In this document: positions 1 through 55,037 of the stretch, piece after piece
How the letters are laid out: each line of letters begins with the position of its first letter
How positions within the stretch are numbered: position 1 is the first letter of the stretch
Source of the DNA: a virus
Taxonomy: Duplodnaviria; Caudoviricetes
Virus record (IMG/VR): IMGVR_UViG_3300032223_002281
Span: 1 to 55,037 of that record
Reading direction: 5' to 3' (one strand)
DNA: 55,037 nucleotides
Notes under the pieces: model-generated
Database searches by the model: none
Told to the model about the DNA's origin: nothing
Seen by the model: the letters and a program-made list of their open reading frames with translations, nothing else
Position numbers and translations under genes: made by a program

Positions 1-323
1 AAAACCTGATCCCAGTCTTTTGTTAATTGATAAGGTTTAGAAATAAATAAAAAATGAGTATAGTCTTTTAACTTTTGATTTTCTACACATTGTTTTCTAT
101 AAAACCATGGACTTATTAATTCATCCCACCAAACTGGATTATAAAAAACATTTTTATATTTAATAAACTTTTCGTATCTAGTTAAATTATTTTGATCATC
201 TATATATATATCAACGTCAACACTATTTGCTTGTGAAATTAAATTATCCACAACATCAATTAATTCAGTTTGTTTATAACCGTATATATGAACAAAGATT
301 TTATTTATGCTAATGGAATCCAA
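1..323 (-). CDS. Partial ORF (runs off window), GT60/Gnt1-like GlcNAc glycosyltransferase N-terminus
   Basis: Hand-translated open frame missing from the ORF track: ...KIFVHIYGYKQTELIDVVDNLISQA...IDDQ...WFYRKQC...YTHFLFISKPYQLTKDWDQV. Resembles the IFVSIASYRD...YxLQIDSHxxFxxxWD pattern, but the DSH motif is not conserved. Confidence 0.45.
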   Translation of the reverse strand, partial: MDSISINKIFVHIYGYKQTELIDVVDNLISQANSVDVDIYIDDQNNLTRYEKFIKYKNVFYNPVWWDELISPWFYRKQCVENQKLKDYTHFLFISKPYQLTKDWDQV

Positions 324-955
324 TGCTGCTCCTTAGAATTAGCAATTTCGCTTAGAGGAACAACGTCATAGGCAATTGTTATTCTAAAATCATCTTTTTC
401 CCAACTTTGAATGCCATGTGGATGACCTGTTTCTGACAAAATTGCACGATTATTAACGTTTACATTTGCAAATCTTTCACCATTAATTCCACCTATTTTA
501 TAATAAGTATTTGATGGTTCTGCATTTACACAATAATATCCATGAAAATCTGGAGCGCCTTTTCCATTCATATGGTCGTGCAAAAATTCATCTGGCAAAG
601 GTTCTGGTTTTTTAAACTTATCAAAGTTAAACCATCCTTGAATCATATAATTTTTTTCTTTAAAATCAATACCATAATAATCGCATGCTTCTTTAATCAT
701 TTCTGAAACTGCTGAATATAAATTATGTATTTCTTTATTATGAAATTGAAAAACATTATATTGCATGCCAAGTTTAGTTGCTACTGCATCAAATTTTAAT
801 CTTGCAAAATCTTCCCGAGTAATTCCAGGAACCATTCCATCTGACATCTCTTTCATCTTGATAGATAAAAAATTTGTTAAAGAAACTAAATCATTGTCAA
901 GTTTTCTTTCAAAAAATTTGTGTTTTGGTTTTTCTATCATAGTAACGGTATCCAA
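305..955 (-). CDS. Putative 2OG-Fe(II) oxygenase (cupin/DSBH), paralog of next gene
   Basis: HDH...FHGYY...GHPH...RITIAYD; likely ATG start at 940. Confidence 0.65.
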   Translation of the reverse strand: MDTVTMIEKPKHKFFERKLDNDLVSLTNFLSIKMKEMSDGMVPGITREDFARLKFDAVATKLGMQYNVFQFHNKEIHNLYSAVSEMIKEACDYYGIDFKEKNYMIQGWFNFDKFKKPEPLPDEFLHDHMNGKGAPDFHGYYCVNAEPSNTYYKIGGINGERFANVNVNNRAILSETGHPHGIQSWEKDDFRITIAYDVVPLSEIANSKEQHWIPLA

Positions 956-1599
956 TGCTGTTCGGATGTATTTGCATTAATTAATGACTGCAAAGGAACA
1001 ATGTCATATGCAACAGTAATTCTTGGTCCATCCCAATCCCAATCTGCTTGTGCATGTGGGTGACCCATTTCTGAAATAATCATTCTATTATCAATGTTGT
1101 TATTTGCTACTTCTCTTTGTGGATCATTAAATATTCTATAATAGGTAACTGATGGCTCTGCTTTTACAGAATAATATCCATGAAAATGTGGAGCAAAAGG
1201 TCCACCATGATCATGCCAATTTAATTTTCCAGTTTTATTATAATTAACATTAAACCAACCTTGTACCATGTAATTTTGTTTGTCAAAATCAACATCGTAA
1301 TATTCGCATGCTTCTCTAGTTACTTCTGAGATTGCTTTGTATAAAGTATAAAGGTCTTTGTTTAAAAATTGAAAAACATTATATTCTCTCCACTTTACAG
1401 TTGAAATACTACCAGATTCAGTCCAAAACTCTTTATCTCCTAAAGTTTTAATACCTGGCAAAGTTGCATTTTTAATTTTATCTGACTGCATTAAAAGATA
1501 ATTTACAAGTTTGGTTGTATCAATATCTAAATGTTTGTCAAAGAACTTATGTTCTTTTGTGCTCATGGCTTCTCCTTTTAACATATTATTATTATACAC
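937..1599 (-). CDS. Putative 2OG-Fe(II) oxygenase
   Basis: WHDH...FHGYY...GHPH...RITVAYD; tandem paralog sharing the EQHWIPL C-terminus. Confidence 0.65.
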   Translation of the reverse strand: MYNNNMLKGEAMSTKEHKFFDKHLDIDTTKLVNYLLMQSDKIKNATLPGIKTLGDKEFWTESGSISTVKWREYNVFQFLNKDLYTLYKAISEVTREACEYYDVDFDKQNYMVQGWFNVNYNKTGKLNWHDHGGPFAPHFHGYYSVKAEPSVTYYRIFNDPQREVANNNIDNRMIISEMGHPHAQADWDWDGPRITVAYDIVPLQSLINANTSEQHWIPLL

Positions 1600-2336
1600 T
1601 ATAGGTATTCTTTTCTTCTCCAGGCATATTTTTTATAGTAACCAAATAGTCTGCTTCTTCTATTTTCTAGTTCATAGTCTTTTTTATCAATTTCTTTTTC
1701 ATCTGCAGAAACTTCCATTTTCCAGTCTTCCCTTTTAAACGGAATTAATTGAAAAATTGGTGTTCCTCTTGGTATAGTTCCAATAAAATTCTTTTTTAAA
1801 AAGAAAGTAACAAAAACTGGAATACCCATTAAATCCGATTCAATAATTCCAGATGGCACTATAAAAGGTAGGTCAAACCTATTCATTGGGTGTGTTAATA
1901 AAATAGAATAGCCTGGTGGAGTTTCATAATACCAGTGCATTCTAAAACCAAAGTGTATTGGGTGATATCCTGCAGGAATTGGTATATCAGCAATATATCT
2001 TTTATCAAGCATTAAAAAATCTTCATTGTCCCAAGAAATGTAAGGCTTTCCATCTGGATCTAAAGTAACGTTAAGATCTTCTGTAAGTCGATACATGTAG
2101 CCAGCAGTCATGGCATCTCTAAATGGGTAGCACATTTTTGTTGAAACATTTGCACCGTCTGTACCCCTATCATTAACAGGATTTAAAAACTCTACTTTAT
2201 TTGTATTATAATGTTGTGCTAAATCTTTATACCATTCTGGAATATGTTTTATTGCAGGCTCAGGAGGCAAAACATTTAAATTATTATACATGTTTATGTC
2301 ACTTGGTAAAAATTTAATTTTATTGCTCAATGCCAT
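1599..2336 (-). CDS. DUF6065-like / dUTPase-fold hypothetical protein
   Basis: PEWYK...KMCYPFRDAMTAGY...GTPIFQLIPFKR pattern. Confidence 0.55.
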   Translation of the reverse strand: MALSNKIKFLPSDINMYNNLNVLPPEPAIKHIPEWYKDLAQHYNTNKVEFLNPVNDRGTDGANVSTKMCYPFRDAMTAGYMYRLTEDLNVTLDPDGKPYISWDNEDFLMLDKRYIADIPIPAGYHPIHFGFRMHWYYETPPGYSILLTHPMNRFDLPFIVPSGIIESDLMGIPVFVTFFLKKNFIGTIPRGTPIFQLIPFKREDWKMEVSADEKEIDKKDYELENRRSRLFGYYKKYAWRRKEYL

Positions 2337-3046
2337 TCCTTTTTATGCCAAAAATTTTTTTTATAATAATTAAAAAATTTACTTCTAATTAACATCCTTT
2401 GCTTTTTTTGGTTATCTTTTGAATCTTTGTATTCAATATATTGACTTGTCCAAGCATCTCTTTTAAAAGGAATTACTTGAGCAATTGGAGTTCCTTTTTC
2501 TATAATACCCTTAAAAGTGTTTTCAACTTTAAAAGATAAAAACCCCTCACTCATATACGAGTCAGTATCAATAATCCCTGGAACAATTTCAAATGGTTGA
2601 TGATCTTGATGCATTGGTTTTATAAAAAGAGCGCTATATCCATCTGATGTTTTAATTGACCACATAGGATTAATTCTTAAAACATCTTTATGCATATTTG
2701 GTGGCATTGGGTAATGTGTGACTTGCTCTGGAGAATGTGTAGTAAAAAGTTCTTTCTTTAATCCAGCAATAGCAATTGGAATATTATAATCAAGTTTAGA
2801 AGGATCAGTTGCATCTACATAAATATCTACTGGGCAATATAAAGTATATCCAGCAGTAAGTGCATCAAAAACAGGCATACATTTTTTAATAGTAGAACCA
2901 GAAACACCTTTTTTTAAAAATTCTTCTTTATTAACATATGCTGGTTGTTTTCTATACCATTCTGGTACATTTCTATGTGTAGGTGTTGGTTTATCTATTA
3001 AACCTTCTGCATCATCACTCCATGGATGAAATTCAATATTTGGCAT
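2327..3046 (-). CDS. DUF6065-like hypothetical protein (paralog)
   Basis: PEWYR...KKCMPVFDALTAGY...GTPIAQVIPFKR. Confidence 0.55.
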   Translation of the reverse strand: MPNIEFHPWSDDAEGLIDKPTPTHRNVPEWYRKQPAYVNKEEFLKKGVSGSTIKKCMPVFDALTAGYTLYCPVDIYVDATDPSKLDYNIPIAIAGLKKELFTTHSPEQVTHYPMPPNMHKDVLRINPMWSIKTSDGYSALFIKPMHQDHQPFEIVPGIIDTDSYMSEGFLSFKVENTFKGIIEKGTPIAQVIPFKRDAWTSQYIEYKDSKDNQKKQRMLIRSKFFNYYKKNFWHKKEWH

Positions 3047-3714
3047 TATGCCCTTCTTTCTTTGCTATTATAAAAATTATAAATTTGATTATAATCATTT
3101 TTATTAATTTTTATTTTAATATCATACATTGCTGTACCTATACTAATTTTACCATGCTCTGAATTTAGCATATGCTCACCATTTTTTTTAAATAAAAAAT
3201 TAACAAAGTTTGGTTCTATAATTATAACATCTGTGTTATTTTTTTTAAAAATACCTTCTTCAATAAGAAAAGGGGTTTTTTCATCTTGTACTTGCAAAAT
3301 TTCAAAATCAATGTCAAGATCTACAAACCATGGACAATAAAACTTATAAGTAGTTAAAAAACAATTTTTATTTTTCATTTGTTTATTAGATGGATAAAAC
3401 TGTCTTATCCATGGTCTATCTAAAAAATAAAAACCTTCATTATAATTTTTTTTAATCCAAATTTCTGCATGAGTTCTTTGCCTTAAATATAAATAACCAT
3501 CTTCATATTTAATTAAGTCTGGTTTTGGATATAAATGATAAACGTAATCATTAATTGGTTTAATTAATGAGTTAGCAATATAATTATTAGATAAAATATA
3601 TTGATATTCAACATATAGTCGTCTACAATTACTTTTGTTTACAATTTCAGAAAACTTTAAGTTTGCCGAATTTGCCCAAAATTCAGATGCCTTAGGATTT
3701 CTATCCCCACGCAT
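3046..3714 (-). CDS. Hypothetical protein, possibly a distant member of the same family
   Basis: 222-aa ORF coupled to both neighbours; YKFYCPWFV and GTAMYDI echo the paralog motifs weakly. Confidence 0.5.
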   Translation of the reverse strand: MRGDRNPKASEFWANSANLKFSEIVNKSNCRRLYVEYQYILSNNYIANSLIKPINDYVYHLYPKPDLIKYEDGYLYLRQRTHAEIWIKKNYNEGFYFLDRPWIRQFYPSNKQMKNKNCFLTTYKFYCPWFVDLDIDFEILQVQDEKTPFLIEEGIFKKNNTDVIIIEPNFVNFLFKKNGEHMLNSEHGKISIGTAMYDIKIKINKNDYNQIYNFYNSKERRA

Positions 3715-3719
3715 ATGAA

Positions 3720-5084
3720 CTACTTATTGTGAGTAACTACGTCGCCTGCAATAATTAAGTCAACTGGCTCAGCGCTGAATGTATAAACTGTTTTTGAACC
3801 AGTTAATACGTCCATGCTGTTAACAACAACTTCATCTGTTTCTCCAGTTGTTGGATTATACTTAAATATTGAATCTCCAACTTCAATTTCAGCAACCATT
3901 GAGAATACATAATTTGATACTCCCTCTACAGTCTTTTTTACCAAAATTGGATGCTCTAAAGTAAATTGTGCAGAATGATCATTATTGAAGCAAACTGTTT
4001 GGCTTCTTACACTTTCTTCAATATCAATAATTGTTGTTTCAGCATCTGCTGTAAAAGTTAGTGAATCTGACTTCCACATAAATACTTCATAATCTGGCTC
4101 ATCTTGATTAATTTCAGAATAGGTAATAGAGTAAATAGTATCTCCAATTGATATATCTTTTGCTTGCTTAGCAATAATATTTCCATTAGAATCTTTTAAA
4201 GTTACCTTGCCAGTTTCAGGGTCGGTTGATTGTGTTCCAACTCCTGGACCAGTTCTAATAAATGTTTCACCATCGATACATCTAATTCCATAGTTTCTTG
4301 GAGAGAATCCAAATGGAGAAAATCCAAATGGTGAGAATCCAAATACACCGAATGGAGAAAATCCAAATGGTGAGAATCCAAATACACCGAATGGTGAGAA
4401 TCCGAACACACCAAATGGTGAGAATCCAAAAACTGAAAATGGCGCAAATGAAAATGATGATGTAATTGATCCAGATGTACCAGTTCCACCATCTCCATTA
4501 GCATTTGTTGCATAAACTGTATAAGTTTGTGCAGTTCCTGATTCTTGTGCAACTGTAATAGAAGTAGACCCTGTATTTCCAGACTTTCCATCAGAAGATG
4601 TCCAGTGGTAGTTTGTAATTCCAGATCCACCATTTGCTGGTGCTGACCATGAAACTGTATCTGTTGCAGTATTTGCAGTTCCTTGAGGTACTGTTGCATC
4701 TCCAGATGCTACTGTAGATACTGAAGGAGTTCCAACTGTATCTGGCACTGTAGTTGCAGTAATTGCTGCTGTTGCACCAGATGAATCAGAAGTTCCATAA
4801 CTATTAGTTGCAGTTACAGTAAAGGTATAAGATGTATTTGACCGCAATCCTGTTACAGAAATTGGAGAAGAGGAACCTGTTCCAGTATATCCATCAGGAG
4901 AAGAAGTGACAGTAAAAGATGTTGCTGCATTTCTTGGATCAGCAGTAAAAGTAACATCTGCCCGTCCATTGTTAAATGGTCGACCTGATCCTACATCAGT
5001 TGCTGTTCCAATCGTTGGTGCATATGGTGCTAAGAAGTCATTCGCACCCTGTGCGTGACCACCAATTTTCTTATTTACTGCCAT
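3720..5084 (-). CDS. Virion-associated protein: FN3-like domains, FGFSP repeats, C-terminal Hint domain
   Basis: GLRSNTSYTFTVTATN (FN3). Hint begins CIDGET (Cys codon at 4280), block B TLEHP, ends VVTHN-K-stop. Confidence 0.8.
   Translation of the reverse strand: MAVNKKIGGHAQGANDFLAPYAPTIGTATDVGSGRPFNNGRADVTFTADPRNAATSFTVTSSPDGYTGTGSSSPISVTGLRSNTSYTFTVTATNSYGTSDSSGATAAITATTVPDTVGTPSVSTVASGDATVPQGTANTATDTVSWSAPANGGSGITNYHWTSSDGKSGNTGSTSITVAQESGTAQTYTVYATNANGDGGTGTSGSITSSFSFAPFSVFGFSPFGVFGFSPFGVFGFSPFGFSPFGVFGFSPFGFSPFGFSPRNYGIRCIDGETFIRTGPGVGTQSTDPETGKVTLKDSNGNIIAKQAKDISIGDTIYSITYSEINQDEPDYEVFMWKSDSLTFTADAETTIIDIEESVRSQTVCFNNDHSAQFTLEHPILVKKTVEGVSNYVFSMVAEIEVGDSIFKYNPTTGETDEVVVNSMDVLTGSKTVYTFSAEPVDLIIAGDVVTHNK
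4299..4454 (-). repeat. Coding tandem repeat (FGFSP / FGVFGFSP)n
   Basis: FSFAPFSVFGFSPFGVFGFSPFGVFGFSPFGFSPFGVFGFSPFGFSPFGFSP. Confidence 0.95.
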
Positions 5085-5115
5085 TTTTTATCTCCTTATT
5101 CCTATTAGAATTTTA

Positions 5116-6741
5116 TTATGCTGACAAATCTCCGTAAAGAACCCAAGTATCGGTTGCTCTCTTAAATAGAGTTGCGCCTGACCACTGTGTTCTTAACTTT
5201 AGTCCTGGTGTTGCGTTAATTGTAACTCCAGCATTTGCTGCTACAGTAATTTGTCCTGTTCCAGTTTGAAGAATATCGATAGATGTTCCTACTGGATAAG
5301 CAACTGTTGAATTTGTAGGAACTGTAAGTGTAACTGCTGAACCAGATGCAATTTCAATTACAGAATCTCTTTCAGAAAGTGCTGAAAGTGTGTAAGATGC
5401 TGTTTTTTGTACGATTGGTGTACGTGAAGGAACGCCTTCTTTAGTTTGTGTTCCATCAGTAAAAATTATTCCTGAAGAATCTACAGTTACTCCACCAGTA
5501 AATGATGGTGATGCTTTAGGTGCTTTAGATGCAACAGTAGTTGTTAATGCTGATGCTGCAGATTCATCTGAGGCCAATTGTGTAGCAATTTCTCCCAAAG
5601 TATCTAATGCTCCTGGTGCAGCATTGACAAGATTTGTAATTGCTGTTTGAACATATGCTGTTGTAGCAATTTGTGTTGTATTAGTTCCTGAAGATGCTGT
5701 TGGTGCTGCTGGTGTACCAGTAAAGGTTGGAGAAGCAACTGGTGCTTTTGCAGTCAATGCTGAATCCAAACCTGAAACTTTTGATGTTGAGATGGCTGCT
5801 GAAGAAGAAATATCTGCATCGACAATTGTTCCATCTGCAATTTTTGCTGATGTAATTGCAGAGTCTGCAATTTTAGCAGTTGTAACTGCTGTATCTGCAA
5901 TTTTTGCTGTAGTTACATTTGCATCAAGAATTTTAACAGTTGTTACTGCATCAGAAGCAATCTTTGTTGCTGTTACAGAAGCATCTGAAGGTGTACGTGC
6001 ATTTGAAAGACGTGAATCAGATGTGTAAACAAGGTTAGCAGTATCTGAGATACCATGTACGCTTGTTGTTGCTGTATTGTGCGCTGTTAATGCTGAAGAA
6101 GCAGCAGATGTAGCACCTGTTTGTGCATCAGAAGCCTTATTATCTGCATAAGACTTAGTTGCAAGTGCTGAAGTATCTGCAATTCCATGAACGTTAGTAG
6201 TTGTTGATTTATGTGAGTTTAGGTTTGTAACCCCATCCGCAATATTTACACCATAAGTACTTAATGTACCAGTATGTGTTGAAACTGTAGACTGCAAAGA
6301 ATTATATTCAGATGTAAGTGTGCTTACATCACTTCCTAAACCATTTAAAGTTGTATCAATTTGTGCAATATTTCCAACAAGTGTACCAGCAAGGCTTGAA
6401 CCATTACCAATAATTGTTGCAATTTCATTAAGTGTGTCAAGTGCTGCTGGAGCACCTGCAATAATATTACCAAGTTGTGCAGATGGAATATTTCCAGTGT
6501 TATCAAGTGTTGCTACACCATTATGAGCACCTTTTTGTGTAAGAAGGATATAGTCATCTAAAGAAGATCCAAGATCTTCAAGGTTTTTAAAGTAAGAGAG
6601 ATCGCTCCAATTTGAAACCCCATCGCCAAGTTTGAATTGATTGGTATCTGTTTCTACTCCAATTTCACCAGCAGCAAGTACTGGATCTGCGCTTGTCCAT
6701 TGTGTAGAAGTTCCTCTACGCTGTTGCATTCTTGTTGTCAT
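5116..6741 (-). CDS. Tail fibre protein (Mtd_N/hyaluronidase-type N-terminus, C-terminal adaptor domain)
   Basis: QQRRGTSTQW...GEIGVETDT...KLGDG; VTTAKIAD repeats; SPTFTGTP; ends TWVLYGDLSA. Confidence 0.8.
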   Translation of the reverse strand: MTTRMQQRRGTSTQWTSADPVLAAGEIGVETDTNQFKLGDGVSNWSDLSYFKNLEDLGSSLDDYILLTQKGAHNGVATLDNTGNIPSAQLGNIIAGAPAALDTLNEIATIIGNGSSLAGTLVGNIAQIDTTLNGLGSDVSTLTSEYNSLQSTVSTHTGTLSTYGVNIADGVTNLNSHKSTTTNVHGIADTSALATKSYADNKASDAQTGATSAASSALTAHNTATTSVHGISDTANLVYTSDSRLSNARTPSDASVTATKIASDAVTTVKILDANVTTAKIADTAVTTAKIADSAITSAKIADGTIVDADISSSAAISTSKVSGLDSALTAKAPVASPTFTGTPAAPTASSGTNTTQIATTAYVQTAITNLVNAAPGALDTLGEIATQLASDESAASALTTTVASKAPKASPSFTGGVTVDSSGIIFTDGTQTKEGVPSRTPIVQKTASYTLSALSERDSVIEIASGSAVTLTVPTNSTVAYPVGTSIDILQTGTGQITVAANAGVTINATPGLKLRTQWSGATLFKRATDTWVLYGDLSA

Positions 6742-6798
6742 TTTATCTCTCCTTTGTACGGGCTGCGTACGACTTTCTAATTATTAAATTTTCTTTCA

Positions 6799-8319
6799 TT
6801 ATGCTACCCCGCCACCATCGAGTATTAGATTAAATGAACCAATATGATCAAATGCATACTGAACAAAGGCAGTAGTTGCAATTTGAGTTGTATTTGTTCC
6901 ACCTGTTGCTGTTGGAGCATGTGGTGTTCCAGTTAACGTTGGTGATCCAAGGTTTGCTTTAAGATCAAGTGCTGTTTGAGTTGCTGTTGATACTGGCTTA
7001 GCAGAATCTGCAGTGTTATCAACTGATCCGAGTCCTACCATAGACTTTGTAATTCCTGAAACAGTTCCAGTGAATGTAGGTGAAGCAAGTGGTGCCTTAA
7101 GTGCTACATTTGAAATTGTTTCATATGTTGATGCTGCTGTAGTAGAAGCAAGTTTTGCATCTAATGCTGTTTGAGTAGCAGTAGAAATTGGCTTATTGGC
7201 ATCTGAGGTATTGTCAACATTTCCAAGACCAACCATAGACTTTGTAATACCTGCTACAGTTCCTGTAAAGGTAGGAGAAGCAATTGGAGCCTTAGCATCT
7301 AATGCTGTTTGAGTTGCTGTGGAGACTGGTTTGTTTGAATCAGAAGTATTATCAACATTGCCAAGTCCTACCATAGATTTTGTAATACCTTGAACTGTTC
7401 CAGTAAAGGTTGGATTTGCAGAAGGTGCCTTAGTTCCTACCAAAGTAGCAAGTGATGCTGCTGTTGATTCATCTGCTGTAAGTGCATCTGCAAGTTCCTT
7501 AAGTGTATTAAGGGCTTCTGGTGCTGAGTTTACAACTGCTGCAACTGCAGTAGATGCTGCATTATCAGCATATGTTTTTGTTGCAAGAGCAGAAGTATCT
7601 GCAATACCGTGAATATTTGTTGTATCTGCTTCATGTGAAGCAAGAGCATTTGCTGCTGTAGTTTCTGCACCTGACTTAGCATTATTAGCCTTTGTAGTTG
7701 CATCTGATGCAGCAGCAGTCTGTGCATCAGAAGCCTTGCCATCTGCATATGTTTTTGTTGCAATTGTTGAGTCAACTGCTACTGTAATTGTATTCGCTGA
7801 ATCATTATAGGTCTTTGTAATACCTGATCCCGCAGTAAGTGCTGAGTTAACAGCATCTTGTGAAAGTTCTGTAATATCTGCTGAATTAGCCTTAAGATCA
7901 AGAGCAGCCTGGGTTGCTGTTGAAACAGGCTTATTAGCATCAGATGTATTATCTGCATTTCCGAGGCCAACCATGGCCTTTGTAACGCCTGCTACTGTTC
8001 CAGTAAATGTTGGGTTATTGATTGGAGCCTTAGTTGCAAGGTCAGAAGTCATTGTTCCGATAAAGTCTGGGTTATCGCCAATAGAGGCTGCTAACTCATT
8101 AAGTGTATTAAGTAGGTCTGGTGCACCATCAATAAGGTCTTGAATGGCTGCTGCAGCATCTGCGGTAAAGTAGACAAGATCTGCCCAACGGTTAGTTCCA
8201 TCACCAATCTTAAATTTGTTTGTATCAATTTCAAAACCAATTTCTGCTGCTGCAAGAATAGGGTTTGCTGATGTCCATTGAGAGGCTGTACCTCTACGTT
8301 GCTGTTGTCTAACTGCCAT
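6799..8319 (-). CDS. Tail fibre protein with internal repeats
   Basis: Same Mtd_N-like N-terminus; 4 copies of PTFTGTVxGITKSMVGLGNVDNTSDxNKPVSTATQTALD. Confidence 0.8.
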   Translation of the reverse strand: MAVRQQQRRGTASQWTSANPILAAAEIGFEIDTNKFKIGDGTNRWADLVYFTADAAAAIQDLIDGAPDLLNTLNELAASIGDNPDFIGTMTSDLATKAPINNPTFTGTVAGVTKAMVGLGNADNTSDANKPVSTATQAALDLKANSADITELSQDAVNSALTAGSGITKTYNDSANTITVAVDSTIATKTYADGKASDAQTAAASDATTKANNAKSGAETTAANALASHEADTTNIHGIADTSALATKTYADNAASTAVAAVVNSAPEALNTLKELADALTADESTAASLATLVGTKAPSANPTFTGTVQGITKSMVGLGNVDNTSDSNKPVSTATQTALDAKAPIASPTFTGTVAGITKSMVGLGNVDNTSDANKPISTATQTALDAKLASTTAASTYETISNVALKAPLASPTFTGTVSGITKSMVGLGSVDNTADSAKPVSTATQTALDLKANLGSPTLTGTPHAPTATGGTNTTQIATTAFVQYAFDHIGSFNLILDGGGVA

Positions 8320-8372
8320 TTACTTCCTCCTTATGGGTGCTGCCCACATGTATCTTATTATAACATCAATTT

Positions 8373-8831
8373 TTAATTGAAATTATCTATTGCTATTCCA
8401 CCATCTATAGTAGATGTAAAAGTTGTATCTGATGCATTTCCAGAATCAGTGCTAGATGTCATTGGACTATCTGGAAAACCAGACTCAATATACATGCTAA
8501 CAATTAAACCAGTTCCATCAATTGCTGTATCGTGAATGTGCTGCGGAATATTATGTGTATCATCAAGCGTTGCCTGTGTATACCATGATCCCTCATAATA
8601 GAAATTAACTCTATTTGTTATAGTATCTAACCATTGTGTTCCATTAGTTGGTGAAGAGGGAGCAGCATCTCCGACAGCCATTGAGCGTGAATCGACATAC
8701 TCCTTTGTTGCTGCGTGTACATTAAGAGTAGGTGTTCCTACTTCAACTGCCCCGCCAAATGAACCGCCGTTTGTTACGATCAGGCCATTCTTAACTCTGA
8801 AGTCTTTATCGACTGTCACTGATAATGTCAT
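8373..8831 (-). CDS. Small tail-fibre-associated protein
   Basis: KDFRVKNGLIV shared with next gene; HAATKEYVD; APSSPTNGTQWLD. Confidence 0.6.
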   Translation of the reverse strand: MTLSVTVDKDFRVKNGLIVTNGGSFGGAVEVGTPTLNVHAATKEYVDSRSMAVGDAAPSSPTNGTQWLDTITNRVNFYYEGSWYTQATLDDTHNIPQHIHDTAIDGTGLIVSMYIESGFPDSPMTSSTDSGNASDTTFTSTIDGGIAIDNFN

Positions 8832-8866
8832 TTACTTCTCCCTCTTCCAACTATTTTTATTTTTTA

Positions 8867-10735
8867 TTAAGCAAGTAATGTTCCAACTAATGTAACTGTT
8901 GAGTTATTGTTAACTGTTGTTACCTGAAGTTGTACATCATTTCCTGCAATACCTGCTGAAACTGATGATGCTGAACCATTTGTTCCAACAATTCCATATT
9001 CAGTAATTGCAATATTGTCAGAAGTATCAAGTGTAACAAGTACCTTTGAAATTTCTGTATGTGATCCATATGCTACCTTTACAAGGAATTCTGCTGAACG
9101 ATAATCAGCCTTAGCCCATGCATATCCTGTTGCAATTCCTGCAACTGGTACTGAAGTTGTTGCTGCAACCTGCTTTGCAACTGAGTTTAACTCAACTGCT
9201 GTAAAGTTTGGAACCACTGCCTCAAGAGCATCTACTGCTCTCTGTGCTGTAAAGTAAAGGTTTGAACCTTCTGTCAAGTCAGATGTTGTGGAATCTGCTA
9301 CACCGTTTTCTGCGGTAATAGTAAGTCCTGCACCTGAACCTGTAATTGTAATATTTGTAAGATTTGCAGAAGTTAAAAGATCTGCTGCTGATGACTTAGC
9401 ACGAGAATCTGTAAAGTATTCATTTGAACCTTCTTCAATATCTGATGTAGTAAGTGCATTAATTGCGCTGTCTGTATAATTTTCAGCATTTTGTTGTGCT
9501 GTTGCAGCAGAACCATTTGCATCGTAATTACCAGCAAGGCTATCTGCGTAGTTTTCAGCATTTTGTTGTGCTGTAGAAGCAGAACCATTTGCATCATAAT
9601 TGCCTGCAAGGCTATCTGCATAGTTTTCAGCATTTTGCTGTGCTGTTGATGCATATCCTTGAGCATTTGTATCTGATGATGACGCTAAACCATCTGCATA
9701 AAGTTCTGCATTACCTTGTGCTGTTGTGGCATAACCTTGCGCTGCTGTATCAACACCTGAAATTTCTGAATCAACATAAGTTGTATCAGCCTTTGCTGCA
9801 ACTAAATTTGCAACATCTGATGCATAATTTGGATTATCAGCAATTGCTGCAGCCAATTCATTAAGTGTATTTAAAAGATCTGGCGCAGAATCTACAAGAT
9901 TTGCTACTGCTGTATCAGTATAGCCTTCTGCTGCAGTGATTGCTTCTGACTTAGCAGTTGCAATAGCATTATTTCTATTTGTAACTTCTGTTGAAATTGC
10001 AGAAGAAATTGCTGAGTTACGATTTGTAACTTCAGAAGAAATTGCAGAATCTGTATATCCTTCAGATGTTGAAATTGCTTGACTCTTAGCAGTTGAAATT
10101 GCTGAGTTGCGATTTGTTACCTCTGTTGAAATTGCTGAATCTGTATAACCTTCAGCAGTAGAAATTGCCTGAGATTTAGCAGTATTTATTGCATTATTAC
10201 GGTTTGTAACTTCTGTAGAAATTGCCGAATCAGTGTAATTTTCAGCATTACCTTGTGCTGTAGTTGCATATCCTTGTGATGCTGTGTCTAGAGAAGAAAT
10301 TTCTCCATTTACATATCCACGAGTTGCAATTTCATTATTTGATGATTTTGCACCATAGTATGCTGATCCATCTGGATTAAGAACGATATCGCCTGAGTCT
10401 GAGTTAAGAGCAATATCATCTGATGCAGAAAGAACGATTCCATTATTAGAACCAACTTCTGTATCTCCATTAACAACATCAATACCGTTGTTTGTTGAAC
10501 CACCAACATAGAGTGTATTTACTGTAACATTGTTAGCAGCAAAATCTCCTGAACCATCACGCTTTACAACTGTGTTTGGTGTATTAGCAGAAGTTGCTGT
10601 TCCACCAATAAGACCAACAATATAGTCTTGATCATCTTGCTTTTTTGTAAGAATGTCGTAACCGTTAATTGTACCTGTTGTACCTTCAACGATAAGCCCA
10701 CTCTTAATTTTAAAATCTTTATTTACTGTTGCCAT
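8867..10735 (-). CDS. Long tail fibre/structural protein with coiled-coil repeats
   Basis: SAISTEVTNRN and AQQNAENYADSLAGNYDANGSA repeats; EGSNLYFT; C-terminal ITEYG domain. Confidence 0.75.
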   Translation of the reverse strand: MATVNKDFKIKSGLIVEGTTGTINGYDILTKKQDDQDYIVGLIGGTATSANTPNTVVKRDGSGDFAANNVTVNTLYVGGSTNNGIDVVNGDTEVGSNNGIVLSASDDIALNSDSGDIVLNPDGSAYYGAKSSNNEIATRGYVNGEISSLDTASQGYATTAQGNAENYTDSAISTEVTNRNNAINTAKSQAISTAEGYTDSAISTEVTNRNSAISTAKSQAISTSEGYTDSAISSEVTNRNSAISSAISTEVTNRNNAIATAKSEAITAAEGYTDTAVANLVDSAPDLLNTLNELAAAIADNPNYASDVANLVAAKADTTYVDSEISGVDTAAQGYATTAQGNAELYADGLASSSDTNAQGYASTAQQNAENYADSLAGNYDANGSASTAQQNAENYADSLAGNYDANGSAATAQQNAENYTDSAINALTTSDIEEGSNEYFTDSRAKSSAADLLTSANLTNITITGSGAGLTITAENGVADSTTSDLTEGSNLYFTAQRAVDALEAVVPNFTAVELNSVAKQVAATTSVPVAGIATGYAWAKADYRSAEFLVKVAYGSHTEISKVLVTLDTSDNIAITEYGIVGTNGSASSVSAGIAGNDVQLQVTTVNNNSTVTLVGTLLA

Positions 10736-10752
10736 TTTTTATATCTCCTTAG

Positions 10753-11199
10753 TTATGCCTTAAGCCCCATACGTGCAAAACGTACAGTGACTGGCTTGAT
10801 CGCTTGATCTGGAGTGACTGTTAAAGCCACGGTATTTCCAGTGCGAGAGACATTAATGGTGCCAATATTCCCATCATTGTCGATTGTGCCATATTCGCTG
10901 ACAGAAACATCTTGTCCGTCAACTAAAATTGTTAATTCTGTAGCATAGAACTTATTGTCCCCTGCTGAAGTTTTAGCGATTGAAACCATGTACTTTACCA
11001 TTCGCCAAACTGTAGCATCAAAGTTATCGATTACTGTTGGGTTTTCAATTCCAGTGATTGTATTTTCATTATTACCTGCTATTCCAAGATCTTGTCCAGA
11101 ACCAGCAAGTGTGTCAATTAAATCCTCATAATCTGCCTGGGTTGGGCGATCACCTGTTTGGAATTTTGACTTTACGGATGCAATTGATACTTTAGCCAT
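10753..11199 (-). CDS. Virion structural protein
   Basis: FQTGDRPTQADYEDLID N-terminus; VSEYG domain paralogous to the C-terminus of 8867-10735. Confidence 0.6.
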   Translation of the reverse strand: MAKVSIASVKSKFQTGDRPTQADYEDLIDTLAGSGQDLGIAGNNENTITGIENPTVIDNFDATVWRMVKYMVSIAKTSAGDNKFYATELTILVDGQDVSVSEYGTIDNDGNIGTINVSRTGNTVALTVTPDQAIKPVTVRFARMGLKA

Positions 11200-11233
11200 G
11201 TTGTAATTATAACATATATTTTAACTAATTTAA

Positions 11234-11455
11234 TTAAAGAATATAATTGCTGTAACCAATAACCTGTAAAGGAATTGCTGGGATCATTCCACGAATGTCT
11301 TGAATTTGTATTGAGGTAAATTTTACTCTAAATGGAAGAATTTCTTCAATAACTGCCGAATGATTTGAATCCTTAATCGTAATTATAGAATAATCTTTTG
11401 GTTCTATAAATTTAACAGAGTTTTTTATATCATCAAATAATATAGATGTTGCCAT
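11234..11455 (-). CDS. Hypothetical protein
   Basis: 73-aa ORF coupled to upstream gene. Confidence 0.5.
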   Translation of the reverse strand: MATSILFDDIKNSVKFIEPKDYSIITIKDSNHSAVIEEILPFRVKFTSIQIQDIRGMIPAIPLQVIGYSNYIL

Positions 11456-11853
11456 TAATCAGTTACATCTTCAAGAATCTTCATGCTACCCTGACAAACT
11501 GTCCAAACTCTTGTTGGATCGGATAACTGAATATCAAAAATGTCTCCTGTTTGAAGTTGAACTGATTGTGCTGCAGTAAGCCAAACTGTAAATTCACCAA
11601 TTTGATCATCGTCATCTGGTGCGGGAGTTAAAGTAAAAATTAATGTGGCGTCATCAGTAATAATTCCAGGAGTAGATACTGGTCTTTTAAATTTCATAGA
11701 TATATTCCAATCTGGAATATTTAAAGGTTGTTTAGCATCATCTGTTGCATATACCCTAAATCCAGAAGTATCCCCACGTACCACAGTCCAAATTACAGTA
11801 GGTGGTTTATTTCCAATATCATATGAAGAGACATTTCCACGAGTTGTAGCCAT
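11455..11853 (-). CDS. BppU-like baseplate/adaptor protein
   Basis: VVRGDT...FDIQL...GSMKI; paralog of 18104 and 19300 genes. Confidence 0.55.
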   Translation of the reverse strand: MATTRGNVSSYDIGNKPPTVIWTVVRGDTSGFRVYATDDAKQPLNIPDWNISMKFKRPVSTPGIITDDATLIFTLTPAPDDDDQIGEFTVWLTAAQSVQLQTGDIFDIQLSDPTRVWTVCQGSMKILEDVTD

Positions 11854-11872
11854 TTTTAAATTATACCATTGA

Positions 11873-12379
11873 TTAGGATAGTCCAGCCTTTAAGGCTCCC
11901 CAAGTTCCATTACCTTTTGCTTCAACTATTATTATCCCAGAAGATGCAGCATGTGCAACAATACCAACTGCACCAGTTCCTGAAGTATTTGTTAAACCAC
12001 CAGTTTCTCCAACATATAAAACATCTCCATTAGAAAATCCTGAAGTATTAATATCTTCTAAAACTCCAGCAACAATACAAATTCCTTCTGAATTAAGATC
12101 TAATGGTTGTTTTAATAAACCAAGAACTGGGTGTGTTGTATTTGGTAAACATTTTCCAACTGTTGTTTTTGTTGTATACCCTTTTGCATAAACTGGAGTT
12201 CCTGCAGGAAGATATTCGCCACTAGAATTAATTACAGAAATTTGAAAAGCAGATAATCCTAATGGTGGCAAAACTATTTTTAATCTATCTGCAAGTGCTT
12301 TAATATCTCCATGCACATTAACTGGATCAGTAGATTCTGGAAATGGTAAGTTAAATATTCCATCATTTGTTGTTGCCAT
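11873..12379 (-). CDS. Virion structural protein
   Basis: LPFPESTDPVNVHGDIKALA; GDVLYVGETGGLT. Confidence 0.55.
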   Translation of the reverse strand: MATTNDGIFNLPFPESTDPVNVHGDIKALADRLKIVLPPLGLSAFQISVINSSGEYLPAGTPVYAKGYTTKTTVGKCLPNTTHPVLGLLKQPLDLNSEGICIVAGVLEDINTSGFSNGDVLYVGETGGLTNTSGTGAVGIVAHAASSGIIIVEAKGNGTWGALKAGLS

Positions 12380-12492
12380 AATAAATAATTATACCATGTT
12401 AAAACTTGACTTTTGGGTTAAAAGTGGGTAAAATTATGTTATACTTATACTAGACACCTACCAAGGTGTTATTGTTTTCTAAGGAGGAAACT

Positions 12493-13050
12493 ATGATGAA
12501 CGAGAAATTAAAAGAACAAGTAATCATTGGAATACTTACGGTGACTGGCATCTTCGCCGTTTTTTCAAATAATGCTAATGCAGTAACAGTTAATAATACT
12601 AATAGTGAACAGTCTCAGCCCGTGATAGCCCCTTCAGGGGCTTTTTTGGTTTCTAAGACTGCAAATCTTAGTAAGTTAACAAAATATGTAAGCCAAGATT
12701 CTTTAACAGACAAACAACTAAAAGATCTTCTTTATAACGTTGGTTTTCGTGGACAACATTTAAAAGAGGCTTGGGCTGTTGCCAAAAAAGAAACTAATGG
12801 CAGACCATATGCTTTTAATAAAAATGGAAAAACAGGAGATAAGTCATATGGCTTATTTCAAATTAATATGTTAAGAGATCTTGGTCCAGATAGAATTAAA
12901 AAGTTTGGACTTAGCGATAATCAAGATCTTTTCAACCCAGTTATTAATGCACAAGTTGCATTTTGGATGTCCAAAGGTGGACTAGATTGGTCTTCTTGGC
13001 ATGGACTTACTGCCGAGACAAAAATGTGGATTAAAAAGTTTCCGATTTAA
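12493..13050 (+). CDS. Secreted lytic transglycosylase / lysozyme-like protein
   Basis: SD AAGGAGG; signal peptide ending NANA; AVAKKETNG...SYGLFQIN...N...WSSW. Confidence 0.8.
   Translation: MMNEKLKEQVIIGILTVTGIFAVFSNNANAVTVNNTNSEQSQPVIAPSGAFLVSKTANLSKLTKYVSQDSLTDKQLKDLLYNVGFRGQHLKEAWAVAKKETNGRPYAFNKNGKTGDKSYGLFQINMLRDLGPDRIKKFGLSDNQDLFNPVINAQVAFWMSKGGLDWSSWHGLTAETKMWIKKFPI
12627..12647 (+). terminator. Terminator-like hairpin inside the transglycosylase CDS
   Basis: AGCCCC-TTCA-GGGGCT-TTTTT. Confidence 0.5.
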
Positions 13051-13972
13051 ATCCTTTTTCTAACATTTTGCTGTAATAAAATTCAGCATAGTGTAATTGG
13101 CGATGAAGCCCTGGGTGTGGAGTTCTAGTAATTTTCTTTCCTGGGGCTTCTCCAATTTTATGATAATCATAACCATAGTCAAAAATATTTGTGTATTGAT
13201 CAAACTCTTTTTGGTGGCAGCCTATAGCATCCCACCCCTTCATCTTATAAAAAGGCAGCAGCCCATCAACTGTTTTAGAATCTATGTAGAACTCAAAATT
13301 AGGTGGGAACTCTTTGCGTACCCGATCCTGAATATAACTATCAAAATTATTAATAAGAAACTTTTCTTGCTCTTCTGATAGTGAGTTAGTCCATGTTGAC
13401 CAGATCAAACTAATATTATTGACTCTACAGAAAGCCTCAAGCATTTGTATGTAGTTTAAGTTATTTTGATATACCCATTCATATGGTATTGTTGCTGAAT
13501 AGTCCCAAGGAGCAGAGTCTTTTGTCTTCCTTGGTTTGTTACCCAAACAATAATCAGTCATCTTGGATCCATCACCAGAAATAAAATAAAACCTTTCAAG
13601 TGGGGCAAAGTTGCAGATAACATAATCAGGTAAATAGTTATATTTATTAATCATGCCAAAGAAACTAGAAATAATCTGATTTACAGACCCTCCGCTATAT
13701 GAGATATTTCCAACTGATAGTCCTGTAAGATCTGAAAGTATGTTTGACCACCTTAGATCTACTGGAAGACCCTGTCCTAGAGTTATAGAGCATCCTAGGG
13801 CTACTATTGGGGGTTTGCTTTCAAACTCTATGGATCTAATACCGTCTGAGTTCCAGCAATAGTTATACTCTTTTCTTGCAACCTCTGCATGAGTTACAAG
13901 TATGTCAGAGACTGGACCTTCGCCTGGTCTTGGATGAGAAATAATTCCAGATTTAAATATATTAAACAGCAT
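13031..13972 (-). CDS. SGNH/GDSL-hydrolase-like protein
   Basis: ALGCSITLGQG...NISYSGGS...PHPG; paralog of 46366-47334. Confidence 0.55.
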   Translation of the reverse strand: MLFNIFKSGIISHPRPGEGPVSDILVTHAEVARKEYNYCWNSDGIRSIEFESKPPIVALGCSITLGQGLPVDLRWSNILSDLTGLSVGNISYSGGSVNQIISSFFGMINKYNYLPDYVICNFAPLERFYFISGDGSKMTDYCLGNKPRKTKDSAPWDYSATIPYEWVYQNNLNYIQMLEAFCRVNNISLIWSTWTNSLSEEQEKFLINNFDSYIQDRVRKEFPPNFEFYIDSKTVDGLLPFYKMKGWDAIGCHQKEFDQYTNIFDYGYDYHKIGEAPGKKITRTPHPGLHRQLHYAEFYYSKMLEKGFKSETF

Positions 13973-14054
13973 TAATATATCCAGTTTTTCTTTTTAATAT
14001 TTTTATACTTTTTATATTCTTTATATTTAAAAAGCATACGCTGTATAAAACTAA

Positions 14055-14258
14055 TCACCATTTACCAAGCGGACAAGTTGCTTCTTCCAGTTTAACCTTA
14101 AGGTGCATCAAACATCCGCACTTAGCACATTGCTTTGTTAAGGAAATAAATTCTGGACACCAATTACAGATATCATATCTTTCTTTAGCAACCTCATCAT
14201 TTGATCTTGGTTTATTGGGATTTAATAGATCCCAAGGTTTAACAGTTTTTTTGTTCAT
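14055..14258 (-). CDS. Small Cys-rich protein (DUF6171-like)
   Basis: RYDICNWCP...CAKCGC...CPLGKW; paralog at 20250. Confidence 0.65.
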   Translation of the reverse strand: MNKKTVKPWDLLNPNKPRSNDEVAKERYDICNWCPEFISLTKQCAKCGCLMHLKVKLEEATCPLGKW

Positions 14259-14340
14259 TTTTACTCCTTATTAAAATTGTATCATAGATCTCTTATAAAT
14301 GGTATTCTAAGCGCCCTTGGTTCTAAAATAATTTAAAATA

Positions 14341-14916
14341 CTAACTAATATCTTTTTCATTTTGTTTTCTAATATTTGTGTATAAATATTCTGGCCCCTC
14401 TGTAAAATACCAATGTTCTGGTTCGCAATAAAAAAAGAAAGCGTTGCAGACTATATTAGTATCGGGATCTGGAAAATCTTCTCTCCAATGCTCTTGATCG
14501 TTTCCATAGGATATCACTGCCTCATTCTCTAAAGGAGTAAACTTCTTTCCTTTTACATAAAAATCCCAGGGAGTTTTTGCAAATACTGTTAGATTTATAT
14601 GATAAGTACAGGCATTATCATCTTTATGCTTCCAAAGTCTTGCTTCTTTACCCTCATAAATGCTAATTAGGCACCAAGATGGCTTTAGTGTTTCTGAGTC
14701 AAACTCTATTTTTGCAGTTGATAAAAGTTTATTATGAAAATATTTTAATGGAAGTAAATGTTCTGGAACTGACTTACCCCATAAAGCCCATTGATGTCTT
14801 CCAAAACCTTTATCAAAAGTACTTTTATCTCTTTGATAAATGTTTATTGCATATTCTTTTAAAACTTTAAAATCTGATTCACTAAAAACATTTTTTATTA
14901 AATATGGATCTTTCAT
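14341..14916 (-). CDS. 2OG-Fe(II) oxygenase
   Basis: LWKHKD...QEHWR facial triad. Confidence 0.75.
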   Translation of the reverse strand: MKDPYLIKNVFSESDFKVLKEYAINIYQRDKSTFDKGFGRHQWALWGKSVPEHLLPLKYFHNKLLSTAKIEFDSETLKPSWCLISIYEGKEARLWKHKDDNACTYHINLTVFAKTPWDFYVKGKKFTPLENEAVISYGNDQEHWREDFPDPDTNIVCNAFFFYCEPEHWYFTEGPEYLYTNIRKQNEKDIS

Positions 14917-14924
14917 GATCTCTC

Positions 14925-16361
14925 CTACTTATTGTGAGTTATGATATCGCCTGCTATAATAATATCGCCTGGTTCTGCACTAAATATATAAACTGGATCA
15001 GCATTAGATAATATATCAATAGAATTGATTTTTGTATTATTATAAAGTCCAGTAGATTGATCATATTTAACAATAATATCTCCTACCTCTAATTCTGCTA
15101 CCATTGCAAATTTCCAAGAATCTACATTATTTTCTAATTTATTAACAAGAATTGGATGCTCTAAAGTAAACTGCACTGATTGATCATCATTAAAATAAAC
15201 AGTTTGTGTTTTATTTAATTCTTGAACATCAACAATTGTAGTGGTTGAATTTTCAATAAATGTTAACGAGTCTGATGACCAAGTAAACACCTCATAATCT
15301 GGAGAATCAATATTTATTTCTGCATAAGAAACAGTCATAATCTCATCTCCAATCTCAATATCCTTTGCTTGTTTTGCAACAATATTTCCATCTGAATCTA
15401 CAAGTGTAATCTTTCCAGTTATTGGATCTATAGACTCTGTACCCAGTGCTGAAGAAAGTCTTATAAAAGTGTTTCCAGAAATACACCTTACTCCATATGT
15501 AGTTGTGGAGAATGAATATGGTGTTGGTGTAGGTGTTGGCGTTGGTGTAGGCGTTGGAGTTGGAGTTGGTGTAGGAGTTGGAGTAGGCGTTGGAGTTGGA
15601 GTTGGTGTAGGAGTTGGTGTAGGCGTTGGAGTTGGAGTTGGTGTTGACACTGGATCACCACAACATTGCCACCCTTGTGGAACTGAATACTGTAAATAAT
15701 TTCCTAAATAGTTAAATCCTAATTCAAGACAAGTTTTTGATGTTGGGTTAGTTGCCTGTCCAGGACATGATGGTGGTGTAGGAGTTGGTGTAGGAGTTGG
15801 TGTAGGAGTTGGTGTAGGAGTTGGAGTTGGTGTAGGAGTTGGTGTGGGAGTTGGAGTGGGAACTGTTGGACAGGTCCAAGATTCTGTTCCTGCTCCAGGA
15901 CATCCTGCAGGAATTACATAAATATCAACACTTATAACAGATCCATTACATACTCTTGCTTCACGATAACTATAAACTGGTGTACAGTTTGGAGTTGGCG
16001 TTGGTGTCGGTGTTGGAGTTGGCGTTGGTGTCGGTGTTGGAGTTGGCGTTGGTGTCGGTGTTGGAGTTGGCGTTGGTGTCGGGGTTGGTGTTGGGGTTGG
16101 TGTTGGTGTCGGGGTTGGTGTTGGAACATATGTATAGTATGTAAATGAAATATTTGTTTCATAATCTACTAGCGTTCCACTAGAAATAGATTGAAAAGAA
16201 ATATGATTATCTAAATTAATATTGTATGTGCCAGTTGATCCAGAATTTAAAAAATTTAAACCAAGAGAAGTTAATAATGCTTGGGCTTCAGTTACAGTTT
16301 TTGTAGATAAGTCTGGTACTGAAACCATTCCTTTAGATGCCCATTGAAATAAATTTAGCAT
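14925..16361 (-). CDS. PASTA-like N-terminus, three (Pro-Thr)n tracts, Cys-rich spacers, C-terminal Hint domain
   Basis: [16 protein letters not shown]; Hint begins CISGNT (Cys codon at 15485), TLEHP, ends IITHN-K-stop. Confidence 0.8.
15519..16125 (-). repeat. Three coding (Pro-Thr)n tracts
   Basis: Hexamer repeats at about 15519-15645, 15775-15861 and 15990-16125, with synonymous variation. Confidence 0.95.
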
Positions 16362-16368
16362 CTTATAC

Positions 16369-16998
16369 CTAAGCCGTCAAATCGCCAACAAGCAACCAAG
16401 TATTTGTATCAACTTTTACAAGTACACAACCTGCATATTGAGAAGATATTTTTTTGTTTGAATTCTTGCTATTAATTGTAACGCCAACTGCGCCAGCAAT
16501 AGAAACATTTCCAGTTCCACTTCTTACAATTTCAATTTTTTGTCCATTAGAAAAAGAAGTAGTACTATTTGCTGGAATAGTAATAATTACATCAGATGAT
16601 GAACTTACATTAATTGTTTTACCAGCATGGTCTTTATTTAATTGAAAACTAGATGTTTGAAGTGATAAAGTTGTTGAATCATTGATCCAACGCCATTCTC
16701 CATTGTAATAATATTGAATTTGATTTATAACAAATCCATCATTGTCTTGTCTAATAAAACAAACAATTCCATTTGTTGGAGAAACAATTGCAGCATCTCT
16801 AGCAGTTGGATTTTGAAAATTATTTACTCCAGCCTTTGCATTAATAACCATATCAAAATTAACTACTGAAGAAAAATGTTGATCTGCAGTCCAAGTGTAT
16901 TGTGCATTTGTATTAACTGCCCCACCAATTGCATACCAAGTATCATTTTGTTGATTATAAATATATGCTACTTTTCCATCTGAATTAATTGTTGACAT
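16369..16998 (-). CDS. Tail-associated protein with C-terminal adaptor domain
   Basis: C-terminal ~90 aa paralogous to the end of 5116-6741 ([10 protein letters not shown]). Confidence 0.7.
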
Positions 16999-17110
16999 CT
17001 GATGTAATCCCCAATGCTCTTAATTCTGCTTCTGTAATTCCAGTAACTGAAATTAATTTAGCAATACCACTTTCACGAAGTTGTTGTTCTGTTGTTTTTT
17101 CTTTAGCCAT
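16985..17110 (-). CDS. Small hypothetical protein (41 aa)
   Basis: MAKEKTTEQQLRESGIAKL...; fills the gap with stop/start overlap. Confidence 0.45.
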   Translation of the reverse strand: MAKEKTTEQQLRESGIAKLISVTGITEAELRALGITSDVNN

Positions 17111-17535
17111 TATGCACCTATTGCTCTCCATTGAGTTCCAGACCAAACATATAGTGTTAATGGACTAGTATCGGAATCTACCCATAATGCACCAGTTGAT
17201 GGGTTTGATGGGGCAGATGTTTGATACGAAGAAACTGCATATTGTACATTAGAAGTTGCTGATGTTGTAGAATCTACCCAAATATACCCATTATCAATTC
17301 CTGTAGGTTGTGTAGATGCAACAGAAGACCCTAATGCTTTATCTTTAATTGTTTGAATATCAGTTTCAATGCTATGCAAATGACCAACTAATGAATTTGC
17401 AACAATATCTCCAGTAGTTGCAACTGTATTTGATGTTCCATAATGGTATAACTTTAATGCTGCTTGAATATCAGCGGGATCGTCAAGACCAGGTATTTTA
17501 GTTGGGTAAACTGAACCTATATTTTCTGCAGCCAT
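17110..17535 (-). CDS. Virion structural protein
   Basis: APSNPSTGALWVDSD...VWSGTQW motifs. Confidence 0.6.
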   Translation of the reverse strand: MAAENIGSVYPTKIPGLDDPADIQAALKLYHYGTSNTVATTGDIVANSLVGHLHSIETDIQTIKDKALGSSVASTQPTGIDNGYIWVDSTTSATSNVQYAVSSYQTSAPSNPSTGALWVDSDTSPLTLYVWSGTQWRAIGA

Positions 17536-17543
17536 ACATAAGA

Positions 17544-18101
17544 TTATACCATAGAAATAAACAAATGAACTGTTTTATTACCAGATAAATTAGACCAAGA
17601 ATTATCTATTAGTTCTTTTGCATGTATAGTAATTGGCAAAGCCTGTTCTCCAGAATCAGTATTAATTTCACCAATTTGCAAAGAAGATGCTATTGGATTT
17701 TGCCCCAAAATATTATATTGAACGTTTAGATTACTTGATGTTATTGTAGAAGAGGTAATGTCAATAACTGGAACTAAAACAGTCCATACCCCAGAAACAA
17801 ATGCAATATCTGTATAATTTTTACTATAGAAATTTGAAACAAGTTTAAATAATGGTGTCCAAGAACCATCTACATATTGATACATAAATTGATACTGATC
17901 GTCTGTAGGAGAAATGTTTATTGCAATATCATAAACTAATGGGGTTTCTGGAATATAAGTATTTTGATCATTTGGCTGCCCACTTACGGCATAAATATAA
18001 CTTCCACGTTCACCTGTTGCTCCAAAATCTAATTCTACGTTAATTGTTTCAGGACCACCTAAAACTGCTAAATCATCTGTACTTAAATTTATATCTACCA
18101 T
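17544..18101 (-). CDS. Hypothetical structural protein
   Basis: 185-aa ORF in structural operon; GATGERGS. Confidence 0.55.
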   Translation of the reverse strand: MVDINLSTDDLAVLGGPETINVELDFGATGERGSYIYAVSGQPNDQNTYIPETPLVYDIAINISPTDDQYQFMYQYVDGSWTPLFKLVSNFYSKNYTDIAFVSGVWTVLVPVIDITSSTITSSNLNVQYNILGQNPIASSLQIGEINTDSGEQALPITIHAKELIDNSWSNLSGNKTVHLFISMV

Positions 18102-18103
18102 GA

Positions 18104-18463
18104 TTAAGAAACGCTTACCTGATCCGTGACTGTAATTGATCCAGTTAACACTGTATGAACTTGATTATATGGTGTACCTGATTTGGTAATTTCTACATCA
18201 TAAACATAATTTGTTCCTGCATTTAAATTATTTGCATCCGAAGGTCTTATTGCACACAAAATATATCCTTCAGAAGCATGAAGAATAGAGTATGCTTCGT
18301 GATATGTTGATGATCCAGCAGATCCACGATTTTGTGAAAAAGAAAATTTTACAGAATATCCTGTAAGTGGATAAGGTTGACCAGAAGCGTCTTTTGGATA
18401 AATCCTAAACTCATAAGTATCACCCTTATAATATGAAATATTGTATGTACCTGGAAATGCCAT
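18104..18463 (-). CDS. BppU-like protein
   Basis: YKGDT...YVYDVEI...LTGSITV; leaderless promoter before ATG 18463. Confidence 0.6.
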   Translation of the reverse strand: MAFPGTYNISYYKGDTYEFRIYPKDASGQPYPLTGYSVKFSFSQNRGSAGSSTYHEAYSILHASEGYILCAIRPSDANNLNAGTNYVYDVEITKSGTPYNQVHTVLTGSITVTDQVSVS

Positions 18464-18480
18464 AGAATTATTATACCACG

Positions 18481-19203
18481 TCAAACCACAGAAACATAAA
18501 TACTTTTTAGTTTTCCAATTGCATCAAAATCTGTTCTTATTTGTGGAACTCCACCTGCAGCCCACATATTTTGATCCTCTATAAAAAATTGTTGATCTAC
18601 AGAAATATCATACGTGTATTGATATTTAAACGATCCAATTAACTTTGACGGAGAAAATTTTGTTGATGAAAATAATGTTCTAAACCATACCTCAGTATTA
18701 TTAGTGTATGTTGTTAATTCAAAATTATAGGTTACATTTACAATAGCACCAATCTCCAATGGTTTAAATGTTAAAGATTTTGAATTAAAATTATAAAGGC
18801 TGGTTCCAAAAGCAGATTCTGGCATAAAATTTTCATTTTTAGTTGAACCTTTTTCAATTAATTCTAAAGATACCCAACCATCGTCACCATTTGTTATTCC
18901 AAGTCTTGCTTCTGGCGATTTTAAGTTTGTATAAGATGCCCAACCTGCTTGTTGTCCAGAAGCAGACAAAGAACTTTTTCCATCTTCTCCTTTTGGCCCT
19001 CTGTCACCTTTAGGACCACGAGCACCATCTTTACCAGCATCTCCATCTTTTCCTGGTTCTCCTTTAGGACCTTGCAAACCTTTTGGACCTTCTGGACCAG
19101 GAACTGGAATATATGTTGCCATATCTGTTGAGGGAACTTGCTGCTGTAATACTTGAGAAGCATAAGCATTTTTAGGAAAATCCATATTTTTTGAAACAGC
19201 CAT
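18481..19203 (-). CDS. Collagen-repeat structural protein
   Basis: Gly-X-Y run GPEGPKGLQGPKGEPGKDG... Confidence 0.75.
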   Translation of the reverse strand: MAVSKNMDFPKNAYASQVLQQQVPSTDMATYIPVPGPEGPKGLQGPKGEPGKDGDAGKDGARGPKGDRGPKGEDGKSSLSASGQQAGWASYTNLKSPEARLGITNGDDGWVSLELIEKGSTKNENFMPESAFGTSLYNFNSKSLTFKPLEIGAIVNVTYNFELTTYTNNTEVWFRTLFSSTKFSPSKLIGSFKYQYTYDISVDQQFFIEDQNMWAAGGVPQIRTDFDAIGKLKSIYVSVV

Positions 19204-19299
19204 TTTGTCTCCCCTATTTATTTACTTTATAAGTTTTATTTTCAATTTTTATTACTGGTGGAAGTTGAGGTCTGGGTGTTGTAACTTTTACTACTGCCA

Positions 19300-19677
19300 T
19301 TACAATGCTCCAGAAATATCACCAATTACAGTGATTGTTCCAATAACTGGTGTCCAAATATCTCCACTAATTGTTACTTCAAGATCAAAAGTTAGTTCTG
19401 CTACCTGGGATGTATATCCAGTTCCCCAATATGTAGTAATATCAGGAGTTGCTTTAATTTCAACATATCCATTATGTGAGACAACTTGTAATTCATCAAT
19501 TATGTCTCCTTTTGGGTCATAAGCGCTTGCTTTATATGTCCATCCAGAAGTAGAAAAATAAGTGATTTCATCATTTTCTAAAAATTCAACCCTCAAAGAG
19601 GCTGAATCTCCTCTAACAACATTCCATTTAATTTTTACTGGGTTAGCACCAAAAATTTCAGGTCCACACATAGTCAT
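19300..19677 (-). CDS. BppU-like protein
   Basis: VVRGDS...FDLEV...GTITV. Confidence 0.55.
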   Translation of the reverse strand: MTMCGPEIFGANPVKIKWNVVRGDSASLRVEFLENDEITYFSTSGWTYKASAYDPKGDIIDELQVVSHNGYVEIKATPDITTYWGTGYTSQVAELTFDLEVTISGDIWTPVIGTITVIGDISGAL

Positions 19678-19701
19678 AACATTGATTATACCATTAAATT
19701 A

Positions 19702-19749
19702 CAAAAAAAATACCTAGGATAGGTGGGTATAAAAAGACTATCCTAGGTA
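19702..19749 (-). terminator. 12-bp hairpin with U-tract (terminator or tiny RNA)
   Basis: TACCTAGGATAG / CTATCCTAGGTA inverted repeat followed by a T run on the minus strand. Confidence 0.6.
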
Positions 19750-19947
19750 CTTTAAAATTATATCATATCAAGACTATTTGGACATTGAGATTAAAGTTTA
19801 CCTAATTGTTACAATTCCTTTTGTCCGTTTTGTTAGGTTATAGATACTTTTGTCATAGTTATCAATAGTGTATACTTTAATATATATAAGAAAAAAGAAC
19901 TATCTTTAAAGGTTTATATATAATATATCTTATATATAGTATATAAG

Positions 19948-20202
19948 TTATTTGTTATTTGCAGCAATATGTTCTAAAAGGGTATCATACATCTTATCTA
20001 ATTTTTGATCCATTCTGCAACGTTGTTCATCTGCTTCCATTATTTTTTGCTCTAAACGTTTAACGGAATCTTTCAAACTTGAACCACCATTTGGTTTTAA
20101 TTCTGCAAGGTAGTGTTTTGTTAGCCATTTAATACTATATGCTATAGAAGCAATTATTGTTGTTATGCTGACAATAAGTCCAGCCCAATCTGCAGGTGTC
20201 AT
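19948..20202 (-). CDS. Small membrane protein with coiled coil (holin-like)
   Basis: N-terminal TM helix; ELKPNGGSSLKD. Confidence 0.55.
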   Translation of the reverse strand: MTPADWAGLIVSITTIIASIAYSIKWLTKHYLAELKPNGGSSLKDSVKRLEQKIMEADEQRCRMDQKLDKMYDTLLEHIAANNK

Positions 20203-20249
20203 AATAACTTATTATAACTAGATTATTTAAAATGTGATATGATTTTTAT

Positions 20250-20447
20250 ATGGAAGATGTAAAATTTAGTGATCTTTTTGATCCTTCAAAACCTAGGTCA
20301 GATAAAGAATTAATAGAAAAACGCTTATCTATTTGCAATCAATGCCCTGCTTTTAATAAAAGACTTGCAAAATGTAAAAAATGTGGATGTTTTATGAAAT
20401 TAAAAAGCACTTTGCAACAAGCAAGATGTCCTTTAGATAAATGGTAA
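20250..20447 (+). CDS. Small Cys-rich protein (DUF6171-like)
   Basis: RLSICNQCP...CKKCGC...CPLDKW. Confidence 0.65.
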   Translation: MEDVKFSDLFDPSKPRSDKELIEKRLSICNQCPAFNKRLAKCKKCGCFMKLKSTLQQARCPLDKW

Positions 20448-20462
20448 TGATATAATGTTTTA

Positions 20463-21683
20463 ATGAATATTAAAGCAATCAAGCCTACATTAATTAAAGA
20501 CATATTTAATAATGAAGACTATGAGTATATTTATAAAATTATTAATATTGCTTTACAATCTGAAAACAAATATGAAAAATTTATTATAAATGGTAATGGA
20601 ATGAAAAGATATGTTTTTGGAGAACAATCTAAAATTATTAAAAACTTACAAAATAAAATAAGTGAGTTATTAAATATTGAAATAGATCATTCTGGTGGAT
20701 TTTTTGCTAGATATAATAAAGATTTAAATGGAAAGCCAGCACTGCCACCACATCATGATAATGCTGGTGATGGGTTTTTTTGTTTAACCTTTACAGCACA
20801 ATTAGATTCAAATACTGATTGGCCAATATACGTTTATGATGATAGTTTTCAATTAAATAAAAATGAAGCAGTTATTTTTTCTGGAAATACAAACATTCAT
20901 TGGAGACCATCTAAAGAATTTTCAGATACAGATTTTTTAGATATTTTTGTTTGTCACTTTTATTTTAAAGGAAAAGATTTTTTATTACCTGAAGAAAATA
21001 ATCTTGAAATGAAAATGCAAGCAAAAACATATGAACAAAAATATGCAAACTTAATTTCTATAGAAAATGAAAAAGATCAAGAAAAAATATTTAATGGATT
21101 TTTTGACACAAAAATTGATAAAGTTTTTAGTGATGAAGAAATTGAAGCAATATATAAAGTAAGATTTGATGATGCAATAAATAAAAAAATGTCAAATGGA
21201 CAGCCATATGTTTTTTCAGATTCATCCTGTGGCTATATAACATCTGTTTATCCGTTGCCCGAATTTGCTAGAAAAAAATTATTAGATTTAGTTAATTCTT
21301 ATGTAACAATTAAAATTAAAGAAGAGGGTATTCATTTTCCAAGATACACTCTTGAGTCTGGATCAACACCACAACTTAAACCACATTATGATGTTGGATT
21401 AAATCACCACGCTTTTACATTAAGTGTACAACTAAAAAATACCAAAAATTGGCCAGTATATGTAAATGATAATAGATATGATTTGGGATTTAACCAAGCC
21501 GTTATTTTTTCAGGAACTAATCAAATTCACTGGAGACCAGATATTGACTTTACAGAAAATGATTATTATGATATTTTAGTTTGCCAATATACAGCAGAAA
21601 AAGATCCGCTTCCTCTATCAGATAAGCACAGAGCCAAAATGAAAGAAAAAGCGGATCAATACGTACAAAAATATTTTAATTAA
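20463..21683 (+). CDS. Tandem two-domain 2OG-Fe(II) oxygenase
   Basis: PHHD...IHWRP and PHYD...IHWRP. Confidence 0.75.
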   Translation: MNIKAIKPTLIKDIFNNEDYEYIYKIINIALQSENKYEKFIINGNGMKRYVFGEQSKIIKNLQNKISELLNIEIDHSGGFFARYNKDLNGKPALPPHHDNAGDGFFCLTFTAQLDSNTDWPIYVYDDSFQLNKNEAVIFSGNTNIHWRPSKEFSDTDFLDIFVCHFYFKGKDFLLPEENNLEMKMQAKTYEQKYANLISIENEKDQEKIFNGFFDTKIDKVFSDEEIEAIYKVRFDDAINKKMSNGQPYVFSDSSCGYITSVYPLPEFARKKLLDLVNSYVTIKIKEEGIHFPRYTLESGSTPQLKPHYDVGLNHHAFTLSVQLKNTKNWPVYVNDNRYDLGFNQAVIFSGTNQIHWRPDIDFTENDYYDILVCQYTAEKDPLPLSDKHRAKMKEKADQYVQKYFN

Positions 21684-21979
21684 TCACGAACAACTGGAAA
21701 ATTAACCTTTTCCAATGCTTCAATAAGTGGCGGATCAAGTTCGACGTAAAGTTTCGCCGTAGATTCTCCAGTATTTGAATTAATGTGAGTAATAGTTGTT
21801 GAAAGAATATCTTGTGCGCTTTCAATAGATTCAACATTATTTGCAAATGTTTTTATGATAATAATGTAATCGCAAAAATCTTTAAAAATAAAATCTTTTG
21901 CTTTCTTATTACCTTCTTGTGTTTGATACCAATCAGTTTCTACGAACTGACCACGTTCTAACTTCATAATTTCCCCCAT
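21680..21979 (-). CDS. Hypothetical protein
   Basis: ORF track; likely start MKLERG. Confidence 0.5.
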   Translation of the reverse strand: MGEIMKLERGQFVETDWYQTQEGNKKAKDFIFKDFCDYIIIIKTFANNVESIESAQDILSTTITHINSNTGESTAKLYVELDPPLIEALEKVNFPVVRD

Positions 21980-22026
21980 CTAGTAGAACTTATAAAGTAT
22001 ATCATATTCTGTGATAAAATAGGGGT

Positions 22027-22713
22027 ATGACTCAAATAAACCCAATTAAACCATATTCTGAAAAAAATTTTTTTTCGGCAGAAGAGTACTCTGCAATCTA
22101 TAAAACAATTAACGACACGATGGAACTTGGAATACAAGATTCGGGTGATAAGTGGCAACACTTTAGAAAAAATACAAACAATGGTTTTAATGTCGTTTTT
22201 TTGAGCGAAAGAAGACAAGGCGATCTTCCAGGTTTGCCACAGTTTGTCGAAGATAGTATTCGAAATAAGTTCGAAAACGTCGCAGGAGGCCCTGTCGGAC
22301 ATATAGGCATACTATGGGCTAGGTACACCCTTGAAAGTGGTGAAATGCCCACTCTAATGCCTCATCAGGACCGTTCTGAAACACATGTAGCCTTTATGTT
22401 TACTACAGAATTAGATTCAAACATTGATTGGGATTTTTATGTAGAAGATGAAAAATTTACTATGGAGAAAAACCAGGGAATTTGGTTTAGCGGTACTCAT
22501 CAATCCCATTGGAGACCAGATTATGATTTCCAAGAAGGAGATTATTATGATATTATTTTATGTCAAACACATGATGCAGCAGATCCAAATCCACTAGAAG
22601 AAGAACATTGGCTAGATGGGGATGATCATTCAAATGAGGTATCAGAGAAGTATGCTACACTATTAATGAATTCAAGAGCAAAAGCAGCCATGATGAATGG
22701 CCCTTGTCAATAA
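22027..22713 (+). CDS. 2OG-Fe(II) oxygenase
   Basis: PHQD...SHWRP; paralog of the 20463 domains. Confidence 0.75.
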   Translation: MTQINPIKPYSEKNFFSAEEYSAIYKTINDTMELGIQDSGDKWQHFRKNTNNGFNVVFLSERRQGDLPGLPQFVEDSIRNKFENVAGGPVGHIGILWARYTLESGEMPTLMPHQDRSETHVAFMFTTELDSNIDWDFYVEDEKFTMEKNQGIWFSGTHQSHWRPDYDFQEGDYYDIILCQTHDAADPNPLEEEHWLDGDDHSNEVSEKYATLLMNSRAKAAMMNGPCQ

Positions 22714-22723
22714 TGGAGAAATA

Positions 22724-22900
22724 ATGAATAAGCAAGAAGTAGTCGATTTGATGACTAATACAGTTGTTGAGTGGAATAAGCGTATGGCATCAGAACAAAA
22801 TATTGATATCGAGCCATGGCTAGAACAAGCAATGCCTCAATTGGTATATGCTAATGAGTTATTGTATGATGCGTTGAACGCTAATGGTCTCATCAAGTAG
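22724..22900 (+). CDS. Hypothetical protein
   Basis: GGAG SD before ATG 22724. Confidence 0.5.
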   Translation: MNKQEVVDLMTNTVVEWNKRMASEQNIDIEPWLEQAMPQLVYANELLYDALNANGLIK

Positions 22901-23201
22901 AGTTTGCACTCTTTGTCCCCTCGAATGTAAAAAATTTAATAAATGCACTTGGGCTTCAAACCCTAATTTACCTGAACACTTTCAGCCATCCATATCTGGT
23001 GTTTTAGGATTACGTAGAGGTCAAAAATATATTGTTTTAACAAACATGAGATCAGAAGTAAATGAGGAAGTCATTGATTGGTATATAGCAGATTCTATTA
23101 AGAATGGTTATAACTTAGCATACCGTCGAAATAATCAAGATCATTTTATAGGTGATCCTAATTTTGTAAAATTAATGTATGGGAGTTTAGGGTCTTCCTA
23201 G
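22884..23201 (+). CDS. Cys-containing hypothetical protein
   Basis: CTLCPLECKKFNKCTW; weak YkgJ-like resemblance. Confidence 0.4.
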   Translation: MVSSSRVCTLCPLECKKFNKCTWASNPNLPEHFQPSISGVLGLRRGQKYIVLTNMRSEVNEEVIDWYIADSIKNGYNLAYRRNNQDHFIGDPNFVKLMYGSLGSS

Positions 23202-23468
23202 ATCTTCCCAAAATTTTTCTCTACCCATAGCATCTGTTTCAGGAATAGGTTTAGACTCAAACTGAAAATTATCATCCCAAGCATTTTCTAGGTTTTCTAA
23301 TATTGCCATGTATTTATTATACAGCCAAATCTGAAAAAATTTTCAAAATTGACTTTTGCCAAAATCTGAATATTTTTGTCAGATGTATGATACACATTTT
23401 AAAAACAAAAAACACAAAAATATAGTGAGCACATAATATACCCACTATACACAGGTTAGCGTTTAATA

Positions 23469-23669
23469 CTACACACCCGTCAGTGTTTTTTTACCTTGCA
23501 ACCAACCATTGTGAATGCCTATAATTGGAGCGTCAATACATACTGCCGTTCCAATAGGCAACAACTCTTTGTATTGTTCAATAAATGTTAATACATTTTC
23601 TTTTGTATCAAACACCATGTCCTTAGTAGTTCCTGATGTTGATGTTAATCTAACTTTGATCATATACAT
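23469..23669 (-). CDS. Small early-region protein, paralog of 25043-25234
   Basis: FIEQYKELLPIGTAV versus FVSQYPEKLPVGVSV. Confidence 0.6.
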   Translation of the reverse strand: MYMIKVRLTSTSGTTKDMVFDTKENVLTFIEQYKELLPIGTAVCIDAPIIGIHNGWLQGKKTLTGV

Positions 23670-23672
23670 AAC

Positions 23673-23831
23673 CTACTTTCCTGAGCACACATAGGTGCTA
23701 CGCATTGTTGTCTTACCTGTCACATGGCTTGTGTGTGATACACGATATAGCCCACACACCTTAGCGTGTGCAGGTGTAGGTGCTACTAGAGGTAGTAGTG
23801 CTAGTGTTAATGTTAATATAATCTTATTCAT
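23673..23831 (-). CDS. Small secreted peptide (52 aa)
   Basis: MNKIILTLTLALLPLVAPTPAHA-KVC...C; AAGGAG SD. Confidence 0.5.
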   Translation of the reverse strand: MNKIILTLTLALLPLVAPTPAHAKVCGLYRVSHTSHVTGKTTMRSTYVCSGK

Positions 23832-23964
23832 TTAGTTATTCTCCTTAGATACGCATTCGCATTGGGTTATTGTTATTGTGTTACCCTCGTGGATAACTGT
23901 TGCTAGAGTATCACACTCGTCGCAGATGTAGACATAATCTAATTCATCCATAATGTTACCCATT

Positions 23965-24192
23965 TTATTTAACTCCCATCACTAGGGACATATAACGCTT
24001 AGCGATAATAATCGCCTTAGGGTTAAGTGTCATATCATAGCGACTAGAACCTGTCGCAGGATATTTATTGTTAATGCGTTGTGCAATTCGCACAGGTAGC
24101 ATTTTAGGTGCAGGTGCGTAACCTGCAGCCTCTAGACCAAAGTCCTTAGCAATATCAGAACGGATTTCGTTATAGTATGTAGTGTAGTTCAT
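23965..24192 (-). CDS. Hypothetical early protein
   Basis: AGAAAGGTGG SD; own sigmaA-type promoter. Confidence 0.6.
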   Translation of the reverse strand: MNYTTYYNEIRSDIAKDFGLEAAGYAPAPKMLPVRIAQRINNKYPATGSSRYDMTLNPKAIIIAKRYMSLVMGVK

Positions 24193-24312
24193 ATTGAACC
24201 ACCTTTCTTTTAATTCGATAACCTTGTGTTATCTGTTTCCTTGACCTAGGTTATTTGCTCTATATTCTAGAGGCTCACTAGGATTTAGCCTTATTTAATT
24301 TTCGATACTGTA

Positions 24313-24341
24313 AGTATAGCATAGAAATGTCAAAAAGTCAA
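24313..24341 (-). promoter_or_regulatory. SigA-type promoter, duplicated at 24547-24575
   Basis: TTGACT-N17-TATACT; 27-bp near-identical copy has TTGACT-N17-TATAAT. Confidence 0.75.
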
Positions 24342-24343
24342 GT

Positions 24344-24508
24344 TTAGACACGGACAATTCGGACATTTTCTGTGTGATTTACCTCACATCCCTCATGGTA
24401 TAGGGCAGGTGCTAGGACTACCTGTCCGCAAGGGCAGAGGTTCATCAAACCTCTTGGATAATCGGATACTGTAGCGAATCCTCTCGCTCTTTCATGTAGT
24501 GAGTTCAT
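24344..24508 (-). CDS. Small hypothetical protein (54 aa)
   Basis: AGAAAGGAG SD; MNSLHERARG...CPCG...H..C. Confidence 0.5.
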   Translation of the reverse strand: MNSLHERARGFATVSDYPRGLMNLCPCGQVVLAPALYHEGCEVNHTENVRIVRV

Positions 24509-24636
24509 TTGGAACTCCTTTCTTTTTTAATCTTTCTAATACTAGTATTATAGCACAGAAATGTCAAAAAGTCAAATCGAAACACGGCGTGTCGCAATAA
24601 ATCTTTTGTGATCTACACCACATTCGGGCCGACCAT

Positions 24637-24703
24637 AGTTATCCACATGATGTACATCACACCCACGATTTACGCTTAAGTTATCCACATGATGTAAGTC
24701 ACA
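24637..24703. promoter_or_regulatory. Two DnaA boxes, each overlapping a CRP-like site (direct repeat, 42-bp period)
   Basis: TTATCCACA at 24639 and 24681 within AGTTATCCACATGATGTAnnTCACA x2. Confidence 0.7.
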
Positions 24704-24743
24704 ATCCCTTTTGTCCACTATGTCCGTTTTGTACACCCCTAAA

Positions 24744-24765
24744 TGTCAGACCCCCCTGCTATACT
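24744..24765 (+). promoter_or_regulatory. RecA-NDp/PafBC-type promoter
   Basis: TGTCAG-N10-TATACT. Confidence 0.7.
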
Positions 24766-24820
24766 TACTAGTATAAAGATTGAACAATAAGTAAATCTAC
24801 TAAAAGAAAGGTGGTCTCAA

Positions 24821-24985
24821 ATGACTACACTAAATGAAACTCTATTCTCTACTATCGTACACGAGTACCATAACGGAGGCGTTAAGTCATCTTATGGCTT
24901 AGACGCTTACACTCGTAAAGAGTTAATCAGATTCCTGTTTGACTCTAAGCGTAACCCTCAGTGCTTCTGCATTGAGTGTTTGTAA
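24821..24985 (+). CDS. Small hypothetical protein (54 aa)
   Basis: AGAAAGGTGG SD; ends CFCIECL. Confidence 0.55.
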   Translation: MTTLNETLFSTIVHEYHNGGVKSSYGLDAYTRKELIRFLFDSKRNPQCFCIECL

Positions 24986-24987
24986 AA

Positions 24988-25009
24988 TGTCAGTCCCCTC
25001 TGATACAAT
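24988..25009 (+). promoter_or_regulatory. RecA-NDp/PafBC-type promoter
   Basis: TGTCAG-N10-TACAAT. Confidence 0.7.
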
Positions 25010-25042
25010 AATCCTAATAAACAAAAAAAGAAAGGTAGTCAA

Positions 25043-25234
25043 ATGACTTACACTATGAAAATCGAAACCTTCTCAGGTTCAGTAACAAAAATCAACCTCC
25101 CTTCTCGTGGAGCAGTTGCTCAGTTCGTATCACAATATCCTGAAAAGTTGCCTGTTGGCGTTTCAGTAAAAATATCTTGCGACCTAATGGGTTTGCGTGG
25201 AGTTCTTAAAGGAAAGGCGTTGGTGTCTAACTAA
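25043..25234 (+). CDS. Small early-region protein
   Basis: SD AGAAAGG; paralog of 23469-23669. Confidence 0.6.
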   Translation: MTYTMKIETFSGSVTKINLPSRGAVAQFVSQYPEKLPVGVSVKISCDLMGLRGVLKGKALVSN

Positions 25235-25428
25235 TGATAACTATTCCTCACTCTGTTAATTTTGTAACTGAACTAGATGAAACTAATCCAATAGTTCAAC
25301 GCCTGCTTCAAGTTGTAGAGCCTTCAAAGTTTCTTGCTGATATGCTTGCACAACTTTTAATCTCTGAGGGCTTTATTGATAAGTTAAATGAAGGCAATTC
25401 TTATGCAACTCTAAAGGTGGTTAAATAA
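25234..25428 (+). CDS. Hypothetical protein
   Basis: Coupled ORF. Confidence 0.5.
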   Translation: MITIPHSVNFVTELDETNPIVQRLLQVVEPSKFLADMLAQLLISEGFIDKLNEGNSYATLKVVK

Positions 25429-25728
25429 TGGCTATTTATACTCGTAAAACTTTTATCGCTGTTGCTAATTTGCTAAATGAATATGCTGATTTAATCGACG
25501 AATTTACCTTTGAAGATTTGGTCGCTGATTTTGGAGATATGTTTTTTGCAGATAATCCAAACTTTGATTTTAAAAAATTTAGAAGTGAGTGTAATAAATA
25601 ATGATTAGACTAATAACAACACTCGTTCAAATATTTTTATTTATTCCCGCAATGATTGGATTGCGTTGGATGTATTTAGATATAAAAAACGAATACAAGA
25701 ATTTAAATTCTCAAATTAAATAAAATGA

Positions 25729-25755
25729 AATCCTGAACACGATCTAAAACTGTTC
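25729..25755 (+). ncRNA. Repeated pseudoknot RNA motif, copy 1
   Basis: AATCCTGAACACGATCTAAAACTGTTC; ATC/GAT and GAACA/TGTTC stems. Confidence 0.6.
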
Positions 25756-25765
25756 CCAATTTTTT

Positions 25766-25816
25766 GGGCCGACGCACTCGGGCGTGTCGTGGTTTACGTA
25801 TGTGAGATTAATCACA
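25766..25816. promoter_or_regulatory. Operator cassette (GGGCCGAC, WhiA-like GACAC box, TTACG, CRP-like site)
   Basis: GGCGTGTCG at 25781; TGTGA-GATTAA-TCACA at 25801. Confidence 0.6.
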
Positions 25817-25947
25817 CGACTTGAGCGTCTCATTATTTAAGAATACTCGCTAGTAAGTTGATATTTTTAGAGTAATAGGCTAGACTTACATAGTAAGAAA
25901 AAATAAATAAAAAAAGATTTTATCGTTACGGCGTGTCGTTTAGGAAA

Positions 25948-25969
25948 TGTCAGCCATATCTGATAGGAT
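25948..25969 (+). promoter_or_regulatory. RecA-NDp/PafBC-type promoter
   Basis: TGTCAG-N10-TAGGAT. Confidence 0.7.
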
Positions 25970-26001
25970 ACTAGTATCAAATAAAGAAAGAGGTAGCCCC
26001 T

Positions 26002-26217
26002 ATGTCAGCAAATGTCTATTCAATAGAAAACCTACTTGTAGGAAAAATGTATTACTCAAATACTTTAACAGGAGAAATTATCTCCGCAGAAAAACACCCT
26101 CATGCAGTTTGGTATCAAGATTGCGAAACTTATCTTGTAGAGGTTGCACCTAATAGTGGAAGCAACACTTGGGGTCGTAGAACTTATCGCACAGTTGCAG
26201 TAAAGACGGAGGAATAA
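26002..26217 (+). CDS. Hypothetical protein
   Basis: SD GAGGT; follows promoter. Confidence 0.6.
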   Translation: MSANVYSIENLLVGKMYYSNTLTGEIISAEKHPHAVWYQDCETYLVEVAPNSGSNTWGRRTYRTVAVKTEE

Positions 26218-26362
26218 TAATGGGATATGTAGAAATTTTTAGAATTGACGAAAATGGTGCAGGTTGGGTAGACTTATCTGAAGCAACACCTGATGAAAAA
26301 CTTAATATCGAATTAGGCTTACTCAATGAGGGTGCGCTATTTACAACGAAAGAGGCTAACTA

Positions 26363-26572
26363 ATGGAATATAATTACTCACTAACTATTGCCTATGATGG
26401 TGAACTAGTATCAACAACTAGAAGTGCAGATATGCTTGAAATTGTATCTGCGTGGAATAAATGCGTAGACTTTGGTGATGCTAAAGAATATGCAACCTAC
26501 AATATGTCAGACCCTATTGGCAAAATGTATACTAAGACTTTCTATCGTAACGGAAATGTGAGCGTGAAATAA
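26363..26572 (+). CDS. Hypothetical protein
   Basis: ORF track, GAGG SD. Confidence 0.55.
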   Translation: MEYNYSLTIAYDGELVSTTRSADMLEIVSAWNKCVDFGDAKEYATYNMSDPIGKMYTKTFYRNGNVSVK

Positions 26573-26713
26573 TGCCAGTATTTCAATTTACTACTTTCAT
26601 AGATGTAAAAGCAAAAGACTATGACTCAGCAATAGAAGCGTTTGACCATAATCTAAAATATGGAAATATTAACCGAAGCGATGTATATGTCGCAGACATA
26701 GAGGAAAAATAAT

Positions 26714-26989
26714 ATGGGATCAGTTACAGCACTAGGTATTCAGGACAGCGTTCTTGATTTAGAAACTCAATTAGCATATCACTTGCAGGGTAATCACTAT
26801 CCACCCGTTCCACTTTCTATGGTGCAACCTTGCATCGAAGCAATTGATGCTTACTATGAAGATAACAAAAGTGAAAAACTAATTAAAATGCCTGAAGGCG
26901 TATCATATAAAGGTAAGACACACGCACCCGCTTGGGCTATCATCGAACAACACCACTTGCAATTTTGGCTTCCAGAAGAGGAGTACTAA
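26714..26989 (+). CDS. Hypothetical protein
   Basis: HLQGNHYPPVP...HHL; GAGG SD. Confidence 0.6.
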   Translation: MGSVTALGIQDSVLDLETQLAYHLQGNHYPPVPLSMVQPCIEAIDAYYEDNKSEKLIKMPEGVSYKGKTHAPAWAIIEQHHLQFWLPEEEY

Positions 26990-26992
26990 AAA

Positions 26993-27235
26993 ATGGGTGA
27001 TAGAATAAAAACTATGGATTTTAAAAAGATAGATACACTCAACGTTGATCAGTTAGAGATTGATGATTTTATTTCTGTTAATGGTGAAATTGTGCAAGTA
27101 ACAGGAATTACTCCACTACCTGATGGATATGCAATTATGTATTTAGATTCCTATGAAGAATCAGATTTAATTGAAGTTGATGACTATGCAACGTTTAATT
27201 TATATTATCCATTTGATGAAAACGCAGACGAATAA
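26993..27235 (+). CDS. Small acidic beta-rich (SH3/KOW-like) protein
   Basis: LEIDDFISVNGEIVQVTGI. Confidence 0.5.
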   Translation: MGDRIKTMDFKKIDTLNVDQLEIDDFISVNGEIVQVTGITPLPDGYAIMYLDSYEESDLIEVDDYATFNLYYPFDENADE

Positions 27236-27302
27236 TTATTCATAACCCTGCATAAAAATCGGACCGCCCCGTTCGGGCGTGTCGCATGTGAGATTAATCA
27301 CA
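27229..27302. promoter_or_regulatory. Operator cassette (tandem ARG-box-like, WhiA-like, CRP-like)
   Basis: CGAAT-AATT-ATTCA-N6-TGCAT-AAAA-ATCGG; GGCGTGTCG at 27276; TGTGA-GATTAA-TCACA at 27287. Confidence 0.55.
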
Positions 27303-27459
27303 TTTACGTAAGTTGACATTTTTGCCCAATGTGTGCTAAGATTATTTTATGAAACAGAGAAAAACAGTTGAGGAATTACGTAAACTTATGGAGTTACGTA
27401 GGTCTAACGCTGCCTCTGCCGTGCCTTCCAAAAAGACATATACTCGCAAGGGTAGAAAA

Positions 27460-27481
27460 TGTCAGTCGGAAATGCTAAGAT
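27460..27481 (+). promoter_or_regulatory. RecA-NDp/PafBC-type promoter
   Basis: TGTCAG-N10-TAAGAT. Confidence 0.7.
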
Positions 27482-27680
27482 ATAAATATCAAGAAAAAGG
27501 AGAATAACATAATGGGAAATATTGCAGACGAATTCTATGACGAATACTATTCTTTGGTGTGCCCTAGTTGCCACGAAAATGAATGCGATGAATTTATGCC
27601 TATGTGTCACTCTTGCTGGTTAGATGAATTAGCAAATGGATATTCTGATGAAGACGCTAACTTAGAAATGAGCCTTAATC

Positions 27681-28403
27681 TTGAATAAATTAAAACGTTC
27701 GAATGATCGTAAGGTTGCTAACCTAGTTACTAAGAATGGTAAGCAGGCTGCAATTGCTAATACCTTTGGTCTCCCCGCAGGTAAAGAATATTCTTGCCCT
27801 GGCGCTACTAGCGTATGCGAATCTGTATGCTATGCAGGTAAATTAGAAAAAATCTTCAAGGGTGTTAAGGTTAACTTATTGCATAACTGGGATTTATTGA
27901 AAGACGCAGACTATGACACTATGGTCTCACTACTTAATGAAATGATAATTGATTTTAAAAAGGATTGTGTTAAAAAAGACGCACCTATGCTATTCCGTAT
28001 CCACTGGGATGGTGATTTCTTTAATGACACTTATGCTTATGCATGGAAACAAGTTATCATGGACCATAGTGAGGTTCAATTCTGGGTTTATACACGAGTA
28101 AAGTCTGCAGCGCTTATGCTAAAAGATATGCCTAACTTATCTCTTTATTTCAGTACTGATAGTGAGAATGTAAAAATTGGTGTTGACCTTAAAATTAATT
28201 CTGGTGTACGCCTTGCATACCTTGCTAAGAATTTTGCTATTGGTCAAGCAGACATGAAAGAAATGATTGGTAAGCCTGGTGCTAAATGTCCTGAAAATAA
28301 AAAAGCAATTCCATTAATTAGCAATGCAGGTTCCGCTTGCGTTTCTTGCGGATTGTGTGTATACTCTAAAGCAGACATAGTTTTTTCTGCAACTAAGAAA
28401 TGA
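27681..28403 (+). CDS. Gp88-like radical-SAM-related phage protein
   Basis: CPGATSVCESVCYA; FRIHWDGDFF; WVYTR; C-terminal CVSCGLC. Confidence 0.75.
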   Translation: MNKLKRSNDRKVANLVTKNGKQAAIANTFGLPAGKEYSCPGATSVCESVCYAGKLEKIFKGVKVNLLHNWDLLKDADYDTMVSLLNEMIIDFKKDCVKKDAPMLFRIHWDGDFFNDTYAYAWKQVIMDHSEVQFWVYTRVKSAALMLKDMPNLSLYFSTDSENVKIGVDLKINSGVRLAYLAKNFAIGQADMKEMIGKPGAKCPENKKAIPLISNAGSACVSCGLCVYSKADIVFSATKK

Positions 28404-28632
28404 GTTAACATGCGTTGGTTGTTAATTGTATTTATTTTATTTTACTTTTTTATTATTCAATAACTTGACAATCCCCCGAAAGGTGGTCGGCCCAAATTTT
28501 TGATCTTGTCAAGTTACGACACGCATTTAAGATGTGATGTTTCTCACACCCGAAAATGGCATTTTAATTGGTATTTTTGACATTTTTAGTGTAAAATTAA
28601 ACTATAACCCAAACAGAAAGGCAAGACACCCA

Positions 28633-28803
28633 ATGACAATCTCAGGATATACTTACCAAATTGGTGATTTATTTACAACAAGCAAAACAGGCATTACAGG
28701 TCGTATCGCAGGTTTTTCACCAATCAGTAACAAGGTTACCAGAGTTTCACTAGTCTTGGCAAATGGCTCACGCCGTTTGGCTATGGTTAAGACCTCAAAG
28801 TAA
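28633..28803 (+). CDS. Small SH3/KOW-like protein
   Basis: YQIGDLFTTSKTGITGRI; tandem paralog follows. Confidence 0.6.
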   Translation: MTISGYTYQIGDLFTTSKTGITGRIAGFSPISNKVTRVSLVLANGSRRLAMVKTSK

Positions 28804-28906
28804 TCTCAAAATGTGAGAAATGTCAGAAATGGATTTGACATTTTAATCTGCAAAATGTTATACTAATACAGTAAGCAAAACCCCTAACAGAAAAGGAAAT
28901 AAACAA

Positions 28907-29074
28907 ATGGCAGTAAATACAGCAACTTACAAGGTTGGCGATTTATTCACAACTCAGAAGTCAAAGGTAACAGGAACAATTCTTGAAATCACACCTAACA
29001 AAGACGGACAATCAGTTCGTGTTAAGTTAGATGTAAATGGAACACCTCGTTACACAACTTGGACAGCGAAGTAA
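28907..29074 (+). CDS. Small SH3/KOW-like protein (not in ORF track)
   Basis: MAVNTATYKVGDLFTTQKSKVTGTILEI...; AAAGGA SD; own promoter. Confidence 0.65.
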   Translation: MAVNTATYKVGDLFTTQKSKVTGTILEITPNKDGQSVRVKLDVNGTPRYTTWTAK

Positions 29075-29090
29075 TTTCCACCTCCAAAAA

Positions 29091-29117
29091 AATCCTGAGC
29101 AAGATGTAAAACTGCTC
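29091..29117 (+). ncRNA. Repeated pseudoknot RNA motif, copy 2
   Basis: AATCCTGAGCAAGATGTAAAACTGCTC. Confidence 0.6.
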
Positions 29118-29156
29118 AACTCAACCCCCAACTAACAGAAAAGGAAACAGACCCAA

Positions 29157-29579
29157 ATGGCACAACGCAAAGCAATCTCAGTAAAGATACCAACACAGCG
29201 AGTTATTGACGCACTCACAAAATCACTAGAAAAGTTAGAACTTGACTACGCATCTCAAGCAGAAAACGAAGCAAAGTTTAACAAAGCAAACGAAGCGTGG
29301 AAAAAAGAAATCTCTAACTATGCAATCGCAAACATTTCTAAAGCAGAGAACCTTCGCACTAACTATCGTTCTTGGAACAATCAGTTAAACATTGACTTCG
29401 ACATCACAGTTTCAGAATTGGATATGCCAAAGCAACCTGAGCGTGATTTCGTAACAATGCACCAGCATACATACAATGAGCAGAAAGAGGAAATCTCTAA
29501 TGCTATTCGTATCCTAAAGATGACAGATGAGGAAGTAGTTAGCACTTCTACTTACAATGCTGTTGCTCGTTACCTATAA
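29157..29579 (+). CDS. Hypothetical helical protein
   Basis: 140-aa ORF with SD. Confidence 0.65.
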   Translation: MAQRKAISVKIPTQRVIDALTKSLEKLELDYASQAENEAKFNKANEAWKKEISNYAIANISKAENLRTNYRSWNNQLNIDFDITVSELDMPKQPERDFVTMHQHTYNEQKEEISNAIRILKMTDEEVVSTSTYNAVARYL

Positions 29580-29718
29580 CTAAATAACGAAACAGGGGCA
29601 GTTTAGAGAGTGTTCTCGCCCAATGTCGTAAGTAAGAACTCTCATTATTCGCCAGGCTGATTAGGGCGATTATAGAAATACTATAGAGCAAGGGTACTGC
29701 AGCCCTAAAGAAGCAGAC

Positions 29719-29744
29719 ATCCTGAGCACGATCCAAAAAGGCTC
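29719..29744 (+). ncRNA. Repeated pseudoknot RNA motif, copy 3
   Basis: ATCCTGAGCACGATCCAAAAAGGCTC. Confidence 0.5.
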
Positions 29745-29758
29745 ACCCCACGGGGTTC

Positions 29759-29788
29759 TTGACAAATGTCAGTGGCCACGAGTACAAT
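29759..29788 (+). promoter_or_regulatory. Dual promoter: TTGACA -35 plus RecA-NDp element
   Basis: TTGACA-AA-TGTCAGTG-N8-TACAAT. Confidence 0.75.
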
Positions 29789-29820
29789 TAATATAAACAA
29801 ACTAACAGAAAGAGGCCCCC

Positions 29821-30231
29821 ATGGACCAAACAATAGTAAATGCAACAGAAGATTTTCTTAAGTCTCAAATCAGTGCACTGCAGCAGTCAATTACATCTAA
29901 GGATGAATTCATTCAGCGGATAAACCAACGTTCATATGCAGATTCCGCAAACCTTAACCGTATCGTTGAAGACATGCAACAGTGGACCTTGGAATCACTT
30001 AGCAATGAATCAATTACAACGTCGCAGGCAGAAGAAATTGCAGCAATCTGCGGATTTGAATTAACAAAAGAAGTTGAAGTTGAAGTTACCGTAACTTATA
30101 ACTTGACACTGCAGGTGCCTCATGATGAGGACGCAGAAGATATTGTTAACGATATTGATTTTGATTCTGTATCTTATAATTCTGACTACGTAACTTGGCT
30201 AAGTTCAAATGTAGACCGTATCGATTTTTAG
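29821..30231 (+). CDS. Hypothetical acidic protein
   Basis: 136-aa ORF with SD. Confidence 0.6.
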   Translation: MDQTIVNATEDFLKSQISALQQSITSKDEFIQRINQRSYADSANLNRIVEDMQQWTLESLSNESITTSQAEEIAAICGFELTKEVEVEVTVTYNLTLQVPHDEDAEDIVNDIDFDSVSYNSDYVTWLSSNVDRIDF

Positions 30232-30249
30232 TAGGGGGCTACTAAATAA

Positions 30250-30278
30250 ATTCCTGGGCCATGAATAAAAACTGGCCC
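30250..30278 (+). ncRNA. Repeated pseudoknot RNA motif, copy 4
   Basis: ATTCCTGGGCCATGAATAAAAACTGGCCC; ATTC/GAAT and GGGCCA/TGGCCC. Confidence 0.6.
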
Positions 30279-30385
30279 TTTTAAAATCCCCAAAATTTTG
30301 GGTCGGCCCCATGTGATCAATATCACAATGTGATTTACGACACTATTAAGAAATGTCCGATTTATCCCATGTTTACGTAGCCTAT

Positions 30386-30414
30386 TTGACATTGTCAGTG
30401 CGTGGGTGTATGAT
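30386..30414 (+). promoter_or_regulatory. Dual promoter: TTGACA-N17-TATGAT with exact RecA-NDp match
   Basis: TTGTCAGTG-N8-TATGAT; CRP-like site upstream at 30312. Confidence 0.75.
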
Positions 30415-30445
30415 TATATTAACAACAACAGAAAGAAGGAAACTC

Positions 30446-31468
30446 ATGGCACATGACCTCGAAACTCAAAATGGAAAAGCATCTTTTGCATCTTTCCGTG
30501 AGCCTGCATGGCATGGATTGGGTACTGTCTTTACAGAAGAAAAAACAACTACAGAAATGTTGGAATCAGCAAATCTTAATGGTTGGAATGTTCGTCTGGA
30601 AGATTTAGAGACCCCATCTCATCTAACAAGCGACAAGGCTTATCAGTACGTTTTGCGTACTAACCCTACAGATAATACCCAAACAGATATTTTGGGAATC
30701 GTTGGTGAACGCTATCACCCATTGCAAAATGAAGATTTATTTTCATTTGGTGATAACATTCTCGATGGTGGTGGACGTTGGGAAACTGCGGGTTCAATCA
30801 AGGGTGGACGTGTAGTATTTGGCTCCCTTGCTCTTGAACGTGAAACAGTTCTTGACCCATCAGGTGTTGCAGATAAGGTTAAAACTTATCTTCTCATCAA
30901 TACATCACACGATGGCTCTATTGCAATTCAGGCATCAATCACACCTGTGCGTGTTGTCTGCGCTAATACTCTTAATCTTGCTCTTGGTGGCGTAGGTCGC
31001 AAGAAGAATAAGAATATCAAGCAATCATTCAAAATTCGTCACACACAAACAGCAAATGGCAAAGTGCAAATTGCTCGTGAGACTCTTGGTCTTGCTAATG
31101 CTTACATGGACGAATTCGACGTTATGGCTAAAGCACTTTTTGAAAAAGAAGTTAATGCTAAGCAATTTAACGACATCATTCTTGCAGCGTATCCAAAGCC
31201 TGAAAAGGATTCTAAGGGTGCAATCAAGAAATGGGAAAACAAAGTTGATATTATTAACGACATCTACACAGGTGAATTTAATGGTATGATTGCAGGTAAC
31301 GCTTGGGGTGCATTTAACGCACTTACCGAACGTCTTGATTGGTATCGTTCTGCTCGTGGTGGCAACAATGAATCAATGCTTGCTTCTGCATCTGGTTTTG
31401 ACCCTGCAATCAATGCAGAAAAAAATCGTTTGCTAAAAGTTGTACAAAATGTAATGCAACTCGCATAA
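30446..31468 (+). CDS. DUF932 family (TIGR03299-like) phage/plasmid protein
   Basis: MAH...PAWHGLG...ETAGSIKGG...NTSHDGS...TPVRVVCANTL...RHT. Confidence 0.85.
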   Translation: MAHDLETQNGKASFASFREPAWHGLGTVFTEEKTTTEMLESANLNGWNVRLEDLETPSHLTSDKAYQYVLRTNPTDNTQTDILGIVGERYHPLQNEDLFSFGDNILDGGGRWETAGSIKGGRVVFGSLALERETVLDPSGVADKVKTYLLINTSHDGSIAIQASITPVRVVCANTLNLALGGVGRKKNKNIKQSFKIRHTQTANGKVQIARETLGLANAYMDEFDVMAKALFEKEVNAKQFNDIILAAYPKPEKDSKGAIKKWENKVDIINDIYTGEFNGMIAGNAWGAFNALTERLDWYRSARGGNNESMLASASGFDPAINAEKNRLLKVVQNVMQLA

Positions 31469-31472
31469 CAAA

Positions 31473-31500
31473 AATTCCTGAGCATGAATTAAAACTGCTC
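31473..31500 (+). ncRNA. Repeated pseudoknot RNA motif, copy 5
   Basis: AATTCCTGAGCATGAATTAAAACTGCTC, 5 nt upstream of tRNA-Asp. Confidence 0.6.
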
Positions 31501-31505
31501 TTCAT

Positions 31506-31579
31506 GGTCCGTTAGAATAGTTGGTTAGTTCGCTACCCTGTCACGGTAGAGGTCACGGGTTCAAGTCCCGTACGGATCG
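31506..31579 (+). tRNA. tRNA-Asp(GTC)
   Basis: Cloverleaf; CTACC-CTGTCAC-GGTAG anticodon arm; GGTTCAAGTCC T arm; no encoded CCA. Confidence 0.92.
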
Positions 31580-31582
31580 CAA

Positions 31583-31616
31583 TAAATAAATATGCAAGCC
31601 AGTGCATAAAAATGCG
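31583..31616. promoter_or_regulatory. Tandem ARG-box-like operator
   Basis: TAAAT-AAAT-ATGCA-N6-TGCAT-AAAA-ATGCG. Confidence 0.55.
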
Positions 31617-31626
31617 GGGCGGTCCA

Positions 31627-31704
31627 AAAAATGTCATGATCAAATTTAATTACGATGACCGCCACAAATCTCTAAAAATGTCAAACTAAAATTTAATTAC
31701 GATG
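31627..31704 (+). repeat. 31-bp imperfect direct repeat
   Basis: AAAAATGTCA-N5-AAATTTAATTACGATG x2, 47-bp period. Confidence 0.75.
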
Positions 31705-31768
31705 GACTTGTATTTTTGCCGAAGTTAGGGTAGAATTAATACATAACCTACTAACTAAAGGACCCAAA

Positions 31769-32194
31769 TTGAGAGAAAGATCAAAAGGCTATATTGGCCA
31801 AATCGTTGATGGCAAAAAACTAGCAGTAATCGCTAATGGAATCTATAATCTACAGTATAGTAGTAACTTTAGTGAATGTACTGTAGATAATCTTCTATTC
31901 GTTACCCTTGAAGAAAAAAATGTATTTGGCGACAATAAATATGCCTTAGTTTGTTCAGAGGGTGTTGGCTGGGAGCAAGACACTTACGGATGTTTAGAAG
32001 TACCAACAAACATTGGCCAAATGGGTCTATGGAATGGAAGAGTCTTTATATCAGTAGATACAGTTAAAGAATGTCTAACAGATCAAACAGAAGATATCGC
32101 AGACTACATCCGTGTTTTTGGTTCTAGATTAGATAATAACTGTTCCCTATGGCAGTCCAAAATGTCAGTAGTAGACAGTACACTAGCAATATGA
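31769..32194 (+). CDS. Hypothetical protein
   Basis: 141-aa ORF, TTG start. Confidence 0.55.
   Translation: MRERSKGYIGQIVDGKKLAVIANGIYNLQYSSNFSECTVDNLLFVTLEEKNVFGDNKYALVCSEGVGWEQDTYGCLEVPTNIGQMGLWNGRVFISVDTVKECLTDQTEDIADYIRVFGSRLDNNCSLWQSKMSVVDSTLAI
32163..32184 (+). promoter_or_regulatory. RecA-NDp/PafBC-type leaderless promoter
   Basis: TGTCAG-N10-TACACT, 6 nt before ATG 32191. Confidence 0.7.
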
Positions 32195-32346
32195 CCCAAA
32201 CATACAAACCTTATACCATAGACGAATTAGTTACTCTCATTTATGAGGATAATCTAGAACATTTTGATGACAGAGATACATCAGAAGACTGTGATTGTTA
32301 TATTCATACTACTATTAGAACTATTGTAAAATATTGGGATGAATAA
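32191..32346 (+). CDS. Small hypothetical protein
   Basis: Leaderless start MTQTYKPY; CDC..H. Confidence 0.5.
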   Translation: MTQTYKPYTIDELVTLIYEDNLEHFDDRDTSEDCDCYIHTTIRTIVKYWDE

Positions 32347-32554
32347 TATGTGGACTAAGTATAGTTATCTATGTACTGAGTGTGATTCTCTTATTGAGGT
32401 TATTACTAATAAAACTCCCGTGATGGATCCAGGCTGTGTATGTGGTATTGATACCTTCGTTACCCGAACAGCAGTAGAACCTGAGCAGATGGCTCCTGTG
32501 ATTAGTATCACACCTTCAAACCTTGTAAAAATCAACTCAAACCCCTATAATTAA
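32339..32554 (+). CDS. Small zinc-ribbon protein
   Basis: YSYLCTECD...CVCG. Confidence 0.55.
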   Translation: MNNMWTKYSYLCTECDSLIEVITNKTPVMDPGCVCGIDTFVTRTAVEPEQMAPVISITPSNLVKINSNPYN

Positions 32555-32702
32555 TATATGGACCTAAACACATTAAAAGAATATATAAAAATACACAAGA
32601 TATCTCTAGAACAAGACCTAGATGAATGCATGGGAGATTGGGCTATCATTGATGACCTTACTCCCCGTATTGAGACCTTACAGTATGTATTGGAGTTAAT
32701 AG

Positions 32703-32942
32703 ATGAGTGATAAGTATCCTTTAATCCCCGAACATTTAGAAAAAGGTTTGGAAGATATAACTATCCCATTAATTGATTTAATGCATGGACACCTTAAAGT
32801 TGAAATGCTTGACTGCGAAGAAGCAATGAAAGATAATACTGATAGATATTTGGAAGGGTATATGGAGGCCTTGACAAATATGTATTGCCTAACGTATAAT
32901 TTATCTATAGACCGTAAACACATAGAGGAGACCCTAGTATGA
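32703..32942 (+). CDS. Hypothetical protein
   Basis: ORF track, coupled to next gene. Confidence 0.55.
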   Translation: MSDKYPLIPEHLEKGLEDITIPLIDLMHGHLKVEMLDCEEAMKDNTDRYLEGYMEALTNMYCLTYNLSIDRKHIEETLV

Positions 32943-33151
32943 CAGACCTAGTCATAGTAAAAGCAACACTTGAAAAAGAAATAGATGAGGCTTGGCACAT
33001 CTTTAATCAGATTGCTACTGAGGAAGAAGAAGATGGCTACTCAGACGCTATGCAATCTATGGAACGAACTGAGGCAAATGGTTTTGCTGTTGGCTTGGAA
33101 CGTGCTTATTATATTTTGTTTAACGAACGCTATATCTCAGAGGCTAACTAA
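32939..33151 (+). CDS. Hypothetical protein
   Basis: ATGA overlap, GAGGAG SD. Confidence 0.55.
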   Translation: MTDLVIVKATLEKEIDEAWHIFNQIATEEEEDGYSDAMQSMERTEANGFAVGLERAYYILFNERYISEAN

Positions 33152-33424
33152 ATGGGAATGCATGATGAATCTTGGTGTGCAGGCTGTGGCTGTAGCATAA
33201 CTTATACAGATGATGAAACAGCACAGTGTGGCACATGTGAACGTGACGACGCTATCTATTTCATTGAAGGTATTATTAGATATGTAGAGAATACCAAAAA
33301 CGAATTAGAGGAGCGCTTGACATTAGCAGACGGGGCTGATAGTATTTATCCATACCTTGAAGGCGCTGTAGAATATACAGACCTTATCCTACTAGAGATA
33401 AAGGATAGATATCAAAATGCCTGA
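33152..33424 (+). CDS. Zinc-finger hypothetical protein
   Basis: CAGC...CGTC. Confidence 0.55.
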   Translation: MGMHDESWCAGCGCSITYTDDETAQCGTCERDDAIYFIEGIIRYVENTKNELEERLTLADGADSIYPYLEGAVEYTDLILLEIKDRYQNA

Positions 33425-33854
33425 GACATTTATTGAAATGGATTTTGATGAATGGTGCGATAAATACAAACCTATTCAAAACCACATTGACAAGAATGCT
33501 TCATTTGATGGAGCAATGTTTGAAACTTATGGCGATGAAGTTGCATTTGTAAAGGAGCAGGATGGTTCTTATATCTGGACTTATGGCGATGGTGATGATG
33601 GTGGCAGTTATATTTGGAATGGTTGGCATTTTGTTAATCGTATTGGTTACTTTATCACTGAGGTCCCTTGCCCTATTGATACTACAATCCAAATCAAGGT
33701 TAGTTCATATTGGTACTATTGCGAAGGCTGTGATGCTGAGATTGAAGATGATGGCCAATTGATTAATGAAAAGTTCTATGATTTTGAATGTTGCCCGCAA
33801 TGTGCAACACCTGAACAACTAAAAAAAGTAGAGGAAGCATATGCCACTGTTTAG
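33417..33854 (+). CDS. Hypothetical protein with C-terminal zinc finger
   Basis: FETYG...IWT...GWHFVNRIGYFITE; CEGC...CPQC. Confidence 0.6.
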   Translation: MPETFIEMDFDEWCDKYKPIQNHIDKNASFDGAMFETYGDEVAFVKEQDGSYIWTYGDGDDGGSYIWNGWHFVNRIGYFITEVPCPIDTTIQIKVSSYWYYCEGCDAEIEDDGQLINEKFYDFECCPQCATPEQLKKVEEAYATV

Positions 33855-34021
33855 AATTGAAGCAACACGAGAAACCGTGTATGAGTTTGAGATTGAGGCA
33901 GCAACTGAAGAAGAAGCAGAAGATCAAGTAAGACAAATAGAACTCACGGATGATATTGAAACATATGCCTATGACTGGTATCCTTTAGAAGTACAATCTA
34001 TCGAAGAAGAAGAGGAATAAA

Positions 34022-34390
34022 ATGGGAGCACGTATTAATTTTGTTTTTGAAGATGGGTCTGATTCATCTGTAGTACTCTATTCACACTGGGGCCAAGACT
34101 CATGGCAGAAGGACCTTGCAGGTGCCCTGCAGCATGCACAAAAACGACTTGGCGACTCTTCATATGCAACCCGTATGATGATTAGTTATCTTATTCAAGA
34201 TAGTATTTTGGATGAGACTGGTTTTGGTATTTATGCTGTTAATGAAAACGAATATGATTTAGGCGAACAAACCGTAGTCATTAATTTTGTTAACAATACT
34301 ATTACTGATAATGTTGCAGTAGATTTTGATAAGTTTGTGGCAGCGTATGCCACTGTGGCTGAGGACACTGGGTCTCTCCTCAGCGTGTAA
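34022..34390 (+). CDS. Hypothetical phage protein
   Basis: MGAR...LYSHWG motif. Confidence 0.6.
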   Translation: MGARINFVFEDGSDSSVVLYSHWGQDSWQKDLAGALQHAQKRLGDSSYATRMMISYLIQDSILDETGFGIYAVNENEYDLGEQTVVINFVNNTITDNVAVDFDKFVAAYATVAEDTGSLLSV

Positions 34391-34463
34391 TAGGAATGGG
34401 GCAGGCTATTGGGTGGCTTGCCCCTTCCTCCTATATTTGGTACAATAAAGGGTTAGGAGTTAT

Positions 34464-34658
34464 ATGAGACATAAACTTACGGAAGAAGAAAAGGTAGTTA
34501 TTAAACTAAATAATCTATTATCAGACCTAAGACTAGATATAGAAATGATAGGCAGATACCTAGCCAAGATAAGTCCCACAGTCGTGTATAATAGACTTAT
34601 AACTATAGCAGAATCAGCACAATATGAAAAGGAATCTAATAATGACCACAGAATTTAG
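34464..34658 (+). CDS. Hypothetical protein
   Basis: AGGAG SD. Confidence 0.5.
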   Translation: MRHKLTEEEKVVIKLNNLLSDLRLDIEMIGRYLAKISPTVVYNRLITIAESAQYEKESNNDHRI

Positions 34659-34902
34659 TAAGCGTTGTGAAATCCTATCAGACCTATGGATGAAGTATGG
34701 ACAAGAAGAAGAACTATCTGATTACATGGAATACAATGATTTGGGATTGGCTTTGGCTTTCTCTATCCATGAAGATATTGTAAAATCTACTAATGTTGCA
34801 GAGGCTTACATTAACGAATCCTTTGAACTATTGCTAGAATCTATGAGTATAGAGGATAAAGGGTTTGATACACTAGAGGAGATCTTGTCTAGTAGCAATT
34901 AG
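34624..34902 (+). CDS. Hypothetical protein
   Basis: CEILSDLW...YNDLGLALA. Confidence 0.55.
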   Translation: MKRNLIMTTEFSKRCEILSDLWMKYGQEEELSDYMEYNDLGLALAFSIHEDIVKSTNVAEAYINESFELLLESMSIEDKGFDTLEEILSSSN

Positions 34903-34906
34903 AATG

Positions 34907-34930
34907 AGAGGCGAAAGCCTCTTTTTTCTT
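34907..34930 (+). terminator. Rho-independent terminator
   Basis: AGAGGC-GAAA-GCCTCT-TTTTT. Confidence 0.85.
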
Positions 34931-35062
34931 TTAACCGACTTTTTTAAAACCGCCCTTTACGAACGACCTTAAAAAATCGCTGGACTTTACGATCCCTCTT
35001 TTACGATCCACTGGATTATACTCCCAAACCTTATATTTGTCAAACAATGGTATAATAATTTT

Positions 35063-35338
35063 ATGAGTCCAAGACATTTTGCAAACTATGCCAAACAACA
35101 TCCTAAAGAATACAAACAATTTTCAGATAACATGTGGAATGGGTTTGTATCTATTACGAAGCATGTTCCTATAGTTAATCGTTTCTTTTCTTTTACCCCC
35201 GACTTCTTGGCAGAAGCCATTGATCTTAAGGATTCAGAAGCAGCAACGGCTTTGGGCGAGGCGCTGGCCGAGGTATACCAATTTTCCCAGGGTATACCAT
35301 TAGATCTCTTTAATACACAATCATTCTTTGAAGAGTAA
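35063..35338 (+). CDS. Hypothetical protein
   Basis: Leaderless TGGTATAAT promoter upstream. Confidence 0.5.
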   Translation: MSPRHFANYAKQHPKEYKQFSDNMWNGFVSITKHVPIVNRFFSFTPDFLAEAIDLKDSEAATALGEALAEVYQFSQGIPLDLFNTQSFFEE

Positions 35339-35644
35339 CAAACACTCTATATAGACAAACAAGTGTTTTTAAATGTTTCCAAACATTTTGTTTGATATAT
35401 TTTAATTTAAAACAATCTAATTAATTTTATTACGATTTAACTCAAAATTTGCCAAAAATCCTTTTACGATGTCACATGTTTTGTGTCAAAACAAAGTTGA
35501 CAAACACTAATGTTTGGTATATAATGCATCCTAATTTGGCAGATATAAAGGTTTGACAAAGGTTTGAAAGTGTGGTATAAGTGTTTGGATATGGGGGGTT
35601 TGAAAAAAGCGGGATTACGACGGCGCCTTTAAAAATGCTCTATT

Positions 35645-35670
35645 CCCCACTATGCTCCACAACACTCCAC
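35645..35670 (-). promoter_or_regulatory. MraZ-box-like triple repeat
   Basis: Minus strand GTGGAG-N4-GTGGAG-N4-GTGGGG. Confidence 0.55.
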
Positions 35671-35708
35671 TTCTAGACTATTTAATTAAATAATCAGTAA
35701 GATCTATC

Positions 35709-35870
35709 TGTGGATAAACCTGTGTATAACTATGATTTAAAACCATGATATTATCATTCTATGGACCTATGGATACTATACATTTACTGGATTTACGCTA
35801 TGTTAGGCATATCAGCAGTAGCAATCATTGCTGCTCTTTACGAAGCATTTAAAGACTAACCTGTGGATAA
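35709..35870 (-). promoter_or_regulatory. Three DnaA boxes
   Basis: TGTGGATAA at 35709, TGTGTATAA at 35721, TGTGGATAA at 35862. Confidence 0.65.
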
Positions 35871-36193
35871 CTACTATTGACAAACATTTTTAAAAGGAGT
35901 ACAATTGAAGTATGAACATATACAGAGTATCGTTATTGGATTACGCAACGGCATTTGATCTTGATATCTTTGCCTCAACAGCAGATGAAGCCAAAGCCAT
36001 GGCTATGAAAGAAGAACCTAATATGAGTGTTACTAGAGTAGTTAATCTAACTCCACATGACTCATGATTGCAACTATGAACTAGACCTAGATGGTCAAGT
36101 AACCTGTATTATATGTGGGGCTATGGATGATGACATGAGTCACTCTGATAACAAAAAATCTATGTTTGAGTCTCAGATAGATTTTGAGTAAAA

Positions 36194-36535
36194 TCAGGGA
36201 ATATCAAGACTTTTAATTGCCTTATTGACCATACGGATCAAACCTTTACGAGTAACCTTATTAGCATCAAATGTCTCAGTATATCCATTTTGAGGCATAT
36301 CCTCCTTACTTAGGAAGTGTCCGTGTTTAGCCCTTAGTGTATTTAGTACTATAGATTCTACGGCTTTTGCCTTATCCCCCTCAAAAAAATGCCAATAGGC
36401 TACAAGCAACCATCCTTTGGTCTTATGGGCAGCAAACCTCTTACCTGATATATTTGATATGCCTATCTTGACAGCCCTATGATATGGGCTATATATTATG
36501 TAAAGTATGGTTTCATTCACAGTATTATTATACAA
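36194..36535 (-). CDS. GIY-YIG / T5orf172-like protein
   Basis: LYII...VKIGIS...R...E...GYTETF. Confidence 0.65.
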   Translation of the reverse strand: MYNNTVNETILYIIYSPYHRAVKIGISNISGKRFAAHKTKGWLLVAYWHFFEGDKAKAVESIVLNTLRAKHGHFLSKEDMPQNGYTETFDANKVTRKGLIRMVNKAIKSLDIP

Positions 36536-36537
36536 TG

Positions 36538-36608
36538 CTTCGGGTGATGGTTACGATCCATCTTTATCAGGTTCGGAACCTGGAGTACTACCATTATACG
36601 AACCCGAA
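36538..36608 (-). tRNA. Atypical tRNA, anticodon CCG on a Gln-like body
   Basis: TTCGGGT/ACCCGAA acceptor, G73; D loop AATGGTA; anticodon loop TTCCGAA; T loop ATCGTAA (non-canonical). Confidence 0.65.
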
Positions 36609-37085
36609 TAGATTATAAGTATATCACAGTTGACAAAAAGCATTCTTTTGGTATAATAGTTATATGAAGAAAGTATATCGCTCACTAGTTAACGGTGCAC
36701 CCTTTATTCTTGCTATGTCTTTAGGGTTAGCACTATTGGAAAATCATATTAATGGGTGGAAGTGTGCATTCATTGCCCTTGCACTTTTGAACAGCGTAAA
36801 ATATCTTATGGATTATGAGTATGGAAATGAATAAAGAAATCAGAGTAAAAGACCGTTATTGGGTTCATATTGGATATTCATGGCGTGGTTTTGGTCTAGG
36901 TTTTAGAATAGACAAATACAGCATAAACCTAGATTTTCTATGGTTTTGGATTGGAATTGAATTTTGATTAAAAACATTATTATCTTATTATTGGCTTTGA
37001 TGCTTTCAATAGTAGCCATTGATGATGACCACCAAAGAGCAATTGTTAAAGACCTTAACACCTACATATCTCAAATTGGTGAATA

Positions 37086-37292
37086 ATGATTAACTTTGAG
37101 ATACCTGATCCATTTGAAACATTTGTAACTAAAAAGTATGCCAACTATAATGGTTCTAGGTATAACTTCTTTGCCAAAGAATGGGATTTTAACTGTGGGT
37201 GTTGTGGTGAATTACTCAATGCCCCAAACAAAAAAACGCTAACCAAGATACGTTTATATCATACTAGAAATGAGTGTTTAAATGGATACTGA
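37086..37292 (+). CDS. Small Cys/His protein
   Basis: CGCCG...HTRNEC. Confidence 0.5.
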   Translation: MINFEIPDPFETFVTKKYANYNGSRYNFFAKEWDFNCGCCGELLNAPNKKTLTKIRLYHTRNECLNGY

Positions 37293-37668
37293 ACAAACCT
37301 TCGACCAAGAGTTTACTGTTGAAGAATTAACTAAGATTATTGTAGATAACGCTAAGGCTGAGGTTAAGAGTAGGTTTGGCAATAAGAAAAGACATCGTCA
37401 ATGAAAGAATGTCAGCATACTTGGTATATGCGTGAACCTGGAATACAATGTACTAAGTGCTTAGTTGTTTGGGAGAAAGATGAAAGAGCCTAAGATCGTT
37501 TCTATGGATTGGCGTAGCCTTGGCTATTGGCCTGTGTGGAAAGATGGAAAGAAGGTATGGGTGCCTAAAGATAAAGTAACAGATAGCGAGTCGCAAGACT
37601 CGTAAGGTTGTTTTGCCCATCTATTTTGCGCCGAACTTTAAAAGCATATAAATGCTATACTTAAAATA

Positions 37669-38331
37669 ATGAAAACAATTATAATCAACTCAGCGCCCCG
37701 CACTGGAAATACTTTTTTATCTGATTGTTTAGACTATCTTTTATCATTTAATAATATAAAAAATAATTTTAATCTTTACTCACATTTGCATGATTTTAAA
37801 AAATTATCTAATAATGAACCAGATTCTTTTACTTATACTATTTTGCGTGAACCTATAGATGTAATAACCTCTAGCGTTTTTCATGCCGTTGCTTCTGATG
37901 GCAAAAACCATACTGACCCTTTGGATCATTTTAAAGATAGGGTTGCCTTTAATGCAATTGAAAGATATAGTAAATTTTTAACAGAAATGCTAATACAGGA
38001 ACATGTCAGAATTATATTATTTAATAATCTAATATCTAAACCACATAATGTGTTAGATAAAATAATGATTGATCTTGGTGTTGAACAATATAAAAGAATT
38101 AGAATTGAAGATGTTAAAGAAAGCATTGCCAAAAGAGATGAAACTTTAAATAAAAACCTATCTCCAGAACATTTTGGATTCTTAAACCATTTGCCACATG
38201 CAAAAAGATCTATTAGATTTTATAATGATCTGGAGTCTTTTTTAAAAAGAAATATAGACTTTATTAATTTACAAAAACAATATGATGAATTATTGCTTAG
38301 AATCAATATGATTAATAAACAACTGTACTAG
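37669..38331 (+). CDS. Sulfotransferase-like protein
   Basis: IIINSAPRTGNTFL (5'-PSB loop); LREPID...S (3'-PB). Confidence 0.65.
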   Translation: MKTIIINSAPRTGNTFLSDCLDYLLSFNNIKNNFNLYSHLHDFKKLSNNEPDSFTYTILREPIDVITSSVFHAVASDGKNHTDPLDHFKDRVAFNAIERYSKFLTEMLIQEHVRIILFNNLISKPHNVLDKIMIDLGVEQYKRIRIEDVKESIAKRDETLNKNLSPEHFGFLNHLPHAKRSIRFYNDLESFLKRNIDFINLQKQYDELLLRINMINKQLY

Positions 38332-38769
38332 TATATGGTATAATCTTATTATGATTGCTATGAGATCTGTGGAAAAGTGCTATTATTGTGAAAATCCCGC
38401 AGAATTTACACAACTAGTTGGAGAGCATCCAGATGAATTTGCTGTATCTGGTGTATGTAAAAAGCATTTTGTAATGGACAGTTCATCTTGATTGTGGTAT
38501 GATTGATATATGAAAAATACCTATAAATGTTCAGAATGCAAAACATCAATTGTTATATCAACAACGGTACATACTTTGCCAGAATCAATTATCTGCCCGT
38601 GTGACACAGTAATGCCACTCACAGCATCCAAGTAGATGTACATAGATTGCTCTTGTGGAAAAAGAATGCCATATGAAACAGATCAAGATAAATTATTTTA
38701 TTTAAAATATCATTCAGAATGTACTGATGACACTACCGTTTTTGATTCAATTCTGGTATACTAAAACTT

Positions 38770-39270
38770 ATGAATTTAAATCTAATTGCCAACCCAGGAC
38801 CAGCAAAAGATATTGCTGAAGCACATATCGAGCAAAGAATCCAAGTTCCTCACGTACCATTAAAATTTAATAGTGAAACAGATAATGTAACAACTGTTGC
38901 AATTTTAGAAACACCTTTTGAGTTTATTTTAAATGTTTCAGATGATTTATCTATTTCTAAAACAATCGAAGAATATAACGTATCAACTAAAAATATTTTA
39001 AATGCAACATATATTTATTCTGCAGATGATGTTATTAATAAAACTGAACAATTTATAATGGATTTGTTTAATAAATTAAATTTAGATGAAGAAAATTATA
39101 AAATTAAAACTGGAAGATTATCTTTATACGAAGATGTTTTAAATAAAAAAGATGTTCACATTAATAAAACAAATCTTAATAACAAAATAATTAAAAATGC
39201 AGAAGATTATAATTTTGAAGAATCTTGGATTTTATATAATATTGCACGGGAACGCATTATAAAATTATGA
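38770..39270 (+). CDS. Hypothetical protein
   Basis: Leaderless promoter; 166 aa. Confidence 0.5.
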   Translation: MNLNLIANPGPAKDIAEAHIEQRIQVPHVPLKFNSETDNVTTVAILETPFEFILNVSDDLSISKTIEEYNVSTKNILNATYIYSADDVINKTEQFIMDLFNKLNLDEENYKIKTGRLSLYEDVLNKKDVHINKTNLNNKIIKNAEDYNFEESWILYNIARERIIKL

Positions 39271-39692
39271 TAGATAATTCTAATTTTCAAGCCGAATCAA
39301 AAAAATCAGGTGATGATTTTGAGTCATTAGTTTTAGCAGATCTTTACAAACGAGGATTTGTTAATATTAAAAAAAATGTATACATGGCAAATACTGGTTG
39401 TGAAGTAGACTTTGTTGCACAAGGTGAAAGATTTGAATATATAGAGTGCAAGGGTGGCAAAGAAGGTGAAAAGAAAAGACCAGGTGCAAAAAGAACTGAT
39501 AATGTAAAAAAGGCTATTGCAAATGGATCAATAATGAAAAAAATTTATGACTCGATGTATTACGTAGTTTATTTTTCAGATGAGCCAGAACCTAATTCTT
39601 ATTCAGATGAAATGATTAAGATAGCATTAAAATATAAAATTATCGATGAAGTAAGATATCTTAAGCCATTGCAAATTTTGGATCATCTGTAA
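39267..39692 (+). CDS. PD-(D/E)xK nuclease
   Basis: GDDFE...EVDFV...IECK. Confidence 0.75.
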   Translation: MIDNSNFQAESKKSGDDFESLVLADLYKRGFVNIKKNVYMANTGCEVDFVAQGERFEYIECKGGKEGEKKRPGAKRTDNVKKAIANGSIMKKIYDSMYYVVYFSDEPEPNSYSDEMIKIALKYKIIDEVRYLKPLQILDHL

Positions 39693-40233
39693 ACCAAACT
39701 GGTATTGCATACCTCATAGTCTCTGTTTTATTTACACCATGTTGAGAGTCTTTATCTCTGCAATCAAATAAAACTAAATCTCCTGCTTCTGGTTTATATG
39801 TAAAATTGATTTTGGGAAAAACTATTTCACCACCAAAAATTTGATCATTTAAATAAATAACTCCACTATAAATGTAGTGACTGCCCTTTCCAGAGTCTGT
39901 ATCCATATGTCTAATAATGCTAGAGCCTGGAAGTTGTTTAGATAGCCATAGTGTAGATAAAAATATTTCTTTATTATTATTGTGTAAAATTTTTGCCAAC
40001 ATCCCCGCTTTATTTGCAAACGTTCTAATTTCTTGACCAAAATCTTTTAAAGAATTTAAAGAATCTGTATTGCCGTTCATAACATCTATACCAAAGCGCA
40101 ATAATCTTCTTTTAACCATTTCATTATCTTGTTTATCATTTTCTTCAATAAAAGAAATAACTTTATTACAAATATTAACATCTAAAAAGTTTTTTATTAT
40201 GTATGGTTGCACTTTACAATTATAGCACCCCAT
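39661..40233 (-). CDS. Prolyl-4-hydroxylase-like 2OG-Fe(II) oxygenase
   Basis: HMD...IYLND...GGE...HGV...RY. Confidence 0.85.
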   Translation of the reverse strand: MGCYNCKVQPYIIKNFLDVNICNKVISFIEENDKQDNEMVKRRLLRFGIDVMNGNTDSLNSLKDFGQEIRTFANKAGMLAKILHNNNKEIFLSTLWLSKQLPGSSIIRHMDTDSGKGSHYIYSGVIYLNDQIFGGEIVFPKINFTYKPEAGDLVLFDCRDKDSQHGVNKTETMRYAIPVWFTDDPKFAMA

Positions 40234-40405
40234 GCTATACTATAATTATGATCAAAAACTTTATTAAAATAACAATTGAATTACTTAAACAATCAATTTG
40301 TGAACATAAAAAGACCTATGATGCCTCTTGTCCTTTTACAATGAGAACATATGTTAACTGTGTTAAATGTAATAAAAGAATTAGATCAGTAAGCAATATT
40401 TAAAT

Positions 40406-40479
40406 GCGAGTGTTGCATAATGGTAGTGCACCATCCTTCCAAGTTGGTTGTGCCAGTTCGATTCTGGTCACTCGCTCCA
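40406..40479 (+). tRNA. tRNA-Gly(TCC)
   Basis: GCGAGTG/CACTCGC acceptor, U73, CCA; loop CTTCCAA. Confidence 0.92.
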
Positions 40480-40480
40480 T

Positions 40481-40552
40481 GTCTCCATCGTCTATCGGCT
40501 AGGACAACACCCTTTCACGGTGTAAAGACGGGTTCGATTCCCGTTGGAGATA
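40481..40552 (+). tRNA. tRNA-Glu(TTC)
   Basis: ACACC-CTTTCAC-GGTGT; GGTTCGATTCC. Confidence 0.92.
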
Positions 40553-40572
40553 CGCCCTTCTAGGCCTACTTT

Positions 40573-40644
40573 ACCTCCATAACTCAGCGGAAGAGTAACT
40601 GCCTTCTAAGCAGTAAGTCGTAGGTTCGAATCCTACTGGGGGTG
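40573..40644 (+). tRNA. tRNA-Arg(TCT)
   Basis: ACTGC-CTTCTAA-GCAGT; A20 present; GGTTCGAATCC. Confidence 0.92.
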
Positions 40645-41241
40645 CTTTGACAAATAAATATCCGATAGCATCCGTTCTTCTAATGCAAAACCTATTACTT
40701 GCCAATCTTTATTTTCGTTTAAGAATTGATTAGTTGCTTCAATTACTCCATACCTTTCAATATTAACAAAATAAACATAATCATTAATTGCCATAATTCC
40801 ATCATCTTTTAATAATCTTGAGGCATTGTTTATATCTTCTAAAACATCTTGGTAATCATGTGAAGCATCTATGTAAATTAAATCAAATTTTAATTTATTA
40901 TTAATTAAATCTGGCAAAACATTTTGAGACAATCCAGATATTATCGATACATTTGAATTATTTATAAATCTATTTTTGACAAAATCATATTGTGTATCTG
41001 GACAAAATCTTGGAGGAAAACCAGGCCTAGCAAGCAAAGGATCCGATTCATTAAATTTATCTATAAGTATCATTTTATTTGGTTTAATATTAGTAATTAT
41101 ATGTTCAGCAAAATCTCCAGATCCAGTTCCTATCTCAATAATGCTTAGGTTGTTAGGTAAAGTTAAAACCCAATCCCACCTATTGGAATAAACTTTGGTA
41201 TTTTTAAGTTGCTGAGACGATATTGGTGTATAAATATTCAT
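40633..41241 (-). CDS. Class I SAM methyltransferase (Methyltransf_24-like)
   Basis: IEIGTGSG...FDLIYIDASH...IND. Confidence 0.85.
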   Translation of the reverse strand: MNIYTPISSQQLKNTKVYSNRWDWVLTLPNNLSIIEIGTGSGDFAEHIITNIKPNKMILIDKFNESDPLLARPGFPPRFCPDTQYDFVKNRFINNSNVSIISGLSQNVLPDLINNKLKFDLIYIDASHDYQDVLEDINNASRLLKDDGIMAINDYVYFVNIERYGVIEATNQFLNENKDWQVIGFALEERMLSDIYLSKHPQ

Positions 41242-41276
41242 GTAAATAATTATAGCATTAGTGGTATAATAATTTT

Positions 41277-42011
41277 ATGACTGATAGATACAAAAATGTT
41301 AAATCTTTATTTCCAGATGCAAAATATAATAATGGAAAATATCCATATTTTTTTGAAAACCATGATCAATATTTGGTAGAAGATTCTTTTACAAAAAAAT
41401 ATGGAACGGGAATTGATAATATTAAGGTAATTTCTAATTTTTTTGATAAGGATCAATGTAAGGATGCAATTGATCTTATTCAAAAATTTGAAGTAAATGA
41501 CAAAAGAGATCATTGTTATCCAGTACATATGTCTCCAGACTATCATAATAATAAAACCCAGTGGAGATATGAACAATATGTAAAAGAACTTGGTCCTAAA
41601 ATGGTAAATGCAGCAAGTGCTGCATGGAATGAAAAAATAACGCAACATGCAAGTTGCATGCTTATGGTTCATCCCAAAGGATCCTATTTAGATCCACATA
41701 CAGATATTTTAGATATTCATTATGAAAACAATGACCCATCACGGGATGAAGGAATGTCTTATGAAGATCAATTAAAGACTTTTCCAAATCTTTGGAGTGG
41801 TCATCTTTCTATTCTTATTTATTTAAATGATGATTATGGAAGAGGAGAGTTGTATTTTCCAAACCATGATTATTGGATTAAACCAAAAACTGGTGACATA
41901 GTTACTTTTCCTGGAAGTTTATATTACACTCATGGTGTTACTGCAATTGAAGGTGATATACTAAGGTATACCGCTTCACAATGGGCGTTATTTGATTTTA
42001 TGAAAAAATAG
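41277..42011 (+). CDS. P4H-like 2OG-Fe(II) oxygenase
   Basis: HTD...IYLNDDY...HGV...RY. Confidence 0.85.
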   Translation: MTDRYKNVKSLFPDAKYNNGKYPYFFENHDQYLVEDSFTKKYGTGIDNIKVISNFFDKDQCKDAIDLIQKFEVNDKRDHCYPVHMSPDYHNNKTQWRYEQYVKELGPKMVNAASAAWNEKITQHASCMLMVHPKGSYLDPHTDILDIHYENNDPSRDEGMSYEDQLKTFPNLWSGHLSILIYLNDDYGRGELYFPNHDYWIKPKTGDIVTFPGSLYYTHGVTAIEGDILRYTASQWALFDFMKK

Positions 42012-42023
42012 AAAAGGTATAAA

Positions 42024-42227
42024 ATGAAACAAGGCGATATTGCAATTGTTGTTGATCAAGATATTATTGGTGAAGTTGTTTTAGTAGAAAACAAAATGGT
42101 CACATTAAAACTTTCTGATGGACAAAACATAATTAAACAAGAAGAAGATTTAAAACGTAAAAAGAAGTGCGTTTGTGGAATGTCTAAAAAGTTTCCTGCA
42201 TGTGATGGAAGTCATTCAGGTAATTAA
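42024..42227 (+). CDS. KOW-like domain fused to CDGSH iron-sulfur motif
   Basis: CVCGMSKKFPACDGSH. Confidence 0.85.
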   Translation: MKQGDIAIVVDQDIIGEVVLVENKMVTLKLSDGQNIIKQEEDLKRKKKCVCGMSKKFPACDGSHSGN

Positions 42228-42932
42228 ATGCCTAGAGTACCAAAACCACCTTTAAATCCAGATGAAATAAAATATTTTGCACCAGATGAAATTGAAAGTG
42301 CTTATAACATTTCACAAGAGCAACTTATAAATGCAAAACTATTTACCAATCGTGAAGAATATGCAAAAAGTTTGCCAAAAGGAATTTCTTATTTAGAAGT
42401 AGGTGTTGCATGGGGATATTCTGCAAAACTATTTATTGAAACATCAAGCGCAAGGGAAGCAGATTTATTAGATAATTATGATCAAGATTTAAAGTGTTGG
42501 TCCTGGCGTAGTTTTGGTAGTTGTCAATGCGAAGGTATGAAGCATGAGTTGCTATATACAAGGGATACTCATGAGCAATATATTAAAGATTTATTTTCTT
42601 ATCATGGAAAAGTTAATACGATTAAGGGTAAGGCACAAGATACAATATTAAATATTGATAAAAAATATGATTTTATCTACATTGATATTACAAATGAGCG
42701 TAATATTACAAGAAAAGTTTTACAAGATTGTTCAACTAAAATAAATGATAATGGAATAATTGGTTTAAATGATTATTTAATATATGATGGTGTCATTGAT
42801 GGAGAACCTTATGGAACCTTTCAAACTGTAAATGAATTTCTACACAATAATAAAAATTGGGTTGTTGATGGACTTGCATTACATCCCCTTGGATTTTACG
42901 ACATTTACATAAAAAAGATGGGTAGTGTATAA
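42228..42932 (+). CDS. Class I SAM methyltransferase
   Basis: LEVGVAWG...YDFIYID...LNDY; paralog of 40633. Confidence 0.8.
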   Translation: MPRVPKPPLNPDEIKYFAPDEIESAYNISQEQLINAKLFTNREEYAKSLPKGISYLEVGVAWGYSAKLFIETSSAREADLLDNYDQDLKCWSWRSFGSCQCEGMKHELLYTRDTHEQYIKDLFSYHGKVNTIKGKAQDTILNIDKKYDFIYIDITNERNITRKVLQDCSTKINDNGIIGLNDYLIYDGVIDGEPYGTFQTVNEFLHNNKNWVVDGLALHPLGFYDIYIKKMGSV

Positions 42933-43533
42933 TATAATCATGAACAGAATTTCAATAATTGAAAATTTTATAACACCAGAAGATGCTGCTACATTAATAG
43001 CAGAACAGAATAATCCATCTGAAACAAATCCATATCCAGAATATTATAAAGACAGATATGGTGGAACGTCTTTGCCATATAATAAAATAGTTATGGATAT
43101 TATGAAAAAATATGGTACAAAATCTAATGAAATGCATAAAGCATTAAATGGTTTTAACAATAATATATATGTTTTTAAAGCATTTGGTTCTAATTGGGCA
43201 CCTGGAACAAAAGGTGATCTTCATATAGATGCTCAAGGTCCTGAACCATGGATTGAATGGAGCACAATTATGTACCTTAATGATCCAAATGATTACGATG
43301 GTGGAGTAATATATTTTCCTAATCAAGGATTTGAATATAAACCAAAGCAATATTCTGCAGTCTTTTTTCCAAGCGCAGGAACTGAATATATTCATGGCAT
43401 AACTACTGTTCAACGAGGAAATAGATATACTGCACTATATATGCACACATCTTTACCACAGCATGTCGATCCAGAATTTCATCCAGGAATTAATAAATGG
43501 AAAGCAAAGGATTATCCACTTGTCAAACTTTAA
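42925..43533 (+). CDS. P4H-like 2OG-Fe(II) oxygenase
   Basis: HID...YLND...HGI...RY. Confidence 0.85.
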   Translation: MYNIIMNRISIIENFITPEDAATLIAEQNNPSETNPYPEYYKDRYGGTSLPYNKIVMDIMKKYGTKSNEMHKALNGFNNNIYVFKAFGSNWAPGTKGDLHIDAQGPEPWIEWSTIMYLNDPNDYDGGVIYFPNQGFEYKPKQYSAVFFPSAGTEYIHGITTVQRGNRYTALYMHTSLPQHVDPEFHPGINKWKAKDYPLVKL

Positions 43534-44188
43534 TTTTGAAGTATTAGATCTTGGAATTGTTTATTACACAGACGTAATAAAAGATCCAGCATCTTTAATA
43601 AATAAAATTGAAGACTTAGATAAACAATATGCTCAAGATAATCTACCAATGCAAACATCAGTAAAACCTTGGGTTGCTTGGACATATGGGGAAGGAAATA
43701 ACAAACTAATGTTTTGTTGGCAAAAGTTTATTCCACAAGTAGAACATATTCCTTTAAATGATATTTACCGTGAACAACAGATTGATATATCATCACAACT
43801 TTTTGGTGCACTAGATAAAACTTTAGAACACTATACAACACAACTTTATCCTTTTGCTGAAAAAAACATTAAATCACGAGAACACACTATGCACTTATTA
43901 AAATATGATACAAGTGGTCACCTTCCTGCTCATCAAGATCAGGGAATAAGTAGTAGAGTACTGTCTGTATTGTTGTACTTAAATGATGATTATGAGGGTG
44001 GAGAGATTGAATTTCAACATTCAAAATTAAAGTTTAAACCAAAGGCTGGTAGTGTATTATTTTTTCCATCAAATTTTTTGTATGTTCATGAAGTTTATCC
44101 AGTAACTAAAGGTCCAAGATATGCATTGCCAAATTGGTATCATAATATTCCTCTTTCACAAAAAAGAGATTCTACTGGAGAAGTTTAA
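43463..44188 (+). CDS. P4H-like 2OG-Fe(II) oxygenase
   Basis: HQD...LYLNDDYEGGE...HEV...RY; true start probably TTG 43520. Confidence 0.85.
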   Translation: MSIQNFIQELINGKQRIIHLSNFNFEVLDLGIVYYTDVIKDPASLINKIEDLDKQYAQDNLPMQTSVKPWVAWTYGEGNNKLMFCWQKFIPQVEHIPLNDIYREQQIDISSQLFGALDKTLEHYTTQLYPFAEKNIKSREHTMHLLKYDTSGHLPAHQDQGISSRVLSVLLYLNDDYEGGEIEFQHSKLKFKPKAGSVLFFPSNFLYVHEVYPVTKGPRYALPNWYHNIPLSQKRDSTGEV

Positions 44189-44191
44189 AAT

Positions 44192-45616
44192 ATGAAAATC
44201 TTGGGTATAAATGAAACATCTCATGATGCATCTGTAACATTAATTGAAGATGGAAAAATATTATTTGCTGGGCATGCAGAAAGATATAGCAAACAAAAAA
44301 ATGATTGGTACGTTAATGATAATTTAATTAATGATGCTTTAAGGTATGGCGAACCAGATCATATAGCCTACTACGAGAAACCCCTTTTAAAGGCCTCCAG
44401 ACTGCTTTTAAAGGGTGGTGCAGGGGACTGGAGGCCACGCTTTGATTTGCCAAATGTACCCAGAAAATCATTTGGACATCATTATTCTCATGCTGCTGCT
44501 GGCTATTACACTAGTCCTTTTAATGATGCAGTAATCGTTGTTTTAGATGCAATTGGAGAGTATAACACTTCCACAGTTTGGACTGGAGAAGGCAACAAAA
44601 TAAAACTTAAGTATAAACAAAACTACCCTGTTAGTTTTGGTTTATTTTATTCTGCATTTACCCAATTAATTGGACTAATGCCAAACCAAGAAGAATATAT
44701 TATGATGGGGATGGCAGCCTATGGTGATTGGAAAAGATATTATAAAGAAGTTGATGAGTATTTTCCTAATTTTAGAAGTCAGCCTTATAACTTTCATACA
44801 GGAATAACAGATTGGGGATGGATTAAAGACGAGCAAGATAAATTTGATATCGCAGCAGCAGTTCAAATGGTTTATCAAACAAGACTAATGGAGTTTATGG
44901 CAGAAGCCAAAGCAATTACTGGTAAAAAGAATTTAGTTTTTATGGGTGGATGTGCTCTTAATTCTTCAGCAAATACAGCACTATGGAAATTATTTGATAT
45001 GATTTGGATTATGCCAAATCCTGGTGATGCTGGTAGTTCATTGGGCGCTGCTGCAGCGTTATATGGAAAGCACCTTGATTGGGAAACCCCTTATCTTGGT
45101 TATGATCTTGGTGGAGAGTATCCAGTAGAAAAAATTCTAGATGCAATACTAAAAAATGGTGTTGCTGCTGTTGCAACTGGAAGAGCAGAATATGGACCTA
45201 GAGCATTGGGCAATAGATCTATTCTTGCAGATGCAAGAGATCCAAATATTAAAGATAAAGTTAACATGATTAAAAAACGTGAACTATTTAGACCATTTGC
45301 TCCAGTAGTTTTGGAAGAATGTGCATCACAATGGTTTGATATGGATTTTGATTCACCTTATATGCAATACACAGTTAAATGCTTGCAACCAAATAAAATT
45401 CCTTCGGTTGTTCATGCTGACGGTACCTCTAGAGTTCAAACAGTTAATAGATATCAGCATCGTGGTTTATGGAGAACTATAAATAAGTTTTATTTACAAA
45501 CAGGTGTTCCAGTTCTTCTTAATACTAGTTTAAATATTAAAGGACAACCATTATTAAATGATGAAAATGATATAAAACTTTGGGAAAAAACTTATAATCA
45601 AACAATTATACGTTAA
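44192..45616 (+). CDS. Carbamoyltransferase (NodU/CmcH family)
   Basis: HDAS...HHYSHAA...GGCALN...EYGPRALGNRS...RELFRPFAP...NTSLN. Confidence 0.92.
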   Translation: MKILGINETSHDASVTLIEDGKILFAGHAERYSKQKNDWYVNDNLINDALRYGEPDHIAYYEKPLLKASRLLLKGGAGDWRPRFDLPNVPRKSFGHHYSHAAAGYYTSPFNDAVIVVLDAIGEYNTSTVWTGEGNKIKLKYKQNYPVSFGLFYSAFTQLIGLMPNQEEYIMMGMAAYGDWKRYYKEVDEYFPNFRSQPYNFHTGITDWGWIKDEQDKFDIAAAVQMVYQTRLMEFMAEAKAITGKKNLVFMGGCALNSSANTALWKLFDMIWIMPNPGDAGSSLGAAAALYGKHLDWETPYLGYDLGGEYPVEKILDAILKNGVAAVATGRAEYGPRALGNRSILADARDPNIKDKVNMIKKRELFRPFAPVVLEECASQWFDMDFDSPYMQYTVKCLQPNKIPSVVHADGTSRVQTVNRYQHRGLWRTINKFYLQTGVPVLLNTSLNIKGQPLLNDENDIKLWEKTYNQTIIR

Positions 45617-46373
45617 AAGATCCATTTATCGTATCAATAACAATTGATATCAAATCTGGTTCTCTAGGTGTTTCATCAAAATATTTTTTAAGTTCTAACA
45701 GTGTTCCACGAACTACTTTTTCATTTGGTTTAGTTAAGTTATAACACAAAACCGCTTTTCTTTCTGCACCCAATATACCTAGCGCTTCTGATAAAAACTC
45801 TGGTATTTCAGTGTGATAGTTTGGTTTTCCATCTTTGCTTCTTTGTAAATTCCTTAACACAAATACCATTGGAGCATGCAGGTGCCGTCTTTCAAGTAAA
45901 TATTTCATTCTATCTTCTTTGGTAAAAGGCAAAAAAGATTCAAATGAAAAATTATGCATGCATCCAGCAACAGCAACCGCTGCTATAGCAACTGAAGGAC
46001 CAGGTGTAGCAGTGACTTCAAATCCATTGGCGATGGCTGTTTTTGTAATAAGTTCTCCTGGATCTGCAATCCCAGGCATCCCATCATCAGATATTACATA
46101 AACATCTTCACCAGATTCTAGTAATGCAATAATTTTATCCATGTTTTCTAATTCATAAGATTTTCCTGCTTCTCCACCATTTGAGTCCATCTCAATAGAT
46201 ATGATATTTACATCAGGTCTTTGCATGCCAAGAGCAGGCCAAATATTTTCAAACGCTTCTTCTCTTTCAATTACAATGTTTTTAGCATTTTTAATATATT
46301 TGTATGCTCTTACTGACATGTCTTCCCAGTTTCCAATTGGCATACCAACTAAATACAATTTTCCTTTATTCAT
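45606..46373 (-). CDS. rsmI: RsmI-like tetrapyrrole-methylase-family methyltransferase
   Basis: GKLYLVGMPIGNWEDMSVRA...SDDGMPGIADPG...PGPS. Confidence 0.8.
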   Translation of the reverse strand: MNKGKLYLVGMPIGNWEDMSVRAYKYIKNAKNIVIEREEAFENIWPALGMQRPDVNIISIEMDSNGGEAGKSYELENMDKIIALLESGEDVYVISDDGMPGIADPGELITKTAIANGFEVTATPGPSVAIAAVAVAGCMHNFSFESFLPFTKEDRMKYLLERRHLHAPMVFVLRNLQRSKDGKPNYHTEIPEFLSEALGILGAERKAVLCYNLTKPNEKVVRGTLLELKKYFDETPREPDLISIVIDTINGSFNV

Positions 46374-47334
46374 TAAAGATTAGTCCTTTTTTAATTAATT
46401 CATCTTTAAAACTTTTATACCAAAGTTCTTGTGCTATTTTTCCAGGATGACCATCTCTAAAACTGATATCATCTTTTGCTAATTTACCGTCAGGTCTAAC
46501 AATCTCTATAGTATTTTTATTAAATCTATATGCTTCAAAATATGTTGAATTAAAAAAGTTAGAGTTTGCAATGTTTTTATGTTCTTCTTTATCCCAAGTT
46601 GTCCACAAAAGTTTTGTTCCAACAGATTCACAATAAGCAATAAATAATGACATGGCAGATGCCCAATTTGGAAAAACAGCATGATGTTCTTGTCTCCAAT
46701 TTATAGGACTATATTCAACTTCATTTCTTTGCACATACTTCCACCTTATTTCAGATTCTTGCCATTCGTAATACCTTAATAAATTAGGGTGTAATACAAA
46801 ATAATAATCAGGTGCTCCATATTTTTCTACATAGACTTTAAAATTTAAAAATATTTGATGCCAACCATAACCACCTTTTGCAATACTAAAAAATCCACTG
46901 GTTTTAGTATGTTTAGATATATCTTTATATAATAAATAAGACCAGTTATCTTCAATATTTGAACCTACGCCTTCAGTATTTGAGCAACCGCCAAATAACA
47001 AATGCAAACCACCATGATCTTTTTTAAAATGATCAGATCTAAACAACTCATTATTAAATGAATAAGTAACTTCCCAATCTTCTTTTCCTTCTTGAATTCT
47101 TTCTGGTGGAATATGATTAAATATATAATAACCGTCTATATTTTTATAAATATACTTTTTATTTGTATCTGTTTCATCTCTTTTAATGATAGAAAAAACA
47201 AAGTTAGGAGAATCAATATCTCTTATCCACATAGTGTTAAACTTATTGGGATCAATAGTATCAAAAGGCTCTTTTAGTTTTGCCTCATTGTCTTTTATTA
47301 CAAATGTTGTTGATGATAAACTATCTTTATTCAT
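46366..47334 (-). CDS. SGNH-like protein
   Basis: GGCSNTEGVG...DGHPG. Confidence 0.55.
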   Translation of the reverse strand: MNKDSLSSTTFVIKDNEAKLKEPFDTIDPNKFNTMWIRDIDSPNFVFSIIKRDETDTNKKYIYKNIDGYYIFNHIPPERIQEGKEDWEVTYSFNNELFRSDHFKKDHGGLHLLFGGCSNTEGVGSNIEDNWSYLLYKDISKHTKTSGFFSIAKGGYGWHQIFLNFKVYVEKYGAPDYYFVLHPNLLRYYEWQESEIRWKYVQRNEVEYSPINWRQEHHAVFPNWASAMSLFIAYCESVGTKLLWTTWDKEEHKNIANSNFFNSTYFEAYRFNKNTIEIVRPDGKLAKDDISFRDGHPGKIAQELWYKSFKDELIKKGLIFNE

Positions 47335-47467
47335 TATAACTCCCGTAGTTCATTTTAATAAGTATAGCATATGGTACAATTATTGCATGATAAAAAAAAT
47401 TATTAAATGGTATAAAATTAAAAAAGCAGTAAAAGAAATTAATAAACCAAAAAAATATATATATTAA

Positions 47468-47614
47468 TTAGCGTTCTGATTTTGGTTTTAGTTGTGTTGT
47501 TTTAACATAATAAGGTTCTATTTTTGCTTTTATAGTACCATCTTTACGAATTTTTACAATCCAACCATCTTTAATTACAGTATCATTAAAAGATTGCGCT
47601 TTTCTTTTTGGCAT
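47468..47614 (-). CDS. Small basic protein
   Basis: MPKRKAQSFN...IKDGWIVKIRKDGTIK. Confidence 0.5.
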   Translation of the reverse strand: MPKRKAQSFNDTVIKDGWIVKIRKDGTIKAKIEPYYVKTTQLKPKSER

Positions 47615-47615
47615 T

Positions 47616-48335
47616 TTATAACTCGTATTTTTTTCTGGTTGGTTTAATGTTTCTAAAATTAAAGAAAGAATCTGATTTCTTCCAATCATCTGGCAGATTT
47701 GCTGTTAAACCTAGTGCTGCTGCTCTTCTTTTTATATGAGCCTTTGCTGCTTCAGGATTTTTTGCTCTTCCATAAAGCCTAATAGCATTAGCAAGATCTT
47801 TTGCATTTGCAATTGGAAATGATCCATCTGGCATTGCTGCTCCAGAAGAAGCCATTGCCCGTCTTTGATGAGTATTGAAATCTCTTTTGCCTAACTCAGA
47901 GTTTTGAGTTTCCATATCTTGACCACAATCTGGACAAGAAGCACAGTTTGTATTTAGCATCATACATGTTTCACAATCGCATCCATCATATTCTGGTGTT
48001 TGATATGTTGGTGTTGGCAATATTTCATTGTCTGATTTTATAGTCCAAATATCAACAACTCTTTTATCATGTACTCCTCCGCCAACTTGTCTTCCAAAAT
48101 TTAACATATACTGTGGTCGTTTCATTCCTACACTTGGATTAATAGATGAAGATGGGCTTGCAGGAGTTGGATCTGTTGCTATTGGATTATAAGCAACATC
48201 CATTGGCGTATCTGCTTTTTTTGATGGAATACAATTTGGAACCATTTTTCCACCTTGTCTTTTCATTCCACGTTGAACGTACCCTTCCCAACAGGGATCA
48301 TTTTTAGAAATTGGTTCTGGACAACAAGATGACAT
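47616..48335 (-). CDS. Multidomain phage protein with C-terminal DUF6582-like domain
   Basis: CWEGY...VPNC; Cys cluster; DGSFPI...NAIRLYGRA...IKRRAAALG. Confidence 0.6.
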   Translation of the reverse strand: MSSCCPEPISKNDPCWEGYVQRGMKRQGGKMVPNCIPSKKADTPMDVAYNPIATDPTPASPSSSINPSVGMKRPQYMLNFGRQVGGGVHDKRVVDIWTIKSDNEILPTPTYQTPEYDGCDCETCMMLNTNCASCPDCGQDMETQNSELGKRDFNTHQRRAMASSGAAMPDGSFPIANAKDLANAIRLYGRAKNPEAAKAHIKRRAAALGLTANLPDDWKKSDSFFNFRNIKPTRKKYEL

Positions 48336-48790
48336 TACTCATTCTCCACATTTTTAAGTGAAGCACGTAACTGCCAATTCCATTTTTGTAATGCTGTTTG
48401 ACGATCTGCTAAGAAATTAGCCACACCATTTTGTTTTATTTCTGTAGCAACATCAAAATATTGTACATACTTTGCAATTGCAATATCAAAAGAATCGCAA
48501 AGATCTGCAATCATTGACATTGGATCAGAAGTAACTTGAGTTTCTGGAATAGAACTGAGTGCAGCCAAGCGAGAAAGGGCAAATGGTGCGTAAGAGTTCA
48601 CATCAATCATACGAATCCATTCAGCAAAAGTATCAATTGAATCATCAAGATCTTCATAGATTTCTAATAATTTTTCATGCCATTCAGGAAAATCTTCTCC
48701 TTCAACATTCCAGTGGTATCCGTGTGCTTTAAATTTAAGAGCCACCGCATCTGCTGTAAGTCCTTTTAGCGCATCAACTAGTTCATTCAT
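48335..48790 (-). CDS. dps: Dps ferritin-like protein
   Basis: HGYHWNVEGEDFPEWH...D.FAE.IR...W.L. Confidence 0.88.
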   Translation of the reverse strand: MNELVDALKGLTADAVALKFKAHGYHWNVEGEDFPEWHEKLLEIYEDLDDSIDTFAEWIRMIDVNSYAPFALSRLAALSSIPETQVTSDPMSMIADLCDSFDIAIAKYVQYFDVATEIKQNGVANFLADRQTALQKWNWQLRASLKNVENE

Positions 48791-48814
48791 GATTTAATTA
48801 TACCACGTTGTTTG

Positions 48815-48885
48815 CTTCTCATCATGGATTCGAACCACGATTCTCGCCTCCAAAGGGCGATGTCTTGCCGTTAGACGAATGAGAA
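48815..48885 (-). tRNA. tRNA-Gln(TTG)
   Basis: U1-A72, G73; TCGCC-CTTTGGA-GGCGA. Confidence 0.92.
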
Positions 48886-48886
48886 T

Positions 48887-48963
48887 TGGTAGGGCAGGTG
48901 GGACTTGAACCCACGACAACCACCTTATAAGAGTGGTGCTCTAACCAACTGAACTACTGCCCT
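48887..48963 (-). tRNA. tRNA-Ile(TAT)
   Basis: AGGGCAG/CTGCCCT, A73, CCA; CCACT-CTTATAA-GGTGG. Confidence 0.9.
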
Positions 48964-49227
48964 TGGTTTACGCACCAAATAATACCATCACGCATTTCTT
49001 GATGAGTTTCCCAAAAGTCTGAATCATTGGAATCATCTAAACATTTCATGCAAGTTTTAATATTATTGTTTGATGCGTCAATAAAATCAGAACGCATTAG
49101 TCTTGATCTACTTTATATGTCATTGCTATATAGCATGCAACGTACCCCATTATAAAAGCGGGTATTAAAAACAGTGCGTGAATCATAATTCTCCTTTATT
49201 GTATATTACTATTATAGACTATAACAG

Positions 49228-49494
49228 TTATGCTGTCAATCTATTATGAGTTCTTATCCTATGGCAATTTGCACAAACAACTTCACATTTTGCAATTTCT
49301 TTTTTAATTGCTGACCAAGAAAAACCATCATGAATCATTCTTGATATATTATATTTTTTATCTCTTAAATGGTCAAAATCTAAAACTATATGATTTGATT
49401 CTCCGCAATCAACGCATCCAGAATCTTCTTTAATCTTAGCAAGTTTCTTTTTATATTCTTGCTTATTATAAGTTTCTAACTCTTTGTTAGTCAT
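49228..49494 (-). CDS. HNH endonuclease-like protein
   Basis: CVDC...DFDH...CANCHR.R; leaderless promoter. Confidence 0.8.
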   Translation of the reverse strand: MTNKELETYNKQEYKKKLAKIKEDSGCVDCGESNHIVLDFDHLRDKKYNISRMIHDGFSWSAIKKEIAKCEVVCANCHRIRTHNRLTA

Positions 49495-49519
49495 TAATAT
49501 TATTATACCGCTAAATATT

Positions 49520-49640
49520 AAGAGCCTCACGTAGGCAATTCAAGCACTATGGCCCAGGTCATATAGAATAGGTAACTAAGTCCATCCTAAGGTCCTACGT
49601 GAGGCATGCCAGATATTTATTGTCGCTGTCTCCCCCGACA
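49520..49640 (-). ncRNA. Candidate ~120-nt structured ncRNA
   Basis: TGGTATAAT promoter directly upstream; 12-bp stem GCCTCACGTAGG/CCTACGTGAGGC; no convincing ORF. Confidence 0.5.
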
Positions 49641-49646
49641 ATTAAA

Positions 49647-50354
49647 TTATACCAGAAGTTGTTTAAAAAGCCAATCACCATCTACAGGTGATGGATTGTA
49701 GGTTTCCATATCGTACTCTGGGAATATCTTTTTAACCTCTGATGCTATCTCTTGAGATACAATCGTTTTCCATAAGTTAGGATCTCCAAGAAATACTATG
49801 CCATCATTGTACTTCTTTTTACTCTTTTCAATATCTTTTAAGACAACCTTGGCTCCAACATAATCGCTAAGCCTATGTAATTCTTCTGTATTGCCTAAAA
49901 CTAGTTTATCAAAACTAAAGCATTCTCCGTGCTTAGACCAATCTGAGGTGATCTCCCTGTAACTAGAAAACTGTCTACTACCAATATAAGACAAGAACTG
50001 CTCTGAATTTGGTAGCATAGTCTTAAATAAATCAAAATTAAACATCTTGTTATCTGGCCAGTCAGGTGAAAAGCCTCTGTTGTGCATAAACAAAATAGAA
50101 AGTGCTTGACCAATAGGATGTCTTTCTGTTGTAATTATTTTATTTAACTTAGCAAATTCAAATAATCTTTCATCATTGTTATGTGCATGAATTCCTATCA
50201 CAGCATTTGATCTATTTTTTACCGTTGGATTATCCCAAAAATTTTTATCATATTTTGTAAAACGTGTTGAATAGGATTTAGTTGCAAAGCCAATTGAGTC
50301 TACAAGTAGATGAGTTCCACATCTAGGTGGTGTTGATATAAAAAAACCAGGCAT
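49647..50354 (-). CDS. Sulfotransferase-like protein
   Basis: FFISTPPRCGTHLL; ERHP...S. Confidence 0.65.
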   Translation of the reverse strand: MPGFFISTPPRCGTHLLVDSIGFATKSYSTRFTKYDKNFWDNPTVKNRSNAVIGIHAHNNDERLFEFAKLNKIITTERHPIGQALSILFMHNRGFSPDWPDNKMFNFDLFKTMLPNSEQFLSYIGSRQFSSYREITSDWSKHGECFSFDKLVLGNTEELHRLSDYVGAKVVLKDIEKSKKKYNDGIVFLGDPNLWKTIVSQEIASEVKKIFPEYDMETYNPSPVDGDWLFKQLLV

Positions 50355-50392
50355 ATAAAAAGTATACCAGAAACACCTATGGTATAATTATT

Positions 50393-51112
50393 ATGAGCAA
50401 AGGAAGTGTTATGGATCAAGTTAGATTAGACAATGCAAAACGTGGTGTCACAGTAGATAACAAGGGAAACGAATTTTCTTTTACATCACCTATTCCTGGT
50501 GTACATATTTATGATAACATCTGGCCAGATTCAGATGCATTTTTTGAAAAATTATTAACTCCAGAATTTTGGGAAACTAATAAAGATATTCCTGGAGCAA
50601 GAAAATGGGTACGTGAAGATTTTTTTGATGATGTAGAATACACAAAAGAAAATGGAAAGCAATCAGATACTTGTTGGGTTTATTCTTACCCAGAGGCAAA
50701 TGATGCCTTTAGAGATGTGGTAAATTCTTATGTATATCATTGGAACCTAGATCCAAGAAGTAGAGAAAGTCTTAGAATTTCTAGATTTTCAAATGGGGAG
50801 TTCTTTGGGGCACATGCAGATGATACATTTTCAACACCAAGAACTGTATCTTTAGTTTATTATCCAAATGATGACTATGAAGGTGGAGAACTAGAGTTTA
50901 TTCACTTTGGTGTAACAATCAAGCCTAAAGCAAAACAATTATTTATTTTTCCTTCTGGATATTCATATGAACATAGAATTACAGAGATTAAAAATGGAAA
51001 TCCAAGATGGACAATAGTTTCATTTTTAGAATTTGGCGATGATGCTGAAACAACACGCAGACGCAAAAACTTAGAATTTCCATATAAACCAATATTTAAA
51101 GAACTTTTTTAA
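50393..51112 (+). CDS. P4H-like 2OG-Fe(II) oxygenase
   Basis: HAD...YPNDDYEGGEL...HRI...RW. Confidence 0.85.
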   Translation: MSKGSVMDQVRLDNAKRGVTVDNKGNEFSFTSPIPGVHIYDNIWPDSDAFFEKLLTPEFWETNKDIPGARKWVREDFFDDVEYTKENGKQSDTCWVYSYPEANDAFRDVVNSYVYHWNLDPRSRESLRISRFSNGEFFGAHADDTFSTPRTVSLVYYPNDDYEGGELEFIHFGVTIKPKAKQLFIFPSGYSYEHRITEIKNGNPRWTIVSFLEFGDDAETTRRRKNLEFPYKPIFKELF

Positions 51113-51114
51113 AC

Positions 51115-51161
51115 AAAAAAATAGGCTAGAGGCGTTGTTTCCCCTAGCCTATTAATTTTTT
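51115..51161. terminator. Bidirectional terminator
   Basis: AATAGGCTAG / CTAGCCTATT hairpin flanked by A and T runs, between convergent genes. Confidence 0.75.
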
Positions 51162-51162
51162 A

Positions 51163-51441
51163 TTACTTTTTAACTACAGCCTTCTTTGCTACTGTCTTTT
51201 TGGCAGGAGCCTTCTTGACTGTAACATTCTTAACTGCAGCATCAACTTCAGCAACTGCTGGAAGTCTTCCAAAAGCCTTATCGTTTGGATTAACTGCTCT
51301 TAATGCAACTGGTGCAAGCGCAGCAACCAAAGAATAAGCAAGCGTCTTAGGATCTGTTACACCAGACATATAAAGTGCAATTGCTGCACCCAATACTGAT
51401 CGTCCATATGATGCTAATAGTGCCTTCATCTTTTCATTCAT
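51163..51441 (-). CDS. Holin-like membrane protein with Lys/Ala tail
   Basis: Two hydrophobic segments; NPNDKAFG; KKAPAKK tail. Confidence 0.55.
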   Translation of the reverse strand: MNEKMKALLASYGRSVLGAAIALYMSGVTDPKTLAYSLVAALAPVALRAVNPNDKAFGRLPAVAEVDAAVKNVTVKKAPAKKTVAKKAVVKK

Positions 51442-51451
51442 ATTATTCCTC

Positions 51452-51610
51452 CTAGGATATAACGTTTGTTAGTACTGTAAAACCAATCCATAAACCAATA
51501 ATTCCTGCGACTCCCGCAAAAACTGGTGGTGCTGGGACTGGCAATTTGAATGCTGCGAAAACTACGCCACATCCAAAACCTGTTAGTGTTGATAGTATTA
51601 CATCTTTCAT
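51452..51610 (-). CDS. XapX/DUF1427 small membrane protein (not in ORF track)
   Basis: GVVFAAFKLPVPAPPVFAGVAGIIG. Confidence 0.75.
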   Translation of the reverse strand: MKDVILSTLTGFGCGVVFAAFKLPVPAPPVFAGVAGIIGLWIGFTVLTNVIS

Positions 51611-52032
51611 TTAAAAAACTCCTCTTTTGGCAATAAAAATTTTAACTCTTCTATTGCATTGGCTAGTGTATCTATGTGTGTTTTATATGGCTCAATTTCC
51701 ATTGAACCAAATCTATTATGGTAGTCTATTGTAGACTCAGTGTCAGTTAAAACCTTATTAATTACTTTTTGAACATCTTCGATATAACCAAATGCCCAAT
51801 CTCTAGACTGTGTTACAAAATTTAAAAATCCTTCAGTCTTTTCAATGTGTTGACTATCTTTTTGATCAAGCAATGTTTTAAAAACTTGATTTTGTTGCAT
51901 AACATCAATCATTTGTGATTTTAACTTTGTATTTTTATTTTTAACTATTGTTAAATTAATTAAAATAAAAGCAAACATGGCAACAAATATAAAGACTACA
52001 AAGTAATCCATAAAACTATTCACTGACTCCAC
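51607..52032 (-). CDS. Membrane-anchored hypothetical protein
   Basis: N-terminal TM; SRDWAFGYIE. Confidence 0.55.
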   Translation of the reverse strand: MESVNSFMDYFVVFIFVAMFAFILINLTIVKNKNTKLKSQMIDVMQQNQVFKTLLDQKDSQHIEKTEGFLNFVTQSRDWAFGYIEDVQKVINKVLTDTESTIDYHNRFGSMEIEPYKTHIDTLANAIEELKFLLPKEEFFK

Positions 52033-52252
52033 CCTCTCTAACTAGCATTACTACTGCACCATTATCTTCTAAAGCCTTTTTAACCTTTATCATATATTCT
52101 ACAGCATAAACCTTTTCTTCGCCAGTTAATTGCATAAAATCTTTTTCTTTTGCTAATACTGTTAAAAAAAATTCATCGTCTATAATGCTAACGCTAAATC
52201 TAGGTGGTGCAGGAATAGATCTAAAAGCCCTTTTCATTGAATCCGTATACAT
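52016..52252 (-). CDS. Hypothetical protein
   Basis: Coupled ORF. Confidence 0.55.
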   Translation of the reverse strand: MYTDSMKRAFRSIPAPPRFSVSIIDDEFFLTVLAKEKDFMQLTGEEKVYAVEYMIKVKKALEDNGAVVMLVREGGVSE

Positions 52253-52890
52253 TACTGTTTAATCCTAAAATTACCCCATTTAGAAAATTTGGTAACCACC
52301 TTATCATCTAAATCAGGATATAAATCCAAATGATTCCATTGTGAAATATCAACAAAAGATGCTTTGGCAATAGCATCGCTTTCATTTTCGGCAAAAACAT
52401 CCAGTTCGTATTCATCTAAAATAGAAGAAATTACTGTATATTTATTTTTTCCATCTAACAAGCCTTCTTTATTATTTGAATATGTAGCATTGCCAATAAC
52501 AAAATAATCATTGTCTTTTTTATTAATTCTAAACTTAAAGTTAGTAGGAAACATTAAAAAACTTCCTGCACCTAAAACATAGGTTCTGTCATTAATTAAA
52601 AGATCTACTAATAACTCTCCTTTTAAATTAATAATAAAAGATACTTTAGGTAAAATCATGCCTTCTTTGTATATAGAAAATTTAACAGAATTTTTTTCTG
52701 CATATTTACCATTTACTGATCCAAGAATTTCCTCTTTAAGATCTGCAACAAGTTTAGAATTTTCTTGTCCATACTTGTCAATATCATCTATAATTGATTT
52801 TACTTGATCCTCATTTAATAAAAAGTCTACAAGGTGAATATCATTAAACTTTAATCTGACATTGTTAGGCTGTTCCATGTATTCCACCAA
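52252..52890 (-). CDS. Hypothetical protein, possibly degenerate DSBH fold
   Basis: GSFLMFPTNF but no HxD/H triad. Confidence 0.45.
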   Translation of the reverse strand: MVEYMEQPNNVRLKFNDIHLVDFLLNEDQVKSIIDDIDKYGQENSKLVADLKEEILGSVNGKYAEKNSVKFSIYKEGMILPKVSFIINLKGELLVDLLINDRTYVLGAGSFLMFPTNFKFRINKKDNDYFVIGNATYSNNKEGLLDGKNKYTVISSILDEYELDVFAENESDAIAKASFVDISQWNHLDLYPDLDDKVVTKFSKWGNFRIKQ

Positions 52891-53135
52891 TCTTCTTTTT
52901 TCCTATGATTATTAAACTCTCTTGAAATTGATCCACCTTCTAAGTAAACACCACCCCAAACGCCCCATTCTTTTCCTGTAACACCAACTGCAAAACAATT
53001 TTTGCTTATTGGACAGTTAGCGCATAGTTTATCTATTGCTGGTCTTAGAAGTTCATCTTCTTCATATTTATCAAAAAAAAGATTTGTATCATAATCCAAG
53101 CATAGAGCATCGTCTTTCCACTCATGCTTTTTCAT
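52851..53135 (-). CDS. whiB: WhiB-family Fe-S transcription factor
   Basis: W...ALC...FF...CANCP...C...EWGVWGG. Confidence 0.9.
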   Translation of the reverse strand: MKKHEWKDDALCLDYDTNLFFDKYEEDELLRPAIDKLCANCPISKNCFAVGVTGKEWGVWGGVYLEGGSISREFNNHRKKEDWWNTWNSLTMSD

Positions 53136-53138
53136 ATT

Positions 53139-53387
53139 TTAACCCGCAAACTTTGATGGAATATCCCAACCATTTTGGCTTGGTTCATAGCGAGTTTGAA
53201 TGTGCCACTTTGAATTAAGCAGTGCACCATTTTTTGATGTTCTTCCTCGTTCAGAAGGAATTGAATTAATTACAGTCCAACCATCCCAAGACAATGTTTT
53301 GTTTGATTTTACAATTGTTTCCATTGTTTCTAAATCTTTAATAATCATATTCTTTTCCATTCTAGTATCTAAATATTCCAACTTCAA
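53139..53387 (-). CDS. Hypothetical protein
   Basis: LSWDGWTV; start probably nearer 53350. Confidence 0.5.
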   Translation of the reverse strand: MKLEYLDTRMEKNMIIKDLETMETIVKSNKTLSWDGWTVINSIPSERGRTSKNGALLNSKWHIQTRYEPSQNGWDIPSKFAG

Positions 53388-53724
53388 TATTATTATCTTC
53401 AGCCACTTTGACTAAATGAGATGCATTTTCTTTTGGTTGACTAAAAAATGCTAAATAGTTTATTGCTGATATATTTTCTTCAATCCAACTTGGTGGAACT
53501 TTAAAAGATCTAATTTTTTTACCACGAGATTTCATACCACGTTCTGATATATTAACAAATTCAGAAACCATTGAATTAATTTTTACAGGACCAGCGGTAT
53601 ATAAATCAAAAAATTTGTCTTCTGATGGCATGCTGGACATAGCAACACCCATGGCTCTTAAAAATACATTGTAGTCTTCAAAACTACTAGTACCTTGGAC
53701 CCCGACTATCATTGTTATCCCCAT
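53362..53724 (-). CDS. Hypothetical protein (weak SLOG/YspA-like)
   Basis: IVGVQGTSSFEDY...AEDNNIEV. Confidence 0.45.
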   Translation of the reverse strand: MGITMIVGVQGTSSFEDYNVFLRAMGVAMSSMPSEDKFFDLYTAGPVKINSMVSEFVNISERGMKSRGKKIRSFKVPPSWIEENISAINYLAFFSQPKENASHLVKVAEDNNIEVGIFRY

Positions 53725-54115
53725 CTCTTAATTGATCTATAATAAATAGCATCTTATCTAATTGTACCTTATCCATACTCATTGTGTCAACTACCGACGT
53801 AGTCTCTTTGTCTACCCCGTCTTGAGTCATTTTAGCAGTATATAAGGTATTATCTTTAACCCAAAATGCTTCACCATCTACAATAATTACTTTTAAATTA
53901 GTTTTATTAAAATGATTAATTGATTGAGTTTTTTTATTTGGTTTTTTTATTCCACCTATATATGGACTAACTAAATGATGAATATTTTTTTGACTATATC
54001 TATATGGATTTTTTGCATTTTCTATTGTAAACCTTGTCGAAGCAAAACGTGCAACAATAAAAAAAATAAATAATGTAGAAAAGAAACCAAGAAAATAATT
54101 ATCTAAAGCATTCAT
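53687..54115 (-). CDS. Membrane-anchored hypothetical protein
   Basis: N-terminal TM. Confidence 0.55.
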   Translation of the reverse strand: MNALDNYFLGFFSTLFIFFIVARFASTRFTIENAKNPYRYSQKNIHHLVSPYIGGIKKPNKKTQSINHFNKTNLKVIIVDGEAFWVKDNTLYTAKMTQDGVDKETTSVVDTMSMDKVQLDKMLFIIDQLRDGDNNDSRGPRY

Positions 54116-54127
54116 GTATCAAGTATA

Positions 54128-54463
54128 TCAGCGTTCTGTTAACATTATTCTTATGATTTCTTTAATCATAGATTTTTTTGAATCATCTAGTTTACTAACA
54201 TCATTAGCACTAAATGCTTTAAATGTAAGTGTAACTGTAGGATTTTGTTCCATAGGATCAAAGTTAATAAAACCTTCTTCCCATAATGACATTAACTCCT
54301 CATGAAACATTGCTTGCTGAGATTCATAGAGTTCTGGAGAAAACTCTTTAAGTTTATTAGTAAACTTATAAAGAGGTTCCCCAGAATCCATGTCAATAGC
54401 GGTTATTTCTAACGCACCATTTAGTATTAATGTTTCTATAAAATCGTCTTCACTCATTAACAA
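54128..54463 (-). CDS. Hypothetical protein
   Basis: 111-aa coupled ORF. Confidence 0.55.
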   Translation of the reverse strand: MLMSEDDFIETLILNGALEITAIDMDSGEPLYKFTNKLKEFSPELYESQQAMFHEELMSLWEEGFINFDPMEQNPTVTLTFKAFSANDVSKLDDSKKSMIKEIIRIMLTER

Positions 54464-54701
54464 ACTCTAAAAATTGTTCTTTGGTTTTTGCACCATTCAT
54501 TCGTTTTACTTCTTTTCCATCTTCCATTAAAATATAAGTAGGAATTGAACGAATTGCAAAGTTTTTTACCATATCAACTTCAGAATCAGCATCAATAAAT
54601 TGAAAATTAATAATGCCATCACGTTTTAATTCTTCAGCAATTGGTTTTGTTCTTTGACAAGGATTACACCATTCTGCTGTAAAATAAAGTACATGCTTCA
54701 T
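54450..54701 (-). CDS. Thioredoxin
   Basis: FTAEWCNPC...IRSIPT. Confidence 0.9.
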   Translation of the reverse strand: MKHVLYFTAEWCNPCQRTKPIAEELKRDGIINFQFIDADSEVDMVKNFAIRSIPTYILMEDGKEVKRMNGAKTKEQFLEFVNE

Positions 54702-55037
54702 TAGTTATCACTTGTATCTGGTGCCTTGGCATCTGATGCTGTGACATACTTCTTATATGCTGCAGGCCAGTCTAGGATAGCCTTTTGAGCATCCGCCAAC
54801 TTAATTGTACCTGCACATACCAAACGCTTGAGAGCAGTCTCTACAACGTCTTTCTTACGTGCTCCATTGTCCGCATATGGTTGAGGCCAAAGATTTTTTG
54901 GATCAGAAGGATTACCACCTAGTTGAAGTGAAATCAAATGATCTTCTTCATAAGCACTTGCTGAAGTTCCCCAAATTTTTGTGTATGAAAGATAGGTTGT
55001 CTTTAGTTGTGTATCTTTTAATTTATTTGTATAAGTA
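54701..55037 (-). CDS. HNH-like nuclease (5' end outside window)
   Basis: YEEDHLISLQLGG...NLWPQ...KKD..E. Confidence 0.6.
   Translation of the reverse strand, partial: TYTNKLKDTQLKTTYLSYTKIWGTSASAYEEDHLISLQLGGNPSDPKNLWPQPYADNGARKKDVVETALKRLVCAGTIKLADAQKAILDWPAAYKKYVTASDAKAPDTSDN

Follow-up and report, generated by a model that had tools for sequence, protein, structure and literature searches.

We analysed a 55,037-nucleotide stretch of a Caudoviricetes virus (IMG/VR record IMGVR_UViG_3300032223_002281), hereafter the window. A 454-aa protein encoded there is probably an accessory arm of the tail-fibre apparatus, made as a precursor and partnered with the fibre encoded upstream; its C-terminal Hint domain would be a removable cap, and the enzyme genes that follow would form an accessory island. 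The cluster lies entirely on the (-) strand and runs from the fibre gene through the Hint gene into seven tightly packed genes, which overlap or are separated by gaps of 5-31 nt (Table 1). Among the enzyme genes, three are dUTPase-fold paralogues, two encode PF13759-like oxygenases (relatives have three of these) and one encodes a GT60-like transferase. Promoter- and terminator-like sites across the cluster were in no excess over shuffled sequence. Each cluster element named in the initial annotation was recovered in place, and on the (-) strand, in the ORF list.

Table 1. Coordinates of the features in the window
Feature	Position	Strand	Basis
Fibre protein, 541 aa	5116..6741	-	ORF; Pfam Mtd_N E 2.6e-13; PHROGs
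Fibre C-terminal 'adaptor' domain, residues 415-541	5119..5499	-	Ends WxLxGDLxA; Lys527 codon 5161-5163
FN3-repeat-Hint arm precursor, 454 aa	3720..5084	-	ORF; fn3 E 5.8e-7; 44 relatives
Phe-rich repeat tract, residues 211-262	4299..4454	-	Units FGFSP, FGV; DNA tandem arrays
Hint (bacterial-intein-like) domain, residues 269-454	3723..4280	-	AlphaFold2 and Foldseek; Cys269 codon 4278-4280
u222, distant member of the phrog_7084/dUTPase-fold family	3046..3714	-	Profile-profile match
84a, phrog_7084 protein, dUTPase-like fold	2327..3046	-	phrog_7084 E 4.1e-50; AlphaFold2
84b, paralogue of 84a (30% identical)	1599..2336	-	phrog_7084 E 2.7e-35
oxA, putative 2OG-Fe(II) oxygenase, Pfam-orphan family, remote PF13759 kin	937..1599	-	tblastn; alignment
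oxB, paralogue of oxA (45% identical)	305..955	-	Alignment; phrog_2696 E 7.8e-8
GT-A-like glycosyltransferase, N-terminal 107 codons, gene truncated by window end	3..323	-	ORF; orthologues
Second adaptor, 209 aa, same C-terminal domain as fibre	16369..16998	-	Sequence match to fibre C-terminus
Second Hint precursor, 478 aa, PASTA + (PT)n + Cys-rich modules + Hint	14925..16361	-	PASTA E 1e-4

The Hint precursor and its fibre partner

The Hint domain was modelled with AlphaFold2 at a pLDDT of 87.9 and a pTM of 0.84. Foldseek returned 37 PDB matches at E <= 0.001, and the 42 listed rows were all inteins, bacterial intein-like (BIL) domains or Hedgehog. The best match was the C. thermocellum BIL domain 2lwy (E 3.7e-6, TM by target 0.77), followed by Tetrahymena BIL2 (6y75, E 1.4e-5); the TM by target for Hedgehog 1at0 was 0.76. 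A Pfam scan of the 454-aa protein gave no Hint family at E <= 0.1, no NCBIfam model recognises the domain and none of the tested domain libraries names it, while PF14890 (Intein_splicing) reached only E 0.059 on the second Hint precursor. The Hint region has 44 relatives (E 5.7e-125 to 4.5e-64), and Cys1, TxxH and HN-Lys are invariant in 28/28 and 18/18 sequences that are 52-77% identical to the domain (C14, T120, H123, H197, N198 and K199 in domain numbering). With 44 relatives, a second copy elsewhere in the window and a confidently predicted Hint fold, the element is not a chance resemblance: as modelled, the Hint domain is intact and real. Judged by its residues and predicted fold, it most likely cuts itself off the arm. 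Within what sequence and fold can show, the self-processing proposed in the initial annotation finds support in an intact Hint domain with invariant Cys1, TxxH and HN and no C-extein nucleophile.

The precursor opens with a short, conserved peptide at its N-terminus, continues with two FN3-like domains (fn3 in Pfam; titin and contactin FN3 matches as well) and a Phe-rich repeat, and closes with the Hint domain, a single Lys and a stop. The repeat is a low-complexity stretch of 52 residues whose DNA forms tandem arrays with periods of 15, 24 and 39 nt, and the number of repeats differs between relatives. The junction with the Hint domain reads ...NYGIR followed by C269. The earlier description of an FN3 protein with an FGFSP tract before an intact Hint domain and then only Lys-stop was thereby borne out (T375xxH378, H452-N453-K454-stop).

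The upstream fibre has an Mtd_N-type N-terminus, fibre repeats and a conserved C-terminal domain ending ...TDTWVLYGDLSA, and it matches tail-fibre PHROGs such as phrog_2631 (2.2e-23). Its C-terminal WxLxGDLxA domain, which had been noted before, is encoded directly upstream of the Hint gene. Residues P475, G485, V506, K527, W533, G537-D538-L539 and A541 of this adaptor domain are invariant in 17/17 aligned sequences, the C-terminus of the second adaptor is 42% identical to it over 81 residues (E 1e-17), and several phage tail PHROGs match it at their very C-terminal ends. In 50 of 53 cases a gene ending in the adaptor domain precedes the Hint-type gene on its upstream side, with its stop codon at most 120 nt away. 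The association of adaptor fibre and Hint protein that had been pointed out for this cluster is a conserved gene pair.

The second Hint precursor comprises a PASTA domain, three (PT)n runs, Cys-rich modules and a Hint domain (Cys293; 14928-15485) ending in HNK-stop. It is 58% identical to the first over 197 residues; the two modules differ in N-terminal domain (PASTA) and repeat (PT) and have the same Hint domain. A family profile search extended this to 231 cluster representatives at E <= 0.001, and 149 of the 150 listed were analysed. The C-terminal end of the profile was reached by 142 of these 149. Of the 142, 50 end in HN-K-stop; in another 64 a K or R occurs within the three positions behind HN, 4 carry a different tail after HN, and HN is missing from 24. 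Among the 67 representatives with a regex-detected Cys1, 49 have an F/W/Y/P content of at least 40% in the preceding 40 residues. The wider module, which carries no annotation, runs from an aromatic/proline-rich repeat through Hint to HN and then Lys/Arg. Decay among relatives takes three forms: domains without Cys1 or HN that retain TxxH and bear a ~40-aa tail, domains with Cys1 from which HN is gone, and proteins that end ...FNFAPWG and lack the Hint domain altogether. Since some relatives keep the domain without Cys1 or HN and others stop after the repeat, catalysis appears to be dispensable for the arm itself.

The enzyme genes and a possible link to nucleotide metabolism

The AlphaFold2 model of 84a (pLDDT 78.2) superposed on the S. 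mutans dUTPase 3h6x with a Z of 11.4 and an rmsd of 3.0 over 120 residues in VIA-align, where the best 22 rows were all dUTPases, dCTP deaminases or herpesvirus dUTPase-related proteins. In a Foldseek search of the PDB, 13 matches reached E <= 0.001, and all listed rows were dUTPases. The gene u222 was joined to the 84 family by profile-profile comparison (probability 81.9%, E 1.1e-5, 167 columns); it has no GIIDTD-type motif and no match in Pfam, PHROG or NCBIfam, nor in the PDB by sequence. On these models 84a and 84b have a dUTPase fold, to which u222 is remotely related. The 84 alignment contains a G-I-I-D/E-T-D stretch (D162 and D/E160 each 23/23) and G-T-P-x-x-Q (23/23), which we take to resemble dUTPase motifs III and IV. 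While the fold is common to trimeric dUTPases and dCTP deaminases, the 84 proteins exceed these in length by ~100 residues and have an extended N-terminus and a helix at the C-terminus; they have no match to dUTPases at the sequence level, and no counterpart of the C-terminal motif V was seen in the alignment. These had been called two or three DUF6065-like genes. Three related genes are indeed present, but the label stems from one Pfam match below threshold, on 84b (E 0.032, 14.2 bits vs a cut-off of 26.6), and the models point to a dUTPase fold instead.

The description of oxA and oxB as two putative oxygenases was not wrong in kind, although the assignment is remote. tblastn linked oxA to gene PSSM2_057 of P-SSM2 (25.7% identity, 83% coverage, E 6e-7), which itself bears PF13759 (E 5.1e-10), and a protein-atlas feature search also indicated a PF13759-like oxygenase (score 0.96); 0/31 members of the family match 2OG Pfam models. 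H129-D130-H131, H182 and R193-x-T195 are invariant in a 20-sequence alignment. Much the same applies to the 'GT60-like glycosyltransferase', a remote assignment whose kind is nonetheless not wrong: 9 of 29 family members match PF11397 (GlcNAc transferase, GT60; best E 2.2e-6), and the orthologues in relatives are full-length at 283-291 aa. In this clade the transferase has FLSKP/FISKP where other clades have an Asp-containing D-x or G-D-D.

In relatives the fibre gene is followed by the gene for the repeat protein, a variable ox, 84 or full set, a class II ribonucleotide reductase (RNR; Pfam RNR_Alpha E 1.6e-31), a ~1240-aa protein and a ~530-aa protein that we tentatively read as the portal. 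Since the island abuts the RNR there, it might act on nucleotides or DNA, with the dUTPase-fold proteins handling (d)NTPs beside the RNR and the oxygenase and transferase introducing a base hypermodification like that of hydroxymethyl-base glycosylation systems. The GIID/ETD and GTPxxQ stretches of the 84 fold fit such a role, as does an 84 homologue in haloarchaeal tailed viruses two genes from a ribonucleotide reductase, but that homologue borders tail-fibre genes too. Together with the missing sequence-level match and motif V, this makes the proposal unlikely, and in three loci (L120, L148 and L171) 84 genes lie near the Hint gene while the RNR is upstream instead. PF13759 is not known as a nucleic-acid oxygenase family.

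Fate of the arm and role of its neighbours

The phage Hint domain shares the Hint fold, Cys at position 1, TxxH, C-terminal His-Asn and absence of Cys/Ser/Thr after the Asn with A-type BIL domains (Amitai 2003; Dassa 2004; both cited in PMC7765530). In PMC7765530, BIL domains are placed in variable surface-type proteins, not conserved enzymes, and the same holds for the phage domain. It is, however, only ~14% identical to 2lwy, and it differs in standing at the extreme end of a fibre-module protein, always behind an aromatic/Pro-rich or PT repeat. One Lys is all that serves as 'C-extein', and the gene is paired with an adaptor-domain fibre. With the Hedgehog Hog domain (1at0) it has in common the fold, the C-terminal position, the lack of a splicing partner and, on our reading, thioester release of the N-terminal fragment, but it has no sterol/adduct-recognition region and stops one residue after a conserved HN. 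Neither an HN nor Asn cyclisation is known for Hedgehog. C-terminal intramolecular chaperones of the Peptidase_S74 type in phage tailspikes and fibres self-cleave by a Ser-Lys dyad. The logic is alike, in that a C-terminal domain serves fibre maturation and then removes itself, but fold and chemistry (Hint thioester vs Ser-Lys dyad protease) are unrelated, and Pfam and PHROG scans gave no Peptidase_S74 match.

Tetrahymena BIL2 of the BUBL locus conjugates its ubiquitin-like domain via the thioester, and the product is a lysine conjugate. That domain (6y75/6tmm) is among the closest solved folds and activates the C-terminus of the domain before it, as the phage Hint domain would; what precedes the latter is a Phe-rich repeat instead of a ubiquitin-like domain. 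By analogy, the phage Hint domain could be a ligase, an amine resolving the thioester to give a covalently capped or attached arm. The amine might be the side chain of the conserved +1/+2 Lys, which would amount to splicing with a lysine nucleophile and add an isopeptide- or peptide-linked Lys; of the 142 representatives covering the end of the domain, 114 have K/R no more than three residues behind HN, and the +1 Lys is invariant in this clade. Other candidates are a host cell-wall amine and Lys527 of the adaptor domain, invariant in 17/17 and encoded by the constant upstream neighbour. The adaptor domain and its Lys are, however, retained in relatives with a dead or absent Hint, so that Lys does not appear to be tied to an active thioester. 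A-type BIL domains, moreover, cleave but cannot ligate their flanks according to PMC7765530, and we consider ligation quite unlikely.

The initial annotation had proposed a dedicated, RiPP-like pathway that decorates the repeat of a self-processed appendage. On this model the oxygenases would hydroxylate Pro or Phe of the repeat, and a sugar would be attached by the GT60-like transferase. The packing of the genes on one strand, the remote PF13759 link and the matches to PF11397, to which the Skp1 hydroxyproline GlcNAc-transferase belongs, are in keeping with this, and an ox gene directly follows 20 of 57 Hint-type genes. A chlorovirus prolyl 4-hydroxylase that acts on proline-rich viral repeats offers a precedent. 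All five sister genomes searched, each with an ox gene or enzyme block, also encode a repeat protein, but in four it lies ~50 kb from the ox-seeded enzyme locus; it is adjacent in G004, as here. In loci found via more distant Hint proteins, the transferase, and likewise the full set, follows 1 of 57 Hint-type genes. Of 80 ox-seeded loci, 28 could not be classed; the full set has an intact Hint as its neighbour in 6 loci and a dead one in 23, and in 11 with at least 5 kb of upstream sequence it stands without a repeat protein within 2.5 kb upstream. The enzyme set in relatives varies independently of whether Hint is intact, dead or absent, and the separation in four of the five sister genomes largely amounts to the absence of linkage that the initial annotation had named as refuting its pathway. 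The L040 block sits next to the terminase, inside a cluster that also holds further 2OG oxygenases, p313-like genes and a 477-aa ORF; by eye, we tentatively read that ORF as a carbamoyltransferase from its likeness to the window's phrog_1601 gene. Three block genes have the dUTPase fold (u222 remotely) and are not known protein-modifying enzymes, the transferase has FLSKP/FISKP at the Asp-containing position, and the PT-repeat module lacks these genes apart from one 191-aa gene without assignment. A dedicated pathway is therefore very unlikely, though the enzymes may still reach the repeats in trans. The best explanation of these sequence comparisons is that the enzyme genes are a movable accessory island, which the longer contigs among relatives place between fibre module and class II RNR. 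All phages compared share one backbone, so synteny and its breaks represent few independent events. Since a recognised ox or 84 gene lies within 4.5 kb downstream of 36 of the 57 Hint-type genes having at least 3 kb of downstream sequence, and 84 genes accompany Hint in L120, L148 and L171, the island may yet have a functional tie to the arm.

That the Hint domain stays uncleaved in vivo as a permanent C-terminal knob, its catalytic residues kept for folding or another reason, is highly improbable: a structural role for the fold does exist, since a Hint-derived domain that has lost Cys1 and HN persists in numerous relatives (23 of the 80 ox-seeded loci), but once catalysis is lost the residues drift and the ~40-aa tail appears, whereas Cys1, TxxH and HN-K are invariant in all 28 sequences, with an identity of only 55-77% around them.

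Returning to the removable cap, known Hint chemistry suggests how it would come off. An N-to-S acyl shift, with Cys269 attacking the carbonyl of Arg268, would yield a thioester; resolution of this thioester, most simply by water, would release an FN3-repeat arm ending ...NYGIR, and cyclisation of Asn453 would liberate Lys454. HN and the following Lys/Arg are strictly kept, though simple N-terminal cleavage needs neither, and this hints at a C-terminal reaction more specific than cap removal. Until the arm is assembled, the Hint domain may hold the sticky aromatic repeat soluble or unreactive.

The Hint domain and its place in the fibre region

Positions 1-6741 of the window, a record estimated to be ~48% complete, carry eight closely packed minus-strand genes that overlap or lie 5-31 nt apart. 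Promoter- and terminator-like sites in this region were not above the frequency seen in shuffled sequence. None of the eight genes had a match in NCBIfam, and at the DNA level the region matched deposited phages only in short stretches of fibre repeat. The table lists these genes with the other features discussed below.

Features of the fibre region, of the second Hint module and of the remaining window
Feature	Coordinates	Strand	Matches and remarks
Fibre, 541 aa	5116-6741	-	Mtd_N N-terminus, E 2.6e-13 (Pfam); many tail-fibre PHROG matches
Arm precursor (Hint protein), 454 aa	3720-5084	-	ORF; fn3, E 5.8e-7; second FN3-like stretch
Five genes of 222, 239, 245, 220 and 216 aa	within 1-6741	-	follow the arm gene
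84a	2327-3046		phrog_7084, E 4.1e-50
84b	1599-2336		phrog_7084, E 2.7e-35; DUF6065 sub-threshold
Glycosyltransferase-like (GT) gene	3-323	-	first 107 codons only; the window end cuts the rest
SLT_3/lysozyme-like gene	12466-13050	+	E 1.6e-15; hydrophobic N-terminus; on the opposite strand in the tail module
313-aa gene	13031-13972	-	no Pfam/PHROGs family; conserved beside module 2, duplicated in relatives
191-aa gene	14341-14916	-	directly after the second Hint protein; phrog_2954 'ferrochelatase', E 6.6e-10; without Pfam family
Second Hint precursor, 478 aa (module 2)	14925-16361		PASTA, E 1e-4; three (PT)n runs; Hint domain
Second adaptor protein, 209 aa	16369-16998		
240-aa protein with collagen-like G-X-Y run (GPEGPKGLQGPKGEPGKDGDAGKDG...)	18481-19203	-	collagen-like tail-fibre PHROG matches
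406-aa gene	20463-21683	+	phrog_2954 'ferrochelatase', E 2.4e-14; without Pfam family
Nol/NodU-like carbamoyltransferase	44192-45616	+	phrog_1601, E 1.6e-101

In the arm precursor, residues 211-262 form a 52-residue tract of FGFSP/FGV units, encoded by DNA arrays with periods of 15, 24 and 39 nt. The junction with the Hint domain reads ...NYGIR/C269, and the protein ends in H452-N453-K454-stop. In one relative (L026, 2329-3640) the Hint-protein gene appeared as two overlapping ORFs split in or near the repeat tract, by either a frameshift or an assembly error.

Curated profiles named no Hint family for the 454-aa protein in Pfam (E <= 0.1) or NCBIfam, so the identity of the domain rests on its relatives and its fold. 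PF14890 scored on the module 2 paralogue only, at E 0.059 and 13.6 bits against a cut-off of 35.8, and a PDB sequence/profile search with the Hint protein gave FN3 and antibody-type matches only. Using residues 256-454 as the query we found 44 relatives, each at least 55% identical over that region, whose N-terminal domains were fn3 or PASTA. An AlphaFold2 model of the Hint domain built from an alignment of 28 sequences reached a pLDDT of 87.9 and a pTM of 0.84. In a Foldseek search of the PDB, 37 matches had E <= 0.001; those listed were all inteins, BIL or Hedgehog domains, led by 2lwy, a BIL domain from C. thermocellum (E 3.7e-6, TM by target 0.77), Tetrahymena BIL2 6y75 and Hedgehog 1at0. 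Cys269, T375-L-E-H378 and the terminal H-N-K-stop were invariant in 28/28 relatives and in 18/18 locus-derived sequences. The initial annotation had described an intact Hint domain (Cys1, TxxH, HN, Lys-stop), and the fold together with the 28/28 invariance bears this out.

Hint chemistry is known from inteins, Hedgehog proteins and bacterial BIL domains. By its defining features, the modelled domain is best assigned as an A-type BIL-like Hint domain: like A-type BIL domains, it combines the Hint fold, Cys1 and TxxH with a C-terminal His-Asn that has no Cys/Ser/Thr at +1. A Hedgehog-type Hog domain was rejected since nothing adduct-recognising follows the Hint domain; unlike Hog, the arm protein has no adduct (sterol) recognition region and stops one residue past HN. 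A canonical intein was rejected because there is no C-extein nucleophile and no host protein is interrupted, the arm Hint domain being terminal with Lys as the sole residue after HN. BIL domains are discussed in passages of the review PMC7765530, which cites Amitai 2003 and Dassa 2004. The Hint protein was present in no deposited phage (50,697 records searched, of which one matched, in the FN3 part only), and our literature search found no paper that puts Hint domains at the ends of phage fibre-module proteins; the Hint passages seen in the phiCbK paper concern ordinary inteins in terminase and RNR.

A recurring repeat-Hint-lysine module and its adaptor partner

The fibre ends in an adaptor domain of the WxLxGDLxA type (residues 415-541) whose Lys527 and G-D-L-x-A end were invariant in 17/17 aligned sequences. 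The last 81 residues of the second adaptor protein, which is encoded just upstream of the 478-aa paralogue, are 42% identical to the fibre end (E 1e-17), and the Hint domain of module 2 is 58% identical to that of the arm over 197 residues (E 3e-74). The 209-aa/478-aa pair thus repeats the fibre/arm pair, and the unit of an adaptor-ended protein with a repeat-Hint protein occurs twice in the window.

Several observations were made on the surroundings of module 2. The 191-aa protein has H-K-D plus a later H, a possible oxygenase triad; a comparison with a PF13640 oxygenase of a sister phage found no significant similarity, and a PDB sequence/profile search gave no match. In relatives, the PASTA/PT-type Hint module consistently has the SLT_3/lysozyme-like gene as its downstream neighbour. 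Paralogues of the 313-aa gene are also present in the enzyme cluster of a sister genome (L040). The 240-aa collagen-like protein is another conceivable hydroxylase or glycosyltransferase substrate.

We then read the Hint-domain profile against 1.84 billion cluster representatives, which gave 231 proteins at E <= 0.001, of which 109 reached E <= 1e-10. The analysis covered 149 of the 150 listed among the 231 and left out P0167, a 3903-aa protein. P0167 had 19 separate matches, all to Hint-profile positions 131-176, and seems to repeat one sub-motif without having a Hint domain proper. Of the 149 relatives, 142 extended to the C-terminal end of the profile, and HN was followed by K/R within three residues in 114 of these 142, with an exact HN-K-stop in 50 and other endings of this kind in 64; HN had other tails in 4 and was missing in 24. 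At the other end of the domain, a strict pattern found the Cys1 motif in 67/89 relatives with an untruncated N-terminus, and among the remaining 22 it was visible by eye in several. In 49/67, F/W/Y/P made up at least 40% of the 40 residues preceding Cys1, and in eight full sequences repeats such as FFAPPGFF, WFPPWFPY, YSFTP or PT/PV stood directly before C-I-x-x-D-T. This co-occurrence across the wider relatives indicates a single recurring end-module made up of repeat, Hint domain and a basic residue past HN.

The adaptor partner recurs with this module. An alignment of 34 distant Hint proteins proved too diverse to seed a locus search; an 11-sequence subset gave 57 viral-contig loci with 66 Hint-type ORFs, 53 of them with at least 700 nt of upstream sequence. 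An adaptor-ended gene stopped no more than 120 nt upstream of the Hint-type gene in 50/53. Co-folding of the 454-aa protein with fibre residues 415-541 from separate alignments scored 0.00 twice and is uninformative either way.

The enzyme block is separable from the arm gene

In close relatives (seven loci) the order was conserved as Hint protein, 222-aa gene (u222), 84a, 84b, oxA, oxB, GT and a third ox gene, where ox denotes putative oxygenases and 84 denotes phrog_7084-type genes. Beyond close relatives this order breaks up. We classified the best 80 of 418 stretches matching an ox seed, 28 of which had too little upstream sequence to be placed. Within these 80, the full set of ox, 84 and GT genes stood beside an intact Hint domain in 6 and beside a dead Hint-derived domain, one without Cys1 and HN, in 23. 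In 11/80 the full set had no repeat protein within 2.5 kb upstream despite at least 5 kb of upstream sequence, and two more loci with ox genes only were likewise without one. Ox genes alone followed a Hint-less repeat protein in 8/80 and a Cys1-only one in 2/80.

The same picture was obtained from the Hint side. Among 57 Hint-type genes with at least 3 kb of downstream sequence, the genes recognised within 4.5 kb downstream were ox only in 20, 84 only in 15 and SLT-type lysozyme only in 14; none of these was found in 7, and the full set in 1. Five sister genomes (G001-G005) were searched whole, and 5/5 contained a triad of fibre, FN3-(FGA or FGFTP)n-dead Hint protein and 84a-like gene. In 4/5 the triad lay ~50 kb from the ox-seeded enzyme locus, which consisted of a 222-84b-oxA-GT block in three (L040, L044, L052) and of oxA alone in L067; in the fifth, G004, the enzymes directly followed the triad, as in the window. 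In L040 the block came after the terminase and other genes, and was followed by two more 2OG oxygenases (PF13640), a 477-aa ORF and genes like the 313-aa gene. The 477-aa ORF, read by eye as a carbamoyltransferase, looks similar to the Nol/NodU-like carbamoyltransferase of the window and is clustered with the block. The enzyme genes had been proposed to form a dedicated tailoring pathway linked to the Hint gene across related phages. Beyond close relatives they neither stay linked to the Hint gene nor co-vary with it, as the single full set among 57 Hint-type genes, the 23 loci with a dead Hint domain and the distant block of the four sister genomes show, and the proposal is not supported. In these phages, genes packed tightly behind the fibre gene appear to be an exchangeable accessory island and not a pathway. 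GC content rises from 29% in the enzyme genes (1-4000) to 39% in the Hint and fibre genes (4001-10000), with the step precisely where the two groups meet; as a sign of foreign origin of the island we rejected this step as weak, because Ala/Gly/Thr-rich fibre proteins alone raise GC.

OxA and oxB are paralogues, and their family is large: a profile search gave 853 proteins at E <= 0.001. No Pfam domain was found in any of the 120 listed of these 853, 2OG Pfam models matched 0/31 family members, and a PDB sequence/profile search gave nothing real. H129-D130-H131, H182 and R193-x-T195 were invariant in 20 aligned sequences. OxA matched the P-SSM2 gene PSSM2_057 (E 6e-7), which itself carries PF13759 (E 5.1e-10), a transitive link, and an atlas feature search also pointed to a PF13759-type oxygenase. 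Full-length GT orthologues in relatives have 283-291 aa. PF11397 (GT60 GlcNAc-transferase) was matched by 9/29 GT family members at E <= 0.01 (best 2.2e-6) but not by the orthologue nearest to the window's gene, and the truncated 107-aa product itself had no Pfam match. The position of the GT-A acidic (DxD-type) motif is not conserved in this clade, and the PDB sequence/profile search for the family again gave nothing real.

The 84 genes had been labelled DUF6065-like. DUF6065 (PF19541) reached E 0.032 on 84b, 14.2 bits against a cut-off of 26.6, and the Pfam scan gave no DUF6065 match for 84a or u222. The label therefore lacks a Pfam match above the gathering score; an atlas feature search listed clusters with DUF6065 in 12-23% of their members, and DUF6065 was not found in the literature searched. 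The AlphaFold2 model of 84a (pLDDT 78.2) instead has a dUTPase fold. VIA-align placed it closest to 3h6x, with Z 11.4 and an rmsd of 3.0 over 120 residues; all of the 22 best rows (Z 11.4 to 6.6) were dUTPases, dCTP deaminases or herpesvirus dUTPase-related proteins. Foldseek against the PDB gave 13 matches at E <= 0.001, and Foldseek against a viral library agreed with the dUTPase fold. The family alignment has conserved G-I-I-D/E-T-D and G-T-P-x-x-Q stretches, which we take to resemble dUTPase motifs III and IV. No motif V was seen in this alignment, and the family profile had no sequence-level match to solved dUTPases in the PDB. U222 is probably a distant member of the family, as judged from its one line of evidence, an hhalign comparison (81.9%, E 1.1e-5, 167 columns); its PDB sequence/profile search gave no match. 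The 84a model and its structural matches point to a dUTPase fold for the phrog_7084 ('DUF6065-like') phage family.

In longer contigs the order was fibre genes, repeat protein, variable island and class II RNR (RNR_Alpha, E 1.6e-31), followed in relatives by a ~176-aa gene (several relatives), a ~1240-aa protein, a ~136-aa gene and a ~530-aa protein taken to be the putative portal. The RNR is absent from the window, where the part left of position 1 is missing. In haloarchaeal tailed viruses, the 84 family stands at the border between tail-fibre genes and RNR. In L120, L148 and L171, however, the RNR is upstream of the fibre genes, yet 84 genes lie 1.5-3 kb after the Hint gene. The view of 84a as a mere RNR neighbour is thus not fully tenable, and the 84 family may have a functional tie to the fibre module. 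Along its full length, the large terminase of G001 (L040, 994-2775) shares 55% identity with those of ~131-kb Streptomyces phages, and its 339 matching records also include Gordonia phages. Together with the PASTA domain, these matches suggest actinobacterial hosts for this phage group.

Decay of the Hint domain and proposed processing of the arm

Relatives reached via the oxygenase gene carried the repeat protein in four states. In the first the Hint domain is intact and ends in ...THNK; in the second Cys1 is retained and the terminal HN is gone (e.g. an end of ...THPEYYPEYL). The third has a Hint-derived domain without Cys1, with HD or YD for HN and a tail of ~40 residues, and in the fourth the Hint domain is absent and the protein ends in ...FNFAPWG just past the repeat. 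This series suggests that the FN3-repeat arm is the constant element and that Hint catalysis is dispensable in some lineages. The arm proteins of L103-L106 (G001-G003, G005) have (FGA)n runs with a Gly-X-Y-like period of three, and some of them have Cys-rich modules between PT-type linkers before a Hint-derived domain without Cys1.

We favour, as the probable reading, a Hint cap that removes itself from a fibre-associated arm, while the genes downstream form an unrelated or loosely related accessory island. In this scheme an N-to-S acyl shift would occur at Arg268-Cys269, the arm would then be released from the precursor, and Asn453 would cyclise. That some lineages do without Hint catalysis is easier to reconcile with a removable cap than with an indispensable ligase.

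Ligation or lysine-splicing by the Hint domain, instead of simple cap removal, seems to us improbable, although the strict HN-Lys/Arg ending has no explanation in simple cap removal. The aromatic/proline-rich repeat-Hint-HN-Lys module could on this account be a new kind of splicing device that uses a lysine side chain in place of the usual Cys/Ser/Thr nucleophile, a proposal to which we give little weight. The acceptor of the Hint thioester would then be the epsilon-amine of the +1/+2 lysine, Lys527 of the fibre or a host cell-wall amine. If this were true, the phage would need no external enzyme to cap a sticky Phe-rich arm or to fasten it covalently.

The proposed self-removing cap and its lysine alternative concern an end-module that recurs in 231 cluster representatives, with a constant partner gene and, in relatives, a series from active to dead to lost. 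The module is a compact setting in which to study the maturation or attachment of aggregation-prone phage appendages, and the near-universal Lys/Arg after HN is a clue to a possibly new splicing chemistry.

Follow-up and report, generated by a model that had tools for sequence, protein, structure and literature searches.

The minus strand of this locus carries a tail-fibre-like gene, a protein that joins Pro-rich repeats to an intein-like Hint domain, and three further genes. This raises the question of what a Hint domain does at the end of such a protein, and which of the neighbouring genes belong with it. The original prediction described two modules of the same architecture, each with an adaptor gene ending in GDLxA, a Hint protein with exchangeable Pro-rich cargo, and modifying enzymes. 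The window analysed here is the whole stretch of 55,037 nucleotides. An ORF listing placed all five ORFs of Module 2 on the minus strand between 13031 and 16998, exactly as predicted. Module 2 is probably a pair of tail-fibre genes with a variable set of accessory genes behind it. What had been observed in the sequence was confirmed, while its interpretation is partly supported.

The fibre gene and its partner

The gene called adaptor 2 (16369..16998, minus strand) encodes a tail-fibre-like protein of 209 aa ending in LLVGDLTA. PHROG minor-tail, tail-fibre and virion-structural families match this protein, each at its extreme C-terminus. A conserved C-terminal domain makes up the last ~100 residues (about 16372-16668) and has GDLTA as its exact end; GDL[ST][AI] is the terminus in all 33 distinct relatives of the gene. 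Two lysines of the domain, K183 and K195, are invariant (31 sequences). The adaptor of Module 1 (5116..6741, minus strand; 541 aa) has an Mtd_N start, fibre repeats and the C-terminal domain at ~5119-5418, with the end GDLSA; its similarity to adaptor 2 is confined to the last 81 residues (42%, E 1e-17). The same domain closes minor tail proteins in Gordonia phages and others, and in these cultured phages it occurs without a Hint gene behind it. By sequence comparison, the adaptor is a tail-fibre or minor-tail protein whose C-terminal domain is widespread in phage minor tail proteins. Its place upstream of the Hint gene was predicted correctly, but the adaptor label is not supported as it was given.

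The neighbouring partner gene (14925..16361, minus strand) encodes 478 aa, and its ORF, domain layout and synteny define a head, a stalk with Cys modules and a Hint cap. Residues 1-79 (16125..16361) resemble a PASTA domain. The Pfam score of 22.6 bits is below the cutoff of 23.2, and orthologues of the head exceed this cutoff (P0002, 34.6 bits; P0003, 39.4 bits). In the stalk (15519..16124), the tracts (PT)22 (15993-16124, 44 residues), (PT)15 (15771-15860, 30 residues) and (TP)21 (15519-15644, 42 residues) are separated by two 4-Cys modules, located at 15861-15992 and 15645-15770. The latter, CPG..TNPTS.TC.ELG...GWQCCG, was seen again in relatives. Both modules are likely of the disulfide type. 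Neither the PASTA-like head nor the two small 4-Cys modules had been part of the earlier description of the cargo. Codons in the tracts are mixed, so the repeats persist as protein sequence and do not stem from recent DNA slippage. The Module 1 partner (3720..5084, minus strand; 454 aa) has an FN3 head, a (GFSPF)n stalk (4308-4442) and a Hint cap (~3723-4280) ending in HNK. No significant similarity was found between the two partners ahead of their last 199 residues, and a PASTA-like head in Module 2 stands against FN3 in Module 1, in agreement with the proposal of unrelated cargoes.

Gene order was compared among loci that were ascertained through the Hint gene. In a first set, restricted to Hint genes with a visible upstream gene, a GDL[ST]A-ending gene lies directly upstream in 46/47 loci, and the lone exception is a split Hint gene. 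The wider set showed the order fibre-then-Hint in 88 of 100 distinct IMG/VR relatives; the GDL[ST]A gene was absent upstream in six of these 100 Hint genes. In four more relatives (L196, L200, L187, L197), natural fusions unite fibre domain, stalk and Hint within a single open frame. The pair also occupies two different slots of the genome, where both the fibres and the heads differ. Because every locus is from a group of related uncultured phages that share a conserved tail module, inheritance and not function may account for part of the synteny.

The Hint domain and its catalytic residues

The two partner proteins share 58% identity across their last 199 residues (E 1e-82), and their Hint domains begin at the junctions YGVR|C and YGIR|C. 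They also have an insertion in common, at positions 10-27 of the domain; of the 69 family rows reaching the N-terminus, just 6-7 have residues there. Close paralogy, shared insertion and shared junction had all been predicted and were borne out. In Module 2, the junction and the Hint domain occupy 14928..15518 (minus strand). No Pfam Hint model reached threshold on the proteins of the window, and 13 of 50 relatives gave Intein_splicing matches only below threshold. Identification of the Hint domain, and of the oxygenase described below, required profiles and folds. A 93-row family profile found the bacterial intein-like (BIL) domain 2lwy as best PDB match (E 1.4e-11), followed by inteins. The AF2 model of the domain has a pLDDT of 96.3, and the top 50 Foldseek matches are all inteins, Hedgehog or BIL. 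VIA gave Z 16.0-16.6 and an rmsd of 1.9-2.5 Å over 130-139 residues for Hedgehog (6tyy/1at0), BIL2 (6y75), the Mtu RecA mini-intein and BIL 2lwy. Judged by profile and model, the C-terminal domains of both partner proteins are true Hint domains, as the original prediction had it, and that of Module 2 is probably of the type-A bacterial-intein-like kind.

The first Hint residue of the Module 2 protein is Cys293 (15483-15485). At the other end, the protein closes with His476-Asn477 (Asn477 at 14931-14933) and a single tail residue, Lys478 (14928-14930; all minus strand). Block B is present as T-L-E-H. Among representatives at 50% identity, Cys1 is found in 68 of 69 rows reaching that position, the block-B Ser/Thr in 93/93, the penultimate His in 86/93 and the last Asn in 85/93. 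The 129 distinct IMG/VR proteins gave a similar picture (Cys1 129, block-B Ser/Thr 129, block-F Asp 112, His 126, Asn 122). The tail behind the domain has a median length of 3 residues, and its +1 position is never Cys. It contains Lys in all 83 His-Asn rows (at +1 in 39, at +2 in 32; the background frequency of Lys is 4.1%) and in all 122 His-Asn proteins of the loci (+1 in 70, +2 in 46). The block-B His, described in passages of PMC4031507 as the most conserved intein residue, is kept in both window proteins and replaced by Gln or Glu in 93/129 relatives.

Proposed function, downstream genes and alternative readings

We consider it reasonably likely, from residue conservation and models, that the protein is a fibre-tip partner whose type-A-BIL-like Hint cap removes itself. 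The Hint domain would act once, on its own chain. Cys293 would attack the Arg292 carbonyl to give a thioester, and Asn477 would cyclise, freeing the domain from its one-residue tail Lys478. The stalk end would then undergo hydrolysis or be linked again to the tail lysine, as happens in type-A BILs and ciliate BIL2. The mature head-plus-stalk, with a predicted location in the virion, may work with the tip of the upstream fibre or lengthen it; in some relatives stalk and cap are a plain C-terminal continuation of that fibre. A cap that merely falls off, with a single Lys added back, would leave the benefit of the arrangement unexplained.

The next gene (14341..14916, minus strand; 191 aa) has no Pfam match. 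Its AF2 model (pLDDT 94.5) has a 2OG-Fe(II)-oxygenase fold; H97 and D99 are unchanged throughout the family, and H143 almost throughout. The top Foldseek matches are AlkB, PHD2 and PBCV-1 vCPH, with AlkB leading. VIA gave the highest score to 6n1f, an uncharacterised oxygenase (Z 17.0), then Z 14.3-15.3 to PHDs and P. putida P4H, and 12.5 to vCPH. By the modelled fold, a prolyl hydroxylase cannot be told from AlkB or from a small-molecule oxygenase. Behind it lies a Cys-rich mini-protein of 67 aa with 7 Cys (14055..14258, minus strand), which matches Pfam DUF6171 below cutoff (E 5e-4) and phrog_13558 (E 2e-15) and is probably a zinc ribbon. The last gene (13031..13972, minus strand; 313 aa; GCS replaces GDS) is possibly SGNH-like. 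It has no Pfam or PHROG match; its best PDB profile match, over block I of a lysophospholipase L1-like esterase, has an E value of just 3, and an Atlas lead (0.94) points to a cluster with Lipase_GDSL in 15% of members. The predicted 2OG label thus holds at the level of the fold, and the SGNH label is unproven. An SLT-type lysozyme-like gene (12466..13050, plus strand; Pfam SLT_3 1.6e-15) forms the far border of this variable slot and is conserved among loci. Between the Hint and lysozyme genes, the mini-gene is present in 22/22 loci, the 313-aa gene in 11 and the oxygenase in 7. P0179 and P0181 are fusions of the mini-protein with the oxygenase family, and a second pair (20250..21683, plus strand; HMM matches) combines a Cys-rich mini-gene (20250-20447) with the oxygenase-like N-terminal part of a 406-aa protein (20463-21683; phrog_2954 over residues 9-163), away from any Hint gene. 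Oxygenase and mini-protein seem to be a pair of their own, of which the mini-protein alone is always found in the Module 2 slot. On balance we regard the oxygenase, mini-protein and SGNH-like genes as accessory.

The original prediction made them part of a modifier system, in which the 14341 oxygenase, with the Cys-rich and SGNH-like proteins, would hydroxylate the (PT)n stalk or tailor it in another way, giving a mucin-like structure. Prolyl hydroxylases are indeed among the close structural matches, all stalk types in the family are Pro-rich, and the same YSFTP repeat can be common to two slots of one contig. Relatives of Module 1 have Sulfotransfer_2 (sulfotransferase-like), Asp_Arg_Hydrox (Asp/Asn-hydroxylase-like) and three consecutive 2OG-FeII_Oxy_3 genes immediately downstream of the Hint gene. 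These enzymes favour some tailoring; hydroxylated or glycosylated PT tracts are a candidate idea. As a dedicated modifier system, however, the locus is unlikely to be explained. Beyond the 7 of 22 loci, the oxygenase lies within 5 kb downstream of only 9 of 118 distinct Hint genes, and the enzyme sets track phage lineage. At least seven 2OG-like genes lie in the window, five at a distance of 25-35 kb, so adjacency to the Hint gene may be chance; the second pair also stands apart from Hint. An uncharacterised best match and AlkB as first Foldseek match leave the substrate class wide. The predicted modular order accordingly stands for the coupling of fibre and Hint and falls for the oxygenase as fixed member.

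The invariant fibre lysines could suggest another acceptor, with K183 or K195, or a lysine of another virion protein, attacking the stalk-end thioester and anchoring the head-plus-stalk covalently by its C-terminus at the fibre tip, much as BIL2 dispenses a ubiquitin-like domain. Passages of PMC8616854 describe an ATP-independent conjugation of the BIL2 N-flank to lysines in other proteins. The strict gene pairing, the fusions and a topology of distal head, middle stalk and proximal reactive end would fit as well. We nevertheless hold such trans-ligation to be quite improbable. Conserved His-Asn and tail Lys suggest that the acceptor is internal, not foreign; where the genes are naturally fused, the stalk runs on from the fibre C-terminus with a polarity opposite to C-terminal anchoring, and the adduct is so far hypothetical. 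Hint-fold domains without processing activity exist, and most relatives have lost the block-B His; the cap could then be a structural knob or binding domain retained at the stalk end. This is very improbable, since conservation of Cys1 (129/129), His-Asn (122/129) and tail Lys (122/122) is difficult to account for unless chemistry takes place at both ends, and the domain is invariably the last in its protein.

Comparison with known systems

In the literature, we found no published description of a fibre-partner Hint system; one GenBank annotation names an intein domain. It belongs to phage NCTB (LT598654; 'putative phage tail protein, contains intein domain'); the phage collection gave no other match, and this one was with relative P0035 (E 3e-4). 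The protein runs from a collagen-like region through GGGG|C into a Hint domain, followed by His-Asn and a tail that bears Lys. NCTB differs in being a jumbo phage whose upstream protein has no GDL[ST]A end, and the protein is known from annotation alone; in the part of the literature naming the phage that was searched for 'intein', no text on it was found.

Removable C-terminal modules on fibre proteins are likewise known from the S74 self-cleaving intramolecular chaperones of tailspikes and fibres and from separate fibre chaperones or 'caps', whose genes also sit directly behind the fibre gene; transient chaperone caps are a subject of PMC10579305. The likeness is one of role only, as the S74 Ser-Lys protease and the Hint thioester are unrelated in fold and chemistry, and no Pfam match to S74 was found in the window's proteins. 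In Hedgehog/Hog proteins (fold match Z 16.5-16.6), a C-terminal Hint domain forms a Cys thioester and in this way frees the cargo at the N-terminus; some Hog proteins carry Thr/Pro-rich cargo. Unlike Hedgehog, the phage protein is without a sterol-recognition region after the Hint fold and has a phage as its host. To our knowledge, Hedgehog does not have the His-Asn of the phage domain.

Closest by profile are the type-A BILs (Amitai, Dassa, Pietrokovski), represented by the Clostridium thermocellum BIL 2lwy (Z 16.0, rmsd 1.9 Å, 130 residues). Both kinds start with Cys, end with His-Asn and lack Cys, Ser or Thr at +1. Passages of PMC4031507 describe type-A chemistry as dominated by cleavage, with ligation possible through the freed amine. 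Unlike type-A BILs, the phage domain lies at the very end of a tail-module protein, comes after a Pro-rich repeat, often has Gln or Glu for the block-B His, and is followed by 1-5 residues that always include Lys. With the pattern used, a search of 185,579 prokaryote genomes gave no member of the phage type. The Tetrahymena BUBL BIL2 (6y75/6tmm) matches the fold with Z 16.1-16.6 and an rmsd of 2.0 Å. BIL2 sits between two ubiquitin-like domains and its acceptor Lys lies in a folded domain, whereas the phage tail can be a single Lys and its chemistry is predicted. According to passages of PMC8616854, BIL2 forms an isopeptide with a lysine amine as acceptor, which would explain the invariant tail Lys of the phage Hint domain.

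Two modules of fibre and Hint genes

The window is a complete IMG/VR virus record (55,037 bases) with a CheckV completeness of 48%, and contigs related to it reach up to about 116 kb. Tail and fibre genes occupy the first 20 kb on the minus strand, and PHROG tail-fibre families were matched at 5116-6741, 6799-8319, 8867-10735 and 18481-19203. The original prediction had placed five ORFs in Module 2 (13031-16998), and all of them are present. It had further named the Hint domains of the two modules as close paralogues behind unrelated N-terminal cargoes. The Module 2 protein (14925-16361, 478 aa) and the Module 1 protein (3720-5084, 454 aa) share 58% identity in their last 199 residues, and no similarity was found ahead of these. 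The insertion ascribed to both Hint domains lies at domain positions 10-27, which are empty in nearly all of the family: of the 69 rows extending to the N-terminus, 6-7 have residues there. Similarity between the paired fibre proteins (adaptor 1, 5116-6741; adaptor 2, 16369-16998) is confined to the last 81 residues, with 42% identity. Thus, the initial sequence observations were correct.

The 478-aa protein starts with a PASTA-like head (residues 1-79; Pfam PF03793, 22.6 bits against a cutoff of 23.2). The heads of its orthologues score 34.6-44.3 bits, above the cutoff. The stalk follows in the order (PT)22, a 4-Cys module, (PT)15, a second 4-Cys module and (TP)21. An 11-residue junction connects (TP)21 to the Hint domain. 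The motif of the second 4-Cys module is also found in distant relatives. The PT tracts use mixed codons, with a DNA repeat identity of 79-92%. The Module 1 partner has an FN3 head and a (GFSPF)n stalk; stalk repeats of relatives are VTP, VTPP, FFxPP, YSFTP or APTAPVA. Stalk type tracks lineage more than slot (YSFTP occurs in both slots of one contig, loci L039 and L042).

The order of an adaptor gene followed by a Hint gene had been expected to be conserved elsewhere, and this is the case. A first set of 57 IMG/VR loci gave, together with the window, 58 Hint genes, 47 of them with the upstream gene in view. The GDL[ST]A domain closes the upstream gene in 46 of these 47 cases, and the remaining case is a split Hint gene. 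Two gene orders were seen. In slot A, the genes p185 and p141, an ORF of about 50 aa and a short fibre gene precede the PASTA-Hint gene, which is followed by variable genes and a lysozyme gene on the opposite strand. In slot B, long fibres and an Mtd_N fibre precede the FN3-Hint protein and enzyme-like genes. In the window, a 53-aa ORF (16985-17146, minus strand) separates the short fibre gene from the p141-type gene, and an ORF of 46-65 aa stands at the equivalent place in every slot-A locus seen. Wider scans for loci used sub-alignments A2, A9 and A10, as no stretch of the full alignment A1 was sufficiently conserved; three single distant representatives, used as queries for locus scans, returned no loci. 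Two further scans widened the set to 128 distinct Hint C-termini, 100 of which had upstream sequence visible. The GDL[ST]A domain ends at most 200 nt from the Hint frame in 88 of these 100 distinct genes.

The 12 exceptions comprise four single-frame fusions, two tandem second Hint-like ORFs and six genes without such a fibre. In the fusions (relatives' loci L196, 4444-6627; L200, 4237-6534; L187; L197) the fibre domain ends ...GDLTA or ...GDIYE and runs straight into the stalk, Cys modules and Hint cap, without a PASTA head. The strongest argument for a single structure of fibre end, stalk and cap comes from these natural fusions. Complex prediction for adaptor 2 (residues 1-209) and the Module 2 Hint region (residues 278-478) with separate alignments scored 0.00 and is uninformative either way. 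The fibre domain itself is not special to the Hint system. It ends minor tail proteins in 206 records of the phage collection, mostly Gordonia phages, and in two such records examined the next gene did not encode a Hint protein.

The nearest cultured relatives of one tail protein of the window are Streptomyces phages, at about 30% identity. This protein, the PASTA head and the Gordonia-type fibre domain are weak pointers to a host. The region under study had no blastn match in the phage collection, and the 185-aa product of a neighbouring gene (17544-18101) had no match there either. The 3' ends of the lysozyme-like gene (plus strand) and the SGNH-like gene (minus strand) share 20 bases (13031-13050). 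Seven tRNA genes (Asp, Arg-CCG, Gly, Glu, Arg-TCT, Gln and Ile-TAT) lie between 31506 and 48963, three of them clustered at 40406-40645.

Fold and residues of the terminal domain

Pfam gave no Hint match for the window's own Hint proteins. Therefore, the identity of the domain was tested separately, by profile and by fold. A profile of 93 family sequences matched the solved bacterial intein-like (BIL) domain of Clostridium thermocellum in the PDB (E 1.4e-11), with many inteins next. A single window Hint domain searched against the PDB by phmmer gave chance matches only. The AF2 model of the domain has a pLDDT of 96.3, and its top 50 Foldseek matches were intein, Hedgehog or BIL structures throughout. 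VIA tied Hedgehog, the Mtu RecA mini-intein, Tetrahymena BIL2 and a bacterial BIL (Z 16.0-16.6, rmsd 1.9-2.5 Å). The predicted Hint fold is borne out by these comparisons.

When the last 187 residues were searched exhaustively by HMMER (E<=1e-3), 140 clusters at 50% identity were obtained, nearly all with the domain at the extreme C-terminus. Pfam was scanned for 50 of the 140 clusters. Heads were fn3 in 23 and PASTA in 10; Intein_splicing was weak in 13 and Hint_2 weak in 2, and PT-HINT exceeded the cutoff in one.

In the 478-aa protein Cys293 directly follows YGVR, block B reads T-L-E-H and the C-terminus is His476-Asn477-Lys478. The Module 1 protein has the same N-terminal Cys, block B and HNK ending. 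Among 93 representatives, Cys1 was found in 68 of the 69 rows extending to it, the block-B Ser/Thr in 93/93, the penultimate His in 86/93 and the last Asn in 85/93. The 129 distinct full domains from IMG/VR loci gave Cys1 in 129, Ser/Thr in 129, the block-F Asp in 112, and the C-terminal His and Asn in 126 and 122. The block-B His is the most conserved residue of inteins, according to the available text of PMC4031507. In contrast, the phage family keeps it in only 36 of the 129 domains and has Gln (75) or Glu (18) in the other 93.

Behind His-Asn there is a short tail, with a median length of 3 residues (93 rows). Its +1 residue is Lys in 40 of the 93 rows, Ser in 3, Thr in 1 and never Cys. 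Lys occurs in the tail of all 83 His-Asn rows (39 at +1, 32 at +2; Lys background 4.1%) and in that of all 122 His-Asn proteins from the IMG/VR loci. In two relatives' loci (L165, 6278-6751; L168, 2293-2769) a tandem Hint-like ORF of 166-177 aa directly follows the first Hint gene. These ORFs lack the terminal His-Asn and end in ...VVGSK or ...VASK.

About 130 distinct Hint-family proteins were collected on IMG/VR contigs, and all members found are on viral contigs. A search of 185,579 prokaryote genomes with the pattern used (sub-alignment A2) found no relatives. In the phage collection, tblastn of the Hint domain found nothing; the only family match there is a protein of Phage NCTB, annotated 'putative phage tail protein, contains intein domain'. 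Our literature search found no paper on the architecture of fibre partner, stalk and terminal Hint domain. The available portions of papers on phiCbK, CBB, cryoconite phages and jumbo phages describe ordinary inteins only. A large family with Hint at the very end of phage fibre-partner proteins is apparently undescribed.

Oxygenase, mini-gene and other neighbours

The gene at 14341-14916 had been predicted to encode a 2-oxoglutarate-Fe(II) (2OG) oxygenase. Its product has no Pfam match, its family profile found nothing in the PDB, and hhalign detected no relation to two Pfam-positive 2OG proteins of the window. The AF2 model (pLDDT 94.5) shows the double-stranded beta-helix of 2OG oxygenases. 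With VIA it matched 6n1f, an uncharacterised Burkholderia oxygenase, at Z 17.0, and 130 chains at Z>=8. The identity was hence settled by the fold search only, as sequence searches gave nothing. Z scores were 12.5-15.3 for P4H/PHD, 12.5 for PBCV-1 vCPH, 12-13.6 for the AlkB family and 14-16 for small-molecule oxygenases, so that the candidate substrate class spans P4H, AlkB and small-molecule types. H97 and D99 are invariant in the family and H143 is nearly so; we infer that the three form the metal triad.

An adaptor-Hint-enzyme module had been proposed. The pairing of adaptor and Hint stands, and the constant oxygenase does not. The interval between the Hint and lysozyme genes was compared in 22 slot-A loci, counted with the window and without de-duplication: all 22 have the Cys-rich mini-gene there, 11 have the SGNH-like gene and 7 the oxygenase. 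Of 118 distinct Hint genes followed by 3 kb or more of sequence, 9 have the oxygenase family within 5 kb downstream, 29 the mini-gene, 65 the phrog_7084 family and 19 a 220-aa family. Two homologues have the oxygenase fused to DUF6171, and the window contains a second pair of mini-gene (20250-20447, plus strand) and oxygenase-like gene (20463-21683, plus strand). The fusion and the second pair argue that mini-gene and oxygenase are a unit of their own. In the 406-aa product of 20463-21683, a phrog_2954-type domain spans residues 9-163, and another 240 residues or so have no match.

SGNH/GDSL hydrolases carry Ser, Gly, Asn and His in their blocks I, III and V. The putative SGNH-like protein (13031-13972) has nearly invariant G60-C61-S62, G66/G68, N89, D269 and H286. 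It had no Pfam match and a single PDB match, in block I, with E=3. Five genes of three families lie behind the Module 1 Hint gene (305-3714, minus strand): a 222-aa gene, two phrog_7084 paralogues and two 220-aa paralogues. Against the PDB, the phrog_7084 family gave only a weak viral dUTPase-like match (E 0.096), and the 220-aa family gave none. H129-D130-H131, H140 and H182 are invariant in the latter and might be a metal site. In a scan of 18 proteins from five loci, the genes immediately after the Hint gene of slot-B relatives were Sulfotransfer_2, Asp_Arg_Hydrox and three 2OG-FeII_Oxy_3 genes. The window's 222-aa gene showed no link to the sulfotransferase-like genes found in relatives, nor did the 220-aa family to their Asp/Asn-hydroxylase-like gene. 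Some neighbours of the Hint gene may have a tailoring role, but this is confounded with lineage. In locus L039, which has a YSFTP stalk, a GDP-mannose-dehydratase/epimerase-family gene and a weak O-FucT-like gene (7606-9679) are located within the tail block, a few genes beyond the Hint gene.

A further five Pfam 2OG-FeII_Oxy_3 genes lie at 39661-40233, 41277-42011, 42925-43533, 43463-44188 and 50393-51112. They are interleaved with two Methyltransf_24 genes and a NodU/CmcH-type carbamoyltransferase (44192-45616). The block also has a TP_methylase-family gene (45606-46373) and a ferritin/Dps-like gene (48335-48790). From these annotations, the 39-51 kb region looks like a dense block of modification enzymes.

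Possible function and known Hint systems

In the best-supported reading, the Hint protein would be a fibre-tip partner with a Hint cap that removes itself; cleavage, ligation and location in the virion are inferred. After loss of the cap, the stalk end would be either hydrolysed or rejoined to the tail lysine. What marks the family is its placement, always after a Pro-rich stalk, always followed by Lys and almost always behind one kind of fibre domain. The exchange of heads (PASTA, FN3) and stalks (PT, VTP, GFSPF, FFxPP, YSFTP) shows how these phages vary the tip of their fibres. Should the domain cleave or ligate in line with its residues, the host-recognition structures of abundant uncultured phages would have a step of assembly or maturation that is new. 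The domain would then also offer naturally occurring small tags that remove or ligate themselves.

We consider it rather unlikely that the Cys1 thioester is resolved by the tail Lys or by a Lys of the paired fibre, which would give, by ATP-free Hint chemistry, a Lys-linked (isopeptide or re-ligated) end on a Pro-rich fibre-tip stalk. If true, a Hint protein-ligation step would take part in virion assembly, and the one known case of such ligation to date is a ubiquitin-like locus of a ciliate. The ligation may then be paired with tailoring enzymes, specific to the lineage, that act on the stalk.

Known forms of the Hint domain are inteins, Hedgehog processing domains, pretoxin releasers and a few BILs. 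A canonical (class 1) or mobile intein was rejected, as there is no C-extein beyond Lys478 and no homing endonuclease. A class 1 intein has a +1 nucleophile on its C-extein and sits in a conserved host protein, whereas the N-flank here is a low-complexity repeat. Membership of the Hedgehog/Hog group was rejected as well: there is no sterol-recognition region and the protein stops one residue past the Hint fold. An S74 intramolecular chaperone was rejected for lack of a Pfam match. In the Phage NCTB protein, collagen-like repeats occur together with a Hint domain and a Lys-bearing tail. Type-A BILs, as described in the available text of PMC4031507, keep His-Asn, lack a +1 nucleophile, mainly cleave and can ligate via a freed amine. 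The phage domains have the same residue profile, with His-Asn kept and no +1 nucleophile. However, a type-A BIL is set between two flanks of a bacterial protein, and here the C-flank is one residue (family median 3). The constant tail Lys is reminiscent of BIL2, which forms a Lys isopeptide (PMC8616854).

Follow-up and report, generated by a model that had tools for sequence, protein, structure and literature searches.

The PafBC (RecA-NDp, recA P1-type) promoters of Mycobacterium, Streptomyces and other actinobacteria, which RNA polymerase-SigA reads by sigma adaptation, have so far been described only in a chromosomal DNA-damage regulon. A comparable phage system is sigma appropriation at the T4 MotA/AsiA middle promoters, for which T4 supplies two proteins of its own and in which the box is a different word, located at -30. 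PMC8635444 gives the PafBC motif as tGTCgg(N10)tA(N3)T, with a -26 element at -23 to -28 and without a -35 element, and draws a parallel between PafBC and MotA/AsiA. PafBC is activated by single-stranded DNA according to PMC11804915. No paper was found in the literature on a PafBC-type promoter motif in phages.

The DNA analysed here, referred to as the window, was the whole 55,037-nt stretch of the viral record IMGVR_UViG_3300032223_002281. A motif scan of the window for TGTCAG-N10-TAnnnT returned seven matches, every one of them on the + strand; they span 24744-32184, with none on the - strand and none beyond the 24.7-32.2 kb block. Among 100 dinucleotide shuffles of the window the mean count was 0.53 and the maximum 3, and none (0/100) reached seven or more. 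A previous sequence-only reading had listed these sites at 24744, 24988, 25948, 27460, 29767, 30393 and 32163 and had proposed a scan against shuffled sequence; its coordinates and strand were exact, the scan of the window confirmed the excess (7 vs 0.53 expected), and the longer form TGTCRGTG-N8-TAnnnT was indeed matched by two sites, 29767 and 30393 (0.05 expected). It had also listed a weaker copy, TGTCAG-N10-CAAAAT at 26505..26526 (+), within the ORF 26363-26572. This copy is present but cannot be told from chance, because one-mismatch matches were not enriched in the window (22 vs 19.1 expected).

Each of the seven sites was followed by a start codon on the same strand, and six of them by a leader of 30-55 nt with a Shine-Dalgarno sequence. 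Promoter 1 (24744..24765, +; TGTCAG-N10-TATACT, without a -35) lies 55 nt from the ATG at 24821. Promoter 2 (24988..25009, +; TGTCAG-N10-TACAAT) lies 33 nt from the ATG at 25043, the first of a run of small genes reaching about 25723, and promoter 3 (25948..25969, +; TGTCAG-N10-TAGGAT) lies 32 nt from the ATG at 26002, with genes continuing to 27235. Promoter 4 (27460..27481, +; TGTCAG-N10-TAAGAT) sits inside the small ORF 27349-27507, at its 3' end, and lies 30 nt from the ATG at 27512 of a Cys-rich 58-aa gene, which is followed by a 240-aa phrog_1392 gene (27681-28403). Promoter 7 (32163..32184, +; TGTCAG-N10-TACACT) leaves only 6 nt to the ATG at 32191. The 51-aa gene starting there (32191-32346), which heads a further run of small genes, would therefore be leaderless.

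A -35 element was missing from five of the seven sites, and the other two (29767 and 30393) had a perfect TTGACA 18 and 17 nt before the -10 respectively, which makes both hybrid promoters. Hybrid promoter 5 (29759..29788, +) reads TTGACA, 2 nt, TGTCAGTG, N8, TACAAT and lies 32 nt from the ATG at 29821. Hybrid promoter 6 (30386..30414, +) reads TTGACA, 1 nt, TGTCAGTG, N8, TATGAT and lies 31 nt from the ATG at 30446 of a DUF932-like gene (phrog_1221) ending at 31468. Besides these two hybrids, at least four canonical -35/-10 promoters were interspersed among the TGTCAG sites. The first, TTGATA-N17-TAGACT (25858..25886, +), lies about 90 nt upstream of promoter 3; the second, TTGACA-N18-TAAGAT with TG before the -10 (27313..27342, +), ends 6 nt ahead of the ATG at 27349 of a leaderless gene for a 52-aa basic protein. 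TTGACA-N18-TATACT (28835..28864, +), also with TG before the -10, was found upstream of the gene 28907-29074, and TTGTAT-N17-TAGAAT (31708..31736, +) upstream of the gene 31769-32194. Six CRP-type palindromes and two DnaA-box consensus words were located in the same block.

A similar gene arrangement is seen in the Streptomyces phage Jay2Jay (BE-cluster), which has DUF932-like genes in common with this phage (53% identity) and likewise carries a block of small genes on one strand, separated by gaps of about 100 nt that provide a promoter for every gene. However, the early promoters of the Jay2Jay block are of the form TTGnnn-N17-TAGACT, with a -35, and the single TGTCRG-N10-TAnnnT match in its first 50 kb lies outside the corresponding block, which counts against the PafBC reading of the sites in the window.

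Conservation of the motif was assessed in 80 loci of related phages (924,710 nt), where TGTCAG-N10-TAnnnT had 498 occurrences in gene orientation vs 9 on the opposite strand. A spacing of 10 accounted for the 498 sites, with two sites each at spacings of 9 and 11. Across 308 non-redundant sites the hexamer and TAnAAT were fixed, the spacer was variable and no conserved -35 was present; an AAA run stood ahead of the hexamer, and the -10 was a near-consensus TAnAAT, often with TG before it. Gene-strand to opposite-strand counts for hexamer variants in the related loci were 42:0 for TGTCGG, 11:0 for TGTCAC and 9:1 for AGTCAG; no further single hexamer change showed a gene-strand excess, and GTC was invariant. 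TGTCGG and TGTCAC are the only clearly tolerated variants, and the tolerance agrees with the known TGTCRG degeneracy. The sites orthologous to promoter 6 carry TGTCAG, TGTCGG or TGTCAC, with position kept. The strand counts also bear on whether the sites are decoys that soak up PafBC and so blunt the host DNA-damage or defence response, with transcription as a side effect. Seven sites in a short block, with more in relatives, would suit such a role, as would the effect of PafBC on mycobacteriophage resistance reported by Rafique 2025 (as cited in PMC12848934). However, all sites share the strand of the genes, have a good -10 and precede a start codon by 6-55 nt, and a 498:9 strand bias is needed by promoters and not by decoys, which makes this explanation very improbable.

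The phage sites share with PafBC promoters a TGTCRG element at about -28 to -23, a distance of exactly 10 nt to a TAnnnT -10 and a mostly absent -35. With chromosomal PafBC-type sites they further share A or G at hexamer position 5, an invariant GTC and a following TGG or ACCCC. In four actinobacterial chromosomes that have WYL gene pairs (G020, G035, G015 and G050), recA is preceded by the same TGTCAG motif, and the first 12 nt of promoter 1, ATGTCAGACCCC, are identical to the recA-upstream site of G020. WTGTCAG-N10-TAnnnT also occurred upstream of dnaN, nrdR and other genes in actinobacterial chromosomes, and counts against a reversed control in four actinobacterial genomes were 47:0, 25:0, 18:2 and 16:1. 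Of 41 genomes with a WYL match, 15 had TGTC-N12-TAnnnT upstream of recA, vs 0 of the 18 lacking such a match. Unlike the known PafBC promoters, the phage sites are clustered (7 in 7.4 kb of phage genome) and precede not repair genes but small genes without known function. They are set in AT-rich DNA, where an AAA run leads into the hexamer and the -10 is a TAnAAT often after TG; two of them carry a full -35 as well. The PafBC-type assignment made previously is supported by the hexamer, N10, TAnnnT and the absence of a -35 in 5/7 sites. Its mycobacterial frame did not hold, the phage being of 35% GC, uncultured and without a cultured relative at the DNA level. With moderate confidence, the seven sites can be regarded as putative PafBC-class promoters served by host PafBC.

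A different host factor, either an alternative sigma factor or an activator such as WhiA with WhiB, could in principle read the same sites, but this appears improbable. The WhiA word is GACAC, which reads GTGTC on the top strand here, and the base before TGTC was G in 0% of the 308 sites, so that GACAC is not formed. We know of no actinobacterial sigma consensus with TGTCAG 10 nt before a TAnnnT -10, and the tracking of WYL genes by the recA architecture points to PafBC. In favour of other host factors, the CRP-type palindromes and DnaA-box words suggest that the phage draws on a number of host regulators, and sigma adaptation by other actinobacterial activators, such as AfsR, is described in PMC11804915.

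The phage belongs to an uncultured family of over 400 contigs with genomes of about 115 kb; its GC content is 35%, ranging over 28-40% in the window. A WhiB-like gene of 94 aa (52851..53135, -) scored 42.4 bits, above the Pfam cut-off, and a WhiB match was present in 5/5 phage records; because WhiB is encoded, this is taken to be a phage of actinobacteria. Neither the window nor four of four complete relatives (E <= 1) had a match to WYL, HTH_11 or Sigma70_r2, and the only other signal in these sequences was a single sub-threshold Sigma70_r4 match. A phage-encoded WYL factor outside the window, named previously as the alternative, was not supported, with WYL or HTH_11 in 0/4 complete relatives, and a phage-borne PafBC is unlikely for the same reason. 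Among the 43 small ORFs of the window no DNA-binding Pfam family was found, and the 43 small proteins of the block mostly belong to no known family. Atlas look-alikes of two candidate early proteins, the 52-aa basic protein and a 140-aa protein, were unlabelled viral clusters with one L5 gp78-like lead (0.90), and gave no DNA-binding lead. The 'direct terminal repeat' of one relative, G004, was only 123 bp long, which left distance to the genome ends uninformative as an indicator of early timing.

As in T4, an element replaces the -35 and is joined to a host-type -10, and the TGTCAG sites are interspersed among ordinary promoters of the same gene block. Unlike in T4, no phage activator was detectable by WYL, HTH_11 or sigma-domain search, and the word would be the host's PafBC element. 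The shared features leave room for an activator of a new family encoded by the phage, which would bind TGTCAG and sigma region 4 in the manner of MotA/AsiA, with the likeness to PafBC arising by mimicry or convergence. The interspersed canonical promoters could express such an activator first, as in T4, where early and middle promoters are likewise mixed. Candidates would be available among the many small block proteins without a known family, and WhiB, found in every record, belongs to a family whose members are known to bind region 4 of sigma; the sampled planktonic lineages also use hexamers other than TGTCAG. The MotA/AsiA parallel in PMC8635444 is in line with this explanation too. Against it stand the missing WYL, HTH_11 and sigma domains, the Sigma70_r4 match being sub-threshold, and the lack of a DNA-binding lead from the Atlas search. 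It is further weakened by the agreement of the motif with chromosomal recA promoters in hexamer, spacing, the A/G tolerance at hexamer position 5 and the ACCCC or TGG that comes next, since nothing would lead an unrelated phage protein to reproduce all those features. On balance we consider a phage-encoded activator unlikely, though less so than another host factor.

To predict the host, the phage was compared with cultured phages and actinobacterial genomes. Neither positions 24000-33000 at the DNA level nor a structural protein matched cultured phages, and the carbamoyltransferase matched only cyanophages and others at <=43% identity. Comparison with 401 actinobacterial genomes gave no lineage signal from the phage WhiB (34-40% identity, the exception being phage contigs binned into one metagenome-assembled genome) or from the phage tRNAs (<=88% identity). 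WhiB searched against genome_contigs returned only phage contigs, mis-binned with unrelated phyla. WYL genes were present in 126 of 151 sampled actinobacterial genomes, the remaining 25 having no WYL match, and in 29 of 34 rhodopsin-bearing ones. The final two bases of the -26 hexamer vary among actinobacterial lineages, and the host should therefore be of a TGTCAG-type lineage. In the sampled rhodopsin-bearing genomes the hexamer at recA was TGTCAC in 9 and TGTCWT with a non-TAnnnT -10 in 16, and TGTCAG was not found there; nor was TGTCRG-N10-TAnnnT in excess in five small genomes that combine rhodopsin with WYL pairs. GC content was 65-70% in the four genomes whose recA has TGTCAG, far from the 35% of the phage. 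These hexamers, this difference in GC and the 25 genomes without a WYL match weigh against the PafBC reading. In G026, of low GC and with a WYL pair, the relaxed motif was barely enriched (135 vs 94). The phage tRNAs decode A-ending codons, which suggests a host GC above that of the phage. Small WYL-less genomes were considered as hosts and set aside on account of these tRNAs and because none of those listed had rhodopsin, although the argument is a weak one.

The reading preferred here, use of host PafBC, predicts a promoter in which TGTCAG would serve as a -26 element exactly 10 nt upstream of the -10, replacing the -35. The host housekeeping sigma factor would read the TAnnnT -10. In the host the -26 element would be bound by PafB, one half of the WYL-domain activator PafBC, with PafBC interposed between the DNA and region 4 of sigma ('sigma adaptation'). 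As the phage carries no such activator, host PafBC would most likely be used, and the phage probably borrows the host DNA-damage switch. Single-stranded DNA switches PafBC on, and its appearance in the cell, whether through infection and replication of the phage or through pre-existing damage in the host, would therefore fire the 24.7-32.2 kb block. PafBC binding, the trigger and early timing are all three predictions from sequence. The broader proposal, put forward tentatively, is that an abundant phage family without its own activator may wire one gene block to the host single-stranded-DNA sensor PafBC, with the entry or replication of the phage DNA, or host damage by sunlight, as the timing signal, and that the hexamer TGTCAG may be a barcode predicting host lineage.

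If true, this would be the first virus using sigma adaptation via a host activator, where T4 brings its own proteins. The phage promoters suit the published PafBC in vitro transcription system directly. A lineage-specific hexamer could help host assignment of uncultured actinobacterial phages, which lack CRISPR-based links. For the phage family itself, gene timing would be tied to single-stranded DNA or host damage, which would be relevant to very abundant planktonic bacteria under sunlight.

Seven exact matches to TGTCAG-N10-TAnnnT were found in the 55,037-base window, all on the + strand (24744, 24988, 25948, 27460, 29767, 30393 and 32163), whereas dinucleotide shuffles of the window gave a mean of 0.53 and a maximum of 3, with none of 100 reaching seven. 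The longer pattern TGTCRGTG-N8-TAnnnT fitted two sites, with 0.05 expected. The number, single strand and constant N10 spacing claimed in the sequence-only reading were thus exact, and its two matches to the longer pattern were borne out. The weaker copy that it listed at 26505 is present but carries no weight, since one-mismatch matches numbered 22 in the window versus 19.1 expected. The ten-base spacers differ at all seven sites, indicating that these are not copies of a single repeat. At six of the seven, 30–55 nt separate the end of the site from an ATG preceded by a Shine–Dalgarno sequence; the site at 32163 ends only 6 nt short of the ATG at 32191 (51-residue frame), so this gene is predicted to be leaderless. 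The sites at 29767 and 30393 also carry a perfect TTGACA, 18 and 17 nt ahead of the -10 respectively, which would make these two hybrid promoters. Judged from their sequence, the seven sites are real promoter-like elements of PafBC architecture; that elements so placed are decoys is highly improbable.

In the parts of PMC8635444 that describe the ChIP-seq motif of PafBC, a WYL-domain activator pair, the motif is given as tGTCgg(N10)tA(N3)T, its 3′ part being the SigA -10, with PafB contacting the region -23 to -28 (the '-26 element'), two arginines reading the GTC triplet of this element, and the promoters described as having no -35 consensus. The phage motif has the identical 22-nt layout. 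Relatives were collected from the 427 stretches in IMG/VR matched by the DUF932-like protein, and the best 80 loci (924,710 nt; 90–95% identity in that protein) were kept. Across these best 80 of 427 loci the motif occurred 498 times on the gene strand versus nine times on the opposite strand, and the 498 sites at spacing 10 compared with two each at spacings 9 and 11, with lesser gene-strand peaks at spacings 16 (152), 5 (71) and 15 (51). In a non-redundant set of 308 sites, hexamer and TA..AT were fixed and the spacer variable, the -10 often followed TG, three A/T bases preceded the hexamer, and there was no conserved -35 at the expected position. When each base of the hexamer was replaced in turn, a gene-strand excess was seen for TGTCGG (42:0), TGTCAC (11:0) and AGTCAG (9:1) and for no others. 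The A/G-tolerant position corresponds to R in the earlier RecA-NDp consensus quoted in the sequence-only reading. Of 41 loci whose region upstream of the DUF932-like gene was usable, 27 carried the exact motif at the orthologous promoter, and TGTCGG or TGTCAC stood at the equivalent position in other loci. Of 33 motif matches in the four complete relatives, 26 fell into one co-oriented cluster of 5–9 kb per genome.

The same element was found in actinobacterial chromosomes. In four genomes from a sample of 151, WTGTCAG-N10-TAnnnT exceeded its reversed control by 47:0, 25:0, 18:2 and 16:1. The chromosomal matches read TGTCAGTGG or TGTCAGACCCC, both flavours of which are also present in the phage. 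An exact match precedes recA in the chromosomes designated G020, G035, G015 and G050, and others precede dnaN, nrdR, two Uma2 nuclease genes and a comM-like gene. The window's first site (24744) and the recA site of G020 have ATGTCAGACCCC in common. Among genomes whose recA region was read, recA was preceded by TGTC-N12-TAnnnT in 15 of the 41 that had a WYL match and in none of the 18 that had not (Fisher's p 0.0025, the genomes not being independent); G020 and G035, which the motif itself had served to select, do not enter this count. Genomes flagged unpublished (G007, G024, G054, G088, G094, G126, G153, G232, G324 and G342) contribute to the tallies of WYL genes and motif excess and to the comparisons with the phage WhiB and tRNAs, but none of them is among the individual examples given. 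We somewhat favour the reading that host PafBC recognizes the seven phage sites. Single-stranded DNA activates PafBC, according to the portion of PMC11804915 dealing with activation. Infection, replication or earlier damage would probably switch on the block through PafBC. Among the papers listed on PafBC and phage, and on RecA-NDp, none concerned phage promoters of PafBC type. A 2025 paper is reportedly concerned with pafBC and mycobacteriophage resistance.

The activator could instead be encoded by the phage. The sequence-only reading had offered a phage WYL factor outside the window as its alternative, which is unlikely, as neither the window nor the four complete relatives yielded a WYL, HTH_11 or Sigma70_r2 match at E <= 1. 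Sigma70_r4 gave a single sub-threshold match (15.3 bits) in one relative, and the 13 Pfam families detected at E <= 0.05 among 43 small ORFs of the window included no DNA-binding regulator. A small phage activator of new fold may exist, and we regard control of the sites by an unknown phage activator as possible but rather doubtful.

The block contains other elements besides the TGTCAG sites. Canonical promoters lie among these sites at 25858, 27313, 28835 and 31708, and six perfect TGTGA-N6-TCACA palindromes of CRP/GlxR type (24373, 25801, 27287, 28533, 30312 and 32497; two identical, TGTGAGATTAATCACA) all fall within 24373–32512, mostly 26–74 nt upstream of a canonical -35. GC-rich words (GGGCCGAC..., CGGGCGTGTCG), conspicuous in AT-rich DNA, lie between gene units just 5′ of these palindromes (25766–25790, 27262–27286 and 30300–30310), and a short conserved hairpin-like element, CCTGrrCa ... 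AAAAcTGyyC, directly follows block-gene stop codons (25732–25755, 29092–29118, 29720–29745, 30253–30277 and 31474–31498). Each of two adjacent paralogous 55-aa genes (28634–28803 and 28907–29074), which have the pattern ...Y.(I/V)GDLFTT.K... in common, is served by a separate canonical promoter. The DnaA-box consensus TTATCCACA occurs at 24639–24647 and 24681–24689, each copy within a ~25-nt repeat, in the divergent control region immediately left of the first TGTCAG promoter; the consensus recurs at 244, 35709, 35862 and 47223.

Outside the block, a second class was represented by ten exact copies of TGGTATAAT on both strands, each followed after 5–8 nt by an ATG and all at ORF starts (11851–19693, -; 35048–41279, +; 48788–48805, -), with additional copies once the pattern was relaxed. 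They resemble extended -10 promoters with leaderless mRNAs, a class distinct from the TGTCAG sites; leaderless mRNAs are a habit of actinobacteria. The two classes occupy different regions of the genome, consistent with separate regulation. Streptomyces phage Jay2Jay has genes in common with the block but TTGnnn-N17-TAGACT promoters in its corresponding block, indicating that PafBC-type wiring is a feature of this family and not of all related phages.

The window record (55 kb, estimated 48% complete) has a GC of 28–40% and is not mycobacterial, so the mycobacterial frame of the sequence-only reading is not supported. No cultured phage matched it at the DNA level; two block proteins are ~53% identical to Streptomyces and Mycobacterium phage proteins. 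In one relative the 'terminal repeat' measures just 123 bp, making genome ends uninformative. Auxiliary-looking genes (41277–45616, 45606–46373, 48335–48790 and 50393–51112) encode three 2OG-Fe(II) oxygenases, a Nol-like carbamoyltransferase, whose best cultured matches are cyanophages and one Ralstonia phage (identity <=43%), a tetrapyrrole-methylase-family protein and a ferritin/Dps-like protein. A WhiB-like protein encoded at 52851–53135 (-), and also in the four complete relatives of 112–119 kb, suggests that the host should be an actinobacterium. Seven tRNA genes (Asp-GTC, Arg-CCG, Gly-TCC, Glu-TTC, Arg-TCT, Gln-TTG and Ile-TAT; 31506–31580, 36537–36608, 40406–40645 and 48814–48963), mostly for A-ending codons, hint weakly at a host GC above that of the phage. 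Comparison of the phage WhiB and tRNAs with actinobacterial genomes assigned no host.

WYL genes were present in 126 of the 151 sampled actinobacterial genomes and in 9/13, 5/5 and 15/16 of the rhodopsin-bearing genome sets, rhodopsin being taken as an approximate indicator of a planktonic lifestyle, and were mostly in adjacent pairs. On the question of host PafBC, this prevalence is countered by the lineage-specific hexamer and by the lack of any excess of TGTCRG sites in five small rhodopsin-bearing genomes with WYL pairs. Recognition of the phage sites by a different host factor is quite improbable. Upstream of recA (loci L104–L128 and L326–L362) the hexamer varied by lineage in its last two bases: TGTCAG in genomes of GC 65–70%, TGTCAC in three genomes besides nine that bear a rhodopsin, TGTCWT in sixteen tiny genomes of GC 31–34%, where the -10 departs from TAnnnT, and TGTCGT, TGTCGC and TGTCCG in single genomes. 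No TGTCAG-type lineage was seen among the planktonic-looking genomes sampled, which possibly do not include Nanopelagicales, the main freshwater group. As these two bases are lineage-specific, the phage host should belong to a TGTCAG-type lineage, and the -26 hexamer at recA might be usable as a lineage marker for PafB specificity.
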